A DNA stretch of 64,000 bases from the NCBI RefSeq assembly GCF_050920415.1, contig NZ_CP169309.1, one strand, 5' to 3'. Below are positions 1-64,000 of the stretch, one piece after another. A program made the translations under genes and the position numbers. The DNA is from Escherichia coli (GTDB taxonomy: Bacteria > Pseudomonadota > Gammaproteobacteria > Enterobacterales > Enterobacteriaceae). Below the pieces are notes generated by a model. That model did not search any database. It was not told the DNA's origin and was given only the letters and a program-made list of their open reading frames with translations. Within the stretch, counting starts at the first letter, position 1; every line of letters begins with the position of its first letter.

Positions 1-1081
1 TTAACCCTCTACAGAATAACAACAACTTCAAAGGGCGTAATGTTATTGTAATCTTTGCTGAGGGATTTTCATCGGAGATTATTGGTAATTCAAAAATGGC
101 GCATTTTCCAATTACGCCTAATTTAGATAAGTTATCTACTGAAGCACTAAGTTTTAAAAATTATTATAACCATACAGCAGTAACCTTTCGAGGTTTAAGA
201 GGCCAGTTAACTTCTGGCTATCAATTTCGTGATGGGTTAACTGATGCTGGTACTGGTATTGCACAATTATCTAACGTAGAAATTAATAATATTTATCTTC
301 ATCGTCAAACATCTTTGCCGAATATATTGAAAGAGTATGGCTATAAAAGTTATTTTATAGCGTCTACAGAAAAAATAGCCCACTCAACACTATGTTGAAA
401 ACGCTTAATTTTGATAAAGTTCTTGGTATGGGAGATTTTATTGGTTATCAACGCGACAGAATGACTGATAAGCAAACATTTAATGCACTGCAATATTTTT
501 TACGTTCTCAAGAAAATAAAAACGAACGCTTTTTTATTGGTGTGTACCCATCTGGTACTCATCATGGTCAAGATAGTCCAAATGAAAAATATTTTGATGG
601 TAGCAATCCTCTCTACAATAAATTCTATAACTATGATTTTCAGTTGGGGAAGTTTGTTGATTTTTTTCGGCGCAGTTCATTTTATGGCAATACGTTGTTG
701 ATAATTACATCGGATCATTCTACATTTCCTTCGACAGAATATAAGAAATCATTTAACAGCGATTCTCGTTATTTTGTGGACAAAATACCATTTCTGATCA
801 TTGGGAAAAATATTACGCCTGAAGTTTTAGATGCAGGAGGTGAAAATTCTTTAAGTTTCGCGCCAACAATATTGCACATGTTAGGGATTCAGTATTCAAT
901 GAATTATTTTTTGGGGTGTTCTCTTTTTGATAAGACGTGCACATCACCATTCTCACATCTTTCTGCTATTGGTAGTGATTATTTCAATACAGGCAAAGAA
1001 AATCATGTTGAACTAATTCAAAATAATAGTGGTAATGAATTAATAAAATTAGCCGAACGTTTTTATAACATTAGTGGCTAA
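1..1081 (+). pseudogene. Sulfatase-family (alkaline phosphatase superfamily) phosphotransferase-like gene, 5' end outside the window, frame broken near 392-398
   Basis: Open frame from window start to 398 (NVIVIFAEGFS metal-site-like motif), then continues in another frame 392..1081 (ITSDHSTFP motif). AT-rich, as expected for an O-antigen cluster gene beside gnd. The frame break could be a sequencing error. Confidence 0.5.
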
Positions 1082-1215
1082 ATATAAAAATGTACAAGTT
1101 ACAAGCAATTTCCTAATTAGGAAATATATGACTGTAAAAGAAGATATAAATTAAGCTATTCTTTATCTTCAATAAGCCGCAACCCCGCGGTGATCACCCC
1201 TGACAGGAGTAAACA

Positions 1216-2622
1216 ATGTCAAAGCAACAGATTGGCGTAGTCGGTATGGCAGTGATGGGGCGCAACCTTGCGCTCAACATCGAAAGCCGTGGTTATACCG
1301 TCTCTATTTTCAACCGTTCCCGTGAGAAGACGGAAGAAGTGATTGCCGAAAATCCAGGCAAAAAACTGGTTCCTTACTATACGGTGAAAGAGTTTGTTGA
1401 ATCTCTGGAAACGCCTCGTCGCATCCTGTTAATGGTGAAAGCAGGTGCAGGCACGGATGCTGCTATTGATTCCCTCAAGCCATACCTCGATAAAGGTGAC
1501 ATCATCATTGATGGTGGTAATACCTTCTTCCAGGACACCATTCGTCGTAACCGTGAGCTTTCTGCCGAAGGCTTTAACTTTATCGGTACCGGTGTCTCCG
1601 GTGGTGAAGAAGGTGCGCTGAAAGGTCCTTCCATTATGCCTGGTGGCCAGAAAGAAGCCTATGAACTGGTTGCACCGATCCTGACCAAAATCGCCGCCGT
1701 TGCTGAAGACGGCGAGCCATGCGTTACCTATATTGGTGCCGATGGTGCTGGCCACTATGTGAAGATGGTTCATAACGGTATTGAATACGGCGATATGCAG
1801 CTGATTGCTGAAGCCTATTCACTGCTTAAAGGTGGCCTGAGCCTCACCAACGAAGAACTGGCTCAGACCTTTACCGAGTGGAATAACGGTGAACTAAGCA
1901 GCTACCTGATCGACATCACCAAAGATATCTTCACCAAAAAAGATGAAGACGGTAACTACCTGGTTGATGTGATTTTGGATGAAGCAGCAAACAAAGGTAC
2001 AGGCAAATGGACCAGCCAGAGTGCGCTAGATCTCGGCGAACCGCTGTCGCTGATTACCGAGTCTGTGTTTGCACGTTATATCTCTTCTCTGAAAGATCAG
2101 CGTGTTGCCGCATCTAAAGTTCTCTCTGGCCCGCAAGGACAGCCAGCAGGCGACAAGGCTGAGTTCATCGAAAAAGTTCGCCGTGCGCTGTATCTTGGCA
2201 AAATCGTTTCTTACGCTCAGGGCTTCTCTCAGCTGCGTGCTGCGTCTGAAGAGTACAACTGGGATCTGAACTACGGCGAAATCGCGAAGATTTTCCGTGC
2301 TGGCTGCATCATTCGTGCGCAGTTCCTGCAGAAAATCACCGATGCTTATGCCGAAAATCCGCAGATCGCTAACCTGTTGCTGGCTCCTTACTTCAAGCAA
2401 ATTGCCGATGACTACCAGCAGGCGCTGCGTGATGTCGTTGCTTATGCAGTACAAAATGGTATCCCGGTTCCGACCTTCGCTGCTGCGGTTGCCTATTATG
2501 ATAGCTACCGTGCCGCTGTTTTGCCTGCGAACCTGATCCAGGCACAGCGTGACTATTTCGGTGCGCATACTTATAAGCGCATTGATAAAGAAGGTGTGTT
2601 CCATACCGAATGGCTGGATTAA
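1216..2622 (+). CDS. gnd: 6-phosphogluconate dehydrogenase, decarboxylating
   Basis: 468 aa [25 protein letters not shown]-terminus recognised as Gnd; RBS caggag upstream. Confidence 0.97.
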
Positions 2623-2648
2623 TCTGATTTAACCAACAATAAATTGAA

Positions 2649-2678
2649 GCCCGGCGTGTATTGCGCCGGTTTTTTTTT
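2649..2678 (+). terminator. Rho-independent terminator after gnd
   Basis: GC hairpin ccggcg...cgccgg followed by T9. Confidence 0.7.
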
Positions 2679-2859
2679 GCCGATTATCTTATAGACTAAA
2701 TTTCACTGCTTAATATTAACTTAATAAATATCAGCTATTCTTATAAAGAAAATCTGAATTGTTTTTTGTTGCGTTGACCATCTGACAACGTAGCGTTAAA
2801 ACTTTTAGCTCTTATCAGGATGCTAAAAACATCATGATTCACAGTTAAGTTAATTCTGA

Positions 2860-4035
<1,176 letters not shown>

Positions 4036-4044
4036 CATCCTGTT

Positions 4045-4072
4045 ATCAGGGCGATTTTCGCCCTGATTCTCT
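4045..4072 (+). terminator. Hairpin terminator after ugd
   Basis: tcagggcgattttcgccctga inverted repeat. Confidence 0.5.
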
Positions 4073-4178
4073 CATGTTCCCTTTGTAATAATTCATTATT
4101 TTTATCATTTATCCTATAGCATTCATGGCGATTATCGCTAAACTATGGCGACTTAAAATTATTTCGTCCGTTAGGGTA

Positions 4179-5159
4179 ATGATGAGAGTAGAAAATAATA
4201 ATGTTTCTGGGCAAAACCATGACCCGGAACAGATTGATTTGATTGATTTACTGGTCCAACTATGGCGTGGCAAGATGACAATCATCATTTCTGTCATTGT
4301 GGCTATAGCTCTGGCTATTGGATATTTGGCAGTAGCGAAGGAGAAATGGACGTCAACAGCAATTATCACTCAGCCCGATGTGGGGCAAATTGCTGGCTAT
4401 AACAATGCCATGAATGTTATCTATGGTCAGGCTGCACCGAAAGTATCGGATTTGCAGGAGACGTTAATTGGTCGCTTCAGTTCTGCCTTCTCTGCATTAG
4501 CAGAAACGCTGGATAATCAGGAAGAACCAGAAAAACTTACCATCGAACCTTCTGTTAAGAACCAGCAATTACCATTGACTGTTTCTTATGTTGGGCAAAC
4601 TGCAGAGGGCGCACAAATGAAGTTGGCCCAATACATTCAGCAAGTTGACGATAAAGTGAATCAAGAGCTAGAAAAGGATCTCAAGGACAACATTGCTCTG
4701 GGACGGAAAAACTTGCAGGACTCTTTAAGAACACAGGAAGTGGTTGCGCAGGAACAGAAAGATCTGCGTATCCGTCAGATTCAGGAAGCGTTGCAGTATG
4801 CGAATCAGGCGCAGGTGACAAAGCCACAAGTTCAGCAGACTGAAGATGTGACACAAGATACGTTGTTCCTTTTGGGGAGCGAAGCGCTGGAGTCGATGAT
4901 TAAGCACGAGGCGACCCGTCCGTTGGTGTTCTCGCCAAACTACTATCAGACTCGTCAAAACCTGCTGGATATCGAAAACTTAAAGGTTGATGATCTTGAT
5001 ATTCATGCTTACCGTTATGTGATGAAACCGACGTTACCTATTCGTCGCGATAGCCCGAAAAAGGCAATTACCTTGATTCTGGCGGTGCTGCTGGGCGGCA
5101 TGGTTGGCGCGGGGATTGTGCTGGGGCGTAACGCGCTGCGTAATTACAACGCGAAATAA
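4179..5159 (+). CDS. wzzB: O-antigen chain length determinant (Wzz, polysaccharide co-polymerase)
   Basis: ORF 4125..5159; start placed at internal Met (MMRVENNNV) to give about 326 aa; TM segments at both ends. Confidence 0.9.
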   Translation: MMRVENNNVSGQNHDPEQIDLIDLLVQLWRGKMTIIISVIVAIALAIGYLAVAKEKWTSTAIITQPDVGQIAGYNNAMNVIYGQAAPKVSDLQETLIGRFSSAFSALAETLDNQEEPEKLTIEPSVKNQQLPLTVSYVGQTAEGAQMKLAQYIQQVDDKVNQELEKDLKDNIALGRKNLQDSLRTQEVVAQEQKDLRIRQIQEALQYANQAQVTKPQVQQTEDVTQDTLFLLGSEALESMIKHEATRPLVFSPNYYQTRQNLLDIENLKVDDLDIHAYRYVMKPTLPIRRDSPKKAITLILAVLLGGMVGAGIVLGRNALRNYNAK

Positions 5160-5179
5160 TATTATTGTGCATTTAAGAG

Positions 5180-5217
5180 AAACGGGCAGGGTGGTGACAC
5201 CATGCCCGTTTTTTTTG
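5180..5217. terminator. Bidirectional terminator between convergent wzzB and hisI
   Basis: A-run, hairpin acgggca...tgcccgt, T8. Confidence 0.7.
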
Positions 5218-5253
5218 CCGGATGCGATGCTGGCGCATCTTATCCGGCCTACG
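5217..5253. repeat. REP (repetitive extragenic palindrome) element
   Basis: gccggatgcg...cttatccggcctac REP-type consensus. Confidence 0.6.
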
Positions 5254-5344
5254 TGTGTTGAGATAATGTGTAGGCACGATAAGCTTGCGCATCGGGCAAT
5301 GGCTCCGGGTGTGACAACAACATCACACCTGCTCAGCCCGCAAC

Positions 5345-5949
5345 TCACTGATGCCGTTTACGCAGGTTCTCAATTACCGTCGTTAAATCCAGATCCTGAT
5401 CCTGCAACAGCACCAGCAGGTGATACATCAAATCAGACGCCTCGTTGGTCAGCTCAAAGCGGTCATGTACCGTTGCTGCCAGTGCGGTTTCCACGCCTTC
5501 TTCGCCCACTTTCTGCGCAATGCGTTTAGTGCCGCTGGCATACAGTTTGGCGGTGTAAGAGGTTTCCGGGTCGGCAGATTTCCGTTCGGCGAGCAGTTGT
5601 TCCAGTTGATACAGGAACAGCCACTGGTGAGCGGTGTTGCCGAAGCAGCTGTTGGTGCCTTTGTGGCAGGTCGGGCCGATGGGATTCGCCAGCACCAGCA
5701 ATGTGTCGTTGTCGCAGTCCGGCGCAATGCTCACTACGTCGAGGAAATTGCCGGACGTTTCACCTTTGGTCCACAGTCGCTGTTTAGTGCGCGAGAAGAA
5801 GGTGACTTTGCCGCTTTCGATGGTTTTGTCCAGAGCTTCCGGATTCATATAGCCCAGCATTAGCACTTCGCCGGATACCGCGTGTTGAACAATTACCGGC
5901 ATCAATCCGTCGGTTTTTTCCCAGTCCAGTTCGCGACGTTGTTGTTCTG

Positions 5950-5956
<7 letters not shown>
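5345..5956 (-). CDS. hisI: Bifunctional phosphoribosyl-AMP cyclohydrolase / phosphoribosyl-ATP pyrophosphatase
   Basis: 203 aa, recognised HisIE; overlaps hisF stop. Confidence 0.95.
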
Positions 5957-8034
<2,078 letters not shown>

Positions 8035-8035
<1 letters not shown>

Positions 8036-9101
8036 TACAGCACTCCTTTAGACGAGGGCAGGGTATCGCCTTCCACGCGGATGGCCTGGCGCAGGGTGCG
8101 ACCAAAAGCTTTGAACAGGCTCTCTACACGGTGGTGATCATTTTTACCTTTGGTTTTCAGGTGCAGGGTCACGCCCATGGTGTATGAGAGCGAACGGAAG
8201 AAGTGCTCGATCATTTCGGTGCTGAGATCGCCTACACGCTGGTAGGTAAACTCGGCTTTATATTCCAGGTGCGGGCGACCAGAGATATCCAGCGCGCAGC
8301 GGGCAAGACATTCGTCCATCGGCAGCACAAAACCGAAGCGGCAAATACCGCGTTTGTCGCCAAGAGCTATTTTTAACGCTTCGCCCAGCGCCAGACCGGT
8401 ATCTTCGACAGTGTGGTGATCGTCGATATAGAGGTCGCCTTTAACGTTGATTTCCATCCGGAAGCCGCCGTGGGTAGCAATCTGATCCAGCATGTGATCA
8501 AAGAAGCCAACGCCGGTGTTAATCTTGCTGCCGCCTTCGCGATCCAGCCACACCTGAACGTCAATCTGCGTCTCTTTGGTATTACGCACTACGTGAGCGT
8601 AACGATCGCGTTTAGTGAGCTGTTCGCCAATCATTGGCCAGTTCAGGGTTTCGCGGTCGTAGCGTAAACCATTAATGCCCATGTTTTCCGCCAGTTGAAT
8701 ATCGGTCGCGCGATCGCCAATTACATAACTGTTAGCGCGATCCATCGCTTGCTCAGCCAGGTAACGTTCCACCAGTTTTACTTTCGGCTTACGGCAGTCG
8801 CACTCATCGGCGGGCAAGTGCGGGCAAATCAGCACTTCATCAAACTGCACGCCTTGCGAGGTGAAGATCTGCATCATCAGATTGTGCGGGCCATCGAAAT
8901 CCGCCTGCGGGAAACTTTGTGTTCCCAGACCATCCTGATTAGTGATCATCACCAGCTTGTAGCCCGCTTTTTGCAGCCTCAGCAGTTCCGGGATCACGCC
9001 CGGTTCAAAGGCGAGTTTGTCAAAACGGTCCACCTGAAAATCACTCGGCGGTTCGCTAATCAGGGTTCCATCGCGATCAATAAAAAGATACTTCTGACTC
9101 A

Positions 9102-9102
<1 letters not shown>
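8035..9102 (-). CDS. hisB: Bifunctional histidinol-phosphatase / imidazoleglycerol-phosphate dehydratase
   Basis: ORF 8035..9105; start at [14 protein letters not shown], 355 aa. Confidence 0.96.
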
Positions 9103-11473
<2,371 letters not shown>

Positions 11474-11478
11474 GGCGA

Positions 11479-12378
11479 TCACTCCATCATCTTCTCAATC
11501 GGCAGGACCAGGATTGAACTGGCACCCAGCGCTTTCAGTTTTTCCATCGTTTCCCAGAACAGGGTTTCGCTGCTGACCATGTGCATCGCTACGCGCTGTT
11601 GATCACCCGCCAGCGGTAGAATGGTTGGGCGTTCGGCACCTGGCAGCAGGGCGATGACTTCATCCAGTCGGTCGGTTGGTGCGTGCATCATGATGTATTT
11701 TGATTCGCGCGCCTGGATCACGCCCTGAATACGCGTCAGCAGTTTGTCGATCAGTTGCTGTTTGGATTCTTCCATTTCGCCATCGCGTTGGATCAGGCAG
11801 GCTTTCGAGCGGTAGATAACTTCGACTTCGCGCAGGCCGTTAGCTTCCAGCGTGGCACCGGTGGAAACCAGATCGCAAATCGCATCCGCCAGTCCGGCGC
11901 GCGGCGCAACTTCGACAGAACCGTTCAGTAAGCAGGATTTAAAAGAGATGCCTTTCTGATCGAGATAACGCTTGAGCAGGTGAGGATAAGAGGTGGCGAT
12001 ACGTTTACCGTTTAAGGAGAGCGGGCCGTCCCAGGCTTCATCAACCGGCGTTGCCAGCGAAAGGCGGCAGCCGCCGAAATCCAGACGACGCAGGGTAAAG
12101 TAGCGAGGATCTTCACCCTGGGCGCGGCGGTTAAGCAGCTCTTCTTCCAGCACGTTTTCGCCGATAATCCCAAGGTCAACCACGCCGTCCATTACCAGAC
12201 CGGGAATGTCGTCGTCACGCACGCGCAGAATATCAATCGGCATGTTTTCTGCCATCGCGATCAGGCGCTGGGTGTGAAGATTAATTTTAATGCCGCAGCG
12301 CGCCAGTAATTCGCGTGAGTCATCACTTAAACGGCCGGATTTCTGCATAGCTATGCGTAAACGAGTGTTGTCTGTCAT
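11479..12378 (-). CDS. hisG: ATP phosphoribosyltransferase
   Basis: ORF 11479..12417; start at [17 protein letters not shown], 299 aa. Confidence 0.96.
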
Positions 12379-12422
12379 TTTCTTATTCCTCTTTAAACCT
12401 GTCTGAACCGTTATCAACCGCG

Positions 12423-12460
12423 CAATAAAAAAGCCCCCGGAAGGTGATCTTCCGGGGGCT
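12423..12460 (-). terminator. his operon attenuator terminator
   Basis: On minus strand: hairpin agcccccggaagatcaccttccgggggct followed by U-run, between hisL and hisG. Confidence 0.85.
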
Positions 12461-12523
12461 TTCTCATACGTTCATGCACCACTGGAAGATCTGAATGTCT
12501 TCCAGCACACATCGCCTGAAAGA

Positions 12524-12574
12524 CTAGTCAGGATGATGGTGATGATGGTGGTGTTTAAATTGAACGCGTGTCAT
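12524..12574 (-). CDS. hisL: his operon leader peptide (7 consecutive His codons)
   Basis: Minus strand ATGACACGCGTTCAATTTAAACACCACCATCATCACCATCATCCTGACTAG read directly = MTRVQFKHHHHHHHPD. Confidence 0.92.
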   Translation of the reverse strand: MTRVQFKHHHHHHHPD

Positions 12575-12797
12575 AAAAGTCTCTGTGAATGTTTATTCAA
12601 CTGATGTCTTTTAACCTAAACCACTTTCACGTTAGAAAGCAAGGGCTTTTTTATATATTTTATGGCGATGGATTTGTTTAATGAATGAGCGGGGAAAGGA
12701 GAGGGCCAGGAGTGGCTACGTTAAAAAAGTAATCGTGAAAATATGTCTTTAAAACCCTCAAGAACATTGTGTTCTGTAACTAAAGTGGGCTTGGTTC

Positions 12798-12897
12798 CTG
12801 CCGGATGCGGCGTGAATGCCTTATCTGGTCTACAAATGTTGCCTAAATTCAATATATTGATGTTTTTGTAGGACTGATAAGCGGAGCGCATCAGGCA
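12798..12897. repeat. BIME-like pair of REP elements
   Basis: ccggatgcggcgtgaatgccttatctggtctac and gactgataagcggagcgcatcaggc, REP-type palindromes. Confidence 0.5.
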
Positions 12898-13000
12898 ATT
12901 GTATATTTGCTAACAGTTTCGATTTCATTCATAGAATGAATTGTCAGTTTTGATACGCTAGCGTAGCCTTATAGATCTAAGGTGTATCAGGAGATAACGG

Positions 13001-13825
13001 ATGAAAAAGGTCGCAATTGTCGGGTTAGGGTGGTTAGGTATGCCGCTAGCGATGTCACTTTCAGCGCGAGGCTGGCAAGTCACCGGGAGTAAAACCACAC
13101 AAGATGGCGTCGAAGCGGCCCGAATGAGTGGCATTGATAGTTATCTGCTTCGCATGGAACCTGAGTTAGTTTGCGATTCTGACGATCTGGATGCCCTGAT
13201 GGATGCTGATGCGCTGGTCATCACGCTTCCGGCACGTCGTAGCGGCCCCGGCGATGAGTTCTATTTACAAGCGGTACAAGAGTTAGTGGATAGTGCGCTG
13301 GCTCATCATATTCCCCGCATTATTTTTACCAGCTCAACGTCTGTCTATGGCGACGCACAAGGCACCGTTAAAGAAACGACCCCGCGTAATCCGGTGACCA
13401 ACAGTGGACGAGTATTAAAAGAACTTGAAGACTGGCTGCACAATTTACCCGGTACTTCAGTCGATATTCTGCGTCTTGCGGGCCTGGTCGGGCCGGAACG
13501 TCATCCTGGTCGCTTTTTTGCCGGAAAAACCGCGCCTGATGGTGAACATGGTGTCAATTTAGTCCATTTAGAAGATGTTATTGGCGCTATCACCCTGTTG
13601 TTACAGGCACCTAAAGGCGGACACATCTATAATATATGTGCGCCAGCTCACCCTGCGCGTAATGTTTTCTATCCGCAGATGGCCCGTTTACTGGGACTGG
13701 AACCTCCGCAGTTCAGAAATAGTCTGGACAGCGGCAAAGGTAAGATTATTGATGGCAGTCGGATTTGTAATGAACTGGGATTTGAATACCAGTATCCCGA
13801 TCCGCTGGTAATGCCGCTGGAGTAA
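13001..13825 (+). CDS. yeeZ: NAD(P)-binding epimerase/dehydratase-family protein
   Basis: 274 aa, N-terminal GxxGxxG-like MKKVAIVGLGWLG. Confidence 0.85.
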   Translation: MKKVAIVGLGWLGMPLAMSLSARGWQVTGSKTTQDGVEAARMSGIDSYLLRMEPELVCDSDDLDALMDADALVITLPARRSGPGDEFYLQAVQELVDSALAHHIPRIIFTSSTSVYGDAQGTVKETTPRNPVTNSGRVLKELEDWLHNLPGTSVDILRLAGLVGPERHPGRFFAGKTAPDGEHGVNLVHLEDVIGAITLLLQAPKGGHIYNICAPAHPARNVFYPQMARLLGLEPPQFRNSLDSGKGKIIDGSRICNELGFEYQYPDPLVMPLE

Positions 13826-13870
13826 ACGATCACGCCAGCAGGACGCCGCATGCACTGCAAGGGGGCGTGT

Positions 13871-14800
13871 ATGAAACCACTGCTGGATGTGTTGATGATC
13901 CTCGATGCCTTAGAAAAAGAAGGCAGTTTTGCGGCGGCGTCGGCCAAACTCTATAAGACGCCGTCTGCTCTGAGTTACACCGTTCACAAGCTGGAAAGCG
14001 ACCTTAATATTCAATTGCTTGATCGTAGCGGTCACCGCGCAAAATTCACCCGCACCGGAAAAATGTTATTAGAGAAGGGGCGGGAAGTTCTGCATACCGT
14101 GCGAGAACTGGAAAAACAGGCGATAAAACTGCATGAAGGCTGGGAAAACGAGCTGGTGATTGGCGTGGACGACACGTTTCCTTTTTCTCTGCTTGCGCCA
14201 CTCATTGAAGCTTTTTATCAACATCATAGCGTGACGCGCCTGAAGTTTATCAATGGCGTACTCGGTGGTTCATGGGATGCCCTGACTCAGGGGCGAGCGG
14301 ATATTATTGTTGGCGCGATGCATGAGCCACCATCTTCCAGTGAGTTTGGTTTCTCACGGTTGGGCGATCTTGAACAAGTCTTTGCGGTCGCGCCCCATCA
14401 TCCGTTAGCCCAGGAAGAAGAACCGTTAAACCGTCGTATCATTAAGCGATATAGGGCGATTGTGGTAGGGGATACTGCGCAGGCAGGCGCTTCTACGGCC
14501 TCGCAACTTCTCGACGAACAAGAAGCCATTACCGTTTTCGATTTTAAAACCAAGCTGGAGCTGCAAATTAGCGGCCTCGGCTGCGGCTATTTACCCCGTT
14601 ATCTGGCACAACGTTTTCTCGATAGTGGCGCGTTAATCGAGAAGAAAGTGGTCGCCCAAACTCTCTTTGAACCTGTCTGGATTGGCTGGAACGAACAGAC
14701 CGCAGGACTTGCCAGCGCCTGGTGGCGAGACGAGATTTTAGCAAATAGTGCGATCGCCGGTGTTTATGCAAAATCTGATGACGGAAAATCAGCCATTTAA
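13871..14800 (+). CDS. yeeY: LysR-family transcriptional regulator
   Basis: ORF 13850..14800; start at MKPLLDVLMILDALEKEGSFAAAS (HTH), 309 aa. Confidence 0.85.
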   Translation: MKPLLDVLMILDALEKEGSFAAASAKLYKTPSALSYTVHKLESDLNIQLLDRSGHRAKFTRTGKMLLEKGREVLHTVRELEKQAIKLHEGWENELVIGVDDTFPFSLLAPLIEAFYQHHSVTRLKFINGVLGGSWDALTQGRADIIVGAMHEPPSSSEFGFSRLGDLEQVFAVAPHHPLAQEEEPLNRRIIKRYRAIVVGDTAQAGASTASQLLDEQEAITVFDFKTKLELQISGLGCGYLPRYLAQRFLDSGALIEKKVVAQTLFEPVWIGWNEQTAGLASAWWRDEILANSAIAGVYAKSDDGKSAI

Positions 14801-15066
14801 AGAAAAATTATTATGACAAGCCTCTCATTCTCTTGTCATTTCCCCCCCATTTAGGCACAATGCGCCGCTGTCAAAAAATGACTAAAAACCGACGTTTAAT
14901 TAGCGTCGGTTATTTTTTGCTTCAAACCAATCATTCATACCAAGAGGCCGGGCTTCGTACCGGATAGATATTTACTAAAAATCGACAGTTGTTGTCGCTG
15001 AGGAATCCAAAAAAATGGGGCAATTTTTTGCTTACGCGACGGTTATTACCGTAAAGGAGAATGACC

Positions 15067-16425
15067 ATGTCGCATAACGTTACTCCAAACACCTCTCGCG
15101 TGGAATTGCGTAAAACGCTTACGTTAGTTCCGGTTGTAATGATGGGTCTTGCCTATATGCAGCCGATGACGCTGTTTGATACATTTGGTATCGTTTCAGG
15201 CCTCACGGATGGTCATGTGCCGACAGCCTATGCGTTCGCATTGATTGCGATCCTGTTTACGGCTCTGAGCTACGGGAAGCTGGTTCGCCGCTATCCTTCT
15301 GCTGGCTCTGCATACACTTACGCCCAGAAATCCATTAGCCCGACCGTCGGCTTTATGGTGGGTTGGTCTTCTCTGCTCGACTATCTGTTCGCGCCGATGA
15401 TCAACATTCTGCTGGCGAAAATCTATTTTGAAGCTCTGGTGCCTTCCATCCCATCGTGGATGTTTGTGGTGGCGCTGGTGGCCTTTATGACCGCCTTTAA
15501 CCTGCGTAGTCTGAAATCCGTAGCGAACTTCAACACCGTCATCGTGGTGTTGCAGGTAGTGCTGATCGCGGTGATTCTGGGCATGGTTGTTTATGGCGTA
15601 TTTGAAGGTGAAGGCGCTGGTACGCTGGCGAGCACTCGTCCGTTCTGGTCTGGCGATGCGCATGTTATTCCGATGATTACCGGGGCGACAATCCTGTGCT
15701 TCTCCTTTACCGGCTTTGACGGCATCAGCAACCTGTCGGAAGAAACCAAAGATGCAGAGCGCGTGATCCCGCGTGCGATTTTCCTGACCGCGCTGATCGG
15801 CGGCATGATCTTCATCTTTGCAACTTACTTCCTGCAACTGTATTTCCCGGATATCTCTCGCTTTAAAGATCCGGATGCGTCACAGCCTGAAATCATGCTG
15901 TACGTTGCGGGTAAAGCGTTCCAGGTTGGCGCGCTGATCTTCTCCACCATTACCGTACTGGCGTCCGGTATGGCGGCGCACGCAGGCGTGGCGCGTCTGA
16001 TGTACGTAATGGGTCGTGACGGCGTATTCCCGAAAAGCTTCTTCGGTTATGTGCACCCGAAATGGCGTACTCCGGCAATGAACATCATCCTGGTTGGCGC
16101 GATTGCTCTGCTGGCAATCAACTTCGACCTGGTAATGGCTACGGCGCTGATTAACTTTGGTGCGCTGGTGGCGTTCACCTTCGTTAACCTGTCGGTTATC
16201 TCGCAGTTCTGGATCCGTGAGAAGCGTAACAAGACGCTGAAAGATCACTTCCAGTATCTGTTCCTGCCGATGTGTGGTGCGCTGACTGTAGGTGCGCTGT
16301 GGGTTAACCTGGAAGAAAGCTCAATGGTTCTGGGGCTGATCTGGGCGGCAATCGGTCTGATTTACCTGGCTTGCGTCACCAAGAGCTTCCGTAACCCGGT
16401 TCCGCAGTACGAAGACGTTGCATAA
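15067..16425 (+). CDS. plaP: Putrescine importer (APC-family amino acid/polyamine permease)
   Basis: ORF 15061..16425; start at [16 protein letters not shown], 452 aa, multi-TM. Confidence 0.9.
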
Positions 16426-16463
16426 TCTTACAAGCCGGATGACATAATCATCCGGTAAATCTC

Positions 16464-16496
16464 AAAAAGCCGGAGTTTGTCGCTCCGGCTTTTTTG
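16464..16496. terminator. Bidirectional terminator between convergent plaP and sbcB
   Basis: aaaaagccggag...ctccggctttttt. Confidence 0.75.
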
Positions 16497-16498
16497 TT

Positions 16499-17926
16499 TC
16501 AGACGATCTCTTCCGCGTACTGCCAAAGCGCTTTTAACAGCGCCACTTTCTCTTTGTCATCGGCATATTGTTGTGCCAGCATCTGCAATTCATCTGCATA
16601 GCCCTGCAAAAACTCTGGCGTGAAGACCTGGCGGCGGTGCTCCAGCCAGCGTTGCTGCTCGGCATAATCCAGCGTCCCCGGGAAGTTGCGTGCTCGATAA
16701 TTGAACAACAGCTTTTCAATCCGTTTATCAACAAAAGTGATATCCAGTGCCGGTAAATTACGCGGCTCGGTTTCAAGCACAATTTTCATTGCTGCACGAT
16801 CGGCGTCACTGAAAAAGCCATTATAAAGCTGTGCATCCACGTTATCTGAAGGCGTAAACGGTTCGGCTTCGGCGAATATCGCCACCACTTTTTCACGCAC
16901 TTGCGGATTTTCACGCAGAATTTTCAGGTTATCGAGGCAATGCTGACGATTAATTCCCAGTCGGTCGGCATCTTCCGGGCGTAGCGTATTCGCCTGGGCC
17001 AGCACCGGACATTTATTGATATGCACCAGTTTAACCGGAACGGCGGCGTTATCGCCAAGATCGGCTTTTGCGGTATATAAACGCTCGCGCAATGTGTCGC
17101 TATCCAGCTCCAGTAATGGCGAAATGTCTCCTGCCAAATCCACCATAATTACGGCATTGCGATTTTCAGGATGCCACGCCAGCGGTGCTACCCAGCTGGT
17201 ATTGCCGCGCCATGCCCCAAACATTCCGGAAACGTGAACCAGGGGTTTCATCTGCGGAACATCAATCAACGCCATCAGTTTGTGTTTATTGCGATGGGTA
17301 AAGAGATAATCAAATAGGCGTGGCTGACGCATTTTTACCAGCTTTGCCATCGCAATAGTGGCGTACACATCAGCCATCGCATCGTGGGCGTTGCTATGTT
17401 CAATACCATTCGCTTTGGTTAAATGCTCAAGGCGAAAGCTCGGTAGACCGTCATCATTTTCAGGCCAGTTTATTCCTTCCGGGCGCAGGGCATAACAGGC
17501 ACGCATAACATCCAGTAAATCCCAGCGCGAGTTATCATGCTGCCAGCTCCAGGCGTAAGGATCGTAGAAATTACGATAAAAAACGTTGCGTGTGACTTCG
17601 TCGTCGAAACGCACATTGTTGTAGCCCAGAATACAGGTCTTCGGTACGGTAAAAAGCGAGTGAATACGGGCGGCAAACGCGGCTTCGTTTTCTCCTTTCG
17701 CCCGTGCTTCCTGCGGGGTAATACCGGTAATTAATACTGCTCCAGGCTGCGGTAAATAGTCATCCGCGGGCTTGCAGTAAAAAACTTCGGGTTCGCCGAT
17801 GACGTTGAATTCGTTATCAGTGCGAATGGCTGCGAACTGTGCAGGGCGATCTAACGCGGGGTGCGTTCCAAAGGTTTCGTAATCGTGAAACAAAAAGGTA
17901 GATTGTTGCTTACCGTCATTCATCAT
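16499..17926 (-). CDS. sbcB: Exodeoxyribonuclease I
   Basis: ORF 16499..17974; start at MMNDGKQQSTFLFHDYETFG, 475 aa. Confidence 0.95.
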   Translation of the reverse strand: MMNDGKQQSTFLFHDYETFGTHPALDRPAQFAAIRTDNEFNVIGEPEVFYCKPADDYLPQPGAVLITGITPQEARAKGENEAAFAARIHSLFTVPKTCILGYNNVRFDDEVTRNVFYRNFYDPYAWSWQHDNSRWDLLDVMRACYALRPEGINWPENDDGLPSFRLEHLTKANGIEHSNAHDAMADVYATIAMAKLVKMRQPRLFDYLFTHRNKHKLMALIDVPQMKPLVHVSGMFGAWRGNTSWVAPLAWHPENRNAVIMVDLAGDISPLLELDSDTLRERLYTAKADLGDNAAVPVKLVHINKCPVLAQANTLRPEDADRLGINRQHCLDNLKILRENPQVREKVVAIFAEAEPFTPSDNVDAQLYNGFFSDADRAAMKIVLETEPRNLPALDITFVDKRIEKLLFNYRARNFPGTLDYAEQQRWLEHRRQVFTPEFLQGYADELQMLAQQYADDKEKVALLKALWQYAEEIV

Positions 17927-18134
17927 TAGGTTAAATCCGTTATTTCTGCTGTCTGCCAGAGTATCAAATATCACCGTGCTAATCAGCTTTAGCGCGACAA
18001 TTTGGCAGCGAGTGGCAACAGATCATGTCAGATAAAAATGAGATAGTAGTCACATTTTCTTGCACTTTATTCCAGCCAGTTCATAAGTATTTCCGTAAAA
18101 AGAACAGCTATTTGAAACACCTGAGGGTTTGCTG

Positions 18135-19301
18135 TTGAAACGCCGTCTTATTATTGCTGCTTCTTTGTTCGTTTTTAACTTATCGTCTGGTTTTGCGGCG
18201 GAAAACATTCCTTTTTCACCTCAGCCTCCAGAGATTCATGCCGGGTCCTGGGTACTGATGGATTACACCACCGGTCAGATTCTCACCGCGGGTAATGAGC
18301 ATCAACAGCGCAATCCCGCCAGCCTGACAAAGCTGATGACGGGCTATGTTGTGGATCGCGCTATCGATAGTCATCGCATTACGCCAGATGATATTGTCAC
18401 CGTGGGGCGCGATGCGTGGGCGAAAGATAATCCGGTGTTTGTCGGTTCTTCACTGATGTTTCTGAAAGAGGGCGATCGCGTATCGGTACGTGATTTAAGC
18501 CGTGGTTTAATTGTGGATTCCGGAAATGACGCTTGTGTTGCACTGGCTGACTATATTGCCGGTGGGCAACGGCAGTTTGTTGAAATGATGAACAACTATG
18601 CCGAGAAGCTGCATCTCAAGGATACGCATTTTGAAACAGTGCATGGTCTGGATGCACCTGGCCAGCATAGCTCGGCTTATGATTTAGCTGTGCTTTCTCG
18701 CGCTATCATCCACGGCGAGCCCGAGTTTTATCATATGTACAGTGAGAAAAGCCTCACCTGGAACGGTATTACCCAGCAAAACCGTAACGGGTTATTGTGG
18801 GATAAAACCATGAATGTTGACGGCCTGAAAACGGGTCATACTTCTGGTGCCGGGTTTAATCTCATTGCTTCGGCTGTGGATGGGCAGCGTCGTCTCATTG
18901 CAGTGGTAATGGGGGCTGACAGTGCAAAAGGTCGTGAGGAAGAGGCAAGAAAATTACTGCGTTGGGGGCAACAAAACTTTACTACAGTGAAAATTTTGCA
19001 CCGTGGGAAAAAGGTCGGGACGGAACGTATCTGGTATGGCGATAAAGAAACTATCGCCCTGGGAACGGAACAAGAGTTCTGGATGGTGCTACCTAAAGCC
19101 GAAATTCCACATATCAAAGCCAAATATACCCTTGATGGTAAAGAACTCACTGCGCCAATTAGCGCCCATCAGCGGGTAGGGGAAATTGAACTTTACGACC
19201 GTGATAAACAGGTGGCGCACTGGCCGCTGGTTACCCTGGAATCTGTCGGGGAAGGCAGCATGTTTTCCCGCCTGAGTGATTATTTCCACCATAAGGCCTG
19301 A
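18135..19301 (+). CDS. dacD: D-alanyl-D-alanine carboxypeptidase (PBP6b)
   Basis: ORF from 18129; likely TTG start giving MKRRLIIAASLF, 388 aa; SxxK motif region present. Confidence 0.9.
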   Translation: MKRRLIIAASLFVFNLSSGFAAENIPFSPQPPEIHAGSWVLMDYTTGQILTAGNEHQQRNPASLTKLMTGYVVDRAIDSHRITPDDIVTVGRDAWAKDNPVFVGSSLMFLKEGDRVSVRDLSRGLIVDSGNDACVALADYIAGGQRQFVEMMNNYAEKLHLKDTHFETVHGLDAPGQHSSAYDLAVLSRAIIHGEPEFYHMYSEKSLTWNGITQQNRNGLLWDKTMNVDGLKTGHTSGAGFNLIASAVDGQRRLIAVVMGADSAKGREEEARKLLRWGQQNFTTVKILHRGKKVGTERIWYGDKETIALGTEQEFWMVLPKAEIPHIKAKYTLDGKELTAPISAHQRVGEIELYDRDKQVAHWPLVTLESVGEGSMFSRLSDYFHHKA

Positions 19302-19387
19302 CCTTTCTTTTGCAGCAGACTGGCAGGAGTGCGAGTCTGCTCGCATAATCAACACTCATTCCTTGTGGTTTTAATATTGCAACTATG

Positions 19388-19403
19388 CTGTATATAAAAA
19401 CAG
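19388..19403 (+). promoter_or_regulatory. LexA (SOS) box upstream of sbmC
   Basis: CTGTATATAAAAACAG matches CTGT-N8-ACAG, 17 bp upstream of sbmC ATG. Confidence 0.8.
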
Positions 19404-19419
19404 TATTAATGGAGGCGTC

Positions 19420-19893
19420 ATGAACTACGAGATTAAGCAGGAAGATAAACGTACCGTTGCAGGTTTCCATCTTGTTGGCCCGTGGGAGCAGACGGTAAAG
19501 AAAGGTTTTGAGCAGTTGATGATGTGGATAGATAGCAAAAATATTGTGCCGAAGGAGTGGGTTGCTGTCTATTACGACAATCCAGATGAAACACCCGCCG
19601 AAAAATTACGCTGCGACACCGTCGTGACGGTGCCGAATAACTTTACGCTCCCTGAAAACAGTGAGGGCATCATTCTGACAGAAATTTCAGGTGGTCAGTA
19701 TGCGGTGGCGGTGGCTCGTGTAGTCGGTGATGATTTTGCTAAACCCTGGTATCAGTTCTTTAATAGCCTCTTGCAGGACAGTGCTTATGAAATGTTACCA
19801 AAGCCCTGCTTTGAGGTTTATTTGAACAATGGCGCGGAAGAGGGGTACTGGGATATCGAAATGTATGTTGCGGTGCAGCCAAAACATCACTAA
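19420..19893 (+). CDS. sbmC: DNA gyrase inhibitor (GyrI-like)
   Basis: 157 aa, [25 protein letters not shown]. Confidence 0.93.
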
Positions 19894-20091
19894 TTCATCT
19901 CAGGGCGGTGTGTTAACGCGATGACCACTCTTTTTTTGAAAGCGAAAAGAGTAAGATGCGCCTTTCAAATTTTTCGCTCCTGCCGGGAAATTACACTGTT
20001 CCCGGTATGTCCGTCGGATAATTCAGAGGCGCGCCTTCTGGCCGACAGATGTGTTATGAGCGCTTTTAATCTTCATTAACGGAGTTTCTGC

Positions 20092-21150
20092 GTGCGTGCC
20101 GATAAGTCATTAAGCCCGTTTGAAATCCGGGTATACCGCCATTACCGCATTGTGCATGGTACTCGGGTCGCGCTGGCATTCCTGCTCACTTTTCTCATTA
20201 TCCGCCTGTTTACTATCCCGGAAAGCACCTGGCCGCTGGTCACCATGGTGGTGATTATGGGGCCAATCTCGTTCTGGGGTAACGTTGTCCCTCGCGCATT
20301 CGAACGTATTGGCGGTACGGTGTTGGGGTCGATTTTAGGTCTTATCGCTCTGCAACTGGAGTTAATCTCGTTACCGCTGATGTTAGTCTGGTGCGCGGCG
20401 GCTATGTTTCTTTGCGGTTGGCTGGCGCTGGGCAAGAAACCGTATCAAGGTTTATTGATTGGGGTGACGCTGGCAATTGTTGTTGGTTCCCCGACAGGTG
20501 AAATTGATACGGCGTTATGGCGAAGCGGCGATGTGATCCTCGGCTCTTTACTGGCAATGTTGTTTACCGGTATCTGGCCACAACGGGCGTTCATCCACTG
20601 GCGCATTCAACTGGCGAAAAGTCTGACCGAGTATAATCGGGTCTATCAATCTGCATTCTCACCGAACTTACTCGAACGCCCACGTCTGGAAAGCCATCTA
20701 CAAAAACTCCTGACCGATGCCGTGAAAATGCGTGGGCTGATTGCGCCCGCCAGCAAAGAAACCCGTATTCCCAAATCGATATATGAAGGTATCCAGACCA
20801 TTAATCGCAATCTGGTTTGTATGCTGGAGTTGCAAATCAATGCATACTGGGCCACGCGCCCCAGCCATTTCGTGTTATTGAACGCGCAAAAACTTCGTGA
20901 TACCCAGCACATGATGCAGCAAATACTGCTGAGCCTTGTTCATGCGCTGTACGAAGGTAATCCGCAGCCGGTTTTTGCCAATACGGAAAAATTGAACGAT
21001 GCTGTGGAAGAGCTGCGTCAGTTGCTCGATAACCACCATGACCTGAAGGTCGTGGAAACACCAATCTATGGCTATGTGTGGCTGAACATGGAAACGGCAC
21101 ATCAGCTTGAGTTGCTATCGAATCTGATTTGCCGGGCCTTGCGCAAATAA
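20092..21150 (+). CDS. yeeA: Inner membrane protein YeeA (FUSC-like family)
   Basis: 352 aa, multi-TM, recognised sequence. Confidence 0.85.
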   Translation: MRADKSLSPFEIRVYRHYRIVHGTRVALAFLLTFLIIRLFTIPESTWPLVTMVVIMGPISFWGNVVPRAFERIGGTVLGSILGLIALQLELISLPLMLVWCAAAMFLCGWLALGKKPYQGLLIGVTLAIVVGSPTGEIDTALWRSGDVILGSLLAMLFTGIWPQRAFIHWRIQLAKSLTEYNRVYQSAFSPNLLERPRLESHLQKLLTDAVKMRGLIAPASKETRIPKSIYEGIQTINRNLVCMLELQINAYWATRPSHFVLLNAQKLRDTQHMMQQILLSLVHALYEGNPQPVFANTEKLNDAVEELRQLLDNHHDLKVVETPIYGYVWLNMETAHQLELLSNLICRALRK

Positions 21151-21321
21151 TTCCTGAACTTCAGAATCATCTTGCTGCTGCTTCGATTCAGCAAGGATAA
21201 AGGGTATGATAGTGAAAAGGGATAAAAGCATTGTCATCTGCGGCAGCTATGAGTAATGTTGGCCCTAACGAATAGCGGTTGCTTAAACGAATCCGACTCT
21301 CACATTATCAGGGGTATAAAA

Positions 21322-21651
21322 ATGGAAACTACCAAGCCTTCATTCCAGGATGTACTGGAATTTGTTCGTCTGTTCCGTCGTAAGAACAAACTGCAACGTG
21401 AAATTCAGGACGTTGAGAAAAAGATCCGTGACAACCAGAAGCGCGTCCTGCTGCTGGACAACCTGAGTGATTACATCAAGCCGGGGATGAGCGTTGAAGC
21501 AATCCAGGGCATCATCGCCAGCATGAAAGGTGACTATGAAGATCGCGTTGACGATTACATCATCAAAAATGCCGAGCTCTCCAAAGAACGCCGCGATATC
21601 TCCAAAAAGCTGAAAGCTATGGGCGAAATGAAAAACGGCGAAGCGAAGTAA
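21322..21651 (+). CDS. yeeX: DUF496-family protein YeeX
   Basis: ORF 21256..21651; start at [20 protein letters not shown], 109 aa. Confidence 0.88.
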
Positions 21652-21667
21652 TTCCTGTTTTATTCAA

Positions 21668-21700
21668 TGAGGGTTGCCCGGTAACCCTCATTGCTCATTG
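21668..21700 (+). terminator. Terminator after yeeX
   Basis: tgagggttgcccggtaaccctca hairpin followed by T-rich tract. Confidence 0.65.
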
Positions 21701-21751
21701 TTTCTTTTCTGTGTATCACCGTCATCATTCCCATCTGATAACCTATTGAAA

Positions 21752-21934
21752 TTAGCGATAGCCTTCTTCTGTATGCAGCAAGGCAAAAAGTTCTGCAACT
21801 CCATTGTTATTAACCGCACTGGTTACTAACACATTGTGCGCTCCAGCTTCCCGTAACCAACTTTTCACCAAAGATATTTGTTCCATACTGGCTAAATCTG
21901 CTTTGGTGACTACTCCAATGACCGGGCGATTCAT
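21752..21934 (-). pseudogene. yoeF: Remnant of a PduV/EutP-like small GTPase gene (yoeF-like fragment)
   Basis: 60 aa ORF ...[25 protein letters not shown]... resembles the C-terminus of PduV/EutP-family proteins; no full-length partner frame. Confidence 0.45.
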
Positions 21935-22519
21935 TGACGAGGTAAAGCCTGGCGAAAAAGGTGACCACGGTGCGTCCGCATTAAGTACCAGCGCGATAAT
22001 GTCTGCTTCGCAGGCACTGACTAACAGAGCACTGTAGAGGCTGCGGTTTTATCGGTGAGGACTGGCAGCAAGATTTCCAGCCTTTTGACGGTGGGCCTGT
22101 GCAATCGTTATCAGATTCGTATAGCGATTATTCAGTGCTGCTATTGATAGCAGCTGAAAGCGAGATATCCGTACCAGAATAGCTCCCTCATTCTGAGGGA
22201 ACGACGGTAATTTTGATTGCAGAACACAATGCCCGTTTGCTGAATGGTCCGGCTGGTGGGGCTGTAGCATTAATCCATTATTTGAATGAAATCAGTCATG
22301 CCAGAGAAACCGCTGTCAATGACGCATTTTGTCGGACGTTAACACGAGGAAGTCTGGCTATTCCGCAATGCCATCTTCTTTCGTAATGGATTGAGAATGC
22401 TGGATTTTTAATTATATTACGCGCAGTATTAATCGCGTAAATGTTTTGCGGTCAGCAACAGTGGGGGAACCATTGTTCTGTTCAATGAATACCATCATAC
22501 AATTGAATCAGGAGTCGGT

Positions 22520-23065
22520 ATGATGATTTTGGTGACAGGTGGAGCACGGAGCGGGAAGAGTCGCCACGCAGAGGCGCTTATTGGGGACTCTTCACAGGTT
22601 CTGTATATCGCCACCTCGCAAATCCTTGATGATGAGATGGCTGCACGGATAGAACATCATCGGCAAGGCCGCCCGGCTCACTGGCGCACAGTGGAGCGCT
22701 GGCAACATCTTGATGAATTAATTCATGCAGACATTAACCCGAATGAGGCTGTGTTGCTGGAATGCGTTACCACAATGGTGACTAATCTGTTGTTTGATTA
22801 TGGCGGCGATAAAGACCCTGATGAATGGGATTATCAGGCGATGGAACAGGCGATTAATGCTGAGATTCAGTCGTTGATTGCTGCCTGCCAACGTTGCCCC
22901 GCAAAGGTTGTATTAGTGACTAACGAAGTGGGAATGGGGATTGTGCCGGAGAGTCGTCTGGCACGACATTTTCGTGATATTGCCGGGCGGGTAAATCAGC
23001 AGTTGGCCGCTGCGGCAAATGAAGTATGGCTGGTGGTTTCGGGTATTGGAGTAAAAATCAAATGA
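22520..23065 (+). CDS. cobU: Adenosylcobinamide kinase / adenosylcobinamide-phosphate guanylyltransferase
   Basis: 181 aa, [19 protein letters not shown]-loop. Confidence 0.95.
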
Positions 23066-23805
23066 GTAAATTATTTTGGGCGATGCTCTCATTTATTACG
23101 CGTCTGCCTGTACCGCGTCGCTGGTCCCAGGGACTGGATTTCGAGCATTATTCTCGCGGTATTATTGCTTTTCCTTTAATTGGATTATTGCTTGGCGCGA
23201 TTAGCGGGCTGGTCTTCATGGTGCTGCAGGCATGGTGTGGCGTACCACTGGCGGCATTGTTTAGCGTACTTGTGCTGGCGCTGATGACCGGGGGATTCCA
23301 CCTGGACGGCCTCGCTGATACCTGTGATGGCGTATTTTCTGCACGTAGCCGCGATCGCATGTTGGAAATCATGCGTGATAGCCGTTTAGGCACCCACGGC
23401 GGTCTGGCATTGATTTTTGTTGTACTGGCAAAGATTCTGGTGTTAAGCGAGCTGGCTTTGCGTGGCGAACCGATCCTTGCATCGCTGGCGGCAGCATGCG
23501 CGGTCAGCCGCGGGACTGCCGCATTATTGATGTATCGTCATCGTTATGCCCGAGAAGAAGGGCTTGGCAATGTGTTCATTGGCAAAATTGATGGGCGACA
23601 AACCTGCGTCACACTCGGTTTAGCCGCTATTTTTGCTGCCGTATTATTGCCTGGTATGCATGGCGTGGCTGCTATGTTGGTGACGATGGTGGCGATCTTC
23701 ATCCTCGGTCAGCTTCTCAAACGGACTCTGGGCGGGCAAACCGGCGATACGCTGGGAGCAGCCATAGAGCTTGGTGAACTGGTCTTCCTGCTGGCACTGC
23801 TATAA
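23062..23805 (+). CDS. cobS: Adenosylcobinamide-GDP ribazoletransferase (cobalamin synthase)
   Basis: ORF 23026..23805; start at [18 protein letters not shown] overlapping cobU stop, 247 aa. Confidence 0.93.
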
Positions 23806-23816
23806 AGAGACGTGAC

Positions 23817-24896
23817 ATGCAAACACTTGCCAATTTACTGAATACGATCCCTGCCATCGATCCTGCCGCTATGTCGCGTGCACAACGGCATATTGACGGG
23901 TTGCTCAAACCTGTTGGTAGCCTGGGAAGGCTGGAGGCGCTTGGCGTACAACTGGCGGGAATGCCGGGGTTGAATGGCATACCGCATGTGGGCAAAAAAG
24001 CGGTACTGGTTATGTGTGCCGATCACGGCGTCTGGGAGGAAGGGGTCGCTATTTCCCCAAAAGAAGTGACAGCCATTCAGGCTGAAAATATGACCCGCGG
24101 AACAACCGGCGTGTGTGTGCTGGCAGCACAAGCGGGCGCTTACGTCCACGTAATTGATGTTGGTATTGATACTGCTGAGCCTATCCCCGGGCTTATCAAC
24201 ATGCGTGTCGCACGAGGTAGCGGCAATATTGCTTCAGCTCCGGCAATGAGTCGCCGTCAGGCTGAAACGTTGCTTTTGGACGTCATATGCTATACGCGGG
24301 AGCTGGCAAAAAACGGTGTCACGCTGTTTGGTGTAGGTGAACTGGGGATGGCAAACACGACACCGGCAGCGGCGATAGTGAGCACAATCACTGGCCGGGA
24401 TCCTGAAGAAGTGGTTGGGATTGGCGCAAACCTGCCGACAGATAAACTGGCTAATAAAATTGATGTTGTGCGACGGGCGATTACGTTGAATCAACCAAAT
24501 CCGCAGGATGGCGTTGATGTCCTGGCAAAAGTGGGTGGATTTGATTTGGTCGGAATGGCTGCCGTGATGTTAGGCGCTGCGTCCTGCGGTTTACCGGTGT
24601 TGCTGGATGGATTTCTTTCTTATGCTGCCGCGCTCGCAGCCTGCCAGATGTCTCCTGCAATCAAACCGTATCTCATTCCTTCTCACCTGTCGGCAGAAAA
24701 AGGGGCGCGTATAGCGTTGTCGCATTTGGGGCTGGAGCCTTATCTCAATATGGATATGCGTTTAGGTGAGGGAAGTGGCGCAGCTCTGGCGATGCCCATC
24801 ATCGAAGCTGCCTGTGCGATATACAACAGCATGGGCGAACTTGCTGCCAGTAATATTGTTCTACCGGGGAATACGACTTCTGATTTGAACAGTTAA
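23817..24896 (+). CDS. cobT: Nicotinate-nucleotide--dimethylbenzimidazole phosphoribosyltransferase
   Basis: 359 aa, recognised CobT. Confidence 0.95.
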
Positions 24897-24957
24897 AAAC
24901 GAAAAGTCTGATAAAAGCTATACTTATCGGATAGTATTCGCGACTTAGGAAAGGGAC

Positions 24958-27208
24958 ATGATGCGTCGTGTAAATATTTTTTGCTCATTTGCTCTACTTT
25001 TTGCCAGCCATAATAGCCTGGCGGTAACTTATCCATTACCTCCAGAGGGTAGCCGTTTAGTGGGACAGTCGCTTACTGTAACTGTTCCTGATCACAATAC
25101 CCAGCCGCTGGAGACTTTTGCCGCACAATACGGGCAAGGGTTAAGTAACATGCTGGAAGCGAATCCGGGGGCTGATGTCTTCTTACCGAAGTCTGGCTCG
25201 CAACTCACCATTCCGCAGCAACTGATTTTGCCCGCCACTGTTCGTAAAGGGATTGTGATTAACGTCGCTGAGATGCGTCTTTATTACTACCCGCCAGACA
25301 GTAATACTGTGGAAGTCTTTCCTATTGGTATCGGCCAGGCTGGGCGAGAAACCCCGCGTAACTGGGTGACTACCGTTGAACGTAAACAAGAAGCACCAAC
25401 CTGGACGCCAACGCCGAACACCCGGCGCGAATATGCGAAACGAGGGGAGAGTTTGCCCGCATTTGTTCCTGCGGGGCCTGATAATCCCATGGGGCTGTAC
25501 GCGATTTATATTGGCAGGCTATATGCCATCCACGGTACCAATGCCAATTTTGGTATTGGGCTCCGGGTAAGTCAGGGCTGTATTCGTCTGCGCAATGACG
25601 ATATCAAATATCTGTTTGATAATGTTCCTGTAGGTACTCGTGAACCGCCCCGGAAATCCTGGAGACTAAACTTCCTGAGAAAGAGGTAAACAGGATGACT
25701 AAAAATACTCGTTTTTCCCCCGAAGTCCGTCAACGCGCAGTTCGTATGGTTCTGGAAAGTCAGGGCGAATATGACTCACAATGGGCGGCAATTTGTTCCA
25801 TTGCTCCAAAGATTGGCTGTACGCCAGAGACTCTGCGTGTCTGGGTTCGCCAGCATGAGAGGGATACCGGGAGCGGTGATGGTGGGCTCACCACCGCTGA
25901 ACGTCAGCGTCTGAAAGAGCTGGAACGTGAAAATCGTGAACTGCGCCGCAGTAACGATATCCTTCGCCAGGCTTCCGCTTATTTTGCGAAGGCGGAGTTC
26001 GACCGCCTCTGGAAAAAATAATGCCACTGCTGGATAAGCTGCGTGAGCAGTACGGGGTCGGACCGGTATGCAGTGAACTGCATATTGCCCCGTCAACGTA
26101 TTACCATTGTCAGCAGCAGCGGCATCATCCTGATAAACGCAGTGCCCGTGCGCAGCGCGATGACTGGCTGAAGAGAGAGATACAGCGCGTATACGATGAA
26201 AATCATCAGGTGTACGGTGTGCGTAAAGTCTGGCGTCAGTTGTTACGGGAAGGAATCAGGGTGGCCAGATGTACAGTGGCGCGCCTCATGGCGGTTATGG
26301 GACTTGCCGGTGTTCTCCGGGGTAAAAAGGTCCGCACTACCGTCAGCCGGAAAACCGTTGCCACAGGTGACCGCGTAAACCGTCAGTTCGTGGCAGAACG
26401 TCCTGACCAGCTGTGGGTGGCTGATTTTACTTACGTCAGCACATGGCAGGGCTTCGTCTATGTGGCGTTCATCATTGATGTGTTTGCCGGATACATCGTG
26501 GGGTGGCGGGTCTCATCGTCTATGGAAACGACATTCGTGCTGGATGCGCTGGAGCAGGCGTTGTGGGCCCGTCGTCCGTCTGGCACCATCCATCACAGCG
26601 ATAAAGGCTCTCAGTATGTGTCACTGGCCTATACGGAGCGACTAAAAGAAGCAAAACTGCTGGCATCAACAGGGAGTACAGGCGACTCGTATGACAACGC
26701 GATGGCTGAGAGCATCAATGGTCTTTACAAAGCGGAGGTAATACACCGTAAGAGCTGGAAAAACCGTGCAGAAGTGGAACTGGCCACACTCACGTGGGTG
26801 GACTGGTATAACAATCGACGATTGCTGGGAAGGCTGGGCCATACTCCTCCGGCAGAAGCAGAAAAAGCTTATTATGCTTCCATCGGAAACAATGATCTGG
26901 CAGCCTGAGTTCACAGATAAAACACTCTCCAGGAAACCCGGGGCGGTTCAACTCGTGTACAAATTATTGATCAGCCAGTGAAATACACAACGGAACCGGA
27001 TGGATCAAAGTGGCTGGAAGTTCATGAGCCACTGTCGCGCAACCGTGCGGAATATGAGTCAGACCGAAAAGTGCCTTTGCCAGTAACGCCATCTTTGCGG
27101 ACGTTCATTAACGGGCAAGAAGTTGATGTGAATCGCGCAAATGCTGCATTGCAGCGCCGATCAGGAATGCCTGTGCAAATTAGTTCTGGTTCAAGACAGA
27201 TGTTTTAA
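24958..27208 (+). pseudogene. ldtA: L,D-transpeptidase LdtA (ErfK) interrupted by an IS element; 5' part 24958..25640, 3' part 26951..27208
   Basis: N-terminal ORF ends ...DNVPVGTR at the IS boundary; the reading frame resumes exactly after the IS as TRVQIIDQPVKYTTEPDGS...SGSRQMF. Confidence 0.9.
25641..26950 (+). mobile_element. IS3-family insertion sequence, IS629/IS1203-like, 1310 bp, with orfA 25695..26021 and orfB 26021..26908
   Basis: Terminal inverted repeats TGAACCGCCCCGG...CCGGGGCGGTTCA; orfA (108 aa, HTH) and orfB (295 aa, DDE transposase) overlap at an A-rich slippery region; flanked by direct repeat ACTCG. Confidence 0.92.
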
Positions 27209-27230
27209 GAGCGTTGTTAATTAGAAAGCA

Positions 27231-27258
27231 AAAAGCCTGCTCGAAAGCAGGCTTTTTT
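27231..27258. terminator. Hairpin terminator between ldtA and asnV
   Basis: aaaagcctgctcgaaagcaggctttttt. Confidence 0.75.
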
Positions 27259-27263
27259 GAATT

Positions 27264-27339
27264 TGGCTCCTCTGACTGGACTCGAACCAGTGACATACGG
27301 ATTAACAGTCCGCCGTTCTACCGACTGAACTACAGAGGA
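27264..27339 (-). tRNA. asnV: tRNA-Asn (GUU)
   Basis: 76 nt; reverse complement begins TCCTCTGTAGTTCAGTCGGTAGAACGGCGGACTGTTAATCC and ends ...GAGGAGCCA. Confidence 0.95.
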
Positions 27340-27592
27340 ATCGTGTGAACGGGGCGCATATTAATGGCAGTGCATGGTGATGTCAAAGGGTGAAATGCAT
27401 TTTTTTGTTTGTTTGCTGCCAATTTCGACAAAATGGTGAGCTTTCAATCTTTTTGGTAATGAACCATCGTGGTGCATACCTTTCTGTCTTGGGGCAGAGA
27501 ACGCGAGTTCTAATAAAAAGATCGAGTGACAAAACTATCATAATCTCTTATTTGACCGTTGGTTAGCTTGCATATCAACACAAAATTAAAAC

Positions 27593-27608
27593 TGGCAAGT
27601 ATCTTGCA
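27593..27608 (+). promoter_or_regulatory. Sigma-54 type promoter (-24 GG / -12 GC) upstream of nac
   Basis: TGGCAagtatcTTGCA with canonical GG-N10-GC spacing, about 55 bp upstream of nac ATG. Confidence 0.7.
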
Positions 27609-27663
27609 ATCTGGTTGTAAGTAATGGCGGCACTTGGGCCGATTCTTATAAACCGGAGGCAAC

Positions 27664-28581
27664 ATGAACTTCAGACGCCTGAAATACTTCGTAAAAATTG
27701 TAGATATTGGTAGCCTGACCCAGGCTGCTGAAGTGTTGCATATCGCGCAACCCGCGCTCAGCCAGCAGGTTGCCACGCTGGAAGGTGAGTTGAATCAACA
27801 ACTTTTGATTCGCACAAAACGGGGCGTTACGCCAACAGACGCCGGAAAAATTCTCTATACCCATGCGCGGGCCATTTTACGTCAGTGTGAGCAGGCCCAA
27901 CTGGCGGTGCATAACGTTGGTCAGGCATTATCGGGGCAAGTCTCGATTGGCTTTGCACCAGGAACAGCGGCCTCATCTATCACCATGCCTTTATTGCAGG
28001 CGGTTCGCGCTGAATTCCCGGAAATTGTTATTTATCTCCATGAAAATAGCGGTGCTGTGCTCAACGAAAAACTGATAAGCCACCAACTCGATATGGCAGT
28101 AATTTATGAGCATTCTCCTGTGGCTGGTGTTTCCAGTCAGGCTTTGCTGAAAGAAGATCTTTTCCTGGTAGGAACGCAAGATTGCCCGGGGCAAAGCGTT
28201 GATGTTAATGCTATTGCGCAAATGAACCTCTTTCTCCCCAGCGATTACAGTGCCGTTAGACTTCGTGTTGATGAGGCTTTTTCCCTACGGCGACTCACGG
28301 CAAAAGTCATTGGTGAAATTGAGTCTATTGCCACGCTTACCGCAGCAATTGCCAGCGGCATGGGCGTTGCAGTATTACCCGAATCGGCCGCGCGTTCGTT
28401 ATGTGGCGCAGTAAACGGATGGATGTCACGCATTACCACACCTTCAATGAGTCTCTCTTTGTCATTAAATTTACCCGCCAGAGCGAACTTATCACCACAG
28501 GCGCAAGCAGTGAAAGAGTTGTTAATGTCAGTGATGAGTTCTCCAGTGATGGAAAAAAGGCAGTGGCAATTGGTGAGCTAA
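27664..28581 (+). CDS. nac: Nitrogen assimilation control protein (LysR family)
   Basis: 305 aa, MNFRRLKYFVKIVDIGSLTQAAEVLHIAQPALSQQ. Confidence 0.93.
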   Translation: MNFRRLKYFVKIVDIGSLTQAAEVLHIAQPALSQQVATLEGELNQQLLIRTKRGVTPTDAGKILYTHARAILRQCEQAQLAVHNVGQALSGQVSIGFAPGTAASSITMPLLQAVRAEFPEIVIYLHENSGAVLNEKLISHQLDMAVIYEHSPVAGVSSQALLKEDLFLVGTQDCPGQSVDVNAIAQMNLFLPSDYSAVRLRVDEAFSLRRLTAKVIGEIESIATLTAAIASGMGVAVLPESAARSLCGAVNGWMSRITTPSMSLSLSLNLPARANLSPQAQAVKELLMSVMSSPVMEKRQWQLVS

Positions 28582-28682
28582 GCGTTATATCGGGATGGAA
28601 TAAGATGCGGGTTTTTATTATTTGTTATGCCGGGCATTAAACTTTAACAATAACGTGATATCTGAACTGCCCGGAGTTTACC

Positions 28683-29633
28683 GTGAATTTCCAACAACTA
28701 AAGATAATCCGCGAGGCTGCACGTCAGGATTACAACCTGACAGAGGTTGCGAATATGCTTTTTACCTCACAGTCAGGCGTCAGCCGTCACATTCGGGAAC
28801 TGGAGGATGAACTTGGCATCGAAATATTTGTTCGACGAGGTAAGCGACTGCTGGGCATGACTGAACCGGGCAAAGCATTACTGGTCATTGCAGAACGTAT
28901 TCTGAATGAAGCCAGTAATGTTCGTCGGCTTGCAGACCTGTTTACCAACGATACGTCTGGCGTTCTCACTATTGCAACGACGCATACTCAGGCACGTTAT
29001 AGCTTGCCTGAGGTCATTAAAGCTTTTCGCGAACTTTTCCCGGAGGTTCGGCTGGAGCTAATCCAGGGTACACCACAGGAAATTGCGACGTTGTTGCAAA
29101 ATGGCGAAGCTGATATTGGTATCGCCAGCGAGCGTTTAAGTAATGACCCGCAGCTCGTCGCCTTCCCGTGGTTTCGTTGGCACCATAGTTTGCTTGTTCC
29201 ACTCGATCATCCCTTGACGCAAATTATACCGTTGACGCTGGAATCAATAGCGAAGTGGCCGTTAATCACTTACCGACAGGGGATTACGGGGCGCTCACGT
29301 ATTGATGACGCATTTGTCCGCAAAGGTTTGCTGGCAGATATTGTATTAAGTGCGCAGGATTCTGATGTCATTAAAACCTATGTTGCACTCGGGCTGGGGA
29401 TTGGATTAGTTGCCGAACAATCCAGCGGTGAACAAGAGGAAAAGAATTTAATCCGTCTGGATACGCGGCATCTTTTCGATGCTAATACTGTCTGGTTGGG
29501 ACTCAAGCGAGGACAACTTCAGCGTAACTATGTCTGGCGCTTTCTGGAACTTTGTAATGCAGGACTGTCAGTTGAGGATATCAAGCGCCAGGTGATGGAG
29601 AACAGTGAAGAGGAAATTGATTATCAGATATAG
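28683..29633 (+). CDS. cbl: CysB-like LysR-family regulator of sulfonate utilisation
   Basis: 316 aa, MNFQQLKIIREAARQDYNLTEVANMLFTSQSGVSRHIRELE. Confidence 0.93.
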   Translation: MNFQQLKIIREAARQDYNLTEVANMLFTSQSGVSRHIRELEDELGIEIFVRRGKRLLGMTEPGKALLVIAERILNEASNVRRLADLFTNDTSGVLTIATTHTQARYSLPEVIKAFRELFPEVRLELIQGTPQEIATLLQNGEADIGIASERLSNDPQLVAFPWFRWHHSLLVPLDHPLTQIIPLTLESIAKWPLITYRQGITGRSRIDDAFVRKGLLADIVLSAQDSDVIKTYVALGLGIGLVAEQSSGEQEEKNLIRLDTRHLFDANTVWLGLKRGQLQRNYVWRFLELCNAGLSVEDIKRQVMENSEEEIDYQI

Positions 29634-29634
29634 C

Positions 29635-29663
29635 AAAAAGCCCGCTATAAAAGCGGGCTTTTC
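29635..29663. terminator. Hairpin terminator between cbl and asnU
   Basis: aaaaagcccgctataaaagcgggctttt. Confidence 0.75.
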
Positions 29664-29670
29664 AGAAATT

Positions 29671-29746
29671 TGGCTCCTCTGACTGGACTCGAACCAGTGA
29701 CATACGGATTAACAGTCCGCCGTTCTACCGACTGAACTACAGAGGA
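29671..29746 (-). tRNA. asnU: tRNA-Asn (GUU)
   Basis: 76 nt, identical tRNA-Asn sequence on minus strand. Confidence 0.95.
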
Positions 29747-29906
29747 ATCGCTGTTGAGGCACATCTTAACGGCGAAAAATCTTTTGTCAAACCCGATTTT
29801 TAAATTTCCCAACTGTTTGCCGTTTCTATCAACAGTTTGTTGCATTTGCAGACAATTTGTTGGCGAAAATCTTTGCAGCTTTGCTGATTCTCCCTCATCA
29901 TTTGAA

Positions 29907-31394
29907 ATGTGGTTTCACTTTTTGCAATTAAGGTCGGCTTTGAATATCTCCTCTGCTTTACGCCAGGTTGTTCACGGCACTCGCTGGCACGCCAAACGCA
30001 AGAGCTACAAGGTGTTGTTCTGGCGCGAGATAACCCCGCTTGCTGTTCCTATCTTCATGGAGAATGCCTGTGTCCTGTTGATGGGTGTTTTGAGTACTTT
30101 TCTGGTCAGCTGGCTGGGAAAAGATGCGATGGCCGGCGTGGGATTGGCGGACAGCTTCAATATGGTCATTATGGCTTTTTTTGCAGCTATCGATCTTGGT
30201 ACTACTGTCGTTGTGGCATTTAGTCTCGGTAAGCGGGATCGACGACGAGCGAGGGTGGCGACGCGGCAGTCATTGGTGATCATGACGTTGTTTGCCGTAC
30301 TGTTGGCAACGCTTATTCATCATTTTGGCGAACAAATTATTGATTTCGTCGCAGGTGATGCCACGACAGAAGTTAAAGCACTGGCGTTGACTTATCTGGA
30401 GCTGACGGTACTCAGTTATCCAGCAGCTGCCATCACTTTGATTGGTAGCGGGGCACTTCGTGGTGCAGGGAATACGAAAATACCGCTACTGATTAACGGT
30501 AGCCTGAATATTCTTAATATTATTATTAGCGGCATATTGATTTACGGCCTTTTCTCCTGGCCGGGACTGGGATTTATCGGGGCTGGGTTGGGGTTAACCA
30601 TTTCTCGTTATATTGGCGCAGTGGCAATTTTGTGGGTGCTGGCGATTGGTTTTAATCCTGCGCTAAGGATTTCGTTAAAGAGCTATTTTAAACCGCTGAA
30701 TTTTAGCATTATCTGGGAAGTCATGGGGATTGGCATTCCTGCGAGTGTCGAATCAGTATTATTTACCAGTGGTCGGTTATTAACCCAAATGTTCGTTGCC
30801 GGGATGGGGACCAGTGTTATTGCCGGGAATTTTATCGCGTTTTCAATTGCGGCTCTTATCAACTTACCCGGAAGTGCGCTCGGCTCTGCTTCTACAATCA
30901 TTACAGGCCGAAGGTTGGGGGTAGGGCAGATAGCGCAAGCAGAGATTCAGTTGCGGCATGTGTTCTGGCTGTCCACTCTTGGATTAACGGCCATCGCCTG
31001 GCTAACGGCTCCCTTTGCTGGGGTTATGGCATCGTTTTACACCCAGGATCCACAGGTTAAACATGTCGTTGTGATTCTGATTTGGCTAAATGCTTTATTT
31101 ATGCCTATTTGGTCTGCCTCATGGGTGCTACCCGCTGGATTTAAGGGGGCTCGCGATGCCCGTTACGCCATGTGGGTTTCTATGTTGAGCATGTGGGGTT
31201 GCCGGGTTGTAGTCGGTTATGTGCTGGGAATCATGCTTGGCTGGGGTGTGGTTGGTGTCTGGATGGGAATGTTTGCCGACTGGGCTGTGCGGGCCGTGCT
31301 GTTTTACTGGCGCATGGTTACTGGACGTTGGCTGTGGAAATACCCTAGACCTGAGCCGCAAAAGTGTGAAAAAAAGCCAGTTGTGTCGGAATAA
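29907..31394 (+). CDS. yeeO: MATE-family multidrug/flavin efflux transporter
   Basis: ORF 29754..31394 (546 aa); start placed at internal Met MWFHFLQ (495 aa); 12-TM MATE-like; start uncertain. Confidence 0.8.
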   Translation: MWFHFLQLRSALNISSALRQVVHGTRWHAKRKSYKVLFWREITPLAVPIFMENACVLLMGVLSTFLVSWLGKDAMAGVGLADSFNMVIMAFFAAIDLGTTVVVAFSLGKRDRRRARVATRQSLVIMTLFAVLLATLIHHFGEQIIDFVAGDATTEVKALALTYLELTVLSYPAAAITLIGSGALRGAGNTKIPLLINGSLNILNIIISGILIYGLFSWPGLGFIGAGLGLTISRYIGAVAILWVLAIGFNPALRISLKSYFKPLNFSIIWEVMGIGIPASVESVLFTSGRLLTQMFVAGMGTSVIAGNFIAFSIAALINLPGSALGSASTIITGRRLGVGQIAQAEIQLRHVFWLSTLGLTAIAWLTAPFAGVMASFYTQDPQVKHVVVILIWLNALFMPIWSASWVLPAGFKGARDARYAMWVSMLSMWGCRVVVGYVLGIMLGWGVVGVWMGMFADWAVRAVLFYWRMVTGRWLWKYPRPEPQKCEKKPVVSE

Positions 31395-31494
31395 ACGACA
31401 AAGTGCAGATTATTTCAGCAAACGATTTCAAATTTAAAAAACAGGCTTTGACATTAAGGATGGGCATCGCTAATATTCGCCTCGTTCTCACGAT

Positions 31495-31570
31495 TCCTCT
31501 GTAGTTCAGTCGGTAGAACGGCGGACTGTTAATCCGTATGTCACTGGTTCGAGTCCAGTCAGAGGAGCCA
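31495..31570 (+). tRNA. asnW: tRNA-Asn (GUU)
   Basis: TCCTCTGTAGTTCAGTCGGTAGAACGGCGGACTGTTAATCCGTATGTCACTGGTTCGAGTCCAGTCAGAGGAGCCA. Confidence 0.95.
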
Positions 31571-31577
31571 AATTTTA

Positions 31578-31607
31578 GTTTTGAGACATCTCTATAAGTC
31601 TCAAAAC
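31578..31607 (+). terminator. Hairpin terminator after asnW
   Basis: gttttgagacatctctataagtctcaaaac. Confidence 0.7.
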
Positions 31608-32023
31608 AGTTAAAAAATAAAAATTATTTTTACCCGGTTACTTTGTAAAAAAGTGACCGGGTTTTTTGATTTCTGTGTTTCGTGCGCTTAATCGAGTCTC
31701 ACGCTTCAGTGAGCAAATTGCCCCTCCCCAACAGACATCACGATTCGCAAGGTCAAAAACTCTGTTCCATGAAGTACCGTACAAAGATAAAGAGAAAAAT
31801 GCCTTATGCGGGATGTCGCTATCGCGTCTTTATCGGGAAACTATGCGTAATTGCCACTTTGCCTTCTGTAATCAGAAAAAGAAGAACTGGAATTTTAATA
31901 AATATTATTTCTCTGGGACCGGTATTTTTATAATCAATATGACGAGTTGAATATTATGTTTATTATAAGATTTATATGAAATTAAAGAAATCTGCCATAA
32001 AGACAGATTTCTTTAAAATATAA

Positions 32024-32740
32024 TTAGAGATTTGCGACGTTATGATAAACTTTTTGAACATCGTCGTCATCTTCAAGGGCATCAACAAGCCCTTCAAAGA
32101 TTTCTAAATCTTCTGGGGAAAGCTCAACTTCAGATTGAGCAATCATTTCTAATTCTGTTGTTGAGAACTCAGTGATTCCAGCTGCTTTTAGAGCCGCGAT
32201 TCCTTTATGAAGGTCAGTTGGTTCAGTATAAATAACAATGTTACCTTCTTCTTCGGTCACATCGCGAACATCAACTTCAGCTTCAAGCAAAATTTCAAAA
32301 ATATGGTCCGGGTCTGTCCCTTTAAATACAATCACACCCGTATTGTCAAACATATAGCTGACAGAACCTGCCGCTCCGATATTGCCACCTTTTTTATTGA
32401 AAATTGTGCGAACGTTAGCAATTGTACGGTTAACATTGGAAGTCAATGTCTCGGCGATAATCATTGAGCCATTTGGACCAAAGCCTTCATAACGTCCCTG
32501 CACGAACGTTTCATCTCCGCCGCCTTTGGCTTTATCAATTGCTTTATCAATAACGTGCTTTGGAACTTGTGCCTGCTTCGCACGTTCAATAACGAATTTT
32601 AAAGATGTGTTTAATTCTGGATCGGGTTCACCTTGTTTGGCAGCAGCATAGATTTCTACACCGAATTTTGCATAAATTTTAGACGTTGCACCGTCTTTAG
32701 CCGTTTTTTTAGCAACAATATTGGCCCATTTACGTCCCAC
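32024..32740 (-). CDS. yeeN: YebC/PmpR-family probable transcriptional regulator
   Basis: 238 aa, [27 protein letters not shown]. Confidence 0.9.
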
Positions 32741-33081
32741 TGGAATGATCTCCTCGAAAATTTATTTACATTACTGGTAAATCGTTAACATGCGTTAATT
32801 CGACATATTATATCATAACAGGAAAAATCTCGTCTATTAGAAATAAAAATATTCTAAATCCATAATCTTATATTTAATCTCATAAAAACTAATGTTGTTG
32901 GCGGATTTTTTTATAATTGTGTTTTGAAAGCATACTTGCTTTTAATATATGGAAATCATTAAGGCTATAATAAAACTTGTATCCGCCCCAGGAAGCAAAC
33001 AGCCTGCTTTATTGCAGGCTATTTGCTGGATGACTTACTAAATCCTTCACATCTATTCCTGATAAAAAGGAACAGAACTTA

Positions 33082-34536
33082 TTACCGGAACGGCGGTTCA
33101 TTAAAGGTTCGTAATTTACGTGAATGCAGTCGGTCGCCTTCTGCGCGCAGCAAATCGATCGCACGAATGCCAATTTGCAGGTGTTCGGAAATAGCGCCTT
33201 CATAAAAACGGTTAGCCTGACCGGGAAGTTTAATCTCACCATGCAACGGTTTATCTGAAACACACAGTAGTGTCCCGTATGGCACGCGGAAACGATATCC
33301 TTGCGCGGCAATAGTTGCACTTTCCATATCAATTGCTACGGCCCGGCTTAAGTTAAAACGAAGTGCAGAAGCTGAGTAACGTAATTCCCAGTTCCTGTCA
33401 TCTGTGGTTACCACAGTGCCAGTACGTAGCCGCTGTTTAACTTCCTCTCCGGGCCTGCCGCTGACTAACTTGGTAGCGTCATAAAGCGCACGTTGCACTT
33501 CAGCAATGCTCGGAATAGGAATATCGGGCGGCAGTACCGCATCAAGAACGTGGTCATCGCGTAAATAAGCGTGTGCAAGTACATAATCTCCAATGGCCTG
33601 GCTTTCACGTAAGCCACCACAGTGACCAATCATCAACCAGACATCCGGGCGCAGCACCGCCAGATGATCGCAGATGGTTTTAGCATTTGACGGTCCCACG
33701 CCAATATTCACCAGAGTAATACCCTGACCATCGGCGGTAATTAAATGCCATGCTGGCATCTGGTGTTTTTTCCATGCAAGGTCGGAAATGGCTTCTTCTG
33801 GCGCTTCGGTTTCGGCGGTGATCCAGTTCCCGCCAGCACAAGAAAGGGCAATGTAGGGACTATCAGGGTCGAGGATCTGGCTGCATCCCCAACGAACGAA
33901 TTCATCCACATAACGTGTGTAGTTGGTAAACAAGACGAACGGCTGAAAATGTTCAACTGGCGTACCGGTATAATGGCGCAACCGCGCGAGGGAGAAATCG
34001 ACGCGGCGCGCATCAAAATGCGATAGCGGGGAGAATTCAGTTGGATGATAAATGCCGTCTGCAGTTTCATCGCCAATTTGCGCCAGTTCTGTTGTCGGGA
34101 AGTAGCGAGTTAACCCAGCGCTCATTGAGCGATCAAGTGTCAATTCAGAGCCATCGATGACATAAGGATAAGGGATTTCATGCTGCGAGGGTTGCACCGA
34201 GATATGCGCACCATAATCCTGATACAGCAACGTAAGTTGTTCATTCAGATACGAACGAAAGAGAGTAGGGCGAGTAATCGTGGTGGTGTAGCTGCCTGCG
34301 TGAGTAAAACGACCAAATGCGCGCGTTTTGGGGGGATTTGTTGTGCTACCGTCCCAGGTTACGGTCAGTGATGGATAGACAAAAAGACCTTCTTTACGGG
34401 CATTTTCATCAGGTAATTCGCCACTTTTAATATAGTTGCCAATGGCATTGCGTAAAGCGACTACAGATTGCTCATACAGCGCGTCGAGTTTTTCCAGTGC
34501 CTGAGCTGGGGTCAGACCGGAGCCCTTATTATTCAT
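33082..34536 (-). CDS. amn: AMP nucleosidase
   Basis: ORF 33082..34692; start at MNNKGSGLTPAQALEKLDALYEQS, 484 aa. Confidence 0.93.
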   Translation of the reverse strand: MNNKGSGLTPAQALEKLDALYEQSVVALRNAIGNYIKSGELPDENARKEGLFVYPSLTVTWDGSTTNPPKTRAFGRFTHAGSYTTTITRPTLFRSYLNEQLTLLYQDYGAHISVQPSQHEIPYPYVIDGSELTLDRSMSAGLTRYFPTTELAQIGDETADGIYHPTEFSPLSHFDARRVDFSLARLRHYTGTPVEHFQPFVLFTNYTRYVDEFVRWGCSQILDPDSPYIALSCAGGNWITAETEAPEEAISDLAWKKHQMPAWHLITADGQGITLVNIGVGPSNAKTICDHLAVLRPDVWLMIGHCGGLRESQAIGDYVLAHAYLRDDHVLDAVLPPDIPIPSIAEVQRALYDATKLVSGRPGEEVKQRLRTGTVVTTDDRNWELRYSASALRFNLSRAVAIDMESATIAAQGYRFRVPYGTLLCVSDKPLHGEIKLPGQANRFYEGAISEHLQIGIRAIDLLRAEGDRLHSRKLRTFNEPPFR

Positions 34537-34637
34537 GTGTGTCTCCTGTTCCATACAATTACCGCACTTCCGATAGTATGTCACAGGAATGTGAAACAAA
34601 AGTGTAAGGCGAAGATCGGATGATCTTCGCCTGACTA

Positions 34638-35954
34638 TCAAGCGTGTTGATTGTCTTTCATCAACAAAGCGGTCATTGCGGAAATCAGGCATCCAGCCAG
34701 TAAATAAATGGCGACGCTATGCCAGTTCCCGGCAAAGTAAGTGATAAGTGCAGCGGCAATGAAAGGTGTAAATCCACCGCCAACCACACTGGCAACCTGA
34801 TATCCGACTCCAGCGCCACTATAGCGATAACTGGCACCAAACATTTCGGTAAACATCGGTTGTTGCACGCACACCACCATGTCATGCGCAATGTTTGCCA
34901 GCATTATGGAGAAGAAAACTATCCAGAAAATAGATTGTGCTTCAAGCGCCATAAAGAAAGGAAATGCGCTCAACGTTCCGATTAACGCACCTGTGATATA
35001 AACTCTGCGGCGACCAAAACGATCGGCAAGCCAGGCAAAACAGGGAATTGTCAGACAGCTTAGTCCACCTACCAGCAAACCGATATTAAGGAAAAGTTCG
35101 CGCGGTAACCCCATATTTTGGGTTGAATAGTTAAGCGCAAAGGCGGTAACGATGTACATCGTCAGCAACTCGCACAGTCGTAGCGCAATAATCTTCAGAA
35201 AAGCACCGGGATGTCGTAACAGTGCTTCGATAACCGGGATGCGTTTTTGCGCTGCCGCTTGATTATGTTGCTGTTGTTCAAATTCCGCGGACTCCTCCAT
35301 GCCATTACGCACCCACAATGCTCCCAGCACCAGTACGATGCTAAACAGGAAAGGAATACGCCAGCCCCAGCTTAGAAACTGTTCGTCAGTCGTCATCATA
35401 CTGATCAGTGAAACCAGTCCGGTCGAAAGCAGTAAACCTACTCCGTAGCCAACTTGTACACCGCTACTGTAAAAGGCTTTTTTATTTTTCGGTGCACTTT
35501 CAACGGAAAGTAACGCCGCGCCTCCCCATTCGCCGCCGACGGCAAATCCCTGAATGGCACGCAGTGTCACCAGTAAAATGGGGGCCCACCAACCTATGGT
35601 CGAGAAGGAAGGAAGAATGCCAATCAAGGCTGTCGCGATGCCCATCATCCAGACGGTCAGCATTAACATGCGCTTACGTCCCAGTCGGTCGCCAAAGTGA
35701 CCGAAAATGACACCGCCGAGCGGACGGAACAGGAATCCGACACCAAAGGTGGCAAATGCGGCGAGCGTTCCCATAGCCGGGCTTACTTGCGGGAAAAACT
35801 CGCGATTAAACACCAGTGCGGCGGTAATGCCATAGAGTAAAAAATCATACCAGTCGACGACGGCACCAGCGAAACTGCCTAACGCAGCTCGTCGGGCGCG
35901 ACTTAACGAAAGCGTCCCTTCATCGGGACGAGTGGAGATGAGCGTGGAGTCCAT
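34638..35954 (-). CDS. shiA: Shikimate transporter (MFS)
   Basis: 438 aa, MDSTLISTRPDEGTLSLSRARRAALGSFAG, 12-TM MFS. Confidence 0.93.
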   Translation of the reverse strand: MDSTLISTRPDEGTLSLSRARRAALGSFAGAVVDWYDFLLYGITAALVFNREFFPQVSPAMGTLAAFATFGVGFLFRPLGGVIFGHFGDRLGRKRMLMLTVWMMGIATALIGILPSFSTIGWWAPILLVTLRAIQGFAVGGEWGGAALLSVESAPKNKKAFYSSGVQVGYGVGLLLSTGLVSLISMMTTDEQFLSWGWRIPFLFSIVLVLGALWVRNGMEESAEFEQQQHNQAAAQKRIPVIEALLRHPGAFLKIIALRLCELLTMYIVTAFALNYSTQNMGLPRELFLNIGLLVGGLSCLTIPCFAWLADRFGRRRVYITGALIGTLSAFPFFMALEAQSIFWIVFFSIMLANIAHDMVVCVQQPMFTEMFGASYRYSGAGVGYQVASVVGGGFTPFIAAALITYFAGNWHSVAIYLLAGCLISAMTALLMKDNQHA

Positions 35955-36259
35955 AATGATCCTGTTTGTACTGTCTTTTTATAATTAGTATGGAAAAGGT
36001 AACTCACATTGCCGTCGATCTATAAACGAACCTTATGAGACTACCTCGACAGAGCGCATCTGCAAATGATTTTATGGCTGATTAACGGCAACATGAAAAA
36101 TTCGATGGAAGATGAAATCGCAGGAGTTGCATAAGGATTGAGCAGAGCACCTACAGTTTTGAGATATGAAACATAAAAGTCCGCATATGCACAAAATTGC
36201 ACCCTGATGATTCTGATAGACTGCATTGCATTTTAACCAGTAGGGAGGCGAGGTTAGGT

Positions 36260-37330
36260 ATGTTTTTAGCATCATTGTTGAGACGTATTGCATTTAGTTA
36301 CTACGATTATAAAGCTAATAATTTCAATATTGAAAAAACAGAGTTTGTTGTCATCCATATTCCCGATCAGATTGGCGATGCTATGGCTATCTTTCCAGTG
36401 ATTCGGGCGCTTGAATTGCATAAAATCAAGCATCTTTTAATTGTTACTTCGACAATTAATTTAGAAGTCTTTAATGCGCTCAAACTTGAACATACTAAAT
36501 TAACATTAGTCACAATGACTATGCAGGATCACGCAACATTAAAAGAAATAAAAGATTTAGCGAAGAACATAACACAGCGATACGGTACGCCGGATCTTTG
36601 TATAGAGGCGATGCGTAAAAAGAACCTGAAAACGATGTTATTTATCAGTCAGTTGAAAGCAAAAACGAATTTTCAGGTTGTCGGTTTAACCATGAAGTGC
36701 TATTCCCCTTTGTGTAAGAACGCCTCCCGGATGGATCAACATCTCCGGGCTCCCGTACCCATGACATGGGCGTTTATGATGCGTGAAGCGGGTTTTCCTG
36801 CAGTCAGGCCAATATATGAATTACCATTAAGCGAGCAGGTAATAAATGAAGTACGTGAGGAATTGTGCACTTTAGGATCTTACATTGCGCTTAATTTAGA
36901 TGGCAGCGTGCAGGAACGCACATTTTCGTTATCAGTAGCTGAGAAACTCATCGCCAAAATTCAAAGTGATAATGATATGCCAATAGTCATTGTTCATGGA
37001 CCAAAAGGGGAAGATAAAGCCCGGAAATTAGCGGGTTGTTATAATAATGTCTACCGGCTATCCTTATCACCCTCGATTAAACGTTCAGCAGCAATCATAA
37101 AAGATGCTTATATCGCAATAACCCCTGATACCTCAATATTACATATGGCAAGTGCCTATAATACCCCCGTCGTTGCAATTTATGCTGATTACAAAACGCG
37201 GTGGCCTGCGATGGCAGATATCTCGGAGTCAGTGGTCGTTGGGCAAAAAATTGATCATATAAGTTTGGATGAATTCGGAAAGGCGCTAAAAAGTGCTTTG
37301 GAGAGAGTATGTGTCAGTACTTACGTATAG
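36260..37330 (+). CDS. yeeL: Glycosyltransferase family 9 (heptosyltransferase-like) protein, apparently intact
   Basis: ORF 36197..37330; start at MFLASLL with GGAGG RBS; C-terminal ...ITPDTSILHMASAYNTPVVAIYADY... typical of GT9. Confidence 0.7.
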   Translation: MFLASLLRRIAFSYYDYKANNFNIEKTEFVVIHIPDQIGDAMAIFPVIRALELHKIKHLLIVTSTINLEVFNALKLEHTKLTLVTMTMQDHATLKEIKDLAKNITQRYGTPDLCIEAMRKKNLKTMLFISQLKAKTNFQVVGLTMKCYSPLCKNASRMDQHLRAPVPMTWAFMMREAGFPAVRPIYELPLSEQVINEVREELCTLGSYIALNLDGSVQERTFSLSVAEKLIAKIQSDNDMPIVIVHGPKGEDKARKLAGCYNNVYRLSLSPSIKRSAAIIKDAYIAITPDTSILHMASAYNTPVVAIYADYKTRWPAMADISESVVVGQKIDHISLDEFGKALKSALERVCVSTYV

Positions 37331-37706
37331 AGGGTAATGCCGATCTATGCTGAACAGGGGACATTAATACCCTGAGGTTGGTCAATCACCACAAAAAAAG
37401 CCTTTGAATCAAAGCAATACTCACCGAATAATAAGGCAACCTGAACTTAAATCCCCGTTAACTGCCATACATTATTATGACTTGCACTGATGTAATTAGC
37501 TAAACATTATCGTGATTTGACTAAATAGCAAAAATGATAGCTATTAAAAATAGCTCATATACTTTGTTTCCCGCTGCCGTAGAATAGATGGTCCTTCCAT
37601 GTTCAAGCATTTATTCAAAAAAAGGGGGCTCGACTGTCTTCAGATAAACAGAGAGGGATTGTAAAGTCGAGTGCCCCTAATGGAGCACTCTATAAAAAAT
37701 CAACAA

Positions 37707-45695
<7,989 letters not shown>

Positions 45696-46107
45696 GCTTA
45701 CCTTCCCTGAACGAGCTAACATAAATGCGCCCTTTCTAGCACAGCGAAAAAATATAAATCCTGATAGCAATATGATTGAAAATTAATAACTTTTCGTTAA
45801 GCAGTTTTGGGTGTGAGTTGCAAGAGGGGAGACTACTGAATAACTCAGTTTAATAATTGAGGGGGCAATGGTGACGAATATAGGGACGGAGTAGAGAAGA
45901 TAGTGCTGAACTCTTTGCCAGCAGAAGGTTATGTGGCACAAAAATAACCGTAACTTCTCACTCTCGACAGGAAAGCTGTAGACGGCGTCCATAACAAAAC
46001 GCCCCCAACCATAAGGTCGAGGGCGCTTAAGATGACAAACCCGCTCTTCGTTAAAGAATCAATGCTTAATGTAGATGAGTTGCATTGCACGATAAAAGCG
46101 AATTTTT

Positions 46108-46129
46108 AGAATTTGGCTCCTCTGACTGG
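46108..46129. repeat. 21-bp direct repeat of the 3' end of tRNA-Asn (distal att site of the islet)
   Basis: gaatttggctcctctgactgg is identical to 54382..54402 (3' end of asnT plus 5 bp). Confidence 0.85.
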
Positions 46130-46462
46130 GATCGCCGTAGCCATTAACAGGCTGATTGGTAAAGCTAAAAAAATTTGAGTTTGTCAAGACCACCAGAATG
46201 ACCACCATTTTAAAGTAACATTTGAAGTTTACTCAGTAGCACCTTTAGCTTCACTTACAATCAATTAACCTGTGAAGATAGCTGTACCTACAATCGCAAT
46301 AACTTATTACAGATCCGACGACAAACATCACCTGTTATCCACTCTGGCACTACCGTGCATGATAATCAATAAGTCGGGTGCTGGCTTGCAAGGCAATTGC
46401 GTTGTAATGTACCAAATCCCAGTTCGCCTTCACTCTAAAATGCCCCGACGTTTCGAACGCGT

Positions 46463-47341
46463 TTACGGTAAATAATGCGTGACAATCTGCAGGAACTCAT
46501 CCCGCATCTGGTTGTCGATTTTCGGATTCCATGCCACACCAATGTTCCATATGATCTGCTTTCCCCACAGAGTAATCAGCTTGACTCCTACAGGTAAAAA
46601 ATTCTCGACGCTGGCGGGTAGCAGCGCGAGACCATTCCCTCCGGCTATCAATGCTAGCAGGGAATGAATATCATTCGTCGCAGAGATTGGCTCAATGATG
46701 AGTTCATTATCCCGCAGGAACGCAGTCGTTTGCTCCGCCAGACAAGGGCTGACCGCTGGATCCATGCATAAAATCGGATAGATTGCCAGCGTACGCTGGA
46801 GATCGGTGGGATCAATATCGACGGCTACCGGGACAGCCAACACCAGATTTTCTTTATTTATTAAGCGAGAGGCCAATAATTCTGTTACCGGCATACGAAC
46901 AAAACCAGCATGCAGTTCACCTTCCATCAACATCCTAGCTTGTACGCTGGAGGCAATTTGGCTGATAACAACGTCGCAGTCGGGAAATTTCTGGCGAAAA
47001 GTGTTAATCCAAACTGGTGTGCTTTTAAACGAAGATATACCAAATCCGAGCACCAGTTTACCCGTACTCCCCTTTTGGATTTCTCTGGCGTAGGTTAAAA
47101 AATCGTGGTGGGATTTCAGCAACTCATAAGCTTTAGCAAACAACTGCCTGCCAACCATCGTCAACACTGCCCCGTGGCGACCACGCAGGAAAAGCTGCCC
47201 TCCGGTCTTCTGTTCGAGCATCTTGATCTGCTTTGAAAGCGCAGGTTGTGTCAGAAATAAAGCTTCTGCAGCTTTATTGTAGTTTCCCTTTTCCGCCAGT
47301 GTCACAAATGCACGCAGCAGCCTTATATCTATTCCTGACAT
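46463..47341 (-). CDS. LysR-family transcriptional regulator (islet-encoded, divergent from the operon)
   Basis: 292 aa, N-terminal HTH IRLLRAFVTLAEKGNYNKAAEALFLTQPALSKQIKMLE. Confidence 0.85.
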   Translation of the reverse strand: MSGIDIRLLRAFVTLAEKGNYNKAAEALFLTQPALSKQIKMLEQKTGGQLFLRGRHGAVLTMVGRQLFAKAYELLKSHHDFLTYAREIQKGSTGKLVLGFGISSFKSTPVWINTFRQKFPDCDVVISQIASSVQARMLMEGELHAGFVRMPVTELLASRLINKENLVLAVPVAVDIDPTDLQRTLAIYPILCMDPAVSPCLAEQTTAFLRDNELIIEPISATNDIHSLLALIAGGNGLALLPASVENFLPVGVKLITLWGKQIIWNIGVAWNPKIDNQMRDEFLQIVTHYLP

Positions 47342-47567
47342 TTATTGAATCCTGAAAAATTGGAATTATACAAATACTCGCAACAGATGACATGATGCGT
47401 AAAATGATTTACGCCGAGATCCCCTTGGTTTGTCAAACTCAGAAACGCCATACCTGCTGCTCTTGGTTCTATTTAACACTCACTAATGCGCAGGTTATTT
47501 ATAAAAATTGACCTCATAAATCATTCAAAAACATTAATTATATAAATACAATAAGGATTAAATATTT
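47342..47567. promoter_or_regulatory. Divergent promoter/operator region between the LysR gene and the isochorismatase-hypEF operon
   Basis: 226-bp AT-rich intergenic region between divergent starts; classic LysR arrangement; no specific site mapped. Confidence 0.5.
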
Positions 47568-48167
47568 ATGCCAAATATTGCCGTTCTCACTAATGACCTG
47601 CAGTATGAGTTTACCTACAAAATAACACGCTCTCCAGAAATTCTGGCGCAAAAACTCGTCCAGTTTAATCAGTTTCTCGATGGCATTCGCGCTCTGGATC
47701 AATCCATTATCCACCTGCAACTTATCAACGATCCTAATGACCCGGCGGTACAAAAGCGCTATCGCAACCGCGAAGCGGGCATTCCTGCACTAGCTGGTCG
47801 CCCGGAAAACCAGATTATCGATAAAGTATACCGCCCCACAGATCTGGTTGTAGTCAAGGGCAGAGACAGCGGTTTTTTTAATAACGATCTCGACGAAATC
47901 CTCCAGCAACTCGGGGTAAAAACCGTAATCGTTACCGGGTTGCAAACTCATGTTTGCGTGCAGACCACTGCAGCGGATGCCTTCTTTCGCGGCTATAACG
48001 TCTGGGTACCGGGCGACTGCGTGTTCGCTCCTTCGTCCGAAGATACAGAGCGTGCACTCGAGTGGCTTGCCAGCTATTGCGCAACTGTAGCACCTTCTGC
48101 GGAAATTTTATCAATATTGCAAAAACAGAACGATCTGCCTGAGCGCGGCGAAAGGGAAGCATCATGA
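47568..48167 (+). CDS. Isochorismatase-family cysteine hydrolase
   Basis: 199 aa; ...VTGLQTHVCVQTTAADAF... matches the catalytic Cys region of the isochorismatase/CSHase/nicotinamidase family. Confidence 0.75.
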   Translation: MPNIAVLTNDLQYEFTYKITRSPEILAQKLVQFNQFLDGIRALDQSIIHLQLINDPNDPAVQKRYRNREAGIPALAGRPENQIIDKVYRPTDLVVVKGRDSGFFNNDLDEILQQLGVKTVIVTGLQTHVCVQTTAADAFFRGYNVWVPGDCVFAPSSEDTERALEWLASYCATVAPSAEILSILQKQNDLPERGEREAS

Positions 48168-49195
48168 GCTTAACCCAGACGCTAAATCATGAAGAGGTCG
48201 TTGTACTGGATCATGGCACCGGGGCGAAATTAAGCCGCGAGTTGGTTGAAAAAATTGCTAGCATTCTCGGTGACACCTATCTGGGCGTGATGGAAGATAG
48301 CGCGGTGCTGGGGTTATCCACCAGGCGAATTGCCTTCACCACCGACTCCTTTGTTGCCACGCCGCTGATTTTCGGCAACGGTGATATTGGCAAAATCGCC
48401 GTATGCGGCACCGTTAACGATCTCGCTGTCAGTGGGGCTCGTCCCCTTTACATCACACTCAGTCTTATTATTGAGGAAGGTATGCCGATGGCTGATCTGG
48501 TCAGAATCATCGAGTCCGTACGTGAAACGGCTCGTGAGGCAGAGGTCAAGATTGTCGCTGGTGATACCAAGGTCGTAGGTAAAGGTGAAGCAGATCGGCT
48601 GTTTATCAATACTGCTGGCATCGGCGTGTTTGAACATCCGCCAGTCTCAGTTAAGAACGTGCGTCCGGGGCAGAAAATAATCCTGAGCGGATATATCGGC
48701 AATCACTCGATTCACCTGCTGTCGATGCGGGAAGGATTGGGGTTCGAGCGAAATATTCTTAGTGATTGCGCACCGCTGAACCACATTATTGACAAACTTA
48801 TCAGCAACATCCCTGAAGGCAAAATAGCGTCAATGCGAGACGTTACGCGCGGTGGGCTGTCCGCTGTTTTACACGAACATGCGCGCGCAACAAATTATCA
48901 GATTCATTTCGACCAGCCATCTTTGCCCATACAGCCGGAAACCGCCATGGCAGCTAATATGCTGGGTGTTGACGTCATTAATCTCGCTAATGAAGGTTGT
49001 TTGTGCCTGTTTGTTGAACCTGAGTATGCTCAGAAGGTACTACATTTGCTGCAGGAGCATCCTGTCGGCAAGCACGCGACAATTATCGGCGAGATCACCG
49101 CTGTCTCGGGTACTGAAGTCTATATGATTGAAGCTGATGGAACACACACAGAAGTCGAGGAATTATATGGCGCAGAATTACCCAGACTCTGTTGA
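48164..49195 (+). CDS. HypE-like protein (PurM superfamily; carbamoyl dehydratase / thiocyanate-forming type) with C-terminal Cys
   Basis: 343 aa; ...DTKVV.KG.ADRLFINTAG.G... and C-terminus ...ELPRLC resembling HypE PRIC; ATGA overlap with upstream gene. Confidence 0.8.
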   Translation: MSLTQTLNHEEVVVLDHGTGAKLSRELVEKIASILGDTYLGVMEDSAVLGLSTRRIAFTTDSFVATPLIFGNGDIGKIAVCGTVNDLAVSGARPLYITLSLIIEEGMPMADLVRIIESVRETAREAEVKIVAGDTKVVGKGEADRLFINTAGIGVFEHPPVSVKNVRPGQKIILSGYIGNHSIHLLSMREGLGFERNILSDCAPLNHIIDKLISNIPEGKIASMRDVTRGGLSAVLHEHARATNYQIHFDQPSLPIQPETAMAANMLGVDVINLANEGCLCLFVEPEYAQKVLHLLQEHPVGKHATIIGEITAVSGTEVYMIEADGTHTEVEELYGAELPRLC

Positions 49196-51545
49196 GCTTC
49201 ACGAGACGCCGGAAACCCGGCGTTACCGCATCTGTGGGGTCGTTCAGGGCGTTGGATTTCGTCCCTTTGTTCACCGACTGGCCCGCACCTATGGTGCCAC
49301 CGGCTGGGTGTTAAACGATTCAGAAGGCGTGTTGCTTGAGCTGCAGGCATCCGGCACGGTTATTGCCAGAATCATGGACAAACTGGTGACCGAGGCACCA
49401 CCACTGGCAAAAATCATCAGTACGCAGGAAGTTAGCCCAACGGATACCAGAGCGCACTATGAAACGTTCAGCATCCGTAAAAGCCGCGATCATACCAGCA
49501 TGGACACGATTATCCCGCCAGATACCAACGTCTGCAGCGATTGCCTGCGCGAGATAAGCGATCCTGATAATCATCGTTATCGTTACGCTTTCACCAATTG
49601 CACCAATTGTGGGCCGCGCTATTCCATTATTCTTGGTATGCCTTACGATCGTGCCCAGAGCACTATGCGTAAATTCCCTTTATGTCCAACCTGTGAGCGT
49701 GAATACAACGATATTGAGGATCGACGCTATCATGCCCAGCCCAATGCCTGCCCAGTTTGCGGCCCACAGTTGCAACTTACCGATCGACAGGGCACATCCG
49801 TTCACACAGATGATATTGTCAAATTTGCCATTACGAAACTAAAAGAAGGCGGAATTCTTGCAATAAAGAGCCTTGGTGGCTTTCATCTCGTGGCCGATGC
49901 TTGCAATGAGAATGCTGTCAATGAACTTCGGCAACGCAAGCGAAGAGACGCCAAACCTTTTGCAGTGATGGTCGCGGATGTGGAAAGCGCGTCGCGTATT
50001 GCTTTCATCCCCCCCTGTAATCACAAATTGCTGGAAAGCCCGCAGCGTCCCATTGTCTTGTTGTATAAGCGCAACGTCCTGCTGGCGAGTACCGTTGCGC
50101 CACATAATCCGAACATCGGTGTAATGCTGCCTTCAACGCCGCTTCAGCATTTATTGCTGGAAGACCCGTCTCTGCCGATCCTGATTATGACCAGCGGTAA
50201 TATTTCCGGTCATCCGATCGTCTTTGACAACGACATGGCAATTAAGCAACTCGGGAAAATCGCGGATTACTTCATTCTGAATAATCGCGATATTCATACG
50301 CGTGTTGACGATTCGGTGGTCCGCACGGTGTTTCTCAACGACGCCATTACCTCGCAGCTATCGTTTTTGCGCCGCTCCCGCGGTTACGCGCCATACCCTA
50401 TTCATCTACCTTACGCAGTGGATTCCGTTATCGCGCTCGGGGCGGAGCTAAAAAACACGATCAGCATCGGCAAAGGAAAACAGGTTTTTCTGAGCCAGCA
50501 TATTGGCGATCTTAAGAATAACGTGACTTTTAAATCACATATCGAATGTATTGATCATCTTCAAAACCTGCTGAACGTGAAGGCAAATGTCGTGGCCTGC
50601 GATTTGCATCCCTCTTTCCGCTCTACCCGGCATGCGCTGGAGAATTTAGAGCATCAGGTTGTTCAGGTTCAACACCATCACGCGCATATGGCATCCTGCA
50701 TGGCGGAAAATGGCCTGTCAGGTACTACTCTAGGCGTAATTTTTGACGGTACAGGATATGGCACCGACGGCACCATTTGGGGCGGTGAGTTTCTCGTTGG
50801 TGATTTCGAAAAATTCGAGCGTGCAGGATGCTTGCGTTCAATGACCCTGCCCGGAGGCGATCGGGCAGTTAAAGAGCCGCTGCGCGTCGGCATCTCCTTA
50901 CTGGTGGAAACCTTCGGCGAAGATATCAGTACGCTCGCAGTACCAGGCTTGCAGGCGCTCCAGCCTCAGCAGCGCGATATATTCAGTAAAATGGCGACCA
51001 GAAAAATCAACACCACCACGACCAGCAGCATGGGCAGACTATTTGACGGCATCGCCGCGCTGATGGGCGTTTGCACTCAGGTGGAGTACGAAGCCCAGGC
51101 GGCCATTGAACTGGAAGCGCTGCTGCAGTGTAAACTTCATATGACGGCTCCGTTCAGCTACATCATTGCCGATGTCGAGAATAAGCTCGAGGTGGATTAT
51201 CGCCCGATGATAAGGGAACTGGTGCAATGCTTCAGCCAGCCCGGTTTTGATATGGCCGAACTAAGTCGGCGCTTTCACTCTACCATCGTCGACATGATTT
51301 GCGAGGTCTGTAAACGTCTGGTGGCACGCTCAGGCACGCAACAAATTGTCCTGAGCGGCGGCGTGTTCTGCAATGAATTCATCCTCGTTAATTCTCTTAA
51401 CAGTCTGGAGTCTTGTGGATTCCGGCCTTACAGCCATCAGTTAGTTCCGACTAACGATGGTGGTATTTCATTGGGGCAAGTGGTTATTGCTACCGCATAC
51501 ACTCGCGCAACGCGCAATAAAAATCTGGAGAGAGAAAATGCATAG
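49167..51545 (+). CDS. HypF-like carbamoyltransferase (acylphosphatase, two CxxC-N18-CxxC Zn fingers, YrdC-like and Kae1-like domains)
   Basis: ORF 49128..51545; start at ATG 49167 with GAGG RBS; VQGVGFRPFV acylphosphatase motif; CSDC...CTNCGPR and CPTC...CPVCGP fingers; HHHAH in the C-terminal domain. Confidence 0.82.
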   Translation: MAQNYPDSVELHETPETRRYRICGVVQGVGFRPFVHRLARTYGATGWVLNDSEGVLLELQASGTVIARIMDKLVTEAPPLAKIISTQEVSPTDTRAHYETFSIRKSRDHTSMDTIIPPDTNVCSDCLREISDPDNHRYRYAFTNCTNCGPRYSIILGMPYDRAQSTMRKFPLCPTCEREYNDIEDRRYHAQPNACPVCGPQLQLTDRQGTSVHTDDIVKFAITKLKEGGILAIKSLGGFHLVADACNENAVNELRQRKRRDAKPFAVMVADVESASRIAFIPPCNHKLLESPQRPIVLLYKRNVLLASTVAPHNPNIGVMLPSTPLQHLLLEDPSLPILIMTSGNISGHPIVFDNDMAIKQLGKIADYFILNNRDIHTRVDDSVVRTVFLNDAITSQLSFLRRSRGYAPYPIHLPYAVDSVIALGAELKNTISIGKGKQVFLSQHIGDLKNNVTFKSHIECIDHLQNLLNVKANVVACDLHPSFRSTRHALENLEHQVVQVQHHHAHMASCMAENGLSGTTLGVIFDGTGYGTDGTIWGGEFLVGDFEKFERAGCLRSMTLPGGDRAVKEPLRVGISLLVETFGEDISTLAVPGLQALQPQQRDIFSKMATRKINTTTTSSMGRLFDGIAALMGVCTQVEYEAQAAIELEALLQCKLHMTAPFSYIIADVENKLEVDYRPMIRELVQCFSQPGFDMAELSRRFHSTIVDMICEVCKRLVARSGTQQIVLSGGVFCNEFILVNSLNSLESCGFRPYSHQLVPTNDGGISLGQVVIATAYTRATRNKNLERENA

Positions 51546-52278
51546 TTCTGCGAACCGTATTGCCGCTGTTTTATTCGATATGGATGGTGTCCTTATTGAT
51601 TCCAATGCGGTGATTGAGCGCGGCTGGGCTGAAGGCGCACAGATGTTTGGCAAGACGCTAACGGAAGAGGATATCGTCAGGCATATTCACGGACAGCCCG
51701 GCCCGCATACCATTCGCGCCCTGTTCAGCGACCTTTCCCTGGAAGATCAAAAGAAGGTCCAGTCACATATCATCCACGTTGAAAATACCGCTGATTACGA
51801 CCCGATCCCTGGAGTTAGCGAACTTATCCAGGCGTTGCATAAGGCTGGCATCAGTGTGGGGATTGTCACTAGCGGCTGGCGGTCGAAAATCGATCGTATT
51901 ATGGAGATGCTGCAAATCACGCCCTGTATTTCAGTGATTGTCGAACGTGATGATGTCGTGCGCGGCAAGCCTTATCCCGATCCTTATCTGCTTGCCGCAG
52001 AGCGGTTTCATCTTGCACCGTCCAGAACACTGGTCTTTGAGGATTCAAGAAGCGGCGTAACATCTGCTGTTACAGCAGGCGCAATTTGTGTTGGCATCGG
52101 TACAGACAGTCTGAAAGAGTGCGGTGCCGTGCTTGCAATTACAGATTTTCGTAATGTGAAAATCACCTCACAGACAGGCGAAAAAGTAGTGATTGCCTTT
52201 ACTCCAGAGCACCAGATGGAGATGGAAACTCAGAGCTCTCGTAAGAAAACATCCTGTACCACAAGAGAAGAGTGCTAA
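51538..52278 (+). CDS. HAD-superfamily hydrolase (subfamily IA, phosphatase/beta-phosphoglucomutase-like)
   Basis: ORF 51457..52278; start at MHSSANRIAAVLFDMDGVLIDS (DxDG motif), overlapping the hypF-like stop. Confidence 0.75.
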   Translation: MHSSANRIAAVLFDMDGVLIDSNAVIERGWAEGAQMFGKTLTEEDIVRHIHGQPGPHTIRALFSDLSLEDQKKVQSHIIHVENTADYDPIPGVSELIQALHKAGISVGIVTSGWRSKIDRIMEMLQITPCISVIVERDDVVRGKPYPDPYLLAAERFHLAPSRTLVFEDSRSGVTSAVTAGAICVGIGTDSLKECGAVLAITDFRNVKITSQTGEKVVIAFTPEHQMEMETQSSRKKTSCTTREEC

Positions 52279-53471
52279 TGAATATCACACAGAAGGGACG
52301 CTGGGCTGTCACTATGCTATTTTTTATCAATGGCTTCGTCACCGGAGGTTGGGCTGTGCAAATTGCACAGCTTGTACCACGCTTTGGCGTGACCGACAAA
52401 GTGATCGGCCATTTAATTCTGATCTTCGGATTCGGTGCACTAACCATGATGCCCATATCAGGCATTCTGATGGAAAAGATGGGGACACAAATCGTAACGC
52501 GTATTTTTGCCCTTGCAGCCTCCCTGGCATTAATTCCGGTTGGTTTAGCCACCACCCCATTAGTGTTGATGCCAGCGTTATTTGTTCTTGGTGCGATGAT
52601 TGGTGCCATGAATGTAGCGATGAACTCGAATGCCGTGGCGGTGGAGAGATCACTCTCACAAGCGATTTTATCCTCCTGCCATTGCTTCTGGAGTATCGGC
52701 CTATTTGCGGCGGGCTCGATAGGCGGCCATCTTGTTGAACAATTTGGCTTTTTGACGCATATCTTTTTGATTAGTGCCGTGGCCTTAATACTGACGCTGA
52801 TTATCGCTCCGGCCATTTTTAAAGACATACAGACGGTTAAATCCACCAGCAGACAGACCACCCGGTTGCCTCGTTCTCCGGCGATTTATCTGATTGGATT
52901 GATGGCTTTTCTGGCCATGATCCCTGAATGCGCTGTTGTTGACTGGTCGTCACGCTATTTGATTAAAAATCTCAATGCAAAAACAGAAATCGCCAGCCTT
53001 GCCTTCGCCTGCTTTGCTGTAGCAATGGCCTTGTTTCGCTTTATGGGTGACGTGATCCGCAACCGCTTCGGCGCAATATTAATTATACGAATCTCCAGCT
53101 TACTGGCAGGCGCTAGCCTATTGTTGAGCGCACTGGCACACAATCCCTGGCAGGCGATCTGCGCATTTACCTTAGCGGGAATCGGCATCGCCAACCTTGT
53201 GCCCATTGTCTTTTCCGCAGCGGGAAATCAGCCCAATATTTCCACCAACACAGGAATGAGCATTGCCACAACCATTGGGTATTTAGGCACGCTAATGGCC
53301 CCTGCGCCTATTGGCTATATTGCGGAAATAACCGGTTTTCCAGTGGTTTATTGCGGACTAGCTTTCATGTCGGGAATTATCTTTTTGCTGGCACCACTGG
53401 TTCGGGGGGCAGAAATCTCTGTACAGCGGCAGCGAGCCTCAAACAAACACCAGAATACCGGAGCGTTGTAA
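52272..53471 (+). CDS. MFS transporter
   Basis: 399 aa, about 12 predicted TM segments; start overlaps the HAD stop (GTG 52272 or ATG 52278). Confidence 0.75.
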   Translation: MLMNITQKGRWAVTMLFFINGFVTGGWAVQIAQLVPRFGVTDKVIGHLILIFGFGALTMMPISGILMEKMGTQIVTRIFALAASLALIPVGLATTPLVLMPALFVLGAMIGAMNVAMNSNAVAVERSLSQAILSSCHCFWSIGLFAAGSIGGHLVEQFGFLTHIFLISAVALILTLIIAPAIFKDIQTVKSTSRQTTRLPRSPAIYLIGLMAFLAMIPECAVVDWSSRYLIKNLNAKTEIASLAFACFAVAMALFRFMGDVIRNRFGAILIIRISSLLAGASLLLSALAHNPWQAICAFTLAGIGIANLVPIVFSAAGNQPNISTNTGMSIATTIGYLGTLMAPAPIGYIAEITGFPVVYCGLAFMSGIIFLLAPLVRGAEISVQRQRASNKHQNTGAL

Positions 53472-54027
53472 TTTCTGCCTGGCAAATACTGTGAAACGCT
53501 GACGCAAATTTTACTTTCCTGCGTATTGTCATCACAGGCCGTACAGACAGTGCGCGGTCTGTTGGCGGATCTGCCTGGTATTTTGCCGATGAACTGAGGG
53601 CGTCCTGCGGGATACGTATCGCCAGGGGCGTGAAACTAATTGATGAGGTGGCGGCATGATGCCGGCGGACTAGCATATCTGCCTTTCGCCGCCTGACATG
53701 TCCTTTGGGGCCGCTGTCAGTTCAGAGTAAAGGAGAAAAAGATCGATACCGAGGGGGGGCACGACGCCCCGGAGACACCCCTGTTTCGTCAGACAGTCTG
53801 TACCGCGTACAGCCTGAAACTCCCTAAACCTCAACAAACTGCCACTTCGACGTGAAGGTATCGTTCTGGCGCAGCCAAAAAGCACATGCCGGAGACTGTT
53901 TTTTTGGTTGTAGAGGGTAGTCATGAGCAAATTAAGTAGTGAAATGAAGGCCCTGACGAAGAAAGCAGGCGGCAGCTTCAAAACGGTAAATGACCGTATC
54001 CATATTACAAAACGGTTCAGTGAGCAT

Positions 54028-54225
54028 TTACGCGAACTGAACATCCAGATCCGGCGGGTATGCGCCAAGACTGACTCTGGATTCTTTTCCGTTGAAACGA
54101 TATTTGAGATACCAGATGCGTGAACCGCCCGGATTGACGAGCAGATACAGACCGTGAGAGTCGGAGAGTTTTACCGGACGGGAAGAGGTTTTTAACTTGC
54201 GGATTTTAGAATCGTTTAAAGACAT
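54028..54225 (-). pseudogene. P4-type tyrosine integrase, N-terminal remnant only
   Basis: MSLNDSKIRKLKTSSRPVKLSDSHGLYLLVNPGGSRIWYLKYRFNGKESRVSLGAYP matches the N-terminal arm-binding region of tRNA-associated island integrases, then terminates prematurely. Confidence 0.65.
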
Positions 54226-54386
54226 TTGGGGGTCACTCCAGAATCGAACCAAACTGACCCCAGATCTGACCACCAAATTATCCCGATGCGGAGAGAAAAC
54301 CAGATACGCACCGGGGAGGATTTTCACGCTAACTTACTGAACCGTAAACAAATAGAGATGTACAGATAAGCATGAAAACTTGAATT

Positions 54387-54462
54387 TGGCTCCTCTGACT
54401 GGACTCGAACCAGTGACATACGGATTAACAGTCCGCCGTTCTACCGACTGAACTACAGAGGA
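54387..54462 (-). tRNA. asnT: tRNA-Asn (GUU)
   Basis: 76 nt, identical tRNA-Asn sequence; sits between mtfA and the islet/yeeJ. Confidence 0.93.
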
Positions 54463-54562
54463 ATCGTGTGAACAGGGCGCATGTTACTTAGCGGTACCTT
54501 GTCTGTCAACACTAAATTTCATAAGTCATTTCAATTGGTTAATTAATCTGCAAAGTTGTTAA

Positions 54563-55360
54563 TTAATGAACATTCGTCGCCGAAAACGAGTCTGTATCAT
54601 TAGCGTGATGCAGTCTCTGCAAAGGATCTTGTTGATAAAATTGGCAGAAACGTTGCCACAATGAAGGGAAACGAGGAGCAAAAAGCTCAGGGGCGCTAAA
54701 GAAATATTCAGAAAGTACGGCAAAACACTCAGCAGGATCACTGGCAGCATAAGCATCGATGCTCGCCGCATTCTCACCGACTAATTCGATCTCTTCCTGA
54801 ATGTTGTTCATTGCGGCATGAAGATCGTGTTCCCAGCCAGCAACCTCACGCAACGGAATAAAGGGAACTCCGCTGGCGCGATCGCCGTTACGGGTGTCCA
54901 GCTTATGAGCGACTTCATGAATAATCAGGTTAAAACCAGAAGCATCAAACGAATCTTGTATATCCAACCAGTTCAAAACGATTGGCCCTTGCTGCCAGCT
55001 CTGACCTGACTGAACAATACGTTGGTTATGCACTAAACCGATATCGTCTTCCCACTCATCATCGACTACAAATGGCGCAGGGTAAATTAAGACTTCATGA
55101 AAACCATCCAGCCATTCTAGCCCTAACTCCAGAACGGGCAGGCAAAATAGAAGGGCTATCCGGCAGCTTCTTAATGAATCCAGCTCAAAGCCCTGTAAGG
55201 GAACAAGCCGTTTTTGCTGTAAAAAACGTTCGGCAAGAGTGACTAATTTGCTTTGTTCCTGTTCTGTCAGGCACGTTAAAAGGGGAATCGATAGTGCTTC
55301 CTGCCAGGGAAGGGCAGTTTGATGTGCTGATTCTTGTACTTTCCAGGGCCACTTAATCAT
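54563..55360 (-). CDS. mtfA: Mlc titration factor A (zinc-dependent peptidase-like)
   Basis: ORF 54563..55399; start at [14 protein letters not shown], 265 aa; HEVAH motif. Confidence 0.9.
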
Positions 55361-55453
55361 CGTTTTGCTCGCAAACTCGTCACTTGAACAAAATTGCACG
55401 GACAGGGACTGTTAAAATGCCAAATTTCCTGGCATCATGGCAACCATCTGAAC

Positions 55454-55543
55454 GGAGAGATGCCGGAGCGGCTGAACGGACCGGTCTCGAAAACCGGAGT
55501 AGGGGCAACTCTACCGGGGGTTCAAATCCCCCTCTCTCCGCCA
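55454..55543 (+). tRNA. serU: tRNA-Ser (long variable arm)
   Basis: GGAGAGATGCCGGAGCGGCTGAACGGACCGGTCTCGAAAACCGG...GGTTCAAATCCCCCTCTCTCCGCCA; anticodon not checked in detail. Confidence 0.85.
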
Positions 55544-56126
55544 CTTTATCAATGACTTATCTCCCGACTTCCCGCCTTGCTTTTCCTAAACAGAACAATC
55601 GTAGAATATTCTTGAAGGGTTAGATCGTCACTGTTTTCTGTTCGATACTGTGACATTCAGCACTTGATTCGCTATGGATCAGACAGGAAGGTTTCGAGCG
55701 AAAATCTACTGTTATTCAGTCGTTTTCTTATCGGTCACCATTATTCTTCTCATCTTATGCTTTAGATATTGATCCTATGAAACCGATGTTACGTTAGTGG
55801 GCGGGAACTGAAGTTACGGAGTAAAAGGGTTAATAATTGAGCCAAAAAAGGAACGCGGCCGTCAGATTAAAGCCGCGGGACAAAGTCCATAATTTCCAAG
55901 AGTTGTTGAATTTCCCAGCTTTTTTGAAAGCCTTTGTATCATACTAACAAGTAAAAAAGGTTTAAATACCAAAATTAACCTGTATTTTTGATAAGTCTTA
56001 CCATTGTACGATTTACACAGTTTCTGCTCCTCCTTGTTGATAGTGGAAAGAGTGCGGTATGCACTTGCGTAAACATTTATGATGCGTTGATGTCCAGGGT
56101 TCACATTTCCTTGTCAGGGGATCGAC

Positions 56127-56657
56127 TTATTTGTGGCGAGGCATCATTCGTAACAGAGTATTATCTTTCTGAATGTAATGATGAAAGAGCGCTGCGCCAG
56201 CGTGGGCTGCGATTAAAAAGTAACCTATGTTCGCCCAGGTTTCGTGAATATTTTTTATCAATGCTTTAATTTCACTGTTTGGGGTAACAAAAGGCGGCAC
56301 ATTGAAACCAAGGAAACTCCACGATTTTCCACTATAAGCCATTAAAGCAATCCCCAACAGTGGAAGCGCAAGGAAGGTTATATAAAGCATGATGTGCATT
56401 AGCGAAGCCGCTTTCATTTGCCAGGCAGGTGGCGGTGGCACAATAGAGGGATCACTATAACGGTGTTTTATTATAAGGCGTGAAAACATTAACACCCAAA
56501 CGAAGATACCCGCATTGTAATGTGTTTCACGCATCAACAGATAAGTATTACTACCTTTGGGAAACCAGCCACGGAGTTCCATTGCGGCATAAGTGATTGC
56601 AATGAAAAGCAGCGTTATCCAGTGTAAATAAATTTGAGTTTTTGAGAATCGATTCAT
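56127..56657 (-). CDS. yodB: Cytochrome b561-family protein
   Basis: ORF 56127..56687; start at MNRFSKTQIYLHW, 176 aa, 4 TM. Confidence 0.88.
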   Translation of the reverse strand: MNRFSKTQIYLHWITLLFIAITYAAMELRGWFPKGSNTYLLMRETHYNAGIFVWVLMFSRLIIKHRYSDPSIVPPPPAWQMKAASLMHIMLYITFLALPLLGIALMAYSGKSWSFLGFNVPPFVTPNSEIKALIKNIHETWANIGYFLIAAHAGAALFHHYIQKDNTLLRMMPRHK

Positions 56658-57001
56658 TTTTATAGCTCCTGTAATTTTCACAGTCAAGCTATCCCACGAA
56701 CCTTAAAAATACCTTATACAGATGTGGTTTTAAGAATTTGTTATTTAAAAAATTGAAAAGGGTAAATTGTGAACAGTCAATATAAGCAATTGCCTGCGCC
56801 CAGTTATCTTACGCTGTTGGCAGTATTGTATATGGAGTCCGTTATTGATTAACCCTATGAGGGCTTGCTTATTAAGATGCAGACACGTCATAGCGATGAG
56901 CGTGTCTGCAGCTACCTTGCATTCAGTGGCGTTTGTGGATGGACCTGTGGCTGCTATGATAACTTAATAAAAACGGCATCGAGACGCTATTCATGGAAGA
57001 C

Positions 57002-57652
57002 TCAATGAGACATCATCTCCTCGACCACTTCTTCGCTACTCAACTGATAGGGATAATACGTTGGCCAGTTTTCCATTTCATTCAATAAAGATTGCTGTGA
57101 ATCATTACCCATAAAAATGTGAAAATGAGATGATTTTCGTGGTGCAATTATATGATCGCTAAATTGTATATATTTAGGGGCTTTGCTTTCAGGATCTTTA
57201 CATTCGAATAAGTAACGAACGCCTTTCTTGCCTGATTTATAGGTGAGTATTTTGTAGCCATCGTAATCATATTTACAGGATGTAGTTTCGTTATTTATAT
57301 GGAATTCAATAATGCCGTCCTCAATACCAATCATTTCGATATCTGTCGAGTAGCCTTTCTGATAATAATCTTTAACTTCTGCGAATGTTTTGGTTTTATC
57401 TGCATTCGCTTTCTTTCGAAAGACGGGGTCAAGCTTGCCATTTTGCAGTAAGGGATAAACGGATTGCCAGACTCCATCCCAGTCACTGAGCGTTCGGTTT
57501 TGTACATTGGCATCATCAAAAACACCGTTAGCCGCTTTTTGTTCGACCTCTGTTAAGGGTTTGCCGTGTGAGTGATGACCATGCGAAAAGGCAGGAGCGC
57601 TAACAATAAAGACACCTAAAGCAATAGCCAGTTTATTAAGACGAATCGCCAA
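57002..57652 (-). CDS. zinT: Periplasmic zinc/cadmium-binding protein ZinT
   Basis: 216 aa, signal peptide then HGHHSHG His-rich motif. Confidence 0.93.
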
Positions 57653-57844
57653 AACAGTTTCCTCCAGAGTTATTGTACATGACGTGTTATGTTATATTGT
57701 AACATATGACGAAATGCAATAACTCTTAGGAAACAAGAGCATAGTTTTCTCAGGTGTATTTACCTATCTTATTGAAATGAAATAAATTATGTCGATGATT
57801 TGAGGTTGATGACAAACGAAACATAACTTGATGCGATCTGTGTG

Positions 57845-57878
57845 GGCCGGATAAGGCGCTCACACCGCATCCGGCAGG
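57845..57878. repeat. REP element
   Basis: gggccggataaggcgctcacaccgcatccggcag. Confidence 0.6.
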
Positions 57879-57908
57879 GATAACGCGTACTTTGTCGGCA
57901 ATATGAAG

Positions 57909-58544
57909 TTATAGAGATGATTTGTTGTGAACCTGCTTGCGTAATCGGTTGAAAAGGGAAAGTAGCTTTTTATACCGTAAGGCTAAAAGCAGTACAGCCA
58001 GCCCAGCGTAGATGAGTGGCTGCGGTGAAATAATCTTCACTGACCACAGATAATGTATTGGAGCCAGGATCGCGACAAGATAGACGAAGTTATGCAACTG
58101 TTGCCAGTGTTTGCCGAGTTTTCGCTGCATCGCCTGGGTTGAAGTGAACGCTAAAGCAAGCAAAATTACCCAACTAATAATACCTAACGTTAAATAAGGT
58201 CGGGTGATTAACTCCTTGCCTAATAACGCCAGATTATTCACGCCCAGCTCCAGTAATGCGTAACTGGTTAAATGCAGTGTCGCCCAGGCAAAGCACCATA
58301 AGCCTAACAGGCGTCGAGTCCGCATCAATAACGGCTGTTTTGCGTAACGTGCCAGAGGTGTAATTAACAAGGTCGCCAGCAAAAATTTCAGTGCAGTGCG
58401 TCCGGTAAAATGCTGAATATCTTTCACCGGATCGGCTCCTAGTCCACCGTGATTGATCGCCCAGGCAAGCCAGAGCAACGGCAACAATCCGGCAAGATGC
58501 AGGCAAAGTTTTAGCCATGTCACCTGTTTTGCTGTCAGACGCAT
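57909..58544 (-). CDS. msrQ: Methionine sulfoxide reductase heme-binding membrane subunit
   Basis: 211 aa, [26 protein letters not shown]. Confidence 0.92.
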
Positions 58545-59555
<1,011 letters not shown>

Positions 59556-59651
59556 TCACACTGTTTTGTCGTTAACCAGTAAGAGATTGTTAATCTGTCA
59601 GGGAGTCTCCTCCCTAACAGTAGCAGAGATCTGCTTTTACATATTTACGCA

Positions 59652-60065
59652 TTAACTGCCACGATAGGTTGAATACCCATATTGGCTAAGTAACAAAGGT
59701 ACATGATAATGCTCGTTCACTTTATTAATTTGAAACTCAACAGGGATCTCAGGGAAGAAACTTTCAAGATTTTGTTTCTTAAAATATTCTCCAGTTTTAA
59801 ATACAACACGGTAATCGCCCGTGGTTGCAGTTTGCTCGGGCCACAGTGCCTTGATTCGTCCATCCTTATCTGTTTTGGCGGTATTAAGTTGTAACCAGCC
59901 GTTATCCGCTTTCTTTTCCAGAGTGACTGTCACGTCGGCAGCGGGTTTTCCTGTTTGCTGGTTCAAAATGTGCACGCTAAGAATGTTTTGTTGTGCGGCA
60001 TAAACCAAAGAAGGTAATGAAAATGCAGCCGTTGCAACCGAGAGTAGTAAATAACGCTTTAACAT
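59652..60065 (-). CDS. hiuH: 5-hydroxyisourate hydrolase (transthyretin-like)
   Basis: 137 aa, C-terminal YRGS. Confidence 0.9.
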
Positions 60066-60197
60066 GTTTATATCCTTGTCATGTGAATGAGTTTTGAGGA
60101 TAGCGAAAAAACGTCTGTGATAACCTTACAGAAGCATTACAATTTTGTAATGAACCAGGCTGTTTCTATAACATATGATTTATGGCATATTATTTTC

Positions 60198-60869
60198 ATG
60201 AAGATTCTACTTATTGAAGATAATCAAAGGACCCAGGAATGGGTAACGCAGGGGCTTTCAGAAGCAGGTTATGTCATTGATGCGGTTTCTGATGGCAGAG
60301 ATGGGCTTTATCTTGCGCTGAAGGATGATTATGCATTGATCATTCTGGATATTATGCTTCCGGGTATGGATGGCTGGCAGATCTTACAAACGTTACGAAC
60401 GGCAAAGCAAACCCCCGTTATTTGCCTTACAGCAAGGGATTCTGTCGATGACAGAGTCAGAGGGCTGGACAGTGGGGCAAATGATTATCTGGTAAAACCT
60501 TTTTCATTTTCTGAGTTGCTGGCGAGGGTTCGGGCACAATTAAGGCAACATCATGCGCTGAATTCAACATTAGAAATCAGCGGATTAAGAATGGACTCTG
60601 TCAGCCAAAGTGTGAGCAGGGACAATATCAGTATTACACTGACGCGCAAGGAGTTTCAGTTACTTTGGCTACTGGCCTCCAGAGCTGGCGAAATTATACC
60701 CAGAACGGTTATTGCGAGTGAAATTTGGGGAATCAATTTCGATAGTGATACTAATACGGTGGATGTCGCTATTCGCAGGCTCCGCGCAAAAGTTGATGAT
60801 CCTTTTCCTGAAAAGCTAATCGCTACAATCCGGGGAATGGGGTATTCATTTGTAGCGGTAAAAAAATAA
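60198..60869 (+). CDS. hprR: OmpR-family response regulator
   Basis: ORF 60087..60869; start at MKILLIEDNQ, 223 aa. Confidence 0.9.
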   Translation: MKILLIEDNQRTQEWVTQGLSEAGYVIDAVSDGRDGLYLALKDDYALIILDIMLPGMDGWQILQTLRTAKQTPVICLTARDSVDDRVRGLDSGANDYLVKPFSFSELLARVRAQLRQHHALNSTLEISGLRMDSVSQSVSRDNISITLTRKEFQLLWLLASRAGEIIPRTVIASEIWGINFDSDTNTVDVAIRRLRAKVDDPFPEKLIATIRGMGYSFVAVKK

Positions 60870-62227
60870 TGAAAAGATTATCTATAACCGTCCGTTTAAC
60901 CTTGCTTTTTATATTGCTACTGTCTGTCACTGGCGCTGGAATTGTCTGGACTCTCTATAATGGCCTGGCAAGTGAGTTGAAATGGCGCGATGATACAACA
61001 CTCATTAACCGGACAGCGCAGATCAAGCAGTTGTTAATTGATGGGGTAAATCCAGATACGTTACCTGTGTACTTTAACCGGATGATGGATGTTAGTCAGG
61101 ATATCTTGATCATTCATGGTGATGGCATCAATAAAATTGTTAACCGGACGAATGTCAGTGATGATATGTTAAATAACATACCTACGACTGAGGCAATCAG
61201 TGCAGCTGGCATTTACAGAAGCATTATTAATGACACAGAGATAGATGCTTTACGAATTAACATTGATGAAATTTCGCCATCATTAACGGTTACTGTGGCT
61301 AAATTGGCTTCAGCCAGACATAACATGCTTGAACAGTATAAAATTAATAGCATTATAATTTGCATCGTCGCCATTATACTGTGCTCAGTATTAAGTCCGC
61401 TGTTAATCAGAACGGGATTACGAGAGATCAAAAAGTTGAGTGGGGTAACGGAAGCATTAAATTATAACGACACCCGAGAGCCTGTTGAGGTTATCGCACT
61501 ACCGAGTGAATTAAAACCTCTTGGTCAGGCGTTGAATAAAATGCACCATGCTTTAGTAAAAGATTTTGAGCGCCTTAGCCAATTTGCTGACGATCTCGCT
61601 CATGAACTTAGAACGCCAATTAATGCATTACTGGGTCAGAATCAGGTGACGCTCAGTCAAACCCGAAGTATCGCTGAGTATCAAAAAACAATTGCCGGAA
61701 ACATTGAAGAGCTGGAAAATATTTCGCGGTTAACAGAGAATATACTGTTTCTTGCCAGAGCAGATAAAAGCAATGTTTTGGTGAAACTGGATTCGCTCTC
61801 TCTTAACAAGGAAATTGGGAATTTGTTAGACTATCTGGAATACCTTTCAGAAGAGAAAGAGATTCGTTTTCAGGTCGAGTGCAATCAGCAAATCTTTGCG
61901 GATGAAATTTTACTTCAACGAATGTTATCGAATCTTATTGTTAACGCCATTCGATATTCACCAGAAAAATCGTGCATTCATATAACCAGTTTTCTTGATG
62001 CCAACGGCTCTCTTAATATTGATATCGCCAGCCCTGGATCGAAAATTAATGAGCCGGAAAAACTCTTCCGTAGATTTTGGCGGGGAGATAATTCGCGTCA
62101 TTCTGCAGGTCAGGGGCTTGGCCTTTCTTTAGTCAAAGCAATTGCCGAATTGCATGGGGGAAGTGCTACGTATCACTATTTAAATCAACATAATGTGTTC
62201 CGTATTACGTTACCGCAAAGAAATTAA
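60869..62227 (+). CDS. hprS: Sensor histidine kinase
   Basis: 452 aa, two TM segments, H-box LAHELRTPINAL, ATPase domain. Confidence 0.9.
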   Translation: MKRLSITVRLTLLFILLLSVTGAGIVWTLYNGLASELKWRDDTTLINRTAQIKQLLIDGVNPDTLPVYFNRMMDVSQDILIIHGDGINKIVNRTNVSDDMLNNIPTTEAISAAGIYRSIINDTEIDALRINIDEISPSLTVTVAKLASARHNMLEQYKINSIIICIVAIILCSVLSPLLIRTGLREIKKLSGVTEALNYNDTREPVEVIALPSELKPLGQALNKMHHALVKDFERLSQFADDLAHELRTPINALLGQNQVTLSQTRSIAEYQKTIAGNIEELENISRLTENILFLARADKSNVLVKLDSLSLNKEIGNLLDYLEYLSEEKEIRFQVECNQQIFADEILLQRMLSNLIVNAIRYSPEKSCIHITSFLDANGSLNIDIASPGSKINEPEKLFRRFWRGDNSRHSAGQGLGLSLVKAIAELHGGSATYHYLNQHNVFRITLPQRN

Positions 62228-62334
62228 CCTATGGCTTCAGTACGCCACAGGTTAACCGTGAAAAAACGCAGCCACGCCGTGAGTACTCACGTGGCTGCGA
62301 TTGATTATGCGCTTACATTACAATGTAACAGGGA

Positions 62335-63186
62335 TTAACCCACGTAAGCTGCCAGCATTTCCTGTGCTGCCAGTTTACCCAACGCATTCGCTGCGAAAGG
62401 ACTGTCGCCGGTGAGAACTTTACGGTCCTTATGTACTCGCCCGGTGATGTCGTCATTAATGATGTTCATGCCCATTTTCTTCAGCTCTTCGCCGAAGTAC
62501 CAGGTGAGATGACCCGGCATATAGCCAATATCTGGCGTTTGTTTGTCTGCGGCGTCTGGGAATGCGCAAATGGAATAACCGTTCAGTGGGTTATCGCCGT
62601 GGCGAAGCGCCAGAAATGCCGCCGGGCCGTGGCAAAGGGAGATAACAAAACGGTTATTTTTGATTGCCCACTGCAAAGCGTTAGCCACGTCCTGGCTTTC
62701 AGGTAAACCAATAAGTGCGCCATGACCACCAGGAACAAAGATTGCTGCATATTCGCTGTCAGCATTGAGGCTGGCGACAATATCCGCGAGTTTCTTCGGA
62801 TTGCGGAACAACGATTTATGCTGCTCAAAGAACGGCATTACCTTTTCATCTTTGTGTGGCATAGCCCAGTATTCAAACTTGGTCATCAGGCCGGAAATGG
62901 TCGCCACTTCGAATTCGAAACCTGCCGCATGGAGATGATACAACGGCAGCAACGTTTCAATCGGATGATTACCGGTTGAGAACAATTTGCCATTGTCGGT
63001 CGGCAAATAACGTTCGTCCGCGGCGATCACCAGAATTTTGTGTTTACCGCGATACGGTTTTGGATAGTCCACGCCATCAAGATCAGAGACAGGACTGGTA
63101 TATTGGCTAAGCGAATATTCTGAAGGGAAGAATGCATTATCTTCAGCAGTATCGACCTGCGGATCTTTACTTTTTTGAACAGTCAT
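62335..63186 (-). CDS. hchA: Hsp31 glyoxalase / protein deglycase (DJ-1/PfpI family)
   Basis: 283 aa, MTVQKSKDPQVDTAEDNAFFPSEYSLSQYTSPVSDLDGVDYPKP. Confidence 0.93.
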   Translation of the reverse strand: MTVQKSKDPQVDTAEDNAFFPSEYSLSQYTSPVSDLDGVDYPKPYRGKHKILVIAADERYLPTDNGKLFSTGNHPIETLLPLYHLHAAGFEFEVATISGLMTKFEYWAMPHKDEKVMPFFEQHKSLFRNPKKLADIVASLNADSEYAAIFVPGGHGALIGLPESQDVANALQWAIKNNRFVISLCHGPAAFLALRHGDNPLNGYSICAFPDAADKQTPDIGYMPGHLTWYFGEELKKMGMNIINDDITGRVHKDRKVLTGDSPFAANALGKLAAQEMLAAYVG

Positions 63187-63688
63187 AGTGTATTCCTTGT
63201 TGTTGCTTAGTTAGGTTAGTCACTATATTTGCGACTGAGCTGGTCGCTATTTTTAACCAGGCTGGAAAATTGAGTCAATATATCGAAAGCGGTAGGCGAC
63301 GAGGGAAAATATGTAATGATGATGCTGCACTGATGTTGAATGTTTCTCACGCCAAATTTTCCTTTTTGAGTCATGTGGTCACAAGTGACTTCAATGATTT
63401 TAGACCATTATTAGAGGTCTGGGACGACGATGAGAGATTTAGTGCTATGGAATATTGTTATTCTGTTGAATATTTATATCCCGGACTGCTATAGAAAAGG
63501 CTTTTTTTATGCACTATTTTTGCAAATATTTTTATATGGGAGGCGGTTTTGTTGCGGATTAATTCATAAAGAAATGCATTTGGGGTGGCTGGAAGAGTCG
63601 CTGGTAGATGTTATTGTGCCAGGAGGGGCAGGGTAAGGTGCTGTATCGATATGTTTGGCAATTGCGTGTGCCGTAGATGGAGATGAAA

Positions 63689-64000
63689 TGATCTTACCCA
63701 GTAATAGTGGACACTCGGATAAGTGAGTAAACTCTCAGTCAGAGGTGACTCACATGACAAAATCTGTATCAACCAGCAAAAAAGCACGTAAACAACATTC
63801 GCCTGAATTTCGCAGTGAAGCCCTGAAACTTGCTGAACGCATCGGTGTGCTGCCGCAGCCCGTGAACTCAGCCTGTATGAATCACAGCTCTACAACTGGC
63901 GCAGTAAACAGCAACATCAGCAGACTTCTTATGAACGTGAGCTGGAGATGCCCACCGGGGTTGCACGTCTCAAACGCCAGCTGGCAGAGCGGGATGAAGA
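63689..64000 (+). mobile_element. IS3-like element, left end and start of orfA (continues beyond the window)
   Basis: TGATCTTACCCAGTAATAGTGGACAC terminal repeat; orfA starts ATG 63754, MTKSVSTSKKARKQHSPEFRSEALKLAERIG. Confidence 0.8.

Follow-up and report, generated by a model that had tools for sequence, protein, structure and literature searches.

A LysR-family regulator divergent from an islet-borne HypE/HypF-containing operon in Escherichia coli, and its conserved candidate operator

LysR-type regulators (LTTRs) typically contact the promoter they activate at two places, a recognition site around -65 and an activation site around -35, and typically repress their own gene through a divergent, overlapping promoter; those with divergent operons are mostly activators. 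Among the described systems, BenM/CatM/CbnR-type LTTRs share with the regulator considered here the two-domain architecture, the divergent catabolic operon and, in the control that we propose, sites near -65 and -35 together with autorepression via an overlapping promoter. They differ in that the similarity is of family level only (82 bits to BenM/CatM, the closest solved structures), in their unrelated target genes, and in their ATAC-N7-GTAT site, which is not conserved at our locus. CynR and cynTSX of E. coli likewise combine a divergent LTTR with a small operon, in that case one handling a one-carbon C-N compound, cyanate, and this analogy underlay the first inducer candidates (cyanate, thiocyanate and carbamoyl compounds). 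However, our regulator is not an orthologue of CynR, its operon is without cyanase or carbonic anhydrase, and the clade to which it belongs persists beside a HAD gene alone, without any C-N enzyme. The lysR-pfp-ifp module of Klebsiella and Citrobacter, for which LysR-dependent activation and cross-talk with a pOXA-48-encoded LysR paralogue were shown experimentally, is similar as a small mobile enterobacterial module with a divergent LysR and an operon including an isochorismatase-family protein, but it holds pirin and isochorismatase only, under another LysR, and serves as an analogy alone (PMC11686079). A full-text search of the literature found no work on the present LysR or on a non-hydrogenase HypE/HypF cassette.

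The locus lies in a 64,000-nucleotide stretch of E. coli DNA (contig NZ_CP169309.1, assembly GCF_050920415.1), called the window below, and its features are collected in Table 1. The initial annotation had read a minus-strand gene there as an LTTR diverging from an operon across an AT-rich region of 226 bp. This holds: the length of the gap is exact, the gap has 31% GC compared with 48% over the whole window, and the predicted protein, whose length fits the LTTR size of about 300 aa, carries both the winged helix-turn-helix of the family (Pfam HTH_1, PF00126, residues 6-65, E = 1.5e-18) and its effector domain (LysR_substrate, PF03466, residues 91-274, E = 1e-14). In an E. coli genome with 100% identity, RefSeq gives the same ORF the name LysR family regulator, and the divergent layout is kept in 10 of 10 operon-carrying Enterobacterales loci.

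But could this be a known regulator that merely happens to sit here? Comparison covered the characterised LTTR groups AlsR, HcaR, PRK09986, CidR, CatM/BenM, CynR, Nac, OxyR and others. None of 53 NCBIfam LysR models reached its curated equivalog cut-off, all 25 listed falling below: the top score, 124.7 bits for AlsR, compares with a cut-off of 430, HcaR gave 107 bits (cut-off 356) and CynR (NF008416) 63 bits (cut-off 277). The weak family-level similarity to such models and to the BenM/CatM structures is what could make the protein an orthologue of CynR, AlsR, HcaR, XapR or BenM/CatM, with its true target elsewhere and its adjacency to the operon incidental; given how far the AlsR, HcaR and CynR scores lie under their cut-offs, and given the gene distribution, conserved adjacency and operator uniqueness described below, we consider this extremely improbable. 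Clear orthology to a characterised LysR regulator with another target, which the initial annotation had named as the outcome that would overturn its proposal, was thus not found. Judged by its sequence, the protein is an ordinary LTTR in a textbook arrangement, outside every characterised orthologue group.

Table 1. Features of the islet and of the divergent control region (positions in the window; empty strand cells, not applicable or not given).
Feature	Position	Strand	Basis or remark
Left 21-bp direct repeat GAATTTGGCTCCTCTGACTGG, 3' end of tRNA-Asn	46109-46129		Left islet edge
lysR-family regulator gene, 292 aa	46463-47341	minus	ORF with ATG start; RefSeq WP_000014150.1
Conserved 48-nt block, proposed LTTR operator with lysR promoter and leader inside	47325-47372		About 50 family loci, colinear
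T-N11-A box ATTCCTGACATTTAT, centre 47338	47331-47345		T at 47332, A at 47344; straddles lysR start codon
Divergent intergenic region, 226 bp, 31% GC	47342-47567		Next plus-strand gene starts at 47568
Core GGAATTATACA	47362-47372		11/11 nt identical in all eight comparisons
Predicted lysR promoter: -35 ATGTCA (47393-47388), 17-nt spacer, -10 TATAAT (47370-47365)	47365-47393	minus	Consensus scan
Predicted operon promoter: -35-like TATACA (47367-47372), 18-nt spacer, -10-like CATGAT (47391-47396)	47367-47396	plus	Inferred
Operon gene 1, isochorismatase-family cysteine hydrolase, 199 aa	47568-48167	plus	ORF, RefSeq, profile models
Operon gene 2, HypE-like protein, 343 aa, C-terminus ...PRLC	48164-49195	plus	TIGR02124
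Operon gene 3, HypF-like carbamoyltransferase, 792 aa	49167-51545	plus	TIGR00143; start codon per RefSeq
Operon gene 4, HAD-IA phosphatase, 246 aa	51538-52278	plus	RefSeq, profile models; constant partner of the LysR clade
Operon gene 5, MFS transporter, 397 aa	52278-53471	plus	RefSeq, profile models
Two integrase N-terminal fragments (pseudogenes), beside tRNA-Asn	53923-54225		RefSeq of identical region, coordinates converted
Right 21-bp direct repeat copy GAATTTGGCTCCTCTGACTGG	54382-54402		Overlaps tRNA-Asn 3' end
tRNA-Asn	54387-54462	minus	Overlapped by right repeat copy

The regulator and the operon are the entire cargo of an 8.3-kb islet at tRNA-Asn, and the regulator entered together with the operon. 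Every mark of a tRNA-associated islet is present, namely the tRNA, the 21-bp repeats, integrase remnants and a patchy distribution. Positions 46300-53700 are 100% identical to E. coli MFDS1022581 and are carried by 16 of 5426 complete E. coli genomes; the lysR gene, gained with the islet, is lacking in the other 5410, a distribution that speaks against a characterised regulator with its target elsewhere. In most matching E. coli, the sequence just upstream of a large adhesin gene (37707-45770) directly adjoins tRNA-Asn; it is the yeeJ side that abuts tRNA-Asn in the other genomes matching there.

The operon itself is more unusual biology than its regulator, as it pairs HypE with HypF without HypC or HypD. 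The HypE-like and HypF-like proteins score above the cut-offs of their models (415 bits against 252 for TIGR02124, 788 against 466 for TIGR00143); HypC, HypD and hydrogenase genes were found neither in the islet nor in about 15 related HypE+HypF loci, and the operon thus lacks the company that HypE and HypF keep in [NiFe]-hydrogenase maturation. Their partners in the related loci are a cysteine hydrolase, HAD, MFS, SIS, glycosyltransferase or NRPS, and the association of HypE/HypF with the cysteine hydrolase spans Proteobacteria, myxobacteria and actinomycetes. The nearest solved structures of the cysteine hydrolase are an N-carbamoylsarcosine-amidase-related protein, RutB and biuret hydrolase, and those of the HAD phosphatase are the phosphorylated-carbohydrate phosphatase TM_1254 and beta-phosphoglucomutase; relatives of the operon have SIS-domain, glycosyltransferase and EIIA-Man genes added. 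Because neighbours among all five genes overlap, by 1-29 nt, the 226-bp gap is the sole non-coding room for an operon promoter.

Linkage was checked both ways, from the LysR protein outward and from the cysteine hydrolase outward, with 290 relatives of the LysR protein in the database at E <= 1e-20 and 80 genomic loci retrieved. All Enterobacterales loci examined that have the cysteine hydrolase, HypE and HypF carry the LysR gene divergently upstream (10 of 10: E. coli, Raoultella terrigena, Citrobacter freundii, Citrobacter sp. Res13, UBA7338/Pseudescherichia, Escherichia sp. E1V33, Lonsdalea, Serratia sp. UGAL515B, Buttiauxella and the Salmonella diarizonae plasmid p28NP1). These loci occupy different chromosomal sites and, in the Salmonella case, a plasmid; because the genes on their flanks are unrelated, the six genes travel as one unit. 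The divergent pairing, recurring in unrelated contexts, is beyond chance, and its conservation across genera is hard to reconcile with an incidental neighbour of a regulator that serves another target. Co-inheritance of this kind, across genera and on a plasmid, is what would be expected of a cognate local regulator. An 82-kb Citrobacter 'plasmid' match was ruled out as a case of plasmid carriage: it bears chromosomal housekeeping genes, and its context is the same as on the chromosome. A point against the linkage is that Trinickia, an Alteromonadaceae genome, Sorangium and Streptomyces carry operons that share the first three genes but lack an adjacent divergent LysR of this kind; in a Burkholderia locus the divergent LysR is only 34% identical.

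What, then, does this LysR clade always accompany? Its invariant partner is the HAD gene, HypEF being optional. HAD alone, without HypE or HypF, stands divergent from a LysR orthologue of 45-61% identity in several Gilliamella strains, in Silvania and Sodalis, and in Kluyvera genomosp. 3 and isolate RIT691. Gilliamella WF3-4 has the cysteine hydrolase and HAD beside LysR; in Kluyvera intermedia, whose LysR is 84% identical, a 72-aa cysteine hydrolase remnant followed by HAD documents a loss. Neighbour-joining analysis of the LysR proteins places loci with the full operon and loci with HAD only intermixed inside one clade. A sister LysR clade (40-50% identity), with members in Pantoea, Xenorhabdus, Cedecea, Serratia, Yersinia and on Klebsiella IncFIB plasmids, is divergent from a gene for a nitrilase-superfamily C-N hydrolase of about 334 aa. 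It is likewise uncharacterised and differs in having a single C-N hydrolase gene as its target, not a HAD-containing operon, but it shares the same colinear operator block with the same spacing.

This block emerged from phylogenetic footprinting, in which the lysR-proximal DNA of about 50 family loci was aligned. In the orientation of the window its consensus is ATATC[C/T]ATTCC - N6 - TTATC[A/G]A - N12/13 - [G/T]GA[A/T]TTATACA. It keeps 40-44 of 48 nt (83-92%) against loci in which the 4-fold-degenerate sites of lysR are saturated, at 17-37% identity. The conserved control elements are confined to the lysR-proximal 75 bp or so (47325-47396) and run on into the coding sequence of lysR. A profile of the block finds a single match in the window (47329-47372, E = 9e-8), in front of this operon, and one significant site in each related locus; the degenerate pattern gives 1 match against 0 expected, and BLAST of the surrounding 101 bp returns one copy per genome in 15 carrier E. 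coli genomes, which again disfavours a regulator whose true target lies elsewhere. Within the block, ATTC[CT]-N6-T[TA]AT keeps its position in 47 of the 48 family loci that were scanned, as it does in the loci added afterwards, and the spacing from this T-N11-A box to the ATTATACA core is fixed across the family. The core is common to the sister clade, which reads GTGATTATACA. Serratia-type relatives have a perfect palindrome here, TTGATTA-N5-TAATCAA, of which the core makes up the left arm; another TAATCAA comes after it. This supports the block as a protein-binding site and not a promoter alone. By analogy with the paralogue of the lysR-pfp-ifp module, cross-talk between the two sister clades sharing the ATTCC-N6-TTATC...ATTATACA operator is possible.

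Two properties of the box qualify its conservation: it has little dyad symmetry past AT..C-N5-G..AT, and, lying partly in lysR codons 1-4, it is also held in place by coding constraint. Since it straddles the lysR start codon, it falls partly outside the intergenic interval in which the initial annotation had proposed to look for T-N11-A boxes. Counting boxes in that interval proved uninformative, the 31 found being at chance level (25.1 +/- 3.4 in dinucleotide shuffles); the best dyad among them, 6 of 9 positions, was equalled by 69% of shuffles. Position-free enumeration of 5- to 8-mers in the DNA right of the core block, covering 13 lineages, gave nothing above shuffles. Two further candidates were set aside. 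A perfect BenM/CatM-type ATAC-N7-GTAT site occurs in Escherichia sp. E1V33 only. The inverted repeat ATTCC (47331-47335) / GGAAT (47362-47366), whether as a dyad or as an RNA stem, does not keep its complementarity, because in the sister clade GGAAT is replaced by GTGAT with ATTCC unchanged.

We also predict promoters for both directions at this site, at the level of consensus matches. The lysR promoter matches the consensus at 10 of 12 positions; its -10 is invariant across the family, being the complement of the invariant ATTATA, and the predicted start near 47358 would give a 17-nt leader with the Shine-Dalgarno sequence AGGA at 47353-47350. For the opposite direction, 13 of 14 HAD-clade loci have a -10-like hexamer, defined by A at position 2 and T at position 6, whose first base lies 52-54 nt from the box centre, at exactly +53 in 11 of these loci; other offsets score 0-5, save +31, which is the ATTATACA core itself. 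The hexamer reads CATGAT in the window (47391-47396) and TATGAT or CATTAT in other loci. From this geometry, operon transcription would start near 47403, placing the box centre 65 bp upstream, at -65, and GGAATTATACA at about -41 to -31.

We favour the reading, at a probability of about 0.68, that the protein serves the divergent five-gene operon as its cognate local regulator and acts through the conserved block. A LysR tetramer would occupy some 50 bp (47325-47375), with ATTCC-N6-TTAT of the T-N11-A box as the recognition site and an activation site covering GGAATTATACA. Because the lysR promoter and the 17-nt leader lie inside this footprint, binding would repress lysR. The weak rightward operon promoter and the lysR promoter would overlap on opposite strands, so that the box falls at the classical -65, and LysR together with a small-molecule co-inducer would recruit RNA polymerase to the operon promoter. 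The same overlap allows another mode of action, in which LysR is mainly a ligand-relieved repressor whose occupancy blocks RNA polymerase at both promoters until the inducer releases it: the core spans the lysR -10 and the predicted operon -35, and the Serratia-type palindrome at this place lies about -31 to -36 from any possible target start. However, the predicted operon promoter, with its 18-nt spacer between TATACA and CATGAT, is weak, as is typical of activator-dependent promoters, and in the sister clades the -10 place reads TGAAAT or TGTAAT, with G at -11; the want of the critical A there in TGAAAT is at the same time a point against the operon start that we predict. The second conserved element exactly at -65 also fits the geometry of an LTTR activator, and activation is the rule for most LTTRs with divergent operons. 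Repression as the main mode therefore seems rather unlikely to us.

The other half of the gap invites a different objection, that the operon has a separate promoter in the operon-proximal AT-rich part and that LysR regulates no gene but its own or survives from an earlier LysR-HAD pairing. The sequence TTCAAA-17-TACAAT (47524-47552) is the only plus-strand sigma-70-like match in the gap by scan, the first three operon genes, absent from LysR-HAD pairs in many genomes, could have been inserted with their own promoter, and the core block recurs at 47527-47549 as a direct repeat (78%). Yet the match is 9 of 12, no better than in shuffles (4 found, 3.2 expected), and transcription from it would start past the Shine-Dalgarno sequence, about 9 nt before the ATG. 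Raoultella terrigena, for all the 90% identity of its LysR, conserves neither the segment nor the repeat, which is probably AT-rich chance, and Citrobacter-type loci, in which the whole gap is about 150 bp, retain the lysR-proximal block. We regard such a promoter as improbable.

With control from the lysR-proximal block, as we favour, the operon would be transcribed with an unstructured leader of about 165 nt in E. coli, which is unusually long and counts against this model; in the sister clade the divergent region is compact, at 80-100 bp. The corresponding DNA (47404-47567) is conserved among close relatives only, and poorly even in Raoultella terrigena. An Rfam search of the gap for riboswitches or small RNAs gave no match of note, and folding of the leader against shuffled sequence gave z = -1.4, that is, no detectable structure. 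A palindrome across the predicted start, GCGTAAA-N4-TTTACGC (47397-47414), is probably not functional, being imperfect in R. terrigena and Kluyvera and absent elsewhere, and a 35-codon ORF beginning at the predicted transcription start (47404-47511) is destroyed in R. terrigena, by ATA for ATG and then a stop.

What might the regulator sense? The initial annotation had expected the inducer to point to the substrate of the HypEF-containing pathway. This becomes uncertain, one possibility, as LysR-HAD pairs occur without HypE or HypF; the HAD gene, not HypEF, is the constant partner, and therefore the inducer need not report on a HypEF-specific compound. More likely, the co-inducer is tied to what the HAD phosphatase and the pathway share than to HypEF chemistry alone. 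The structural likenesses of the HAD and cysteine hydrolase proteins, together with the SIS, glycosyltransferase and EIIA-Man genes of the relatives, suggest a sugar-like metabolite, phosphorylated or carbamoylated, as a reasonable candidate class of ligand. In a Trinickia cluster, HAD and CN_hydrolase genes are both found behind HypF, so the HAD and C-N hydrolase partners of the two clades are probably of related chemistry. It is tempting to go further, although we do so tentatively and with considerable doubt: the LysR and its nitrilase-linked sister might form one regulator family with a shared operator, sensing an intermediate of a mobile non-hydrogenase pathway in which carbamoylation by HypF/HypE and dehydration to a cyano or thiocyano group on a sugar-derived molecule would be followed by HAD dephosphorylation and MFS export.

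In practical terms, the analysis yields a defined control region of about 80 bp (47325-47403) with specific bases to mutate, and it corrects an expectation, in that the regulator is tied to the HAD gene while HypEF is optional. With the control region so defined and HypEF optional, the operon promoter is usable as a biosensor for inducer screening, and such a screen offers a realistic means of learning which function HypE/HypF have, apart from hydrogenase maturation, in some strains of E. coli, Citrobacter and Salmonella. The orphan HypEF cassette is found in Burkholderiaceae, too, and within NRPS clusters of myxobacteria and clusters of Streptomyces. If the tentative view of a shared regulator family and pathway is true, the ligand of the regulator would be the shortest route to the product of this cassette.

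Copies of a 21-bp direct repeat of the 3' end of tRNA-Asn flank the islet on both sides, and two integrase N-terminal fragments lie within it. A large yeeJ-type adhesin ORF, for which the annotation of the identical genome gives the product as an Ig-like domain-containing protein, directly adjoins the islet. The stretch of ~330 bp from the left repeat to the lysR stop codon carries no assigned feature. In the gap between lysR and the operon lies a 35-codon ORF that starts where transcription of the operon is predicted to begin; since Raoultella terrigena does not conserve this ORF, it is unlikely to be a gene.

Features of the islet, its borders and its flank (window coordinates)
Feature	Position	Strand	Size
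Adhesin ORF	37707-45770	-	2687 aa
Direct repeat, left copy	46109-46129		21 bp
Segment lacking an assigned feature	46130-46462		~330 bp
Small ORF in the gap	47404-47511		35 codons
Cysteine hydrolase, HypE-like and HypF-like trio	47568-51545	+	
C-terminal end of HypE-like protein	49195	+	
Integrase N-terminal fragments (two)	53923-54225		
Direct repeat, right copy	54382-54402		21 bp

The complete module, LysR plus the five-gene operon, is also found next to the replication gene of p28NP1, a 170-kb RepB plasmid of Salmonella enterica subsp. diarizonae (CP152066.1, locus L088), with a LysR that is 52% identical. In Raoultella terrigena (locus L002, 9345-15683), the lysR side of the module borders a cluster of the sulfur-carrier type (aminotransferase, SrpI-like, ThiF-rhodanese, ThiS, JAB and PALP), and mtfA adjoins the module there as it does in E. 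coli. Decayed versions occur as well: Kluyvera intermedia (L008) retains LysR, a 72-aa remnant of the cysteine hydrolase and the HAD phosphatase, and in E. coli WL297 (H16), whose match covers only positions 2640-7401 of the query segment, lysR and the cysteine hydrolase gene are missing, as is the 5' part of hypE. A sister LysR with 40-50% identity and an almost identical operator block is instead partnered with a divergent nitrilase-family gene on many Enterobacterales chromosomes and Klebsiella plasmids (L017-L044 and L089, the latter on the K. pneumoniae IncFIB plasmid pPM48TC_140). Cross-talk of the sister regulator with the window's operator is conceivable.

The HypE-like protein ends in ...PRLC. 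The canonical HypE C-terminal motif is PRIC, the cysteine of which bears thiocarbamate or thiocyanate; the sequence thus indicates that this cysteine motif is retained. Together with the cysteine hydrolase and the HypF-like protein, it forms a conserved trio that recurs (L090-L097) in Enterobacterales, in Burkholderiaceae beside HAD, SIS, MFS and CN_hydrolase or amidohydrolase genes, in one Alteromonadaceae genome beside HAD, GT2 glycosyltransferase and MFS genes, in Sorangium immediately after a giant NRPS and ahead of ABC and GST genes, and in Streptomyces beside aminotransferase, MFS and M20 peptidase genes. Identity of the actinomycete cysteine hydrolase is still ~50%. Our literature search found no publications on this cassette. 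Its conservation across these groups and settings, with HypC, HypD and hydrogenase absent from the cassette in the window and the related loci compared, suggests a non-hydrogenase use of HypEF chemistry, directed at small molecules.

What the first reader, a model, noticed from the sequence alone, without database searches (positions are those of the whole stretch)
48164..51545. Orphan HypE/HypF-like pair with no HypC/HypD and no hydrogenase context
The HypF-like protein keeps the full architecture of [NiFe]-hydrogenase maturation HypF (acylphosphatase motif VQGVGFRPFV, two CxxC-N18-CxxC zinc fingers, YrdC-like and Kae1-like domains). The HypE-like protein keeps the PurM-type fold signatures and ends in ...PRLC, matching the C-terminal Cys that in HypE is carbamoylated by HypF and dehydrated to a thiocyanate. 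In hydrogenase maturation that cyanide goes to HypCD, but none is encoded here; the neighbours are a hydrolase, a phosphatase and an exporter. This suggests a carbamoyl/cyano-transfer module repurposed for an unknown acceptor, possibly a small molecule. I cannot verify from memory whether this family has been described.
Basis: partly seen in the sequence, partly recalled or inferred. Interest (0 to 1): 0.85.

Follow-up and report, generated by a model that had tools for sequence, protein, structure and literature searches.

The report
Non-hydrogenase HypE/HypF cyano-transfer gene cassette
A rare mobile islet in E. coli carries a second, very divergent copy of the two enzymes that normally make the cyanide ligands of hydrogenases, always linked to a cysteine hydrolase rather than to hydrogenase genes, which suggests that bacteria use this cyanide-making chemistry to build secreted small molecules.

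Summary
Window 48164-51545 encodes intact HypE and HypF, and there is no HypA-D or hydrogenase gene anywhere in the 64 kb.

The pair belongs to an 8.3-kb islet at tRNA-Asn, found in 16 of 5426 complete E. coli genomes. The islet holds a LysR regulator and a tightly coupled operon: isochorismatase-like cysteine hydrolase (CysH), HypE, HypF, HAD phosphatase, MFS transporter.

The islet proteins are only 39% identical to E. coli's own HypE and HypF. This HypE belongs to a compact clade that ends in PRLC (canonical HypE ends in PRIC) and carries 18 clade-specific residues, including a new invariant Cys279.

In every complete locus examined the clade sits beside the CysH family and not beside HypC/HypD. 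Examples span Enterobacterales, Burkholderiales, Alteromonadaceae, Rhizobium, myxobacteria and actinomycetes.

Neighbouring genes include NRPS genes, exporters and, repeatedly, dedicated amine-making enzymes: GlmS, diaminobutyrate transaminase, SbnA/SbnB and a sugar aminotransferase.

Best reading: HypF and HypE build a protein-bound thiocyanate. CysH replaces HypCD as its partner. The C-N unit is passed to an amine of a small molecule, probably glucosamine-6-phosphate in this cassette type, which is then dephosphorylated and exported.

No functional description was found in the literature; one 2020 paper mentions such orphans in passing. I rate this a new variant of a known kind, with high interest. 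The chemistry itself is inferred, not shown.

The parts
46109..46129 (+). Distal att-like direct repeat (GAATTTGGCTCCTCTGACTGG), a copy of the 3' end of tRNA-Asn. It marks the left border of the islet.
   Evidence: An exact 21-mer is also present at 54382-54402, where it overlaps the tRNA-Asn 3' end. No tRNA gene is called at 46109.
46463..47341 (-). LysR-family transcriptional regulator, divergently transcribed from the operon.
   Evidence: ORF and RefSeq annotation. LysR-family NCBIfam hits. Orthologues at 52-59% identity occupy the same position in Enterobacter, Citrobacter, Salmonella and Lonsdalea, and one at 35% in Burkholderia.
47342..47567 (.). Divergent intergenic control region, 226 bp and AT-rich.
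   Evidence: Promoter-like hexamers at 47524-47552 (+) and 47393-47365 (-). These are consensus matches only and are no more numerous than in shuffled sequence.
47568..48167 (+). Isochorismatase-like cysteine hydrolase (CysH), the clade-specific third partner. Its stop codon overlaps the HypE start codon by 4 nt.
   Evidence: Pfam family Isochorismatase is precomputed for its homologues; RefSeq calls it a cysteine hydrolase. The Asp10-Lys97-Cys130 triad is at least 98% conserved in 115 homologues. The nearest solved relatives are a CSHase-related protein, RutB and biuret hydrolase. It co-occurs with PRLC-type HypE in 10 of 10 plasmids and in 17 of 18 loci; the exception is cut at a contig end.
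48164..49195 (+). HypE-type carbamoyl dehydratase (PurM fold) that ends in ...GAELPRLC.
   Evidence: 49 invariant positions are shared with canonical HypE and 18 are clade-specific: N72, H184, V227, M262, C279, L342 and others.
49167..51545 (+). HypF-type carbamoyltransferase with all four domains. It overlaps HypE by 29 nt.
   Evidence: 102 positions are invariant across 17 clade members and 4 canonical HypF.
51538..52278 (+). HAD-IA phosphatase of the beta-phosphoglucomutase / sugar-phosphatase type. It overlaps HypF by 8 nt.
   Evidence: NCBIfam: sugar phosphatase PRK11587 at 5e-33, PGMB-YQAB subfamily at 6e-31. Orthologues follow HypF in Enterobacter, Citrobacter, Salmonella, Burkholderia and Alteromonadaceae.
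52278..53471 (+). MFS transporter, a probable exporter. It overlaps the HAD gene by 1 nt.
   Evidence: RefSeq annotation and weak MFS hits in NCBIfam. Orthologues at 58-70% identity in Salmonella, Citrobacter and Lonsdalea.
53923..54225 (.). Two overlapping remnants of a phage-type integrase (pseudogenes).
   Evidence: RefSeq pseudogene features in the 100%-identical record, converted to window coordinates.
54387..54462 (-). tRNA-Asn (GTT), the integration site and right border of the islet.
   Evidence: ARAGORN and RefSeq.

Best explanation
The locus is a self-contained, horizontally acquired biosynthetic cassette. It is not part of hydrogenase maturation. The proposed steps are below, each marked as shown or inferred.

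(1) HypF converts carbamoyl phosphate and ATP into carbamoyl-AMP and carbamoylates the C-terminal Cys343 of the cassette's own HypE. This is inferred from full conservation of the HypF catalytic core and of the terminal Cys.

(2) HypE uses ATP to dehydrate the S-carbamoyl group to an S-cyano group (a protein-bound thiocyanate). This is inferred from retention of the residues that correspond to the ATP-binding and catalytic positions of canonical HypE.

(3) In place of HypC/HypD, the translationally coupled cysteine hydrolase CysH, with an intact Asp-Lys-Cys triad, engages HypE. CysH relays or transfers the one-carbon C-N unit to a nucleophile on a small molecule, most likely a primary amine. 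The product would carry an N-cyano group, or a ureido, guanidino or cyclic isourea group derived from it. The CysH-HypE partnership is shown by comparative genomics; the chemistry is inferred.

(4) In the HAD/MFS cassette type present in E. coli the acceptor is probably a phosphorylated amino sugar, with glucosamine-6-phosphate the best guess. The HAD phosphatase then removes the phosphate and the MFS transporter exports the product. The divergent LysR regulator controls the operon. This step is inferred from gene content and from related cassettes that add their own GlmS.

My confidence differs by claim:
- Non-hydrogenase role: about 0.85.
- CysH is a direct functional partner of HypE: about 0.5.
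- The group transferred is cyano rather than carbamoyl: about 0.55.
- The acceptor is GlcN-6-P: about 0.25.
For: Separate clade.
- The islet proteins are 39% identical to K-12 HypE and HypF.
- On 72,556 plasmids, the ten records that hold a CysH homologue are exactly the ten best HypE hits, at 56-79% identity. The other 135 HypE-bearing plasmids are at most 44% identical. The three annotated ones examined lie in hypCD/hydrogenase clusters, and a fourth, unannotated record holds HypC/HypD and large-subunit homologues.
- Among 1.84 billion representatives there is one representative at 439 bits, then a gap to 323 bits.
- The clade is monophyletic in the NJ tree.
- The C-terminus is PRLC in 118 of 120 close homologues and in 14 of 14 loci of the clade. 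It is PRIC in 6 of 6 loci that have HypCD.

Conserved three-gene unit.
- CysH, HypE and HypF lie together in Enterobacter, Burkholderia, Sorangium, Streptomyces, Cystobacter, Paraburkholderia, Rhizobium, S. clavuligerus, Salmonella, Citrobacter, Alteromonadaceae, Micromonospora, and in one unnamed NCBI genome and two metagenome-type assemblies.
- Thirty further HypE/CysH pairs have identical longest-contig lengths in the two independent hit lists.
- Pairwise distances of the three proteins correlate across 16 loci, r = 0.81-0.94.
- Even the deep PRLC sister lineages sit next to an isochorismatase-family gene.

Catalytic competence.
- 49 invariant positions are shared with canonical HypE.
- 102 positions are invariant in HypF.
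- The CysH D10/K97/C130 triad is at least 98% conserved.
- dN is 0.14-0.26 against saturated dS; where dS could be estimated, dN/dS is about 0.07-0.10 against Citrobacter.

Small-molecule and amine theme in the neighbourhoods.
- NRPS genes.
- A full GlmS, 855 bits against a cut-off of 418, in the Alteromonadaceae CysH-HypE-HypF-HAD-GT2-MFS-GlmS cluster.
- A GlmS isomerase-half protein in Burkholderia.
- Diaminobutyrate transaminase in three lineages.
- SbnA and SbnB, both above cut-off, in Cystobacter.
- A DegT-type sugar aminotransferase.
- An agmatinase-like ureohydrolase.
- A CN-hydrolase whose nearest relatives are nitrilases and N-carbamoyl amidohydrolases.
- Exporters in most loci.

Operon structure in the window: the genes overlap by 4, 29, 8 and 1 nt.
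Against: - No biochemical or metabolite evidence exists, and no product is known.
- An AlphaFold2 model of a CysH-linker-HypE fusion, built on 22 paired rows, did not dock the HypE tail. pTM was 0.67 and residues 567-572 had pLDDT below 50.
- All characterised relatives of CysH are hydrolases of amides or ureido groups. None is a transferase.
- In Paraburkholderia the three genes lie about 4 kb from a canonical hup/hyp cluster.
- In one Lachnospiraceae locus no CysH is visible, but the contig ends just after HypF.
- The HAD protein also resembles HAD-type pyrophosphatases, so it may simply remove pyrophosphate.
- The direction of transport by the MFS protein is unknown.
- The GlcN-6-P idea rests on two related cassettes only.
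- One E. coli strain (AST85) and Lonsdalea britannica carry degraded copies, so the cassette is dispensable.
Confidence: 0.55

Rival explanations
1. The module transfers a carbamoyl group, not a cyano group. HypF loads HypE with an S-carbamoyl group and HypE acts only as a carrier. CysH picks the group up on its catalytic Cys, which is the same S-carbamoyl-enzyme intermediate that CSHase and RutB form. CysH then delivers it to an amine, running the first half-reaction of those hydrolases in reverse. The product is a ureido compound such as an N-carbamoyl amino sugar.
For: - The nearest characterised relatives of CysH are N-carbamoylsarcosine amidase-related proteins, RutB and biuret hydrolase. 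By established mechanism these act on ureido or amide carbonyls through a Cys-bound acyl or carbamoyl intermediate.
- The Burkholderia cluster carries a CN-hydrolase close to N-carbamoylputrescine and N-carbamoyl-D-amino-acid amidohydrolases.
- The S. clavuligerus cluster carries an agmatinase-like ureohydrolase.
Against: - HypE keeps the residues that correspond to the nucleotide-binding and dehydratase positions of canonical HypE in at least 95% of 117 clade members. A passive carrier would not need them.
- Direct carbamoylation of small molecules is already achieved in nature by single TobZ/NodU-type enzymes without any HypE (established knowledge). A three-protein relay would therefore be unnecessarily complex.
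Confidence: 0.2
2. The module generates cyanide, or thiocyanate or cyanate. A thiol attacks the HypE-bound thiocyanate and releases free HCN. The thiol could be CysH Cys130, the clade-specific HypE Cys279, or glutathione acting through a GST. The HCN serves as a toxin or as a building block that other enzymes capture.
For: - A new invariant Cys279 sits next to the catalytic Glu-Gly of HypE in this clade.
- GST genes flank the three genes in Sorangium and Cystobacter. GSTs are known to release cyanide from organic thiocyanates (established knowledge, recalled, not tested here).
- Thiolysis of R-SCN to a disulfide plus cyanide is facile chemistry.
Against: - Free HCN needs neither a phosphatase nor an MFS exporter, yet both are conserved in this cassette type.
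- Dedicated amine-making enzymes recur next to the three genes.
- No cyanide-handling genes such as rhodanese or cyanoalanine synthase were seen in the 17 loci. The PALP enzyme in Cystobacter scores as SbnA, not as a cyanoalanine synthase.
- A disulfide-forming release would also need a reductant to regenerate HypE.
Confidence: 0.12
3. The pair is a spare or specialised hydrogenase-maturation set that works with the host's own HypC/HypD.
For: - Both proteins pass the NCBIfam equivalog cut-offs for hypE and hypF.
- Canonical hypD-hypE is present in 5423 of 5426 E. coli genomes, so partners would be available.
- The Paraburkholderia copy lies near a hup cluster.
Against: - Identity to the host pair is only 39%.
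- The clade has its own signature residues, including replacement of the Gly (K-12 G69) and the Ile of PRIC, both invariant in canonical HypE.
- It is linked to CysH and sits in NRPS, aminosugar or diamino-acid contexts in 17 loci, never in a hypCD operon.
- The Paraburkholderia plasmid carries a second HypE match as well.
Confidence: 0.04
4. The islet is a decaying remnant with no present function in E. coli.
For: - The integrase is reduced to fragments.
- The islet is present in only 16 of 5426 genomes.
- One strain has a split CysH, and the Lonsdalea copy looks degraded.
Against: - All six genes are intact in the window and in most of the 16 genomes, which are 99.1-100% identical.
- The catalytic residues are intact.
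- Comparison between genera shows strong purifying selection.
Confidence: 0.03

Closest known systems
HypE/HypF of [NiFe]-hydrogenase maturation (E. coli HypE 2I6R, HypF 3TSP; Caldanaerobacter HypE-HypF complex 3VTI/3VTH)
   Same: Same folds, same domain order and same catalytic residues. A C-terminal Cys follows Pro-Arg. HypF has acylphosphatase, two zinc fingers, and YrdC-like and Kae1-like domains. It most probably performs the same two reactions: S-carbamoylation, then ATP-dependent dehydration to a thiocyanate.
   Different: Identity to the host's own pair is 39%. The end is PRLC instead of PRIC. There are 18 clade-specific HypE residues, including Cys279 where canonical HypE most often has Lys, and Asn72 where canonical HypE has an invariant Gly. 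The pair is not encoded with HypC/HypD or a hydrogenase. Its constant neighbour is an isochorismatase-like cysteine hydrolase.
TobZ / NodU / CmcH-type carbamoyltransferases (YrdC-like plus Kae1-like domains)
   Same: They use carbamoyl phosphate and ATP via carbamoyl-AMP to decorate small molecules in biosynthetic clusters (established knowledge). HypF shares the YrdC-like and Kae1-like domains.
   Different: Those enzymes carbamoylate the small molecule directly. They have no acylphosphatase domain, no zinc fingers, no HypE carrier and no dehydration step. Here the complete HypF architecture and a catalytically intact HypE are kept.
Isochorismatase-like cysteine hydrolases (N-carbamoylsarcosine amidase, RutB ureidoacrylate amidohydrolase, biuret hydrolase BiuH, nicotinamidase)
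   Same: Same fold and the same Asp-Lys-Cys triad. Their chemistry passes through a Cys-bound carbamoyl or acyl intermediate, which is the same kind of adduct that HypF places on HypE.
   Different: Scores lie far below every equivalog cut-off (54 bits against 378 for RutB). The family has its own invariant residues (H49, D58, W166, C171). It is translationally coupled to HypE. The substrate and even the direction of reaction (hydrolysis or transfer) are unknown.
Orphan hypE/hypF homologues noted in Streptomyces by the decRiPPter genome-mining study (PMC7794033)
   Same: Same observation in another phylum: hypE and hypF with an ATP-grasp ligase gene and no other hyp genes. The authors suggest 'a novel function'. 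The S. clavuligerus locus seen here has this architecture.
   Different: That paper makes a two-sentence remark. It identifies no clade, no cysteine-hydrolase partner, no distribution and no mechanism. Its candidate class was RiPP-like, whereas most loci here are NRPS, aminosugar or diamino-acid cassettes.

Membership tests
HypE (TIGR02124, carbamoyl dehydratase) | PurM-like AIRS N- and C-terminal domains; score above the curated equivalog cut-off | tested here: met
   Pfam AIRS 4.7e-23 and AIRS_C 9.8e-24. TIGR02124 scores 415 bits against a cut-off of 252.
HypE (TIGR02124, carbamoyl dehydratase) | C-terminal PR[IV]C motif with the terminal Cys as the carbamoylation site | tested here: inconclusive
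   The terminal Cys, Pro and Arg are invariant. The Ile or Val is replaced by Leu (PRLC) in 118 of 120 clade members, whereas all 122 canonical sequences in the alignment (121 representatives plus K-12) have Ile.
HypE (TIGR02124, carbamoyl dehydratase) | Conserved nucleotide-binding and catalytic residues (K-12 D83, D131-T-K133, E272) | tested here: met
   All are among the 49 positions conserved in at least 95% of 118 clade sequences (117 homologues plus the window's HypE) and at least 90% of the 122 canonical sequences.
HypF (TIGR00143, carbamoyltransferase) | Four-domain architecture with two CxxC-N18-CxxC fingers and the HHxxH metal site | tested here: met
   Pfam domains. TIGR00143 scores 788 bits against a cut-off of 466. 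102 positions, including 8 Cys and H503/H504/H507, are invariant in 21 sequences.
[NiFe]-hydrogenase maturation system (HypABCDEF) | HypE delivers cyanide to the HypC-HypD iron scaffold; the genes are encoded with hypC/hypD and a hydrogenase | tested here: not met
   No HypA-D or large subunit in the 64-kb window. None lies in an operon with the clade's genes in 17 loci. All canonical controls at 44% identity or less have them. Physical interaction with HypCD was not testable.
[NiFe]-hydrogenase maturation system (HypABCDEF) | Required for hydrogenase activity | not testable with these tools
   This needs complementation or deletion experiments. The canonical hypDE pair is present in 5423 of 5426 E. 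coli genomes, so the islet copy is very likely redundant for that role.
Isochorismatase-like cysteine hydrolase superfamily (PF00857) | Isochorismatase fold with an Asp-Lys-Cys catalytic triad | tested here: met
   PF00857 is assigned to the homologues. D10, K97 and C130 are at least 98% conserved. The protein aligns with CSHase-related, RutB and BiuH structures.
RutB / BiuH / CSHase / PncA (specific characterised enzymes) | Score above the equivalog cut-off | tested here: not met
   RutB 54 bits against 378. BiuH 51 against 370. PncA 29 against 174.
Known anti-phage defence systems (PADLOC) | Match to a PADLOC protein model | tested here: not met
   No hit for any of the five operon proteins.
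tRNA-integrated genomic island | Insertion at the 3' end of a tRNA gene, flanking direct repeats, an integrase, patchy distribution | tested here: met
   tRNA-Asn at 54387-54462. The 21-bp repeat lies at 46109 and 54382. Integrase remnants are present. The islet occurs in 16 of 5426 genomes.

The most novel reading that the evidence does not exclude
Bacteria in at least four phyla possess a portable, protein-tethered electrophilic cyanating system: HypF, a PRLC-type HypE and a dedicated cysteine-hydrolase-fold transferase. It installs a C≡N unit on amines of sugars, diamino acids and NRPS building blocks. The products would carry N-cyano, cyclic guanidine or 2-amino-oxazoline groups. This would be a biosynthetic reaction class not yet described. 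In E. coli and other enterics it would make a secreted, modified amino sugar.
Probability: 0.35. Interest if true: 0.9.

Novelty: new variant of a known kind. Interest (0 to 1): 0.78.

Why it matters
As far as I know and could find, HypE and HypF are known for one role only: making the cyanide ligands of the [NiFe]-hydrogenase cofactor. This finding points to a distinct and widespread clade that has left that pathway. It has exchanged HypCD for a cysteine-hydrolase partner and sits in natural-product and metabolite-export clusters.

If the inference holds, three things follow.

- It would reveal a new enzymatic route to cyano, cyanamide, guanidine or ureido groups in small molecules.
- It would give genome miners a simple marker: HypE ending in PRLC next to an isochorismatase-like gene.
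- It would show that some E. coli, Citrobacter, Enterobacter and Salmonella strains make an unrecognised secreted metabolite.

It would also correct a systematic annotation error. RefSeq names these genes 'hydrogenase expression/formation protein HypE' in every annotated record seen here.

The hypothesis can be tested directly with four purified proteins, carbamoyl phosphate, ATP and candidate amines.

Tried and rejected
- Literature. They produced no functional study. The only relevant text is the decRiPPter remark. A subscription-only paper could have been missed.
The context survey therefore relied on the look-up of encoding contigs and the plasmid collection.
- Docking test. An AlphaFold2 model of a CysH-(GGGGS)6-HypE fusion on a paired alignment of 22 rows gave pTM 0.67 and a disordered HypE tail. 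This is inconclusive, and coordinates and PAE are not available to inspect.
- Defence system. There are no PADLOC hits. Rejected for this locus.
- Recent duplicate of the host hyp genes. Rejected at 39% identity.
- dN/dS within E. coli. Too few substitutions to be informative. Between genera dS is saturated, so only an upper bound of about 0.1 can be given.
- The Burkholderia Amidohydro_1 protein has no PDB or NCBIfam match, so it gave no clue.
- The presence of the canonical hyp operon in the exact source genome was not checked directly. It is inferred from 5423 of 5426 genomes.

Full report
**What is in the window**

The 64-kb window is E. coli chromosome. The 7.2-kb stretch around the finding (46400-53600) is 100% identical to strain MFDS1022581.

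Coordinates 48164-51545 hold two overlapping + strand genes. The first (343 aa) has the AIRS and AIRS_C domains and scores 415 bits on the NCBIfam hypE equivalog, against a cut-off of 252. The second has the acylphosphatase domain, two HypF zinc fingers, and the YrdC-like and two Kae1-like domains. It is 792 aa from the RefSeq ATG at 49167, or 805 aa from an upstream TTG. It scores 788 bits on the hypF model, against a cut-off of 466.

The best solved relatives are the Caldanaerobacter HypE and HypF of the 3VTI/3VTH complex. A tblastn search with K-12 HypA, HypB, HypC, HypD and the hydrogenase-3 large subunit finds nothing in the window.

**The genomic unit is larger than the finding**

The two genes are the middle of a five-gene operon whose reading frames overlap by 4, 29, 8 and 1 nt:

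- isochorismatase-like cysteine hydrolase, here called CysH (47568-48167)
- HypE (48164-49195)
- HypF (49167-51545)
- a HAD-IA sugar-phosphatase-like protein (51538-52278)
- an MFS transporter (52278-53471)

A divergent LysR regulator lies at 46463-47341.

The whole unit lies between a 21-bp direct repeat (46109-46129 and 54382-54402). That repeat is the 3' end of tRNA-Asn (54387-54462). Two integrase fragments sit next to the tRNA.

So this is an ~8.3-kb tRNA-Asn islet. It is present in only 16 of 5426 complete E. coli genomes, always on the chromosome, at 99.1-100% identity. The canonical hypD-hypE pair is present in 5423 of 5426 genomes. The islet pair is therefore an addition to the normal maturation genes, not a replacement.

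**The pair is not a copy of the host genes; it belongs to a separate clade**

The islet HypE and HypF are each 39% identical to K-12 HypE and HypF.

A tblastn search of 72,556 plasmids with HypE gives a bimodal result. Ten records hit at 56-79% identity, and the other 135 hit at 44% or less. An independent search with CysH finds exactly the same ten records. Four of the low-identity records were inspected: Butyrivibrio, Parabacteroides, C. necator pHG1 and S. rimosus. The three annotated ones lie in classical hypC-hypD/hydrogenase clusters. The S. rimosus record is unannotated but carries HypC, HypD and large-subunit homologues by blastp.

In a library of 1.84 billion representatives at 50% identity, 873 score E ≤ 1e-30. 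The whole clade collapses into one representative (439 bits, 60% identity). There is then a gap to 323 bits before the canonical continuum begins. An NJ tree places all loci of this type in one clade.

The clade has a sharp sequence signature. 118 of the 120 closest homologues and 14 of 14 loci end in PRLC, whereas 6 of 6 loci with HypCD end in PRIC.

I compared 118 clade sequences with 122 canonical sequences. They share 49 near-invariant positions, among them K-12 D83, D131-T-K133, E272, R334 and C336. I infer from this that the ATP-dependent dehydratase machinery is intact.

Eighteen positions are fixed differently in the clade. Examples:

- Asn72, where canonical HypE has an invariant Gly
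- His184
- Val227
- Met262
- Leu342
- a new invariant Cys279 directly after the catalytic Glu-Gly

HypF is almost unchanged. 102 positions are invariant across 17 clade and 4 canonical sequences, including all eight finger cysteines and the HHxxH site. Only two positions are clade-specific. The divergence is therefore concentrated in HypE. That fits a change on the acceptor side of the pathway, though the link is my inference.

**The constant partner is the cysteine hydrolase**

CysH, HypE and HypF are adjacent, or within one cluster, in all of the following:

- Enterobacter, Citrobacter, Salmonella
- Burkholderia, Paraburkholderia, Rhizobium
- an Alteromonadaceae genome
- Sorangium, Cystobacter
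- two Streptomyces lineages, Micromonospora
- one unnamed NCBI genome and two metagenome-type assemblies

The only locus without a visible CysH is a Lachnospiraceae contig that ends 70 bp after HypF.

Thirty more HypE/CysH pairs share identical longest-contig lengths in two independent homologue lists. Pairwise distances of the three proteins correlate across 16 loci (r = 0.81-0.94), so they travel as one unit.

The deep PRLC sister lineages also sit next to an isochorismatase-family gene. One has the order HypF-CysH-HypE. The other has no HypF at all.

CysH keeps the Asp10-Lys97-Cys130 triad in at least 98% of 115 homologues. Its nearest characterised relatives are a CSHase-related protein, RutB and biuret hydrolase. 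These enzymes attack ureido or amide carbonyls with the active-site Cys. CysH nevertheless scores far below every equivalog cut-off.

**What the neighbourhoods say about the acceptor**

The clade is never in a hypCD operon. Instead the three genes are embedded in the following contexts:

- NRPS clusters in Sorangium, Cystobacter and Streptomyces.
- A LysR/HAD/MFS cassette in enterics, Burkholderia and Alteromonadaceae.
- An ATP-grasp / agmatinase-like / MFS cluster in S. clavuligerus.
- A molybdopterin-oxidoreductase and radical-SAM cluster.
- A sugar-aminotransferase / nucleotidyltransferase / ABC cluster.
- In the Lachnospiraceae contig where no CysH is visible, HypE-HypF lie beside a polysaccharide locus.

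Seven of about fifteen distinct contexts carry a dedicated enzyme that makes a primary amine:

- full GlmS, 855 bits against a cut-off of 418
- a GlmS isomerase-half protein
- diaminobutyrate transaminase, three times, two of which scored above the family cut-off
- SbnA plus SbnB, both above cut-off
- a DegT-type aminotransferase

Other neighbours act on C-N groups. These are a CN-hydrolase close to nitrilases and N-carbamoyl amidohydrolases, and an agmatinase-like ureohydrolase.

The E. coli cassette type (HAD plus MFS) is the one to which Burkholderia and the Alteromonadaceae add GlmS-type genes. This points to an amino-sugar phosphate as acceptor.

**Mechanism proposed**

The following is shown:

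- the architecture
- the retention of catalytic residues
- the separate clade
- the obligate CysH linkage
- the non-hydrogenase contexts
- purifying selection: dN 0.14-0.26 with saturated dS, and dN/dS about 0.07-0.10 where estimable

The following is inferred. HypF carbamoylates HypE Cys343. HypE dehydrates the adduct to a thiocyanate. CysH takes the place of HypCD and passes the C-N unit to an amine of a small molecule. In E. coli that amine is probably GlcN-6-P. The HAD enzyme dephosphorylates the product and the MFS protein exports it. LysR controls the operon.

The principal rival is that a carbamoyl group rather than a cyano group is transferred. It fits the CysH family chemistry but not the conserved dehydratase residues of HypE.

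A second rival is a cyanide generator. It fits the new Cys279 and the myxobacterial GST genes but not the phosphatase, the exporter or the amine-making genes.

A spare hydrogenase-maturation role and a decaying relic are both unlikely.

An in-silico docking attempt was inconclusive. The fused CysH-linker-HypE model, built on 22 paired rows, gave pTM 0.67 and left the HypE tail disordered.

**Comparison with what is known, and novelty**

By sequence the two proteins are members of the HypE and HypF families. As a system the locus fails the defining feature of the Hyp maturation machinery, which is delivery to HypCD.

It works like HypEF in its first two steps. In purpose it resembles the TobZ/NodU carbamoyltransferases, but it adds a carrier protein, a dehydration step and a new partner.

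Ten full-text searches found no functional study. The only mention is a two-sentence remark in the decRiPPter paper (PMC7794033). It notes that Streptomyces hypE/hypF homologues next to an ATP-grasp gene, without other hyp genes, may 'have adopted a novel function'.

I therefore class this as a new variant of a known kind. The system is widespread and currently mis-annotated, and its chemistry can be tested directly.

Noticed in passing
L031:1407-6763 (JGI metagenome 3300077760): A four-gene row: a TIR-domain protein (780 aa), an ARMT1/DUF89-like protein, an isochorismatase-like protein and a PRLC-ending HypE-like protein. There is no HypF within 15.7 kb. It sits among other TIR, nSTAND-like and AAA_35 STAND-ATPase genes, so it looks like a defence island. 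This HypE keeps the canonical FPGGN and NEGK motifs. It could be an unrelated use of the CysH-HypE pair in immunity.
   Followed up: partly
window 48998-49000 (HypE Cys279): The clade has an invariant Cys immediately after the catalytic Glu277-Gly278. Canonical HypE usually has Lys there. It could be a second thiol that receives the cyano group or forms a disulfide with Cys343.
   Followed up: partly
L032:4169-4757 (E. coli AST85) and L013 (Lonsdalea britannica): In strain AST85 the CysH gene is split into two short ORFs. In Lonsdalea only 274 aa of HypE and 311 aa of HypF align. These look like independent decay of the cassette in some hosts.
   Followed up: partly
L016:1-7960 and 12001-16065 (Paraburkholderia phenoliruptrix pSYMBR3459): Here the CysH-HypE-HypF genes lie only about 4 kb from a canonical hup/hyp hydrogenase cluster. 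An ectB-type transaminase and a GNAT gene separate them. The plasmid also holds a second HypE match. This would be a natural system for testing cross-talk between the two HypE types.
   Followed up: partly
L010:1-13318 (Lachnospiraceae MAG): HypE-HypF of the PRLC clade sit at the end of a polysaccharide locus containing glycosyltransferases, a UDP-sugar dehydrogenase, a polysaccharide deacetylase and an ATP-grasp protein. Four small unannotated ORFs lie upstream. No CysH is visible before the contig ends.
   Followed up: no
window 27259-27279, 29666-29686, 31555-31575: The same 21-mer from the tRNA-Asn 3' end occurs three more times in the window, presumably in the other tRNA-Asn genes of this region. 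Several equivalent attachment sites for Asn-tRNA islands therefore lie within 30 kb.
   Followed up: no
window 37707-45770 (- strand): A 2687-aa Ig-like-domain adhesin gene lies directly beside the islet. It is frameshifted in strain AST85.
   Followed up: no
window 1-2000, 36001-38000, 56001-58000, 60001-62000: These segments have a G+C content of 39-40%, against about 50% elsewhere in the window. They may be other horizontally acquired pieces.
   Followed up: no

Follow-up and report, generated by a model that had tools for sequence, protein, structure and literature searches.

Escherichia coli already possesses hypF and hypE. What, then, would a further pair of such genes do when it is encoded between a cysteine hydrolase gene and genes of a HAD phosphatase and an MFS transporter, as in the 64,000-nt stretch of E. 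coli DNA analysed here (GCF_050920415.1 NZ_CP169309.1, hereafter the window)? The answer we prefer, to which we give about an even chance of being right, is a LysR-controlled, horizontally acquired small-molecule pathway around a hydrogenase-independent HypF/HypE pair, with the hydrolase passing a C–N unit to an amine.

The operon and its tRNA-Asn islet

Five ORFs are present on the + strand (47568-53471) at the coordinates given in the initial annotation, and these coordinates equal the RefSeq/PGAP gene calls in a 100%-identical E. coli record (Table 1). All four junctions of these same-strand genes overlap. The hydrolase and hypE genes share an ATGA at 48164-48167 (read from sequence), the hypF ATG (49167) lies 29 nt within hypE and is preceded by GAGGAA 7 nt upstream, the HAD ATG (51538) has an 8-nt overlap with the hypF TAG and GGAGAGAG upstream, and the MFS ATG (52278) has one base in common with the HAD TAA (TAATG). 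The junction coordinates of the initial annotation match the sequence, and its reading of the five genes as a translationally coupled unit is borne out by the overlapping stop and start codons. Promoters or terminators between the genes would have spoken against this unit; consensus scanning of 46300-54500 gave no excess of either, with 6 promoter-like sites against an expected 11.1 ± 3.4 and 7 terminator-like sites against an expected 7.9 ± 2.7. No gene junction is marked by either. A single five-gene operon is predicted.

Table 1. Features of the islet, in window coordinates
Feature	Position	Strand	Remarks
Distal att-like direct repeat	46109..46134		tRNA-Asn 3'-end copy; left islet end
LysR-family transcriptional regulator gene	46463..47341	-	292 aa; divergent; presumed operon regulator
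Divergent control region	47342..47567	+	AT-rich; sigma-70-like site and short inverted repeats; consensus matches, putative
Cysteine hydrolase gene	47568-48167	+	199 aa; isochorismatase fold; signature partner of cassette HypE/HypF
HypE paralogue gene	48164-49195	+	343 aa; PurM-type ATP-dependent dehydratase; C-terminus PRLC (Cys343)
HypF paralogue gene	49167-51545	+	792 aa; carbamoyltransferase; acylphosphatase, 2 zinc fingers, YrdC-like, Kae1-like (HHxAH)
HAD-IA phosphatase gene	51538-52278	+	246 aa; DMDG motif; beta-phosphoglucomutase / sugar-phosphatase type
MFS transporter gene	52278-53471	+	397 aa; presumed product exporter
Tyrosine integrase, two fragments	53923..54225		N-terminal and Arm DNA-binding parts; both pseudogenes
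tRNA-Asn (asnT)	54387..54462	-	integration site; 3' end bears proximal att repeat 54382-54407

Directly upstream of the first gene, the control region contains a putative sigma-70-like promoter (47524-47552) and a putative inverted repeat, ATTTAT-N13-ATAAAT (47497-47521), both as consensus matches. The divergent LysR gene also adjoins related loci in Citrobacter, Buttiauxella, Escherichia sp., Lonsdalea, Burkholderia and Trinickia. Moreover, other genera show the gene order again, and hypE and hypF keep their overlap of 29 nt from Enterobacterales to Burkholderiales and Sorangium, so that the arrangement exceeds chance.

The operon stands on a rare islet at tRNA-Asn, a location absent from the initial annotation. 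The two att-like repeats agree in 24 of their 26 positions, including all of the first 21, and these 21-nt exact repeats of the tRNA-Asn 3' end lie 8,273 nt apart, giving an islet of 8.27 kb (∼8.3 kb). In genomes without the islet, yeeJ homology extends to about position 46130 and tRNA-Asn comes directly after it, and other E. coli have intact integrases at the position corresponding to the two integrase fragments (placed here from the record's locus 17524-17826 with an offset of 36399). The islet is present in only 13-15 of the 5,426 complete genomes of E. coli. Insertion at a tRNA 3' end, a direct repeat, integrase remnants and absence from most strains together make it a tRNA-integrated genomic island, and horizontal acquisition with control by LysR is the best explanation of the operon. 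The defence protein models of PADLOC gave no match to the six proteins. Comparison of two E. coli variants gave a pN/pS of 0.22, and the window copy retains the consensus residues; we take this as a sign of selection and count it in favour of the pathway reading.

Three enzymes conserved as a cassette

The HypE paralogue scored 415.2 bits against TIGR02124 (cut-off 251.6) over model positions 2-332 of 332, and can be aligned along its whole length with the HypE structures 3vti, 2i6r, 2z1t and 2z1e; PDB 2i6r and 3tsp are the E. coli HypE/HypF proteins. Its AIRS and AIRS_C domains place it in the PurM/AIR-synthase-related superfamily, and its tail, ELPRLC, keeps the C-terminal Cys with the Ile of PRIC replaced by Leu. 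The HypF paralogue scored 788.2 bits against TIGR00143 (cut-off 466.1) and likewise aligns from end to end, over 760 residues, with the HypF structures 3vth and 4g9i. Among homologues from the related loci, the HypE motifs GDTKV (68/69), RDxTRGG (69/69) and ANEG (68/69) are maintained, as are both zinc fingers and HHxAH of HypF (67/67) and its acylphosphatase motif (67-68/69). At the level of sequence, the island HypE and HypF are thereby shown to be full-length, with every catalytic signature kept. The kinship expressed by the earlier names ‘HypE-like’ and ‘HypF-like’ stands, but mere likeness does not, as these are complete proteins with scores well clear of the equivalog cut-offs. They have the same domain architectures and catalytic motifs as HypF/HypE of [NiFe]-hydrogenase maturation, and the same chemistry is expected of the cassette pair up to HypE-S-CN.

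The first gene had been assigned to a family including RutB and N-carbamoyl amidases, and the structural comparison agrees. An AlphaFold2 model (pLDDT 91.3, pTM 0.89) has the isochorismatase fold, and its top Foldseek PDB matches are isochorismatase-like hydrolases (TM 0.71-0.80), the nearest being small ureido/amide hydrolases: RutB, biuret and triuret hydrolases and maleamate amidase. PF00857 is recorded on all homologues. In an alignment of 20 diverse sequences from Proteobacteria, Myxococcota and Actinobacteria, 61 of 199 positions are invariant, including the triad Asp10-Lys97-Cys130, which aligns with the D, K and C of 3eef and 3hb7, and two family-specific cysteines are present, Cys171 (invariant) and Cys151 (near-invariant). 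Membership of a named amidase equivalog (RutB, BiuH or N-carbamoylsarcosine amidase) was rejected, since scores fall far below every cut-off (RutB, 53.7 against 377.95 bits; BiuH, 50.7 against 370; PRK11440, 47.6 against 195). Isochorismatase-like amidohydrolases such as RutB, BiuH, TrtA, NicF/Ami and N-carbamoylsarcosine amidase have the fold and triad in common with the cassette hydrolase, and they act on small H2N-CO-X groups; in contrast, the cassette hydrolase is only 22-28% identical to such relatives, forms a tight separate family with the extra invariant Cys171, and is encoded with HypE and HypF. What it acts on may be a thiocarbamate or thiocyanate bound to a protein, instead of a free amide.

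These relatives, which all act on ureido or carboxamide groups (an N-carbamoylsarcosine amidase relative among them), suggest that the system could perform N-carbamoylation only. The hydrolase would then be a trans-carbamoylase that runs the half-reaction of RutB or N-carbamoylsarcosine amidase backwards, moving the carbamoyl group of HypE-S-CONH2 to an amine to give a ureido product, or the cyano intermediate would be rehydrated to a urea. Carbamoyl is the first group delivered by the established HypF chemistry, and ureido amino acids occur in natural products. However, the ATP-dependent dehydratase core of HypE is fully conserved and would be unnecessary for simple carbamoyl transfer, a one-step job for ordinary carbamoyltransferases, and we consider this reading distinctly unlikely. 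TobZ/NovN/GdmN-type carbamoyltransferases decorate natural products from carbamoyl phosphate and ATP via carbamoyl-AMP; they carbamoylate small molecules directly with YrdC-like and Kae1-like domains, two of the four domains of HypF, and have no acylphosphatase or zinc-finger domains, HypE-type dehydratase or carrier cysteine, whereas in the cassette full HypF, HypE and hydrolase are maintained together.

The unit of conservation is a three-gene cassette, hydrolase-HypE-HypF. The three genes occur in the same order in 67 of 74 bacterial loci from at least five phyla and dozens of genera, HypE is directly downstream of the hydrolase in 69 of the 74, and the trio is maintained even where gene order differs; loci lacking the full trio are mostly contig ends or decayed copies. 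Thus the homologues, whose failure ever to co-occur elsewhere would have counted against the unit, are found together nearly without exception. The initial annotation had missed the cassette as the conserved unit.

The last two genes of the operon are less widely distributed. HAD orthologues come after HypF in every assessable locus of a proteobacterial clade and are specific to that clade. MFS orthologues are confined to Escherichia, Citrobacter, Lonsdalea and Gilliamella, and the transporters of other lineages are unrelated; the trio plus one transporter alone is the minimal unit in Nocardia and Rhizobium, and the transporter is missing from the sister operons of Buttiauxella and UBA7338. 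The HAD protein (motif LFDMDGV) belongs to the HAD-IA phosphatases (TIGR01509, 67.6 against a cut-off of 29.4); its best specific models, sugar phosphatase PRK11587 and the beta-PGM family, are below their cut-offs, and in the PDB it comes closest to the sugar phosphatase TM_1254. The MFS protein has an MFS_1 domain (PF07690, E = 3e-20, residues 14-342) and 12 predicted helices, and among profile models no specific transporter family reached its cut-off.

Hydrogenases and the surroundings of the cassette

Identity among cassette HypEs is 45-91% (median 59%) but only 37-47% to two canonical HypEs, and 68 of 69 cassette HypEs end in PRLC. Upon searching 1.84 billion representative proteins with HypE, the top matches were PRLC-ended, followed by a drop to PRIC proteins, and 128 of the best 150 representatives had the PRIC C-terminus; one PRLC representative adjoins an isochorismatase and one PRIC representative adjoins HypD. 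Signature positions of cassette HypEs are D16, G71-N72, H184, M262, C279 (in 95%) and E338. As judged from these alignments, cassette HypE is shown to be a separate subfamily.

In the window and in 13 annotated contexts, the cassette has no hypC, hypD, hypA, hypB or hydrogenase gene beside it, except in P. phymatum, where plasmid pBPHY02 carries a complete hup/hypABFCDE set with the cassette 12 kb away. This hup cluster has its own complete hypABFCDE, and the cassette is shown never to have HypC/HypD of its own. The two HypEs of pBPHY02 are 42% identical, and the cassette HypE is 63% identical to that of the E. coli cassette. In nodules of a P. phymatum nifA mutant, ectB, GNAT, cysteine hydrolase, hypE and hypF are all down by log2 5-8, and the homologous cassette genes are NifA-dependent as a block (PMC8305402). 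Because the cassette is co-regulated with the hydrogenase genes, these nodule data cannot part a cassette role from a hydrogenase role.

Genomic association does not mark HypE and HypF as hydrogenase-maturation partners, as hypC, hypD and hydrogenase genes are all missing from the islet and from the cassette contexts, nor is HypF dedicated to such maturation, as its gene always accompanies those of cassette HypE and the hydrolase. Compared with HypABCDEF, the cassette lacks the HypC/HypD scaffold, HypA/HypB and a hydrogenase, has the cysteine hydrolase as invariant third partner, bears PRLC instead of PRIC together with its own signature residues, and stands among NRPS, ATP-grasp, amino-sugar and transporter genes; canonical HypE adjoins HypD, and cassette HypE adjoins the hydrolase. 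That the pair provides spare or specialised maturation, giving cyanide ligands to an E. coli [NiFe]-hydrogenase, would fit the PGAP names hypE and hypF, the scores above both equivalog cut-offs, and the proximity and common NifA dependence of cassette and hup cluster in P. phymatum. The missing hyp and hydrogenase genes, the obligate hydrolase partner, the divergence of cassette HypE and the hypF and hypE already present in E. coli make it extremely unlikely.

The surroundings of the cassette are biosynthetic (amine supply, peptide or sugar biosynthesis), without hydrogenases. Flanking genes vary, and primary-amine suppliers recur: a DABA-type aminotransferase (21 loci), DegT aminotransferase, GlmS or GlmS-like SIS protein, and a PALP+OCD pair of SbnA/SbnB-like architecture. 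ATP-grasp ligases, NRPS modules, peptidases and exporters are also neighbours, with a nitrilase-superfamily gene within Burkholderia/Trinickia clusters and a GST within myxobacterial clusters. In Streptomyces, decRiPPter detected orphan hypE/hypF with an ATP-grasp ligase and without other hyp genes, and a novel function was suggested (PMC7794033). This locus is of the same kind as the Streptomyces members of the cassette family; the paper gives it one paragraph as a candidate RiPP cluster with no function assigned, and says nothing of a cysteine hydrolase as partner, of how widely the family is spread among phyla, of the HAD-bearing clade in Proteobacteria or of an islet in E. coli. No published characterisation of the cassette was found in the freely accessible literature.

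Such surroundings also bear on a catabolic or detoxifying role, in which MFS would import a carbamoylated, cyano or phosphorylated compound for degradation by the hydrolase and HAD. A LysR gene, a transporter and hydrolases on a small islet are a typical catabolic layout, and catabolic amidases exist within the hydrolase family. However, HypF/HypE consume ATP to build groups and have no known catabolic role, homologous cassettes stand amid NRPS, ATP-grasp ligase and exporter genes, and the Buttiauxella and UBA7338 operons have no transporter at all, leaving this role very improbable. From the ‘modification or detoxification pathway’ of the initial annotation we retain modification, of a biosynthetic small-molecule kind; nothing favours detoxification.

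A proposed pathway

In the pathway that we prefer, following the established HypF/HypE mechanism, HypF would convert carbamoyl phosphate via carbamoyl-AMP to an S-carbamoyl group on HypE Cys343, and we infer by analogy that cassette HypE uses ATP to dehydrate S-carbamoyl to S-cyano (thiocyanate). The cysteine hydrolase, through Cys130, would replace the HypCD scaffold, accept or process the activated one-carbon C–N unit and deliver it to a primary amine, yielding an N-cyano product or its carbamoyl or amidino derivative; this role in C–N transfer we purely infer, from gene context. The nearest structural relatives of the hydrolase are hydrolases, not transferases, which argues against a transferase role. 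In the E. coli clade the acceptor would probably be an amino-sugar phosphate such as glucosamine-6-phosphate, extrapolated from sister clusters since no gene for amine supply lies in the E. coli operon itself. HAD would then dephosphorylate the product and MFS, presumably, export it. A phosphorylated polar substrate, as suggested earlier for the last two genes, is plausible given the HAD orthologue that invariably comes after the trio in the proteobacterial clade, and the GlmS paralogue, GlmS-isomerase-like SIS protein and GT2 glycosyltransferase in sister clusters.

Strong conservation of the hydrolase beside variable neighbours would be better fitted by a common small substrate, or the HypE tail, than by lineage-specific acceptors, and hence the outcome of the trio may instead be a small molecule in free form. 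In that case the thiol of the hydrolase would attack HypE-S-CN and release cyanide or, with ammonia or water, cyanamide or cyanate; the extra conserved cysteines (hydrolase Cys171 and Cys151, HypE Cys279) would possibly assist, the neighbours would use the molecule or transporters export it, and in E. coli HAD and MFS would serve an accessory step. The trio with a transporter alone in Nocardia and Rhizobium, the conservation of the hydrolase across phyla despite differing flanks, and the nitrilase-superfamily and GST genes are consistent with such release. On the other hand, HCN requires no transporter, cyanide-resistance or rhodanese genes do not recur, no redox partner for disulfide recycling is conserved, and the recurrent amine-supply genes and the strictly conserved proteobacterial HAD would be left unexplained. 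We regard release of a free molecule as unlikely, though the strongest of the alternatives. With transfer to an amine as the preferred reading, the cassette points to an uncharacterised route for placing a cyano or carbamoyl group onto small molecules.

Operon and islet structure

The initial annotation proposed that the five genes at 47568-53471 form one translationally coupled operon. All four gene overlaps that it described are seen directly in the sequence: the cysteine hydrolase gene and hypE overlap by ATGA, hypE and hypF by 29 nt with a Shine–Dalgarno-like GAGGAA upstream of the hypF start, hypF and the HAD gene by 8 nt with GGAGAGAG upstream of the HAD start, and the HAD and MFS genes share TAATG. 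A consensus scan of 46300-54500 for promoters and terminators was compatible with this arrangement, as no site of either type marks a junction, and neither promoter-like sites (6 found, 11.1 ± 3.4 expected) nor terminator-like sites (7 found, 7.9 ± 2.7 expected) were enriched. The same scan placed one promoter-like site closely upstream of the first gene and no terminator-like site in the ~450 bp from the MFS stop to the integrase remnant (53472-53922), which also holds no credible ORF.

Genes of the operon and its regulator, as called in the annotation of the identical RefSeq record (strain MFDS1022581, 100% match over 46400-54600)
Feature	Coordinates	Strand
LysR regulator, divergent	46463-47341	-
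Cysteine hydrolase	47568-48167	+
HypE	48164-49195	+
HypF	49167-51545	+
HAD hydrolase	51538-52278	+
MFS transporter	52278-53471	+

The window is the E. coli chromosome region of asnT and mtfA, and it contains four tRNA-Asn genes, tRNA-Ser, mtfA, yodB, zinT and a yeeJ-type inverse-autotransporter ORF (37707-45770, minus strand; 2,687 aa counted from a TTG start), which the matching RefSeq record gives as a slightly shorter CDS of 7,989 nt named Ig-like domain protein. That record also carries an IS2 between zinT and msrQ (record positions 21343-22571), which is absent from the window (57652-57909); the window therefore derives from a sister strain.

The five-gene unit and LysR lie on a genomic islet bounded by direct repeats that copy the tRNA-Asn 3′ end (46109-46134 and 54382-54407), 8,273 nt apart; the two copies agree at 24 of 26 nt, including all of the first 21. 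Two integrase pseudogene fragments (53923-54225) adjoin the tRNA, and other strains have intact integrases at the same tRNA-Asn. In islet-free genomes, the arrangement of most E. coli, yeeJ homology stops near 46130 and tRNA-Asn follows directly; among 5,426 complete E. coli genomes, only 13-15 have the islet. An anti-phage defence system was considered and rejected, PADLOC giving no match. LysR and the five-gene unit are also present in Citrobacter freundii (82-kb) and Salmonella enterica (170-kb) records deposited as plasmids, with hydrolases 74-81% identical; the Citrobacter record may be a misassigned contig, because its neighbours nagZ, thiK, lpoB and ndh look chromosomal.

Two islet variants exist, with 99.9-100% and ~99.1% identity to the window. 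Due to saturation of synonymous sites (dS >2.7 or undefined), dN/dS against Citrobacter and Escherichia sp. was unusable, and the comparison was therefore made with the 99.1%-identical copy of E. coli R32_14_1F. The two variants differ by 14 non-synonymous and 20 synonymous changes (pN/pS 0.22), of which 6 and 0, respectively, fall in HypF and 8 and 20 in the five remaining genes (Fisher p = 0.002). The HypF changes, residues 158 and 228 among them, fall on the R32_14_1F lineage, the window copy being the consensus. Because G228D hits a glycine invariant in 63/63 HypFs of the conserved cassette described below, HypF of this lineage may be impaired.

A conserved cassette distinct from the hydrogenase genes

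HypF and HypE are textbook single-purpose enzymes that make the cyanide ligands of [NiFe]-hydrogenases. Both islet proteins are complete (HypE, 415 bits against a cut-off of 251.6; HypF, 788 against 466.1) and can be aligned over their full length to solved structures of HypE and HypF, among which Caldanaerobacter proteins, and not the E. coli housekeeping ones, are nearest. HypE ends in PRLC, and HypF retains the acylphosphatase motif, both zinc fingers, the YrdC part and the Kae1 HHxAH site. For the first gene, the isochorismatase-like assignment of the initial annotation is borne out by the predicted fold (AlphaFold2 pLDDT 91.3) and by an invariant triad, Asp10-Lys97-Cys130. Its nearest solved folds, at 22-28% identity, are maleamate amidase, RutB, biuret and triuret hydrolases and an N-carbamoylsarcosine amidase-related protein, and every score against the equivalog models of these enzymes was below cut-off. 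The HAD protein belongs to class IA, of sugar-phosphatase/beta-phosphoglucomutase type, and the transporter is a generic MFS_1 protein; a cynX-like cyanate transporter was rejected, as no cyanate-transporter model occurs among its profile matches.

The unit of conservation is a three-gene cassette, hydrolase-HypE-HypF. The hydrolase family comprises 530 proteins at E <= 1e-10; E. coli and Streptomyces members are still ~50% identical, and 61 of 199 positions are invariant in a sample across Proteobacteria, Myxococcota and Actinobacteria. A scan of 100,044 species, one genome each, returned 235 hydrolase relatives, and among the best 80 of these, 74 loci were bacterial with a hydrolase identity of at least 43%. 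HypE lies immediately 3′ of the hydrolase on the same strand in 69/74, and both HypE and HypF are present in 67/74, so homologues of the operon genes do co-occur in other genomes. The exceptions are contig ends, fragmented genes (Lonsdalea, one Streptomyces), a decayed Gilliamella copy and one Actinophytocola locus, whose sole HypF match is partial and lies ~9.5 kb upstream. In Gilliamella sp. WF3-4, HAD comes almost immediately after the hydrolase and only a 35-aa remnant of HypF is left, and in Lonsdalea britannica the HypE and HypF matches are fragmentary; in both the cassette appears decayed. Archaeal relatives (33-44% identity), which have no HypE or HypF nearby, were left out of the family. 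The 29-nt hypE/hypF overlap is kept in Enterobacterales, Burkholderiales, a deltaproteobacterial MAG and Sorangium. Moreover, the trio stays together when the order is altered, as HypF-hydrolase-HypE on a metagenome contig, as divergent halves in S. clavuligerus, and, in Rhizobium, with a DMT transporter separating hypE from hypF.

The cassette copies are different genes from those of the hydrogenase systems. Across phyla, HypEs of cassette type share 45-91% identity (median 59%), whereas they share only 37-47% with the two canonical, hydrogenase-maturation HypEs of our small HypE tree. In a HypE search of 1.84 billion cluster representatives, the best match scored 439 bits and the next full-length ones ~320 bits, all ending in PRLC; beyond these the scores were at most 289 bits, and 128 of the 150 listed carried the canonical PRIC tail. 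A PRLC representative (49% identical) lies in a DegT-HypF-isochorismatase-HypE locus, and a PRIC representative (45% identical) in HypF-HypD-HypE. Against 119 PRIC representatives, cassette-specific positions are D16, G71-N72 (canonical P-G), H184 (canonical A), M262, C279 (canonical K) and E338.

Paraburkholderia phymatum pBPHY02 is a natural control for the two kinds of HypE. This plasmid (record positions 3757-25618) has a complete hup + hypABFCDE cluster and, 12 kb away on the opposite strand, an ectB-GNAT-hydrolase-HypE-HypF cassette; its two HypEs are 42% identical to each other, and the cassette one is 63% identical to the islet HypE. In all other annotated cassette contexts examined, hypC, hypD and hydrogenase genes are absent. 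That the cassettes are spare hydrogenase maturation genes fits these contexts poorly, and we regard it as extremely improbable. The name 'hydrogenase expression/formation protein' given by current pipelines is probably wrong for cassette genes, and a simple diagnostic is the PRLC or PRIC tail together with a neighbouring hydrolase or HypD.

Neighbouring genes and expression

Clustering of neighbours at 60-odd loci gave at least six cluster types, none recognisable as a named cluster.

Genes accompanying the cassette in different taxa
Taxa	Neighbouring genes
Hafnia, Photobacterium, Psychromonas	AraC, ATP-grasp ligase, trio, DABA-type aminotransferase, EamA exporter
Streptomyces	One or two ATP-grasp ligases
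Streptomyces, one type	DABA aminotransferase, GNAT, weak Haem_oxygenas_2 protein, M20 peptidase, MFS, PLP decarboxylase
Streptomyces, alternative type	NRPS C + A-T pair, gamma-glutamyl-hydrolase-like amidotransferase
S. clavuligerus plasmid	Arginase-family protein, ATP-grasp, MFS
Amycolatopsis, Saccharothrix	DegT-type sugar aminotransferase
Nocardia	Regulator and SBF transporter only
Sorangium, Cystobacter	Large NRPS, GST, ABC exporter; Cystobacter has a PALP + OCD pair in addition
Enterobacterales, Burkholderiales, delta MAG, Alteromonadaceae	HypF immediately followed by an orthologous HAD (54-65% identical)

The common denominator of these flanks is a dedicated supply of a primary amine, together with enzymes or exporters for small polar products. 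Judged from its domains, the Cystobacter PALP + OCD pair would have the architecture of the SbnA/SbnB diaminopropionate synthase. The two Haem_oxygenas_2/DUF3865-type neighbours, one of 266 aa with a weak Pfam match (E = 1e-4) and one of 235 aa with no significant Pfam match, have no detectable mutual similarity. The Hafnia cluster is compact (7526-16460 on a 4.87-Mb metagenome-assembled contig) and seems to be a core feature of that genus, because its hydrolase sequence recurs in 997 blocks of the collection.

In the clade with the orthologous HAD gene, Buttiauxella and UBA7338 clusters end after HAD, and those of Burkholderia and Trinickia additionally encode a GlmS-isomerase-like SIS protein (292 bits against the GlmS model), an amidohydrolase, an MFS protein and a nitrilase-superfamily enzyme. 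In the shipworm-symbiont Alteromonadaceae bacterium 2753L.S.0a.02 (9001-18568), the trio and HAD are followed by a GT2 glycosyltransferase, an unrelated MFS protein and a full-length GlmS paralogue; of all clusters, this one most clearly suggests an amino-sugar phosphate as substrate, and the amine in the HAD clade is likely of that kind.

These contexts bear on two further explanations. The trio might generate free cyanide, cyanamide or cyanate, for which the extreme conservation of the hydrolase, minimal units of trio plus transporter and extra conserved cysteines can be cited; the amine-supply genes and HAD speak against this, and we consider it unlikely. Catabolism or detoxification, the latter one suggestion of the initial annotation, fits the gene contexts poorly and is very improbable.

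Expression data exist for the P. phymatum cassette, annotated as hydrogenase genes in a bean-nodule RNA-seq study (PMC8305402). In nodules of a nifA mutant, Bphy_7266 to Bphy_7272 (ectB, GNAT, a hypothetical gene, cysteine hydrolase, hypE and hypF) were down by log2 5.2 to 8.1, and 2,4-diaminobutanoate was also lower (PMC8305402). All these genes drop together, and the homologous cassette is therefore expressed as a block; because hup genes respond alike, these data cannot separate cassette and hydrogenase roles. Since cassettes seem to be core in Hafnia and also reside on symbiosis plasmids of nodulating Paraburkholderia, where they depend strongly on NifA in nodules, their product may be relevant to host association.

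A possible role in C1-N transfer

HypF and HypE convert carbamoyl phosphate via carbamoyl-AMP to an S-carbamoyl group on the C-terminal Cys of HypE, which is dehydrated to S-cyano at the expense of ATP. As all required residues are kept, the islet proteins very likely perform these steps. We suppose that the cysteine hydrolase acts as receiver in place of HypCD: Cys130 would attack the thiocyanate (or thiocarbamate) carbon, take up the C1-N unit and offer it to an amine, resulting in a cyanamide (or urea or guanidine), i.e. the first half-reaction of its amidase relatives, reversed. In E. coli the acceptor would likely be glucosamine-6-phosphate or a related amino-sugar phosphate; HAD would dephosphorylate the product, MFS export it and LysR control expression. 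That the trio performs hydrogenase-independent C1-N transfer to a small molecule we consider fairly probable, the chances of the explanation overall appear evenly balanced, and the full chain including the amino-sugar acceptor is put forward tentatively. Carbamoyl transfer only would be consistent with kinship to ureido hydrolases, yet it gives no reason for the conservation of the HypE dehydratase and seems distinctly unlikely.

A further reading, which we regard as rather doubtful, is that the trio is an unrecognised biological cyanation system, its isochorismatase-fold protein being a cyanotransferase and not a hydrolase. Carbamoyl phosphate and two ATP would then be spent on a protein-bound thiocyanate that acts as a 'CN+' donor to primary amines (amino sugars, 2,4-diaminobutyrate, 2,3-diaminopropionate, peptide amines), and cyclisation or amination of the resulting cyanamides could yield guanidines or amino-oxazolines; the compound secreted by a few E. 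coli strains would be an amino sugar modified in this way.

To our knowledge, protein-thiocyanate chemistry in small-molecule synthesis has no known product or mechanism. Full-text searches of the open-access literature revealed no study characterising HypE/HypF together with an isochorismatase partner; apart from the expression tables of PMC8305402, the only trace is a one-paragraph remark that Streptomyces has hypE/hypF orphans next to an ATP-grasp gene (PMC7794033). The Hyp system was reviewed in 2025 (PMC12134894), and that review mentions neither natural products, secondary metabolism nor isochorismatase; its passages on paralogues concern HypA and HypC only. The parts come from known families, while their partnership and role appear uncharacterised. 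If our explanation is true, a widespread subfamily has swapped the HypCD iron scaffold for a cysteine hydrolase within biosynthetic clusters, and thiocyanate chemistry would have been put to use in small-molecule synthesis. Among the versions of this system the E. coli islet is the smallest: it comprises a regulator, a transporter and four enzymes (the trio and a phosphatase), and because this version sits in a genetically easy host, the question is directly testable.

Follow-up and report, generated by a model that had tools for sequence, protein, structure and literature searches.

The integrase remnant beside asnT in Escherichia coli: a very probable deletion scar in the integration module of an 8.3-kb islet

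A stretch of Escherichia coli chromosome of 64 kb (hereafter the window), which extends from the his operon to hchA and includes four tRNA-Asn genes, contains the start of a P4-type integrase gene next to asnT. Between asnT and the MFS transporter gene that ends at 53471 lie 915 bp (53472-54386), which an initial annotation, made from the sequence alone, had described as the site of a decayed integrase gene in an immobilised islet, an old acquisition that was retained for its cargo. The locus thus raises the question of what this interval represents, how the greater part of the integrase gene was lost, and whether the islet is still able to move. Here we present an analysis of 53472-54386 and of its relatives in other genomes, according to which the interval is, with high confidence, a scar left by deletions in the module that served the integration and regulation of an 8.3-kb islet at asnT. 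The coordinates of all features are summarized in Table 1.

Boundaries of the islet at asnT

The target gene, asnT, is flanked by mtfA and yeeJ in the window. One copy of a 21-bp direct repeat, GAATTTGGCTCCTCTGACTGG, overlaps the 3' end of the tRNA gene and the other marks the yeeJ-side boundary of the islet; the repeat had been called intact in the initial annotation and is indeed perfect at both ends. Each copy includes a 17-bp asn attO core, TTGGCTCCTCTGACTGG, which is the reverse complement of the published attO CCAGTCAGAGGAGCCAA (PMC2801613 Table 1), the sequence given for HPI-type elements at asn tRNA genes (PMC2801613). The outer flanks, joined via one copy of the repeat, are contiguous in 2,667 of the 5,426 complete E. 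coli genomes, so that 46130-54402 constitutes an insertion of 8.3 kb into the 3' end of this tRNA gene. Regarding the features by which tRNA-integrated islands are recognized, the locus shows an insertion at a tRNA 3' end with a direct repeat that duplicates this end, a precise empty site in other genomes together with cargo that occurs in only 16 of the 5,426, and an integrase gene that adjoins the tRNA at the canonical spacing of 161 bp, although only 57 of its codons remain. An atypical base composition was not seen: the GC content of the islet (0.44-0.52) is close to that of the flanks, and was dropped as a marker of foreign origin.

The complete distance from the tRNA to the integrase start (54226-54386) equals the spacing in the HPI, and the part of it outside the repeat (54226-54381) has 95-98% identity to the DNA that precedes an intact integrase gene in each of approximately 470 genomes. 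At the other end of the islet, the first approximately 84 bp of the non-coding distal arm have matches of 88-92% in 30 other E. coli genomes; an ORF for an excisionase or recombination directionality factor (RDF) was not seen in this arm (46130-46462) in the ORF list, the ORFs of which do not exceed 67 aa there. Two further searches yielded candidates that were rejected. Regarding integrase arm-type repeats common to both att arms, only one 9-mer was obtained, which does not exceed the level found in shuffled sequences. A consensus scan of 53300-54600 for promoters and terminators returned one promoter-like site upstream of asnT and zero terminators, a result no better than that of shuffles.

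Table 1. Features of the asnT islet and of the interval between its MFS gene and the tRNA gene (window coordinates)
Feature	Position	Strand	Remarks
Distal direct repeat, GAATTTGGCTCCTCTGACTGG	46109-46129		yeeJ-side islet boundary; identical to proximal copy
attO core, 17 bp, TTGGCTCCTCTGACTGG	46113-46129		inside distal repeat
Non-coding distal arm of the islet	46130-46462		short ORFs only, up to 67 aa (ORF list)
Six-gene cargo	46463-53471	LysR gene minus, other five plus	RefSeq annotation of identical DNA and Pfam
Segment A	53472-53683	plus	runs on from MFS gene; 98% identical to post-MFS DNA of sister copy L002
Remnant of the 3' end of the 153-aa module gene	53484-53644		C-terminal, degenerate, two frames; tblastn E 2e-4
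Ner-like HTH gene, first ~9 codons	ATG 53656; in-frame TAG 53671-53673		TAG is codon 6; alignment with L002, L003, L016
First deletion junction	53683-53684		~731 bp of asnV sister copy missing (BLAST, L002 8211 to 8943)
Segment B	53684-54059		upstream region and first 46 codons of second recombinase gene
EFASI RNA motif, full-length	53738-53867	plus	Rfam RF02957; 55 nt upstream of int2 stub
int2 stub (second tyrosine-recombinase gene)	53923-54060	plus	46 of 294 codons; convergent to integrase
Segment C	54047-54386		integrase stub and spacer to tRNA
Main deletion junction	54051-54059		9-bp microhomology; CCAGCGGGT in both parental contexts, CCGGCGGGT in window
HPI/P4-type integrase stub	54225->54055	minus	57 of 420 codons; part of arm-binding domain only
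Spacer, integrase start to proximal repeat	54226-54381	minus	in intact modules, the place of the int promoter and of the proximal att arm
Proximal direct repeat, GAATTTGGCTCCTCTGACTGG	54382-54402		overlaps asnT 3' end
attO core, proximal copy	54386-54402		overlaps asnT 3' end
asnT, tRNA-Asn (GTT)	54387-54462	minus	ARAGORN and Rfam tRNA; integration target

Gene remnants and deletion junctions

In related loci the module next to the tRNA is intact. It consists, outward from the tRNA, of the attO core, the 161-bp spacer, the gene of a 420-aa IntB/P4-type integrase (minus strand), an AT-rich spacer of 1.1-1.4 kb, and the convergent gene of a 294-aa second tyrosine recombinase, int2 (plus strand), with the EFASI RNA motif in front of it; next come a small hypothetical gene, a Ner-like helix-turn-helix gene and a 153-aa gene. 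Matches to C4 antisense RNA, isrK and c4-a1b1 were located upstream of the latter. BLAST comparison with these loci splits 53472-54386 into three segments (A, B and C in Table 1). The initial annotation had found no long conserved ORF here, which is correct for ORFs, but the interval is not empty: apart from the integrase stub it holds the int2 stub, the EFASI motif and remnants of two further genes.

Regarding the integrase, the 57 codons estimated in the initial annotation proved to be the exact count. The translation of the stub, MSLNDSKIRKLKTSSRPVKLSDSHGLYLLVNPGGSRIWYLKYRFNGKESRVSLGAYP, is 98% identical to residues 1-57 of the intact 420-aa integrase of a related island, L003 (tblastn), and matches positions 1-52 of the 83 positions of Pfam Arm-DNA-bind_3 (PF13356, E 2e-13), i.e., the domain itself is truncated. 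The 57 codons are followed by eight unrelated codons (PDLDVQFA) and a stop at 54030-54028. The tblastn search with the full-length integrase that had been proposed for this locus detected the stub and no other integrase fragment at a meaningful E-value in the 64-kb window; the core-binding domain (PF22022) and the catalytic domain with its tyrosine (PF00589), the latter already reported missing, are absent from all six frames. Since the full-length query finds nothing further, these domains are missing outright rather than frameshifted. The intact 420-aa homologue displays the three-domain architecture of P4-type integrases in Pfam (Arm-DNA-bind_3, Phage_int_M, Phage_integrase), with 71% identity to HPI IntB at equal length and 49.8% identity to phage P4 Int over 98% of the length. 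Because the core-binding and catalytic domains are absent, 54225->54055 is a pseudogene fragment of the P4/IntB-type tyrosine integrase family and not a member gene. In the RefSeq annotation of identical DNA, both recombinase stubs are marked as partial pseudogenes.

The int2 stub matches positions 1-46 of the 91 positions of Pfam Phage_int_SAM_2 (E 5.5e-18) and is 93% identical to residues 1-46 of the intact 294-aa protein, which also carries Pfam Integrase_1; its frame continues through junction-derived codons to a stop at 54121-54123. An ORF of 132 aa on the minus strand (53670-54068), antisense to EFASI and int2, gave no family match and was treated as spurious. The intact Ner-like gene corresponds to Pfam HTH_35, and the TGG-to-TAG change in its remnant is common to the asnT islet and to a sister copy of the islet at asnV (L002). 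As the nonsense codon is shared, the Ner-like gene was probably already dead before the two copies separated.

To place the main junction, the window was compared with the two parental flanks as they stand in L002 and L003. The sequence CCAGCGGGT is still present at the junction in the scar lineages L005 and L006, and the single copy in the window reads CCGGCGGGT. A B/C junction with a single copy of the microhomology carries what appears to be the signature of a microhomology-mediated deletion. Compared with L002 and L003, 248 int2 codons, the spacer and 363 integrase codons are lost, amounting to approximately 2.9-3.2 kb (an estimate from these relatives, as the exact ancestral module is unsampled). 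A deficit of this size cannot be rescued by the correction of bases, in agreement with the earlier view of the integrase as dead. Tandem repeats were searched for in the AT-rich spacer, which is deleted here, and none were found. At the first junction, the approximately 731 bp that are missing relative to the asnV copy cover the rest of the Ner-like gene and the small hypothetical gene.

We infer that a RecA-independent deletion at CCAGCGGGT, by slippage or illegitimate recombination, removed the approximately 2.9-3.2 kb and fused int2 codon 46 to integrase codon 57, that is, the 5' ends of two convergent genes. A second deletion of approximately 0.73 kb would have taken the Ner-like gene, which already carried its nonsense codon. 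The notion of a single decayed gene is thus imprecise, and is better replaced by that of one microhomology deletion between two convergent recombinase genes, together with a second deletion. As one deletion of about 3 kb took both recombinase genes, the islet encodes no recombinase and is predicted to be unable to excise alone. The islet is an ordinary case of the fixation of a genomic island by loss of its recombinase genes, and illustrates that a single microhomology deletion between convergent genes can strip both recombinases while sparing the att sites and the cargo.

Distribution, related modules and mobility

Of the 5,426 complete E. coli genomes, 14 contain the entire 915-bp scar, in three haplotypes that have its junctions in common. 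It was also seen in all 24 draft contigs read that encode an identical MFS protein, where it always adjoins mtfA. The 16 complete genomes with the cargo comprise these 14 and two in which it is located at asnV (Z1323HEC0462 and NY1601), where it is 99.5% identical to the cargo of the asnT islet. Beyond the distal repeat of these copies follows the native flank of asnV, which indicates true site-specific integration into another asn tRNA gene. Both of their recombinase genes are full length but broken, int2 by a nonsense codon at position 245 and the integrase by a frameshift directly after the AAYVH motif, near the C-terminus. The same cargo at asnV, within the native flank and next to full-length but broken recombinase genes, shows that site-specific movement of the islet took place in the past and that inactivation was independent at asnT and asnV. 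A copy of this cargo with unblemished integrase and recombinase genes was not found. In a search for an intact-integrase version of the islet elsewhere, covering one genome per bacterial species, only the cargo cluster was recovered, in Citrobacter, Escherichia sp. and Lonsdalea (57-64% MFS identity), without an adjoining integrase module.

The islet haplotypes that share the scar differ by approximately 0.9%, and the flanking core genes by 0.9-2.8%. The strains were isolated in Asia and North America, their sources being human, pig, goat (one animal), dog (one animal) and food. Because a scar common to haplotypes of this divergence occurs in several hosts and countries, these data support the view that the deletion, and with it the acquisition, is probably not recent, as had been proposed. 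The islet is likely to have persisted by vertical descent and probably also by homologous recombination of its flanks.

Several known systems are instructive in comparison. The HPI at asnT has the same target gene, 17-bp attO core, 161-bp spacing and integrase length (420 aa) as the module described here. The E. coli HPI was fixed at asnT by a unique deletion, which affected the distal repeat, and spread via homologous recombination of the flanks (PMC2606025). Fixation of the islet is thus the mirror image of HPI fixation at this tRNA gene: the HPI kept its integrase and lost the distal repeat, whereas the islet kept both repeats and lost the integrase. Unlike the HPI, the islet measures 8.3 kb, carries a hypE/hypF-like cluster instead of yersiniabactin genes, and has a module with a second recombinase and EFASI. 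The genomic modules at asn tRNA genes of Enterobacter hormaechei and its EhGI1 are small, flanked by the 17-bp attO, and either integrase-less or equipped with a truncated intB2 (Paauw et al. 2010, PMC2801613); these elements were read as island remnants, and in some isolates intB shows an internal deletion (bp 124-470) (PMC2801613). They belong to a different species, carry other cargo and were described without mention of a second recombinase or of EFASI; co-excision with an integrative and conjugative element (ICE) was shown for them. ROD21-like (EARL) islands are 20-60 kb long, have an RDF gene close to their distal att site and in most cases include genes for pili, a relaxase and H-NS (PMC6035254). 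They resemble the islet in the Asn-tRNA site, the P4-like integrase beside the tRNA and the flanking direct repeats; however, the cargo of the islet consists of six metabolic and transport genes, with no RDF (by the ORF list), pilus, relaxase or H-NS genes. Phage P4 Int shares its three-domain architecture with the intact homologue of the stub, but the islet, which carries no P4 genes, is neither a phage nor a satellite.

The description of the islet as immobilised stands insofar as no recombinase is encoded, from which autonomous excision would be excluded; it goes too far insofar as both attO cores are intact and an intact integrase gene of the cognate type occurs in approximately 9% of E. 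coli genomes, so that excision in trans is conceivable. The islet could accordingly be non-autonomous yet mobilisable, with the cognate integrase, such as WP_033810926.1, or HPI IntB acting in trans on the two attO sites, so that the islet would move either by itself or together with an adjacent island, a reading that we consider unlikely. It would be consistent with the perfect repeats, whose core is identical to the HPI-ICE attO, with the retention of both att arms beside the cores, and with the occurrence of the islet at two different asn tRNA genes in different strains; in E. hormaechei, EhGI1 (truncated intB2) and the integrase-less EhGM3 were detected in circles with the HPI-ICE (PMC2801613), and HPI IntB, 71% identical to the intact homologue, is common. 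However, a second copy of the 5' region of the cognate integrase gene is found in none of the 14 scar genomes, the integrase-less modules of the precedent were seen only as composites with the ICE and never alone (PMC2801613), and an IntB with 71% identity may differ in arm-site specificity. The loss of self-excision through the main deletion is therefore retained as the reading of the scar, in an islet that is presumably non-autonomous.

Regarding the module as such, the integrase-proximal segment is found with an intact integrase gene in approximately 470 further genomes at 95-98% identity, and the EFASI/second-recombinase segment in 412 genomes. A recurrent integration module is identified at the four E. 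coli asn tRNA genes, and the EFASI RNA is placed inside it. Cargo other than that of the islet was seen in 2273-PO3, whose asnT module carries T6SS-associated genes, and in PCN033, with an Rhs toxin at asnW. The segment-B allele of the window differs by 8-10% from every other allele, whereas those show 96-97% identity among themselves; only scar genomes contain the window allele at 99% identity or more. Given this divergence, the exact parent module of the scar appears to be unsampled, and the modules seem to have recombined.

The scar might represent a relic of small "shuttle" islets at asn tRNA genes that form a family not yet described, whose module (C4/isrK-like antisense RNA region, 153-aa gene, Ner-like gene, EFASI, int2, AT-rich spacer and IntB-like integrase), present in approximately 8-9% of the complete E. 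coli genomes, would move interchangeable cargo (Rhs toxin, T6SS-associated or hypE/hypF-like) to asnT, asnV or asnW, and in which EFASI might act independently of recombination; we regard this wider proposal as decidedly doubtful.

EFASI, gradual decay and retention of the cargo

The EFASI motif lies between the two deletions and is the sole component of the module that was kept whole in the scar. It was detected with 90.1 bits (gathering score 51.2) over model positions 1-133 of 133, 10 bits below the copies in the comparison modules L002, L003 and L016 (100-103 bits), and with additional mismatched pairs. According to the Rfam description of RF02957, EFASI occurs immediately upstream of an integrase-family gene, and many, not all, copies are found downstream of STAXI. 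The window agrees with this family in the full-length motif upstream of an integrase-family gene, but the downstream gene is just a 46-codon stub, and STAXI was found neither at the gathering score in the window or in L002, L003 and L016, nor at E values up to 1 in window positions 53300-54600 or in L003 7300-8300. For a different strain of E. coli, RT-PCR has demonstrated the EFASI RNA (PMC12370729).

Divergence within the scar is patchy. Among the three scar haplotypes, segregating sites number 12 in the 212 bp of segment A, two in the 376 bp of segment B and 16 in the 327 bp of segment C, i.e., 0.5% in the EFASI/int2 segment and approximately 5% in the flanking remnants, a pattern for which a single simple history does not seem to account. 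The low polymorphism of segment B could reflect constraint on EFASI or recombination with other modules.

The remnant might thus have been kept for a function, with either the EFASI RNA or a 65-aa arm-binding peptide selected as a regulator independent of recombination. The full-length motif between two deletions and the few segregating sites of segment B compared with the adjacent remnants would fit this explanation, as would the integrase stub, in whose 57 codons four of the five nucleotide differences between scar lineages are synonymous. However, selection on the EFASI/int2 segment was not convincing when compared with the synonymous divergence of the cargo, Poisson estimates being P ~0.02-0.15 per pair with three haplotypes only. 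Furthermore, the window copy of EFASI has the lower score and the extra broken pairs, the integrase segment occurs without the EFASI segment in approximately 100 genomes, and the function of EFASI in general is unknown (Rfam text quoted in PMC12370729). The synonymous bias is equally explained by imported alleles, and is as expected if these alleles evolved while the gene was intact. Retention of the remnant for a function is considered very unlikely, and the EFASI motif is read here as part of the deletion scar.

Gradual mutational decay, in which the integrase was first inactivated by a point mutation and then eroded piecemeal, has some parallels at the locus. The neighbouring Ner-like gene gained its nonsense codon before it was deleted, and the asnV sister copies were inactivated by a frameshift and a nonsense codon, so an earlier point inactivation in the asnT lineage is possible. 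Against this, the retained 57 codons are nearly identical to the intact protein (98%), with no stop or frameshift, and a single clean microhomology junction explains all of the missing sequence; we judge such a decay to be most improbable and prefer the deletion between the two recombinase genes. A sequencing or assembly artefact, i.e., a collapsed or mis-called stretch that hides the full-length integrase which the initial annotation had allowed for, can practically be dismissed, because approximately 3 kb and not one base separate the present state from an intact gene, and because the identical junction recurs in the 14 independently finished genomes and in every one of the draft contigs.

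The cargo comprises a LysR regulator, an isochorismatase-family hydrolase, a HypE-like protein, a HypF-like carbamoyltransferase, a HAD hydrolase and an MFS transporter, and every one of these ORFs is intact. When the window is compared with two further lineages that carry the scar, 1.2-1.6% of the synonymous and 0.23-0.27% of the non-synonymous sites differ (pN/pS 0.14-0.22), as is characteristic of purifying selection. Intact ORFs and these ratios fit the earlier suggestion that the islet was retained for its cargo, and the islet probably persists because the six genes are maintained by selection. While the main value of the present analysis lies in the improved annotation of a single locus and the reconstruction of its history, the stand-alone hypE/hypF-like cargo under purifying selection is probably the more interesting object. 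Regarding individual strains, one strain with the scar, WL297, shows a further deletion, which extends into yeeJ and by which the distal repeat, the LysR and hydrolase genes and most of hypE were lost.

The intact integration modules and uneven divergence along the scar

Differences between the scar lineages are unevenly distributed. Across the integrase stub and spacer, comparison of the window with two other scar-bearing E. coli lineages (L005 and L006) gave a difference of 4.9%, versus 0.5% in the adjoining EFASI/int2 segment. Of the differences in the stub and spacer, nine occur in a single lineage only and are absent from both the sister islet copy at asnV (L002) and the comparison module copy L003. 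A probable explanation of the contrast is that the region around asnT recombined with a different allele of the island.

In intact copies of the module, the DNA immediately upstream of the 153-aa gene matches C4 antisense RNA, isrK and c4-a1b1, which are immunity RNAs of the phage P1/P7 type; the window lacks this portion. Within the AT-rich stretch separating the two convergent recombinase genes of L003, Tandem Repeats Finder reported nothing. Two mechanically listed ORFs there (9840-10073 and 10092-10997) give similar peptides, a resemblance between translations that hints at a degenerate internal repeat.

Features of the window and of the comparison loci (match regions include C4, isrK and c4-a1b1)
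Locus	Coordinates	Feature	Remark
Window	25695-26908	IS3-family element	
Window	25695-26021	OrfA-like ORF of the element	
Window	25976-26092	ALIL frameshift pseudoknot of the element	
Window	26021-26908	ORF of the element with rve transposase domains	Pfam
Window	48164-51545	HypE-like/HypF-like pair	
Window	54060-54386	Integrase stub and spacer	
L003	6431-6615	C4/isrK/c4-a1b1 match region	
L003	9125-10491	AT-rich stretch between convergent recombinase genes	1.1-1.4 kb in intact modules; no annotated gene
L016	15146-15234	C4/isrK/c4-a1b1 match region	
L004	4657-13925	PTS-sugar, rpe and hxlB module	asnV-islet strain
L009	13319-21194	Lambdoid prophage	scar-bearing draft genome
L012	4254-11347	Cargo relative	Citrobacter sp.
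L013		Cargo relative	
L014		Cargo relative	
L015	9915-10995	Cargo relative	
L017	1930-6257	Additional deletion	scar strain WL297

The cargo and its relatives in other genera

The cargo in the window includes a stand-alone HypE-like/HypF-like pair, located away from any hydrogenase genes and accompanied by an isochorismatase-family hydrolase, a HAD hydrolase and an MFS exporter. When hypF of the window is compared with its counterpart in another lineage (L005), six non-synonymous and no synonymous differences are seen.

Citrobacter sp. (L012) carries, immediately 3' of a tRNA-Asn, a six-gene cluster homologous to the cargo, with the same gene order and 58-81% amino-acid identity; this cluster has neither an integrase remnant nor a distal repeat. 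A second Citrobacter retains only a LysR/MFS fusion remnant, beside tRNA-Asn. In the Lonsdalea copy, hypE, hypF and the MFS gene match only as split alignments, which may represent frameshifts. The cluster may be native in these relatives and an asn-tRNA element may have picked it up; alternatively, it may be an older islet whose module has been lost entirely.

Variable segments, and an insertion element near asnV

In both strains with the islet at asnV, a PTS-sugar, rpe and hxlB module of approximately 9.3 kb separates ldtA from the native asnV flank; as it is located outside the att repeat, it is a separate variable segment. The scar strain WL297 has undergone an additional deletion and lacks the part of yeeJ that encodes the N-terminal region, along with the distal att repeat, the LysR and hydrolase genes and most of hypE. 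In one scar-bearing draft genome (L009), the DNA immediately beyond mtfA is not the serU-yodB-zinT region but a lambdoid prophage with genes for an integrase and for DicB-like, Cro-like and YdaT proteins.

An IS3-family element is located a few hundred bp from asnV in the window. The preceding L,D-transpeptidase (ldtA) ORF comprises 243 aa, versus approximately 308 aa annotated in NY1601, and because of this shorter length ldtA is probably truncated by the element.

Follow-up and report, generated by a model that had tools for sequence, protein, structure and literature searches.

Degenerate, or "anchored," tRNA-linked genomic islands carry a tRNA target, flanking direct repeats, cargo, and recombinase genes that have been destroyed by deletion. 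An integrase of apparently the same general kind as the one at this locus adjoins the HPI and pks islands, which lie at asnT and asnW (see the island list of PMC7545054); compared with these, the island analyzed here is a small, 8.3-kb metabolic islet. A review of asnT islands in Escherichia coli names HPI and mentions neither hypF nor mtfA; the 8.3-kb islet is therefore not described there. At the level of single genes, the closest described counterparts are WP_033810924.1, a tyrosine-recombinase-like protein of E. coli FDAARGOS_1337 (L003) that we call int2, and WP_033810926.1, a P4-type integrase encoded beside an asn tRNA gene. The open reading frame (ORF) under study shares with the int2 gene its start codon, upstream region, and ribosome-binding site (RBS), and 43 of the 46 N-terminal residues are identical, but of the 294 codons it keeps only 46, which cover half of the N-terminal domain and nothing of the catalytic one, and it adds 20 unrelated codons. 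A minus-strand stub in the canonical position next to tRNA-Asn corresponds to the first 57 codons of the P4-type integrase, which is truncated in our window (the whole 64,000-nucleotide stretch of DNA analyzed) after 57 of 420 codons. The locus has the same parts as other anchored islands and differs from the usual ones in that a single deletion appears to have truncated two convergent recombinase genes, leaving two overlapping antisense stubs. It is a typical decayed tRNA-linked genomic island, the product of ordinary decay, in which both stubs had already been annotated.

The surroundings of the islet, with yeeJ on one side and tRNA-Asn, mtfA, and tRNA-Ser on the other, are those of the E. 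coli asnT locus. The islet spans 8.3 kb between two 21-bp direct repeats and has the stubs at its right end (Table 1). It shows several characteristics of tRNA islands: insertion at a tRNA 3' end, a direct repeat of that end bounding the far side, presence in some strains but not in others, and occurrence of the same cargo at more than one tRNA site. Its GC profile (44 to 52%) is not distinguishable from that of the flanks. The window includes each of the four tRNA-Asn genes known from the 44-min region of E. coli (27264-27339, 29671-29746, 31495-31570, and 54387-54462), and asnT is the only one of these occupied by an islet; the 17-mer of the tRNA 3' end has exactly five occurrences, namely, the four tRNA-Asn genes and the left repeat of the islet.

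Cargo coordinates were taken from the PGAP (RefSeq) annotation of an identical genome. The cargo (46463-53471) was found in 16 of 5426 complete E. coli genomes, at asnT in 14 and at asnV in 2. Both of the latter (e.g., Z1323HEC0462, L002) have the cargo of the window at 99.5% identity at a tRNA-Asn gene beside nac, followed by a full, though pseudogenised, recombinase module. The cargo once travelled with a complete module. The cluster, with its divergent LysR gene followed by the hydrolase through MFS genes, lies far from any hydrogenase genes. It looks like an operon for small-molecule modification or biosynthesis plus export. If the region has any content of potential interest, it is this rare HypE/HypF-like cluster and not the 66-codon ORF. 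The HTH gene of the module has been lost, as has every complete recombinase gene; because no complete recombinase gene is left in it, the islet presumably can no longer excise or move by means of its own genes. A related integrase supplied in trans could still move it by acting on the intact 21-bp repeats.

Table 1. Features of the asnT islet and its right end (window coordinates)
Feature	Position	Strand	Basis or remark
Left 21-bp direct repeat GAATTTGGCTCCTCTGACTGG, copy of the tRNA-Asn 3' end plus 5 nt; left islet boundary	46109-46129		Perfect 17-mer match (0.06 expected by chance), extended by site comparison
LysR regulator, cargo	46463-47341	-	PGAP
Cysteine hydrolase, cargo	47568-48167	+	PGAP
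HypE-like (AIR-synthase-related), cargo	48164-49195	+	PGAP
HypF-like carbamoyltransferase, cargo	49167-51545	+	PGAP
HAD hydrolase, cargo	51538-52278	+	PGAP
MFS transporter, cargo	52278-53471	+	PGAP; Pfam MFS_1
Junction of the 731-bp deletion	53683/53684		731 bp missing relative to L002 6184-6914
Native int2 upstream region, including GAGGG at 53913-53917	53684-53922	+	Collinear with the region upstream of full-length int2 in L003 and L002, 92-93% identity
66-codon ORF	53923-54123	+	ATG start, TGA stop
First 46 codons of int2; the part of the ORF with true homology	53923-54060	+	Pfam PF12834; PGAP pseudogene; alignment to full-length genes
Junction of the ~3-kb deletion	54051-54059		Single repeat copy, CCGGCGGGT in the window and CCAGCGGGT in relatives (one A-to-G change)
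P4-type integrase stub, N-terminal 57 codons	54055-54225	-	PF13356 Arm-DNA-bind_3, E = 5.4e-13, profile positions 1-52 of 83; PGAP pseudogene; alignment to the 420-aa L003 integrase
ORF tail, codons 47-66 plus TGA	54061-54123	+	Read-through on the antisense strand of the P4-type integrase stub; no int2 homology
Right 21-bp direct repeat, overlapping the tRNA-Asn 3' end	54382-54402		Perfect copy of the left repeat
tRNA-Asn (GTT), asnT position, islet integration site	54387-54462	-	ARAGORN
mtfA, adjoining asnT	54563-55360	-	PGAP

The first-pass annotation had described the 66-aa ORF as unannotatable, with a good RBS and overlapping an integrase remnant on the opposite strand, and had proposed a small regulatory or phage-derived protein, or chance. 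ORF calling and translation reproduced the frame and the quoted translation, the RBS is a Shine-Dalgarno sequence, GAGGG, 5 nt before the ATG, and the opposite strand of the 3' third of the ORF (54055-54123) is indeed a P4-type integrase remnant, matching PF13356. In contrast, the ORF proved readily annotatable. Its residues 1 to 47 matched positions 1 to 47 of the 91-position Pfam profile PF12834 (Phage_int_SAM_2) with an E value of 3.8e-18 and a score of 66 bits (Pfam cutoff, 22), which is far above chance, and they share 93% identity with the N-terminal ends of full-length genes from other E. coli strains. An NCBIfam scan with the 66-aa sequence returned no family. What the earlier reading missed is that the ORF is itself the remnant of a second, convergent integrase-family gene; "phage-derived" holds loosely.

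Public annotation agrees with this assignment. In a genome with 100% identity, E. coli MFDS1022581 (NZ_CP169399.1), PGAP marks both stubs as pseudogenes: 53923-54060 on the plus strand is a [quoted passage not shown] and 54055-54225 on the minus strand is an "Arm DNA-binding domain-containing protein; incomplete." The 66-codon ORF is an already known pseudogene in public annotation and not a new small gene. Nevertheless, the exact 66-aa sequence occurs on 350 contigs in public protein collections under the label "hypothetical protein," and some pipelines call the int2 stub a gene.

A pure chance frame with no coding history would explain some features of the ORF. Translation in six frames yields 180 ORFs of 66 aa or more in the window, so that the length of this one is not above chance, and a 132-aa minus-strand ORF (53670-54068) that overlaps it and spans both deletion junctions is itself a chance frame, with no Pfam match and no PGAP annotation. 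The last 20 codons of the 66 are likewise accidental. For codons 1 to 46, however, chance is refuted by the Pfam match and by the finding that the same start codon opens a 294-aa gene, at 90 to 93% nucleotide identity, in approximately 400 E. coli genomes; for the ORF as a whole, we regard an origin by chance as practically negligible. The translations of the window and of intact int2 are common up to ...NIQIQRV and diverge exactly at codon 46/47, where int2 continues with EQIKVRHIE... and the window with CAKTDSGFF..., the full tail before the stop being CAKTDSGFFSVETIFEIPDA.

Descent from the PF12834 and PF12835 recombinase family is indicated by this homology, by the 92 to 93% nucleotide identity that extends through the upstream region, by the same position in the module, and by the PGAP call. 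The RBS and ATG of the ORF are inherited from the int2 gene. The ORF product is not a functional member of the family, as it covers only 47 of the 91 N-terminal profile positions and has no PF12835 or PF00589 catalytic domain. Similarly, the opposite-strand stub, with positions 1 to 52 of the 83-position Arm-DNA-bind_3 profile only, falls short of being a P4-type integrase.

The intact form of the module is seen in E. coli FDAARGOS_1337 (L003), which has a different island at the same asnT-mtfA position. The right end of that island consists, in order, of a hypothetical gene, an HTH gene, a small hypothetical gene (minus strand), a gene for a 294-aa "integrase domain-containing protein" (plus strand), a spacer of approximately 1.4 kb that is unannotated, a gene for a 420-aa "tyrosine-type recombinase/integrase" (minus strand), and tRNA-Asn. 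The 294-aa protein is int2, which is opened in intact relatives by the start codon of the 66-codon ORF. Int2 matched PF12834 (E = 1.5e-41), PF12835 (Integrase_1; E = 3.5e-61), and, weakly, PF00589; its catalytic-domain region (PF12835) comprises residues 102 to 250, and it aligns over residues 10 to 252 with the XerC model. Judged by eye, it appears to retain the GLRSQE, HSLRY, and LGH...Y motifs of the tyrosine-recombinase kind. A PDB sequence search with the intact 294-aa homologue gave no meaningful match, the hit to uS4 at an E value of 0.23 being due to chance. The 420-aa P4-type integrase has Arm-DNA-bind_3, Phage_int_M, and Phage_integrase domains, and an HTH_35 domain was found in the HTH gene of the module. 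In intact relatives, the two recombinase genes are convergent, about 1.4 kb apart, beside tRNA-Asn. At other asn tRNA genes (L008-L010), Rhs-type islands terminate in the same module, which is often interrupted there by frameshifts or internal stops.

A 9-mer, CTGGCGCAG, occurs six times in the intact module (L003 2607, 3235, 3623, 3860, 4199, and 4234), upstream of int2, within int2, and in the 1.4-kb spacer. The only copy surviving in the window lies at 53866-53874, upstream of the 66-codon ORF. These copies could be candidate binding sites for a recombinase or an accessory protein.

Comparison by BLAST of the window with L003 and L002 located the breakpoints. Two window segments align collinearly: 53684-54059 with L003 2425-2800 (92.9% identity) and L002 6915-7290, and 54047-54600 with L003 6001-6553 (97.8%) and L002 from position 10198 onward. 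Where these alignments overlap lies a 9-bp direct repeat, CCAGCGGGT, which is present twice in each relative: in L003, in int2 at 2792 and in the P4-type integrase gene at 6004, 3212 bp apart, and in L002, at 7282 and 10201, 2919 bp apart. The approximately 3 kb between the copies (approximately 3.2 kb relative to L003) is missing from the window, reducing both recombinases to N-terminal stubs; the deleted DNA (L003 2801-6012) contained the int2 catalytic domain. The minus-strand stub follows the intact integrase through 57 residues (...VSLGAYP) before it ends with 8 read-through codons on the antisense strand of int2 (PDLDVQFA and a stop). Slippage or illegitimate recombination typically leaves one copy of a short direct repeat at the junction, and we infer that the ~3-kb deletion arose by such a microhomology-mediated mechanism. 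The other deletion, of 731 bp, took the HTH_35 (winged-helix) gene and most of the small minus-strand hypothetical ORF; on the left, it broke 3 bp before the start codon of the HTH gene.

An assembly artefact, with both integrase genes in reality intact, would produce the same appearance. We found nothing in support of it, and it is refuted by the continuity of the junction in 14 complete genomes that were assembled independently, come from a range of hosts and countries, and show two sequence variants, leaving it a vanishingly small probability.

Taken as a whole, these observations make it very probable that the ORF is a chimeric pseudogene remnant left by the decay of a genomic island, and the homology, breakpoints, repeats, and distribution on which this explanation is built are matters of direct observation. 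No finding speaks directly against it. In the sequence of events that we propose, an 8.3-kb islet integrated at the tRNA-Asn gene asnT would once have ended with the HTH_35 gene, int2 (294 aa), the spacer of approximately 1.4 kb, the convergent 420-aa P4-type integrase gene, and tRNA-Asn. A deletion of approximately 3 kb between the two CCAGCGGGT copies, one in each recombinase gene, would have removed both catalytic domains and, in the same step, fused the two N-terminal stubs tail to tail, and a second deletion, of 731 bp, would have removed the HTH_35 gene. The int2 stub would have kept its own start codon and Shine-Dalgarno sequence. Since the int2 start was kept and is now followed by the antisense strand of the P4-type integrase stub, the frame runs through 46 native and 20 accidental codons to the first stop.

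The distribution of the junction was determined by megablast with window 53500-54500 as the query against 5426 complete E. coli genomes. The whole query was covered in one piece in 14 of these, five at 99.9% identity or more and nine at approximately 97.4%. The junction was found only together with this cargo at asnT, in these 14 genomes, and no other island type has it. Approximately 400 genomes among the 5426 have the upstream region and N-terminus of int2 at 90 to 93% identity, and in almost all cases these belong to a long gene. Conservation of the reading frame, the check that the first-pass annotation had proposed, thus gives a divided answer: codons 1 to 46 are conserved across hundreds of genomes, where they open a gene of 294 codons, whereas the complete 66-codon frame is confined to the 14 complete genomes that carry the deletion. 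Among divergent homologous regions, then, the whole frame and its stop are not conserved, as they would be in a microprotein gene.

The carriers fall into two lineages, and a step in divergence between them falls exactly at the junction. In the 367 bp to the left, there are no substitutions between the lineages, and the cargo is 99.3% identical, whereas in the 352 bp to the right (54051-54402, comprising the P4-type integrase stub and the integrase-tRNA spacer), there are 17 differences, or approximately 5% (window versus L005/L006). The right arm of the window type is 98.2% identical to sampled full-length alleles; that of the other lineage has approximately 10 changes private to it and is 96.3% identical to the closest full-length allele. 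We favor a single deletion followed by conversion of the right arm, as far as the edge of homology, from a P4-type integrase allele of paralogous or foreign origin. This explanation is favored by the 731-bp deletion that the lineages also share and by the absence of the junction from any other island type. A recurrent deletion that used the same 9-bp repeat twice could also place a step at this point, but it is not favored, as the intact module offers 40 to 64 alternative direct-repeat pairs of at least 9 bp.

Relatives of the ORF product were sought with HMMER among 1.84 billion representative proteins, which gave 42 matches. Family homologues among them align to approximately residues 1 to 50, and none reaches the stop; a few matches extending to residues 57 to 60 are multi-stretch matches to unrelated long proteins of 290 to 1343 aa. 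A word-indexed protein search returned 9 short fragments and no full-length relatives, and we relied on the exhaustive HMMER search and on genome BLAST. Public protein sets hold many short N-terminal fragments of the recombinase family of int2. The other short relatives (P0016-P0024) follow the family sequence to different points and then run into unrelated tails; one of them (L011 108-407) overlaps, in its contig, a convergent LysR gene. They are therefore independent truncations at other breakpoints rather than a conserved short form. Island decay evidently often reduces the int2-family gene to a stub, from which spurious "hypothetical proteins" repeatedly arise.

Neither a sigma-70-like promoter nor an intrinsic terminator turned up in a simple scan of 53450-54400, a result that favors neither the presence nor the absence of independent transcription. 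The MFS gene, which shares the strand of the ORF, ends at 53471, with no terminator-like site between them, and read-through transcription from the cargo operon combined with translation from the inherited RBS could well allow the peptide to be made. On this basis, the 66-aa product might be thought a functional small protein, a DNA-binding or interfering fragment of the recombinase N-terminal domain, kept because it modulates related integrases encoded on other asn-tRNA islands or because it regulates the cargo operon. The ORF still has its native Shine-Dalgarno sequence and ATG, the frame is open in all carriers examined (the window, L001, L005, L006, and L007, the five deletion-bearing sequences compared), the cargo operon lies on the same strand with no predicted terminator in between, and the exact protein has been called on the 350 contigs mentioned above. 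However, several observations weigh against it. The product has 47 of 91 N-terminal domain positions and no catalytic domain, and its tail has no family homologue anywhere in the 1.84 billion representatives. The short relatives stop at different points, and the scan revealed no sigma-70-like promoter. Shared descent of a single recent junction accounts for the frame being open in 14 genomes, and the only two differences between the two carrier lineages within the ORF, Q44R (in the repeat) and A48T (in the tail), both change the amino acid. Two substitutions are too few to tell relaxed from purifying selection. We consider a functional small protein very improbable; half of a helical N-terminal domain with a random tail is unlikely to function, and a chimeric remnant of island decay is the explanation that we retain.

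A more specific conjecture is that the stub is expressed by read-through from the cargo operon and that the half-domain peptide interferes in trans with PF12834/PF12835 recombinases, or with the DNA sites, of incoming asn-tRNA islands. We give this even less credence than the general proposal of a functional product. If it were true, the decay of an island would have made a small immunity or anti-mobility factor.

The biological weight of the finding is small, the locus being a textbook case of a tRNA-linked islet losing its recombinases. For annotation, it illustrates that a good RBS and an open frame can be wholly inherited from a destroyed gene. Mapping of the deletions also fixes the exact limits of the islet. 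Elsewhere in the window, an L,D-transpeptidase gene beside the first tRNA-Asn gene is split by a frameshifted IS3-family element (24960-27208), and a copy of IS2 lies between zinT and msrQ (approximately 57742-58970); both insertions are ordinary IS activity.

Follow-up and report, generated by a model that had tools for sequence, protein, structure and literature searches.

The window analysed here, a stretch of 64,000 nucleotides from Escherichia coli (assembly GCF_050920415.1, contig NZ_CP169309.1), ends in a region that raises two questions. Upstream of hchA lie about 500 bp of AT-rich DNA in which only short ORFs are found, and directly beyond them begins a sequence resembling the left end of IS3, which reaches the last position of the window. 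Does the AT-rich DNA hold a gene, the remnant of a gene or a small RNA, and is the IS3-like sequence the start of an intact element? The initial annotation had put hchA, both short ORFs, the AT-rich 502 bp and an IS3 left end at 63689 at particular positions, all of which we could verify. The two genes that precede the region are as follows.

60869..62227, + strand: hprS, a neighbour in the window.
62335..63186, − strand: hchA (glyoxalase III, also Hsp31), a 283-aa ORF in the ORF list that RefSeq annotates as 'glyoxalase III HchA' at the identical position in NZ_CP169399.1.

Over its final 814 bp, the window is 100% identical to E. coli MFDS1022581 (NZ_CP169399.1), which is the sole genome identical across this length, and 99.9% identical to strain N96. 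Further left, scattered differences between the window and MFDS1022581 occur as far as 61876, and the stretch at ~57187-57640 of the window is unmatched in MFDS1022581, which carries an IS2 copy there instead (L001 1-448, where L001 denotes this locus of NZ_CP169399.1). Because of these differences, the source of the window must be a related strain other than MFDS1022581. Per 100-bp bin, hprS and hchA are 89–99% identical to their K-12 counterparts, and the synonymous divergence of hchA from K-12 is 0.128. This degree of divergence is unusual for a core region and extends across the hprS–hchA stretch of the window (60500-63688), which suggests that an imported or ancient allele block may surround the porin gene.

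The AT-rich DNA upstream of hchA (63187..63688, 502 bp) has a GC content of 39.8% versus 47.9% across the whole window, and can be divided into the following features.

63187..63290, − strand: conserved hchA-proximal segment comprising the 5′ UTR and probable core promoter, as judged from conservation and a sigma-70-like match.
63231..63247, no strand assigned: GCGAC-N7-GTCGC, a perfect inverted repeat with a T-run after it, located 45–61 nt ahead of the start codon of hchA and resembling a terminator on the + strand.
63270..63494, + strand: 74-aa ORF, judged spurious on the basis of pN/pS, codon-position pattern and the absence of a family match.
63291..63688, no strand assigned: variable AT-rich part of the spacer, non-coding and in approximately neutral drift as judged from identity bins and indels.
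63430..63636, + strand: 68-aa ORF, judged spurious on the basis of an indel-broken frame, pN/pS and the absence of a family match.

Along its entire 502 bp, this DNA is collinear with the region between hchA and yedS in K-12 (NC_000913.3 2035244..2035834), where hchA has the same orientation and the first ~100 bp beside it are nearly identical to the window. It was likewise aligned end to end with strain 700481 and nine further alleles. At the far end, the final ~90 bp of the K-12 spacer are absent before the IS. Placed on the K-12 sequence, the IS junction is at ...GAGATGAAATG|CCAATAAAAAAGCC, immediately before the terminator hairpin of yedS, a porin gene whose orthologue in this lineage is labelled 'ompC' by PGAP. 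Of 5426 complete E. coli genomes, 4867 carry the same spacer, and in most of them it is 88–90% identical to the window allele, which is itself rare and divergent (above 95% identity in just six of these genomes). The DNA at 63187..63688 is the intergenic spacer that normally separates hchA from yedS.

Conservation within the spacer is uneven. Among 14 E. coli alleles, 4–8% of the alignment columns are polymorphic in 63187..63290 versus 22–34% further out, and in 100-bp bins the variable part (63291..63688) is 84–93% identical to K-12, which is similar to the synonymous divergence of hchA. When species-representative genomes were scanned with the 20-mer GCGACTGAGCTGGTCGCTAT, Escherichia albertii was the sole match, too little for covariation analysis. 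The E. albertii spacer can be aligned with that of E. coli only for ~230 bp from hchA, a length that includes the conserved segment, and it contains no ORF of at least 60 aa.

To judge the spacer ORFs, we compared their sizes with those arising when the 502 bp were shuffled 5000 times with composition preserved. A longest ORF of at least 74 aa occurred in 11.6% of the shuffles and two ORFs of at least 68 aa in 1.4%, so the sizes of the 74-aa and 68-aa ORFs are about what chance gives. The 74-aa ORF, which is the commonest plus-strand ORF, exhibits a pN/pS of 0.75–0.96, equal to that of off-frames, and its polymorphisms are distributed 20/15/10 by codon position, with the third position lowest, which is the reverse of a coding pattern. 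The frame of the 68-aa ORF is interrupted by indels relative to K-12 and strain 700481, and its pN/pS is not separable from that of at least one off-frame. Overall, the pN/pS values of spacer ORFs are about 0.5–1.6, like those of off-frames, whereas the hchA control compared with K-12 yielded 0.12 in frame and more than 2 out of frame. By the measures of pN/pS and codon-position polymorphism, purifying selection was absent in every spacer frame.

The spacer ORFs are also unstable between alleles. Seven indel sites, mostly of 1 nt, are present among the 14 spacer alleles, and the strand, frame and length (58 to 136 aa) of the longest ORF vary among them. Some alleles carry a 136-aa ORF on the plus strand or a 116-aa ORF on the minus strand, and the probability of an ORF of at least 116 aa from composition alone is P = 0.012. 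The minus-strand 116-aa ORF, which spans the IS junction in uninterrupted alleles, was tested separately after a suggestive polymorphism pattern of 22/7/16 and was rejected, its codon-position polymorphism being 38/34/24 and its pN/pS ~1. All 68 database relatives of the 136-aa ORF, the longest version, are 'hypothetical' calls of 75–136 aa from Escherichia or Shigella. PGAP calls on the spacer are inconsistent among genomes, usually with none and otherwise with a protein of 136 aa (+), 78 aa (+), 64 aa (+) or 105 aa (−); the genomes in which calls vary include strain 700481 (L003) and those of loci L005, L014, L016 and L017. These 'hypothetical proteins' on the hchA–yedS spacer are probably spurious calls.

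Searches for families and structure in the spacer likewise yielded nothing. The spacer ORFs have no match in Pfam or NCBIfam and none above noise in PADLOC, and an Rfam search at E ≤ 1 over 62200..64000 returned no match. The better-conserved distal block (63495..63688) was folded as RNA on both strands and exhibits no excess structure (z = -0.15 and +0.80).

The initial annotation had proposed that the AT-rich 500 bp may be a remnant of a disrupted gene. On this proposal, or if the DNA encoded small proteins, or a small RNA, belonging to no recognised family, one could account for the ORFs of 116–136 aa that exceed the expectation from composition in some alleles, for the presence in a minority of genomes of a PGAP 'hypothetical protein' annotation at this place, and for the minus-strand ORF that crosses the IS junction where no IS is present. 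However, the frames of these ORFs are broken by indels between alleles, the plus-strand and minus-strand candidates alike have a pN/pS of ~1 and an anti-coding codon-position pattern, and there is neither a domain nor a homologue beyond Escherichia and Shigella, nor an ORF of at least 60 aa in the E. albertii spacer. An RNA product is disfavoured by the Rfam and folding results. Moreover, the spacer is of equal extent in genomes without the IS, and therefore the IS cut no gene there. Considering these results with the alignment to the K-12 intergenic region and the presence of the spacer in most E. coli genomes, we regard a disrupted gene or an unrecognised small product as very unlikely, and the proposal of the initial annotation is not supported. 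The short spacer ORFs are accidents of composition. The longer-than-expected ORFs do leave slight room for the notion that 63187..63688 descends from an ancestral gene that is long dead.

The portion of the spacer nearest hchA has a different character. On the hchA strand, the sole sigma-70-like match of the region consists of TTGACT (63278..63273), an 18-nt spacer and AAAAAT ending at 63249, and it is weak (9/12 to consensus). From this match and from the conservation of the segment, the ~100 bp beside hchA are predicted to be most likely the hchA promoter and 5′ UTR. The inverted repeat at 63231..63247 is identical in all aligned E. coli alleles and in E. albertii, and it could be an operator or a hairpin; we know of no described role for it. 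The core region of hchA is 400–500 bp away from the IS and was left untouched by the insertion. The AT-rich remainder of the spacer is unconstrained and resembles the DNA to which H-NS binds. The hchA promoter was reportedly mapped by Mujacic and Baneyx in 2006. Transcription of hchA is repressed by H-NS, and this repression is lost in the H-NS L30P mutant (PMC11796372). In addition, a SELEX peak for RpoS is listed between rseX and hchA (PMC5493296). The AT-rich nature of the hchA spacer fits repression by H-NS, and we infer that H-NS acts at this sequence.

Beyond the spacer, the following features occupy the remainder of the window.

63689..63727, + strand: IS3-type left terminal inverted repeat (IRL) starting with TGATC, located by alignment from the first base of complete IS3.
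63689..64000, + strand: window part of a 504-bp IS3-like 5′ fragment with 94.0% identity to IS3.
63754..64000, + strand: orfA pseudogene with its ATG at 63754 and a 1-nt deletion in codon 32, as judged from translation and alignment.

The IS3 left end, TGATCTTACCC..., begins at 63689, and the sequence from that position reads TGATCTTACCCAGTAATAGTGGACAC. By using the complete IS3 copy in strain 700481 (L003 5063..6319) as the reference, we measured 94.0% identity between the IS-like sequence and IS3, with a single gap in 503 nt. The terminal repeat aligns from base 1 with four substitutions in the first 39 nt, the extent of the IRL in IS3. Both results bear out the earlier reading of an IS3-group left end. 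The TGATC start of the IRL, the distance from the IRL to the ATG of orfA, the overlap of orfA and orfB, and the A-AAA-G motif are all shared with IS3. Because 94.0% is below 95%, the nucleotide identity threshold of ISfinder for an isoform, the window element would represent a variant lineage just outside IS3 proper.

The closest relatives of the fragment are unnamed IS3-family copies on large E. coli plasmids (e.g. NZ_CP141865.1 and NZ_CP078136.1), which are 96–97% identical over the 5′ 500 bp and carry the same diagnostic substitutions relative to IS3. These copies are near full length (CDS of ~1.15 kb) but are pseudogenes with frameshifts and internal stops of their own, and no intact master copy of the variant lineage was seen among them.

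The translation of the window follows IS3 OrfA (MTKSVSTSKKARKQHSPEFRSEALKLAERIGV) through residue 32 and then departs. The cause is a missing T between 63848 and 63849, within the codon that starts at 63847. In this region canonical IS3 reads GGTGTTACT and the closest plasmid relatives read GGTGTTGCT, compared with GGTGT-GCT in the window. Aligned over 63845..63852, the plasmid copies retain the T of codon 32 (GTGTTGCT versus GTGT-GCT), and therefore the lesion in the window is a genuine deletion. Consequently, orfA is not open over its ~99 codons, and 32 OrfA residues are kept. The gap is common to all four carriers that were aligned, which represent different haplotypes and assemblies. Elsewhere in the fragment these carriers differ: two have an extra G, one has lost 2 nt from the IRL, and there are several SNPs.

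We then followed the fragment past the end of the window in genomes that carry it. In NZ_CP169399.1 and three other carriers, homology to IS3 stops at IS3 nt ~504, a point ~192 bp past the window end, and is followed by unrelated DNA, which in NZ_CP169399.1 begins GGTGTGTGCGCTGCTAATG... The truncation is identical in the four haplotypes. Given that IS3 is ~1258 bp in length, the fragment keeps only the first 504 and lacks the right inverted repeat and the catalytic part of orfB. Approximately 48 codons of orfB are left in NZ_CP169399.1, which do not amount to a DDE transposase; the catalytic DDE residues of IS3 OrfB lie downstream of the retained part. The A-AAA-G frameshift motif is still there (L001 ~6822–6835). 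No IS3 right end was found in the ~3.9-kb insert of NZ_CP169399.1, nor was another IS3-like copy found in that genome, where IS3 similarity occurs in a single place and covers nt 1–504. RefSeq labels the feature 'transposase; frameshifted; incomplete; missing C-terminus'. On the strength of one 100%-identical genome and three further carriers, the genome of the window most likely continues past 64000 as NZ_CP169399.1 does. With no intact orfA, catalytic domain or right end, and with no helper copy in NZ_CP169399.1, the IS3 stump is inert, capable neither of transposition nor of a function of its own.

The initial annotation had noted that the element runs off the window, which implied that it continues. 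If an intact or potentially active IS3-family element did begin at 63689, the change at codon 32 would have to be a variant or a recoding site, and the good preservation of the IRL, of its spacing to the ATG and of the first 32 codons, along with the persistence of the A-AAA-G motif, would be accounted for. We consider this extremely improbable because the homology ends at nt ~504 in the identical genome as well as in the three aligned carriers, the 1-nt deletion wrecks the remainder of OrfA, and RefSeq flags the feature as both frameshifted and incomplete. The −1 frameshift site of IS3 is ~60 codons downstream of the deletion. Still closer to negligible is the chance that orfA appears 1 nt short because a homopolymer or dinucleotide run was misread or misassembled. 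One T has indeed been lost where two stand together, and indel errors are common in such contexts, but four assemblies produced by different laboratories have the gap and their haplotypes differ elsewhere, which indicates one old event rather than an error of assembly. The frameshift near codon 32 that the initial annotation had observed is thus a true deletion common to four haplotypes. Of the two outcomes that the initial annotation had thought would speak against it, an ordinary intergenic sequence upstream of hchA is indeed what we found, whereas an intact orfA is not.

In NZ_CP169399.1, the IS3 stump heads a ~3.9-kb mosaic (L001 6503..10420) that contains the following features.

L001 7006-7431: plasmid-gene fragment of 426 bp with 80% nucleotide identity to large IncHI-type plasmids.
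L001 7667-9043: AT-rich orphan gene of 458 aa, located beyond the window end.
L001 9202-9528: annotated 108-aa 'hypothetical protein' whose N-terminal MITVAL is encoded by codons 1 to 6 of uhpA and whose remainder is read from unrelated DNA.
L001 9529-10420: far boundary of the insert, formed by an 892-bp IS5-family element that is flanked by TA and contains an internal stop.

RefSeq annotates a 100-aa 'hypothetical protein' at L001 7006-7431 that aligns at 75% amino acid identity with a 258-aa hypothetical protein of large IncHI-type conjugative plasmids, over residues 158–258 of the latter. Judging from this alignment, the protein beside the IS3 stump is a C-terminal gene fragment (101 residues) and not a gene. 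Approximately 1.8 kb of the mosaic, including the 458-aa gene and the start of uhpA, is 89% identical to a small island of hypothetical genes in the ilvN–uhpA spacer (e.g. of O55:H7/O157:H7). The normal site of this island in most E. coli is between ilvN and uhpA, whereas here there is a second, displaced copy bracketed by IS remnants, such that the island occupies two places in the carrier genome. The 108-aa 'hypothetical protein' is a fusion artefact of the rearrangement.

Relatives of the 458-aa orphan are confined to Escherichia, in which alleles of ~460–510 aa are 42–98% identical and fall into roughly 50 allele clusters. It has no match in Pfam or PADLOC, and a profile search of PDB sequences was likewise empty. 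An AlphaFold2 model based on a 21-sequence alignment was poor (mean pLDDT 52, pTM 0.36). Scans of the three 'hypothetical' ORFs beyond the window against Pfam, NCBIfam and PADLOC yielded nothing above noise. On a reading that we consider distinctly unlikely, this gene could be a diversifying accessory gene, perhaps one involved in interactions with phages, colicins or the host, that was moved by IS activity beside the porin gene.

The IS5-family element is 96% identical to an apparently intact copy (L009 1500-2391) in O157:H7 strain 4276. That copy lacks the internal stop and adjoins an IS3-family element and genes for TrlF and an ABC-three-component system. Past the IS5-family element, native sequence returns at (TA)GTGTT, just before the stop codon of the porin gene, and the mosaic has replaced ~41 bp of native spacer that include the yedS terminator hairpin. 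The porin gene itself (the yedS orthologue, L001 10409-11655) is intact in this lineage and is a pseudogene in K-12 (L002 4052-5244).

The arrangement is carried by 14–17 of the 5426 genomes. The hchA spacers of the carriers form three haplotype groups with 100, 98.6 and 94.5% identity to the window, which indicates that the insert is old or has been moved by recombination. Three carriers (L005, L007 and L008, ~6550-8010) have ~950 bp of extra sequence separating the 458-aa gene from the IS5-family element. This sequence contains a fragment of an IS4-family transposase, and the window haplotype appears to have lost the whole segment. The porin gene is also interrupted by complete IS3 copies that inserted independently in three other genomes, including strain 700481 (L003 4591-7015), which makes the hchA–porin neighbourhood a site of repeated IS insertion.

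We conclude that the region is highly likely to be an ordinary hchA–yedS spacer and a dead fragment of an IS3-group left end, lying side by side. Both components are already known and are represented or annotated in RefSeq. A more elaborate proposal, in which the ~3.9-kb insert is a retained cargo module with a functional 458-aa gene and the repeat at 63231..63247 is an undescribed operator of hchA, seems to us distinctly unlikely.

For a spacer joined to a dead IS3 fragment, we infer the following history from the anatomy and homologies described above. An IS3 variant would have inserted into the spacer just beside the yedS terminator. Rearrangements mediated by IS elements may then have joined this IS3 variant to the fragment of an IncHI-plasmid gene and to the copy of the ilvN–uhpA island, after which an IS5-family element would have inserted at the far side and decay would have followed. 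The ~41 bp of native DNA that include the yedS terminator hairpin would have been lost along the way. Since then, inheritance or recombination has presumably carried the ~3.9-kb mosaic into the small fraction of E. coli that have it today.

For annotation, these findings mean that the spacer upstream of hchA is standard and needs no gene call, and that truncated, frameshifted pseudogene is the appropriate label for the IS3-like sequence. The effects of the insert are positional, in that the native terminator of the neighbouring porin gene has been removed. The result matters little beyond the tidying of annotation, and its modest interest resides in the loss of this terminator and in a site where IS elements and foreign scraps of DNA have landed repeatedly.
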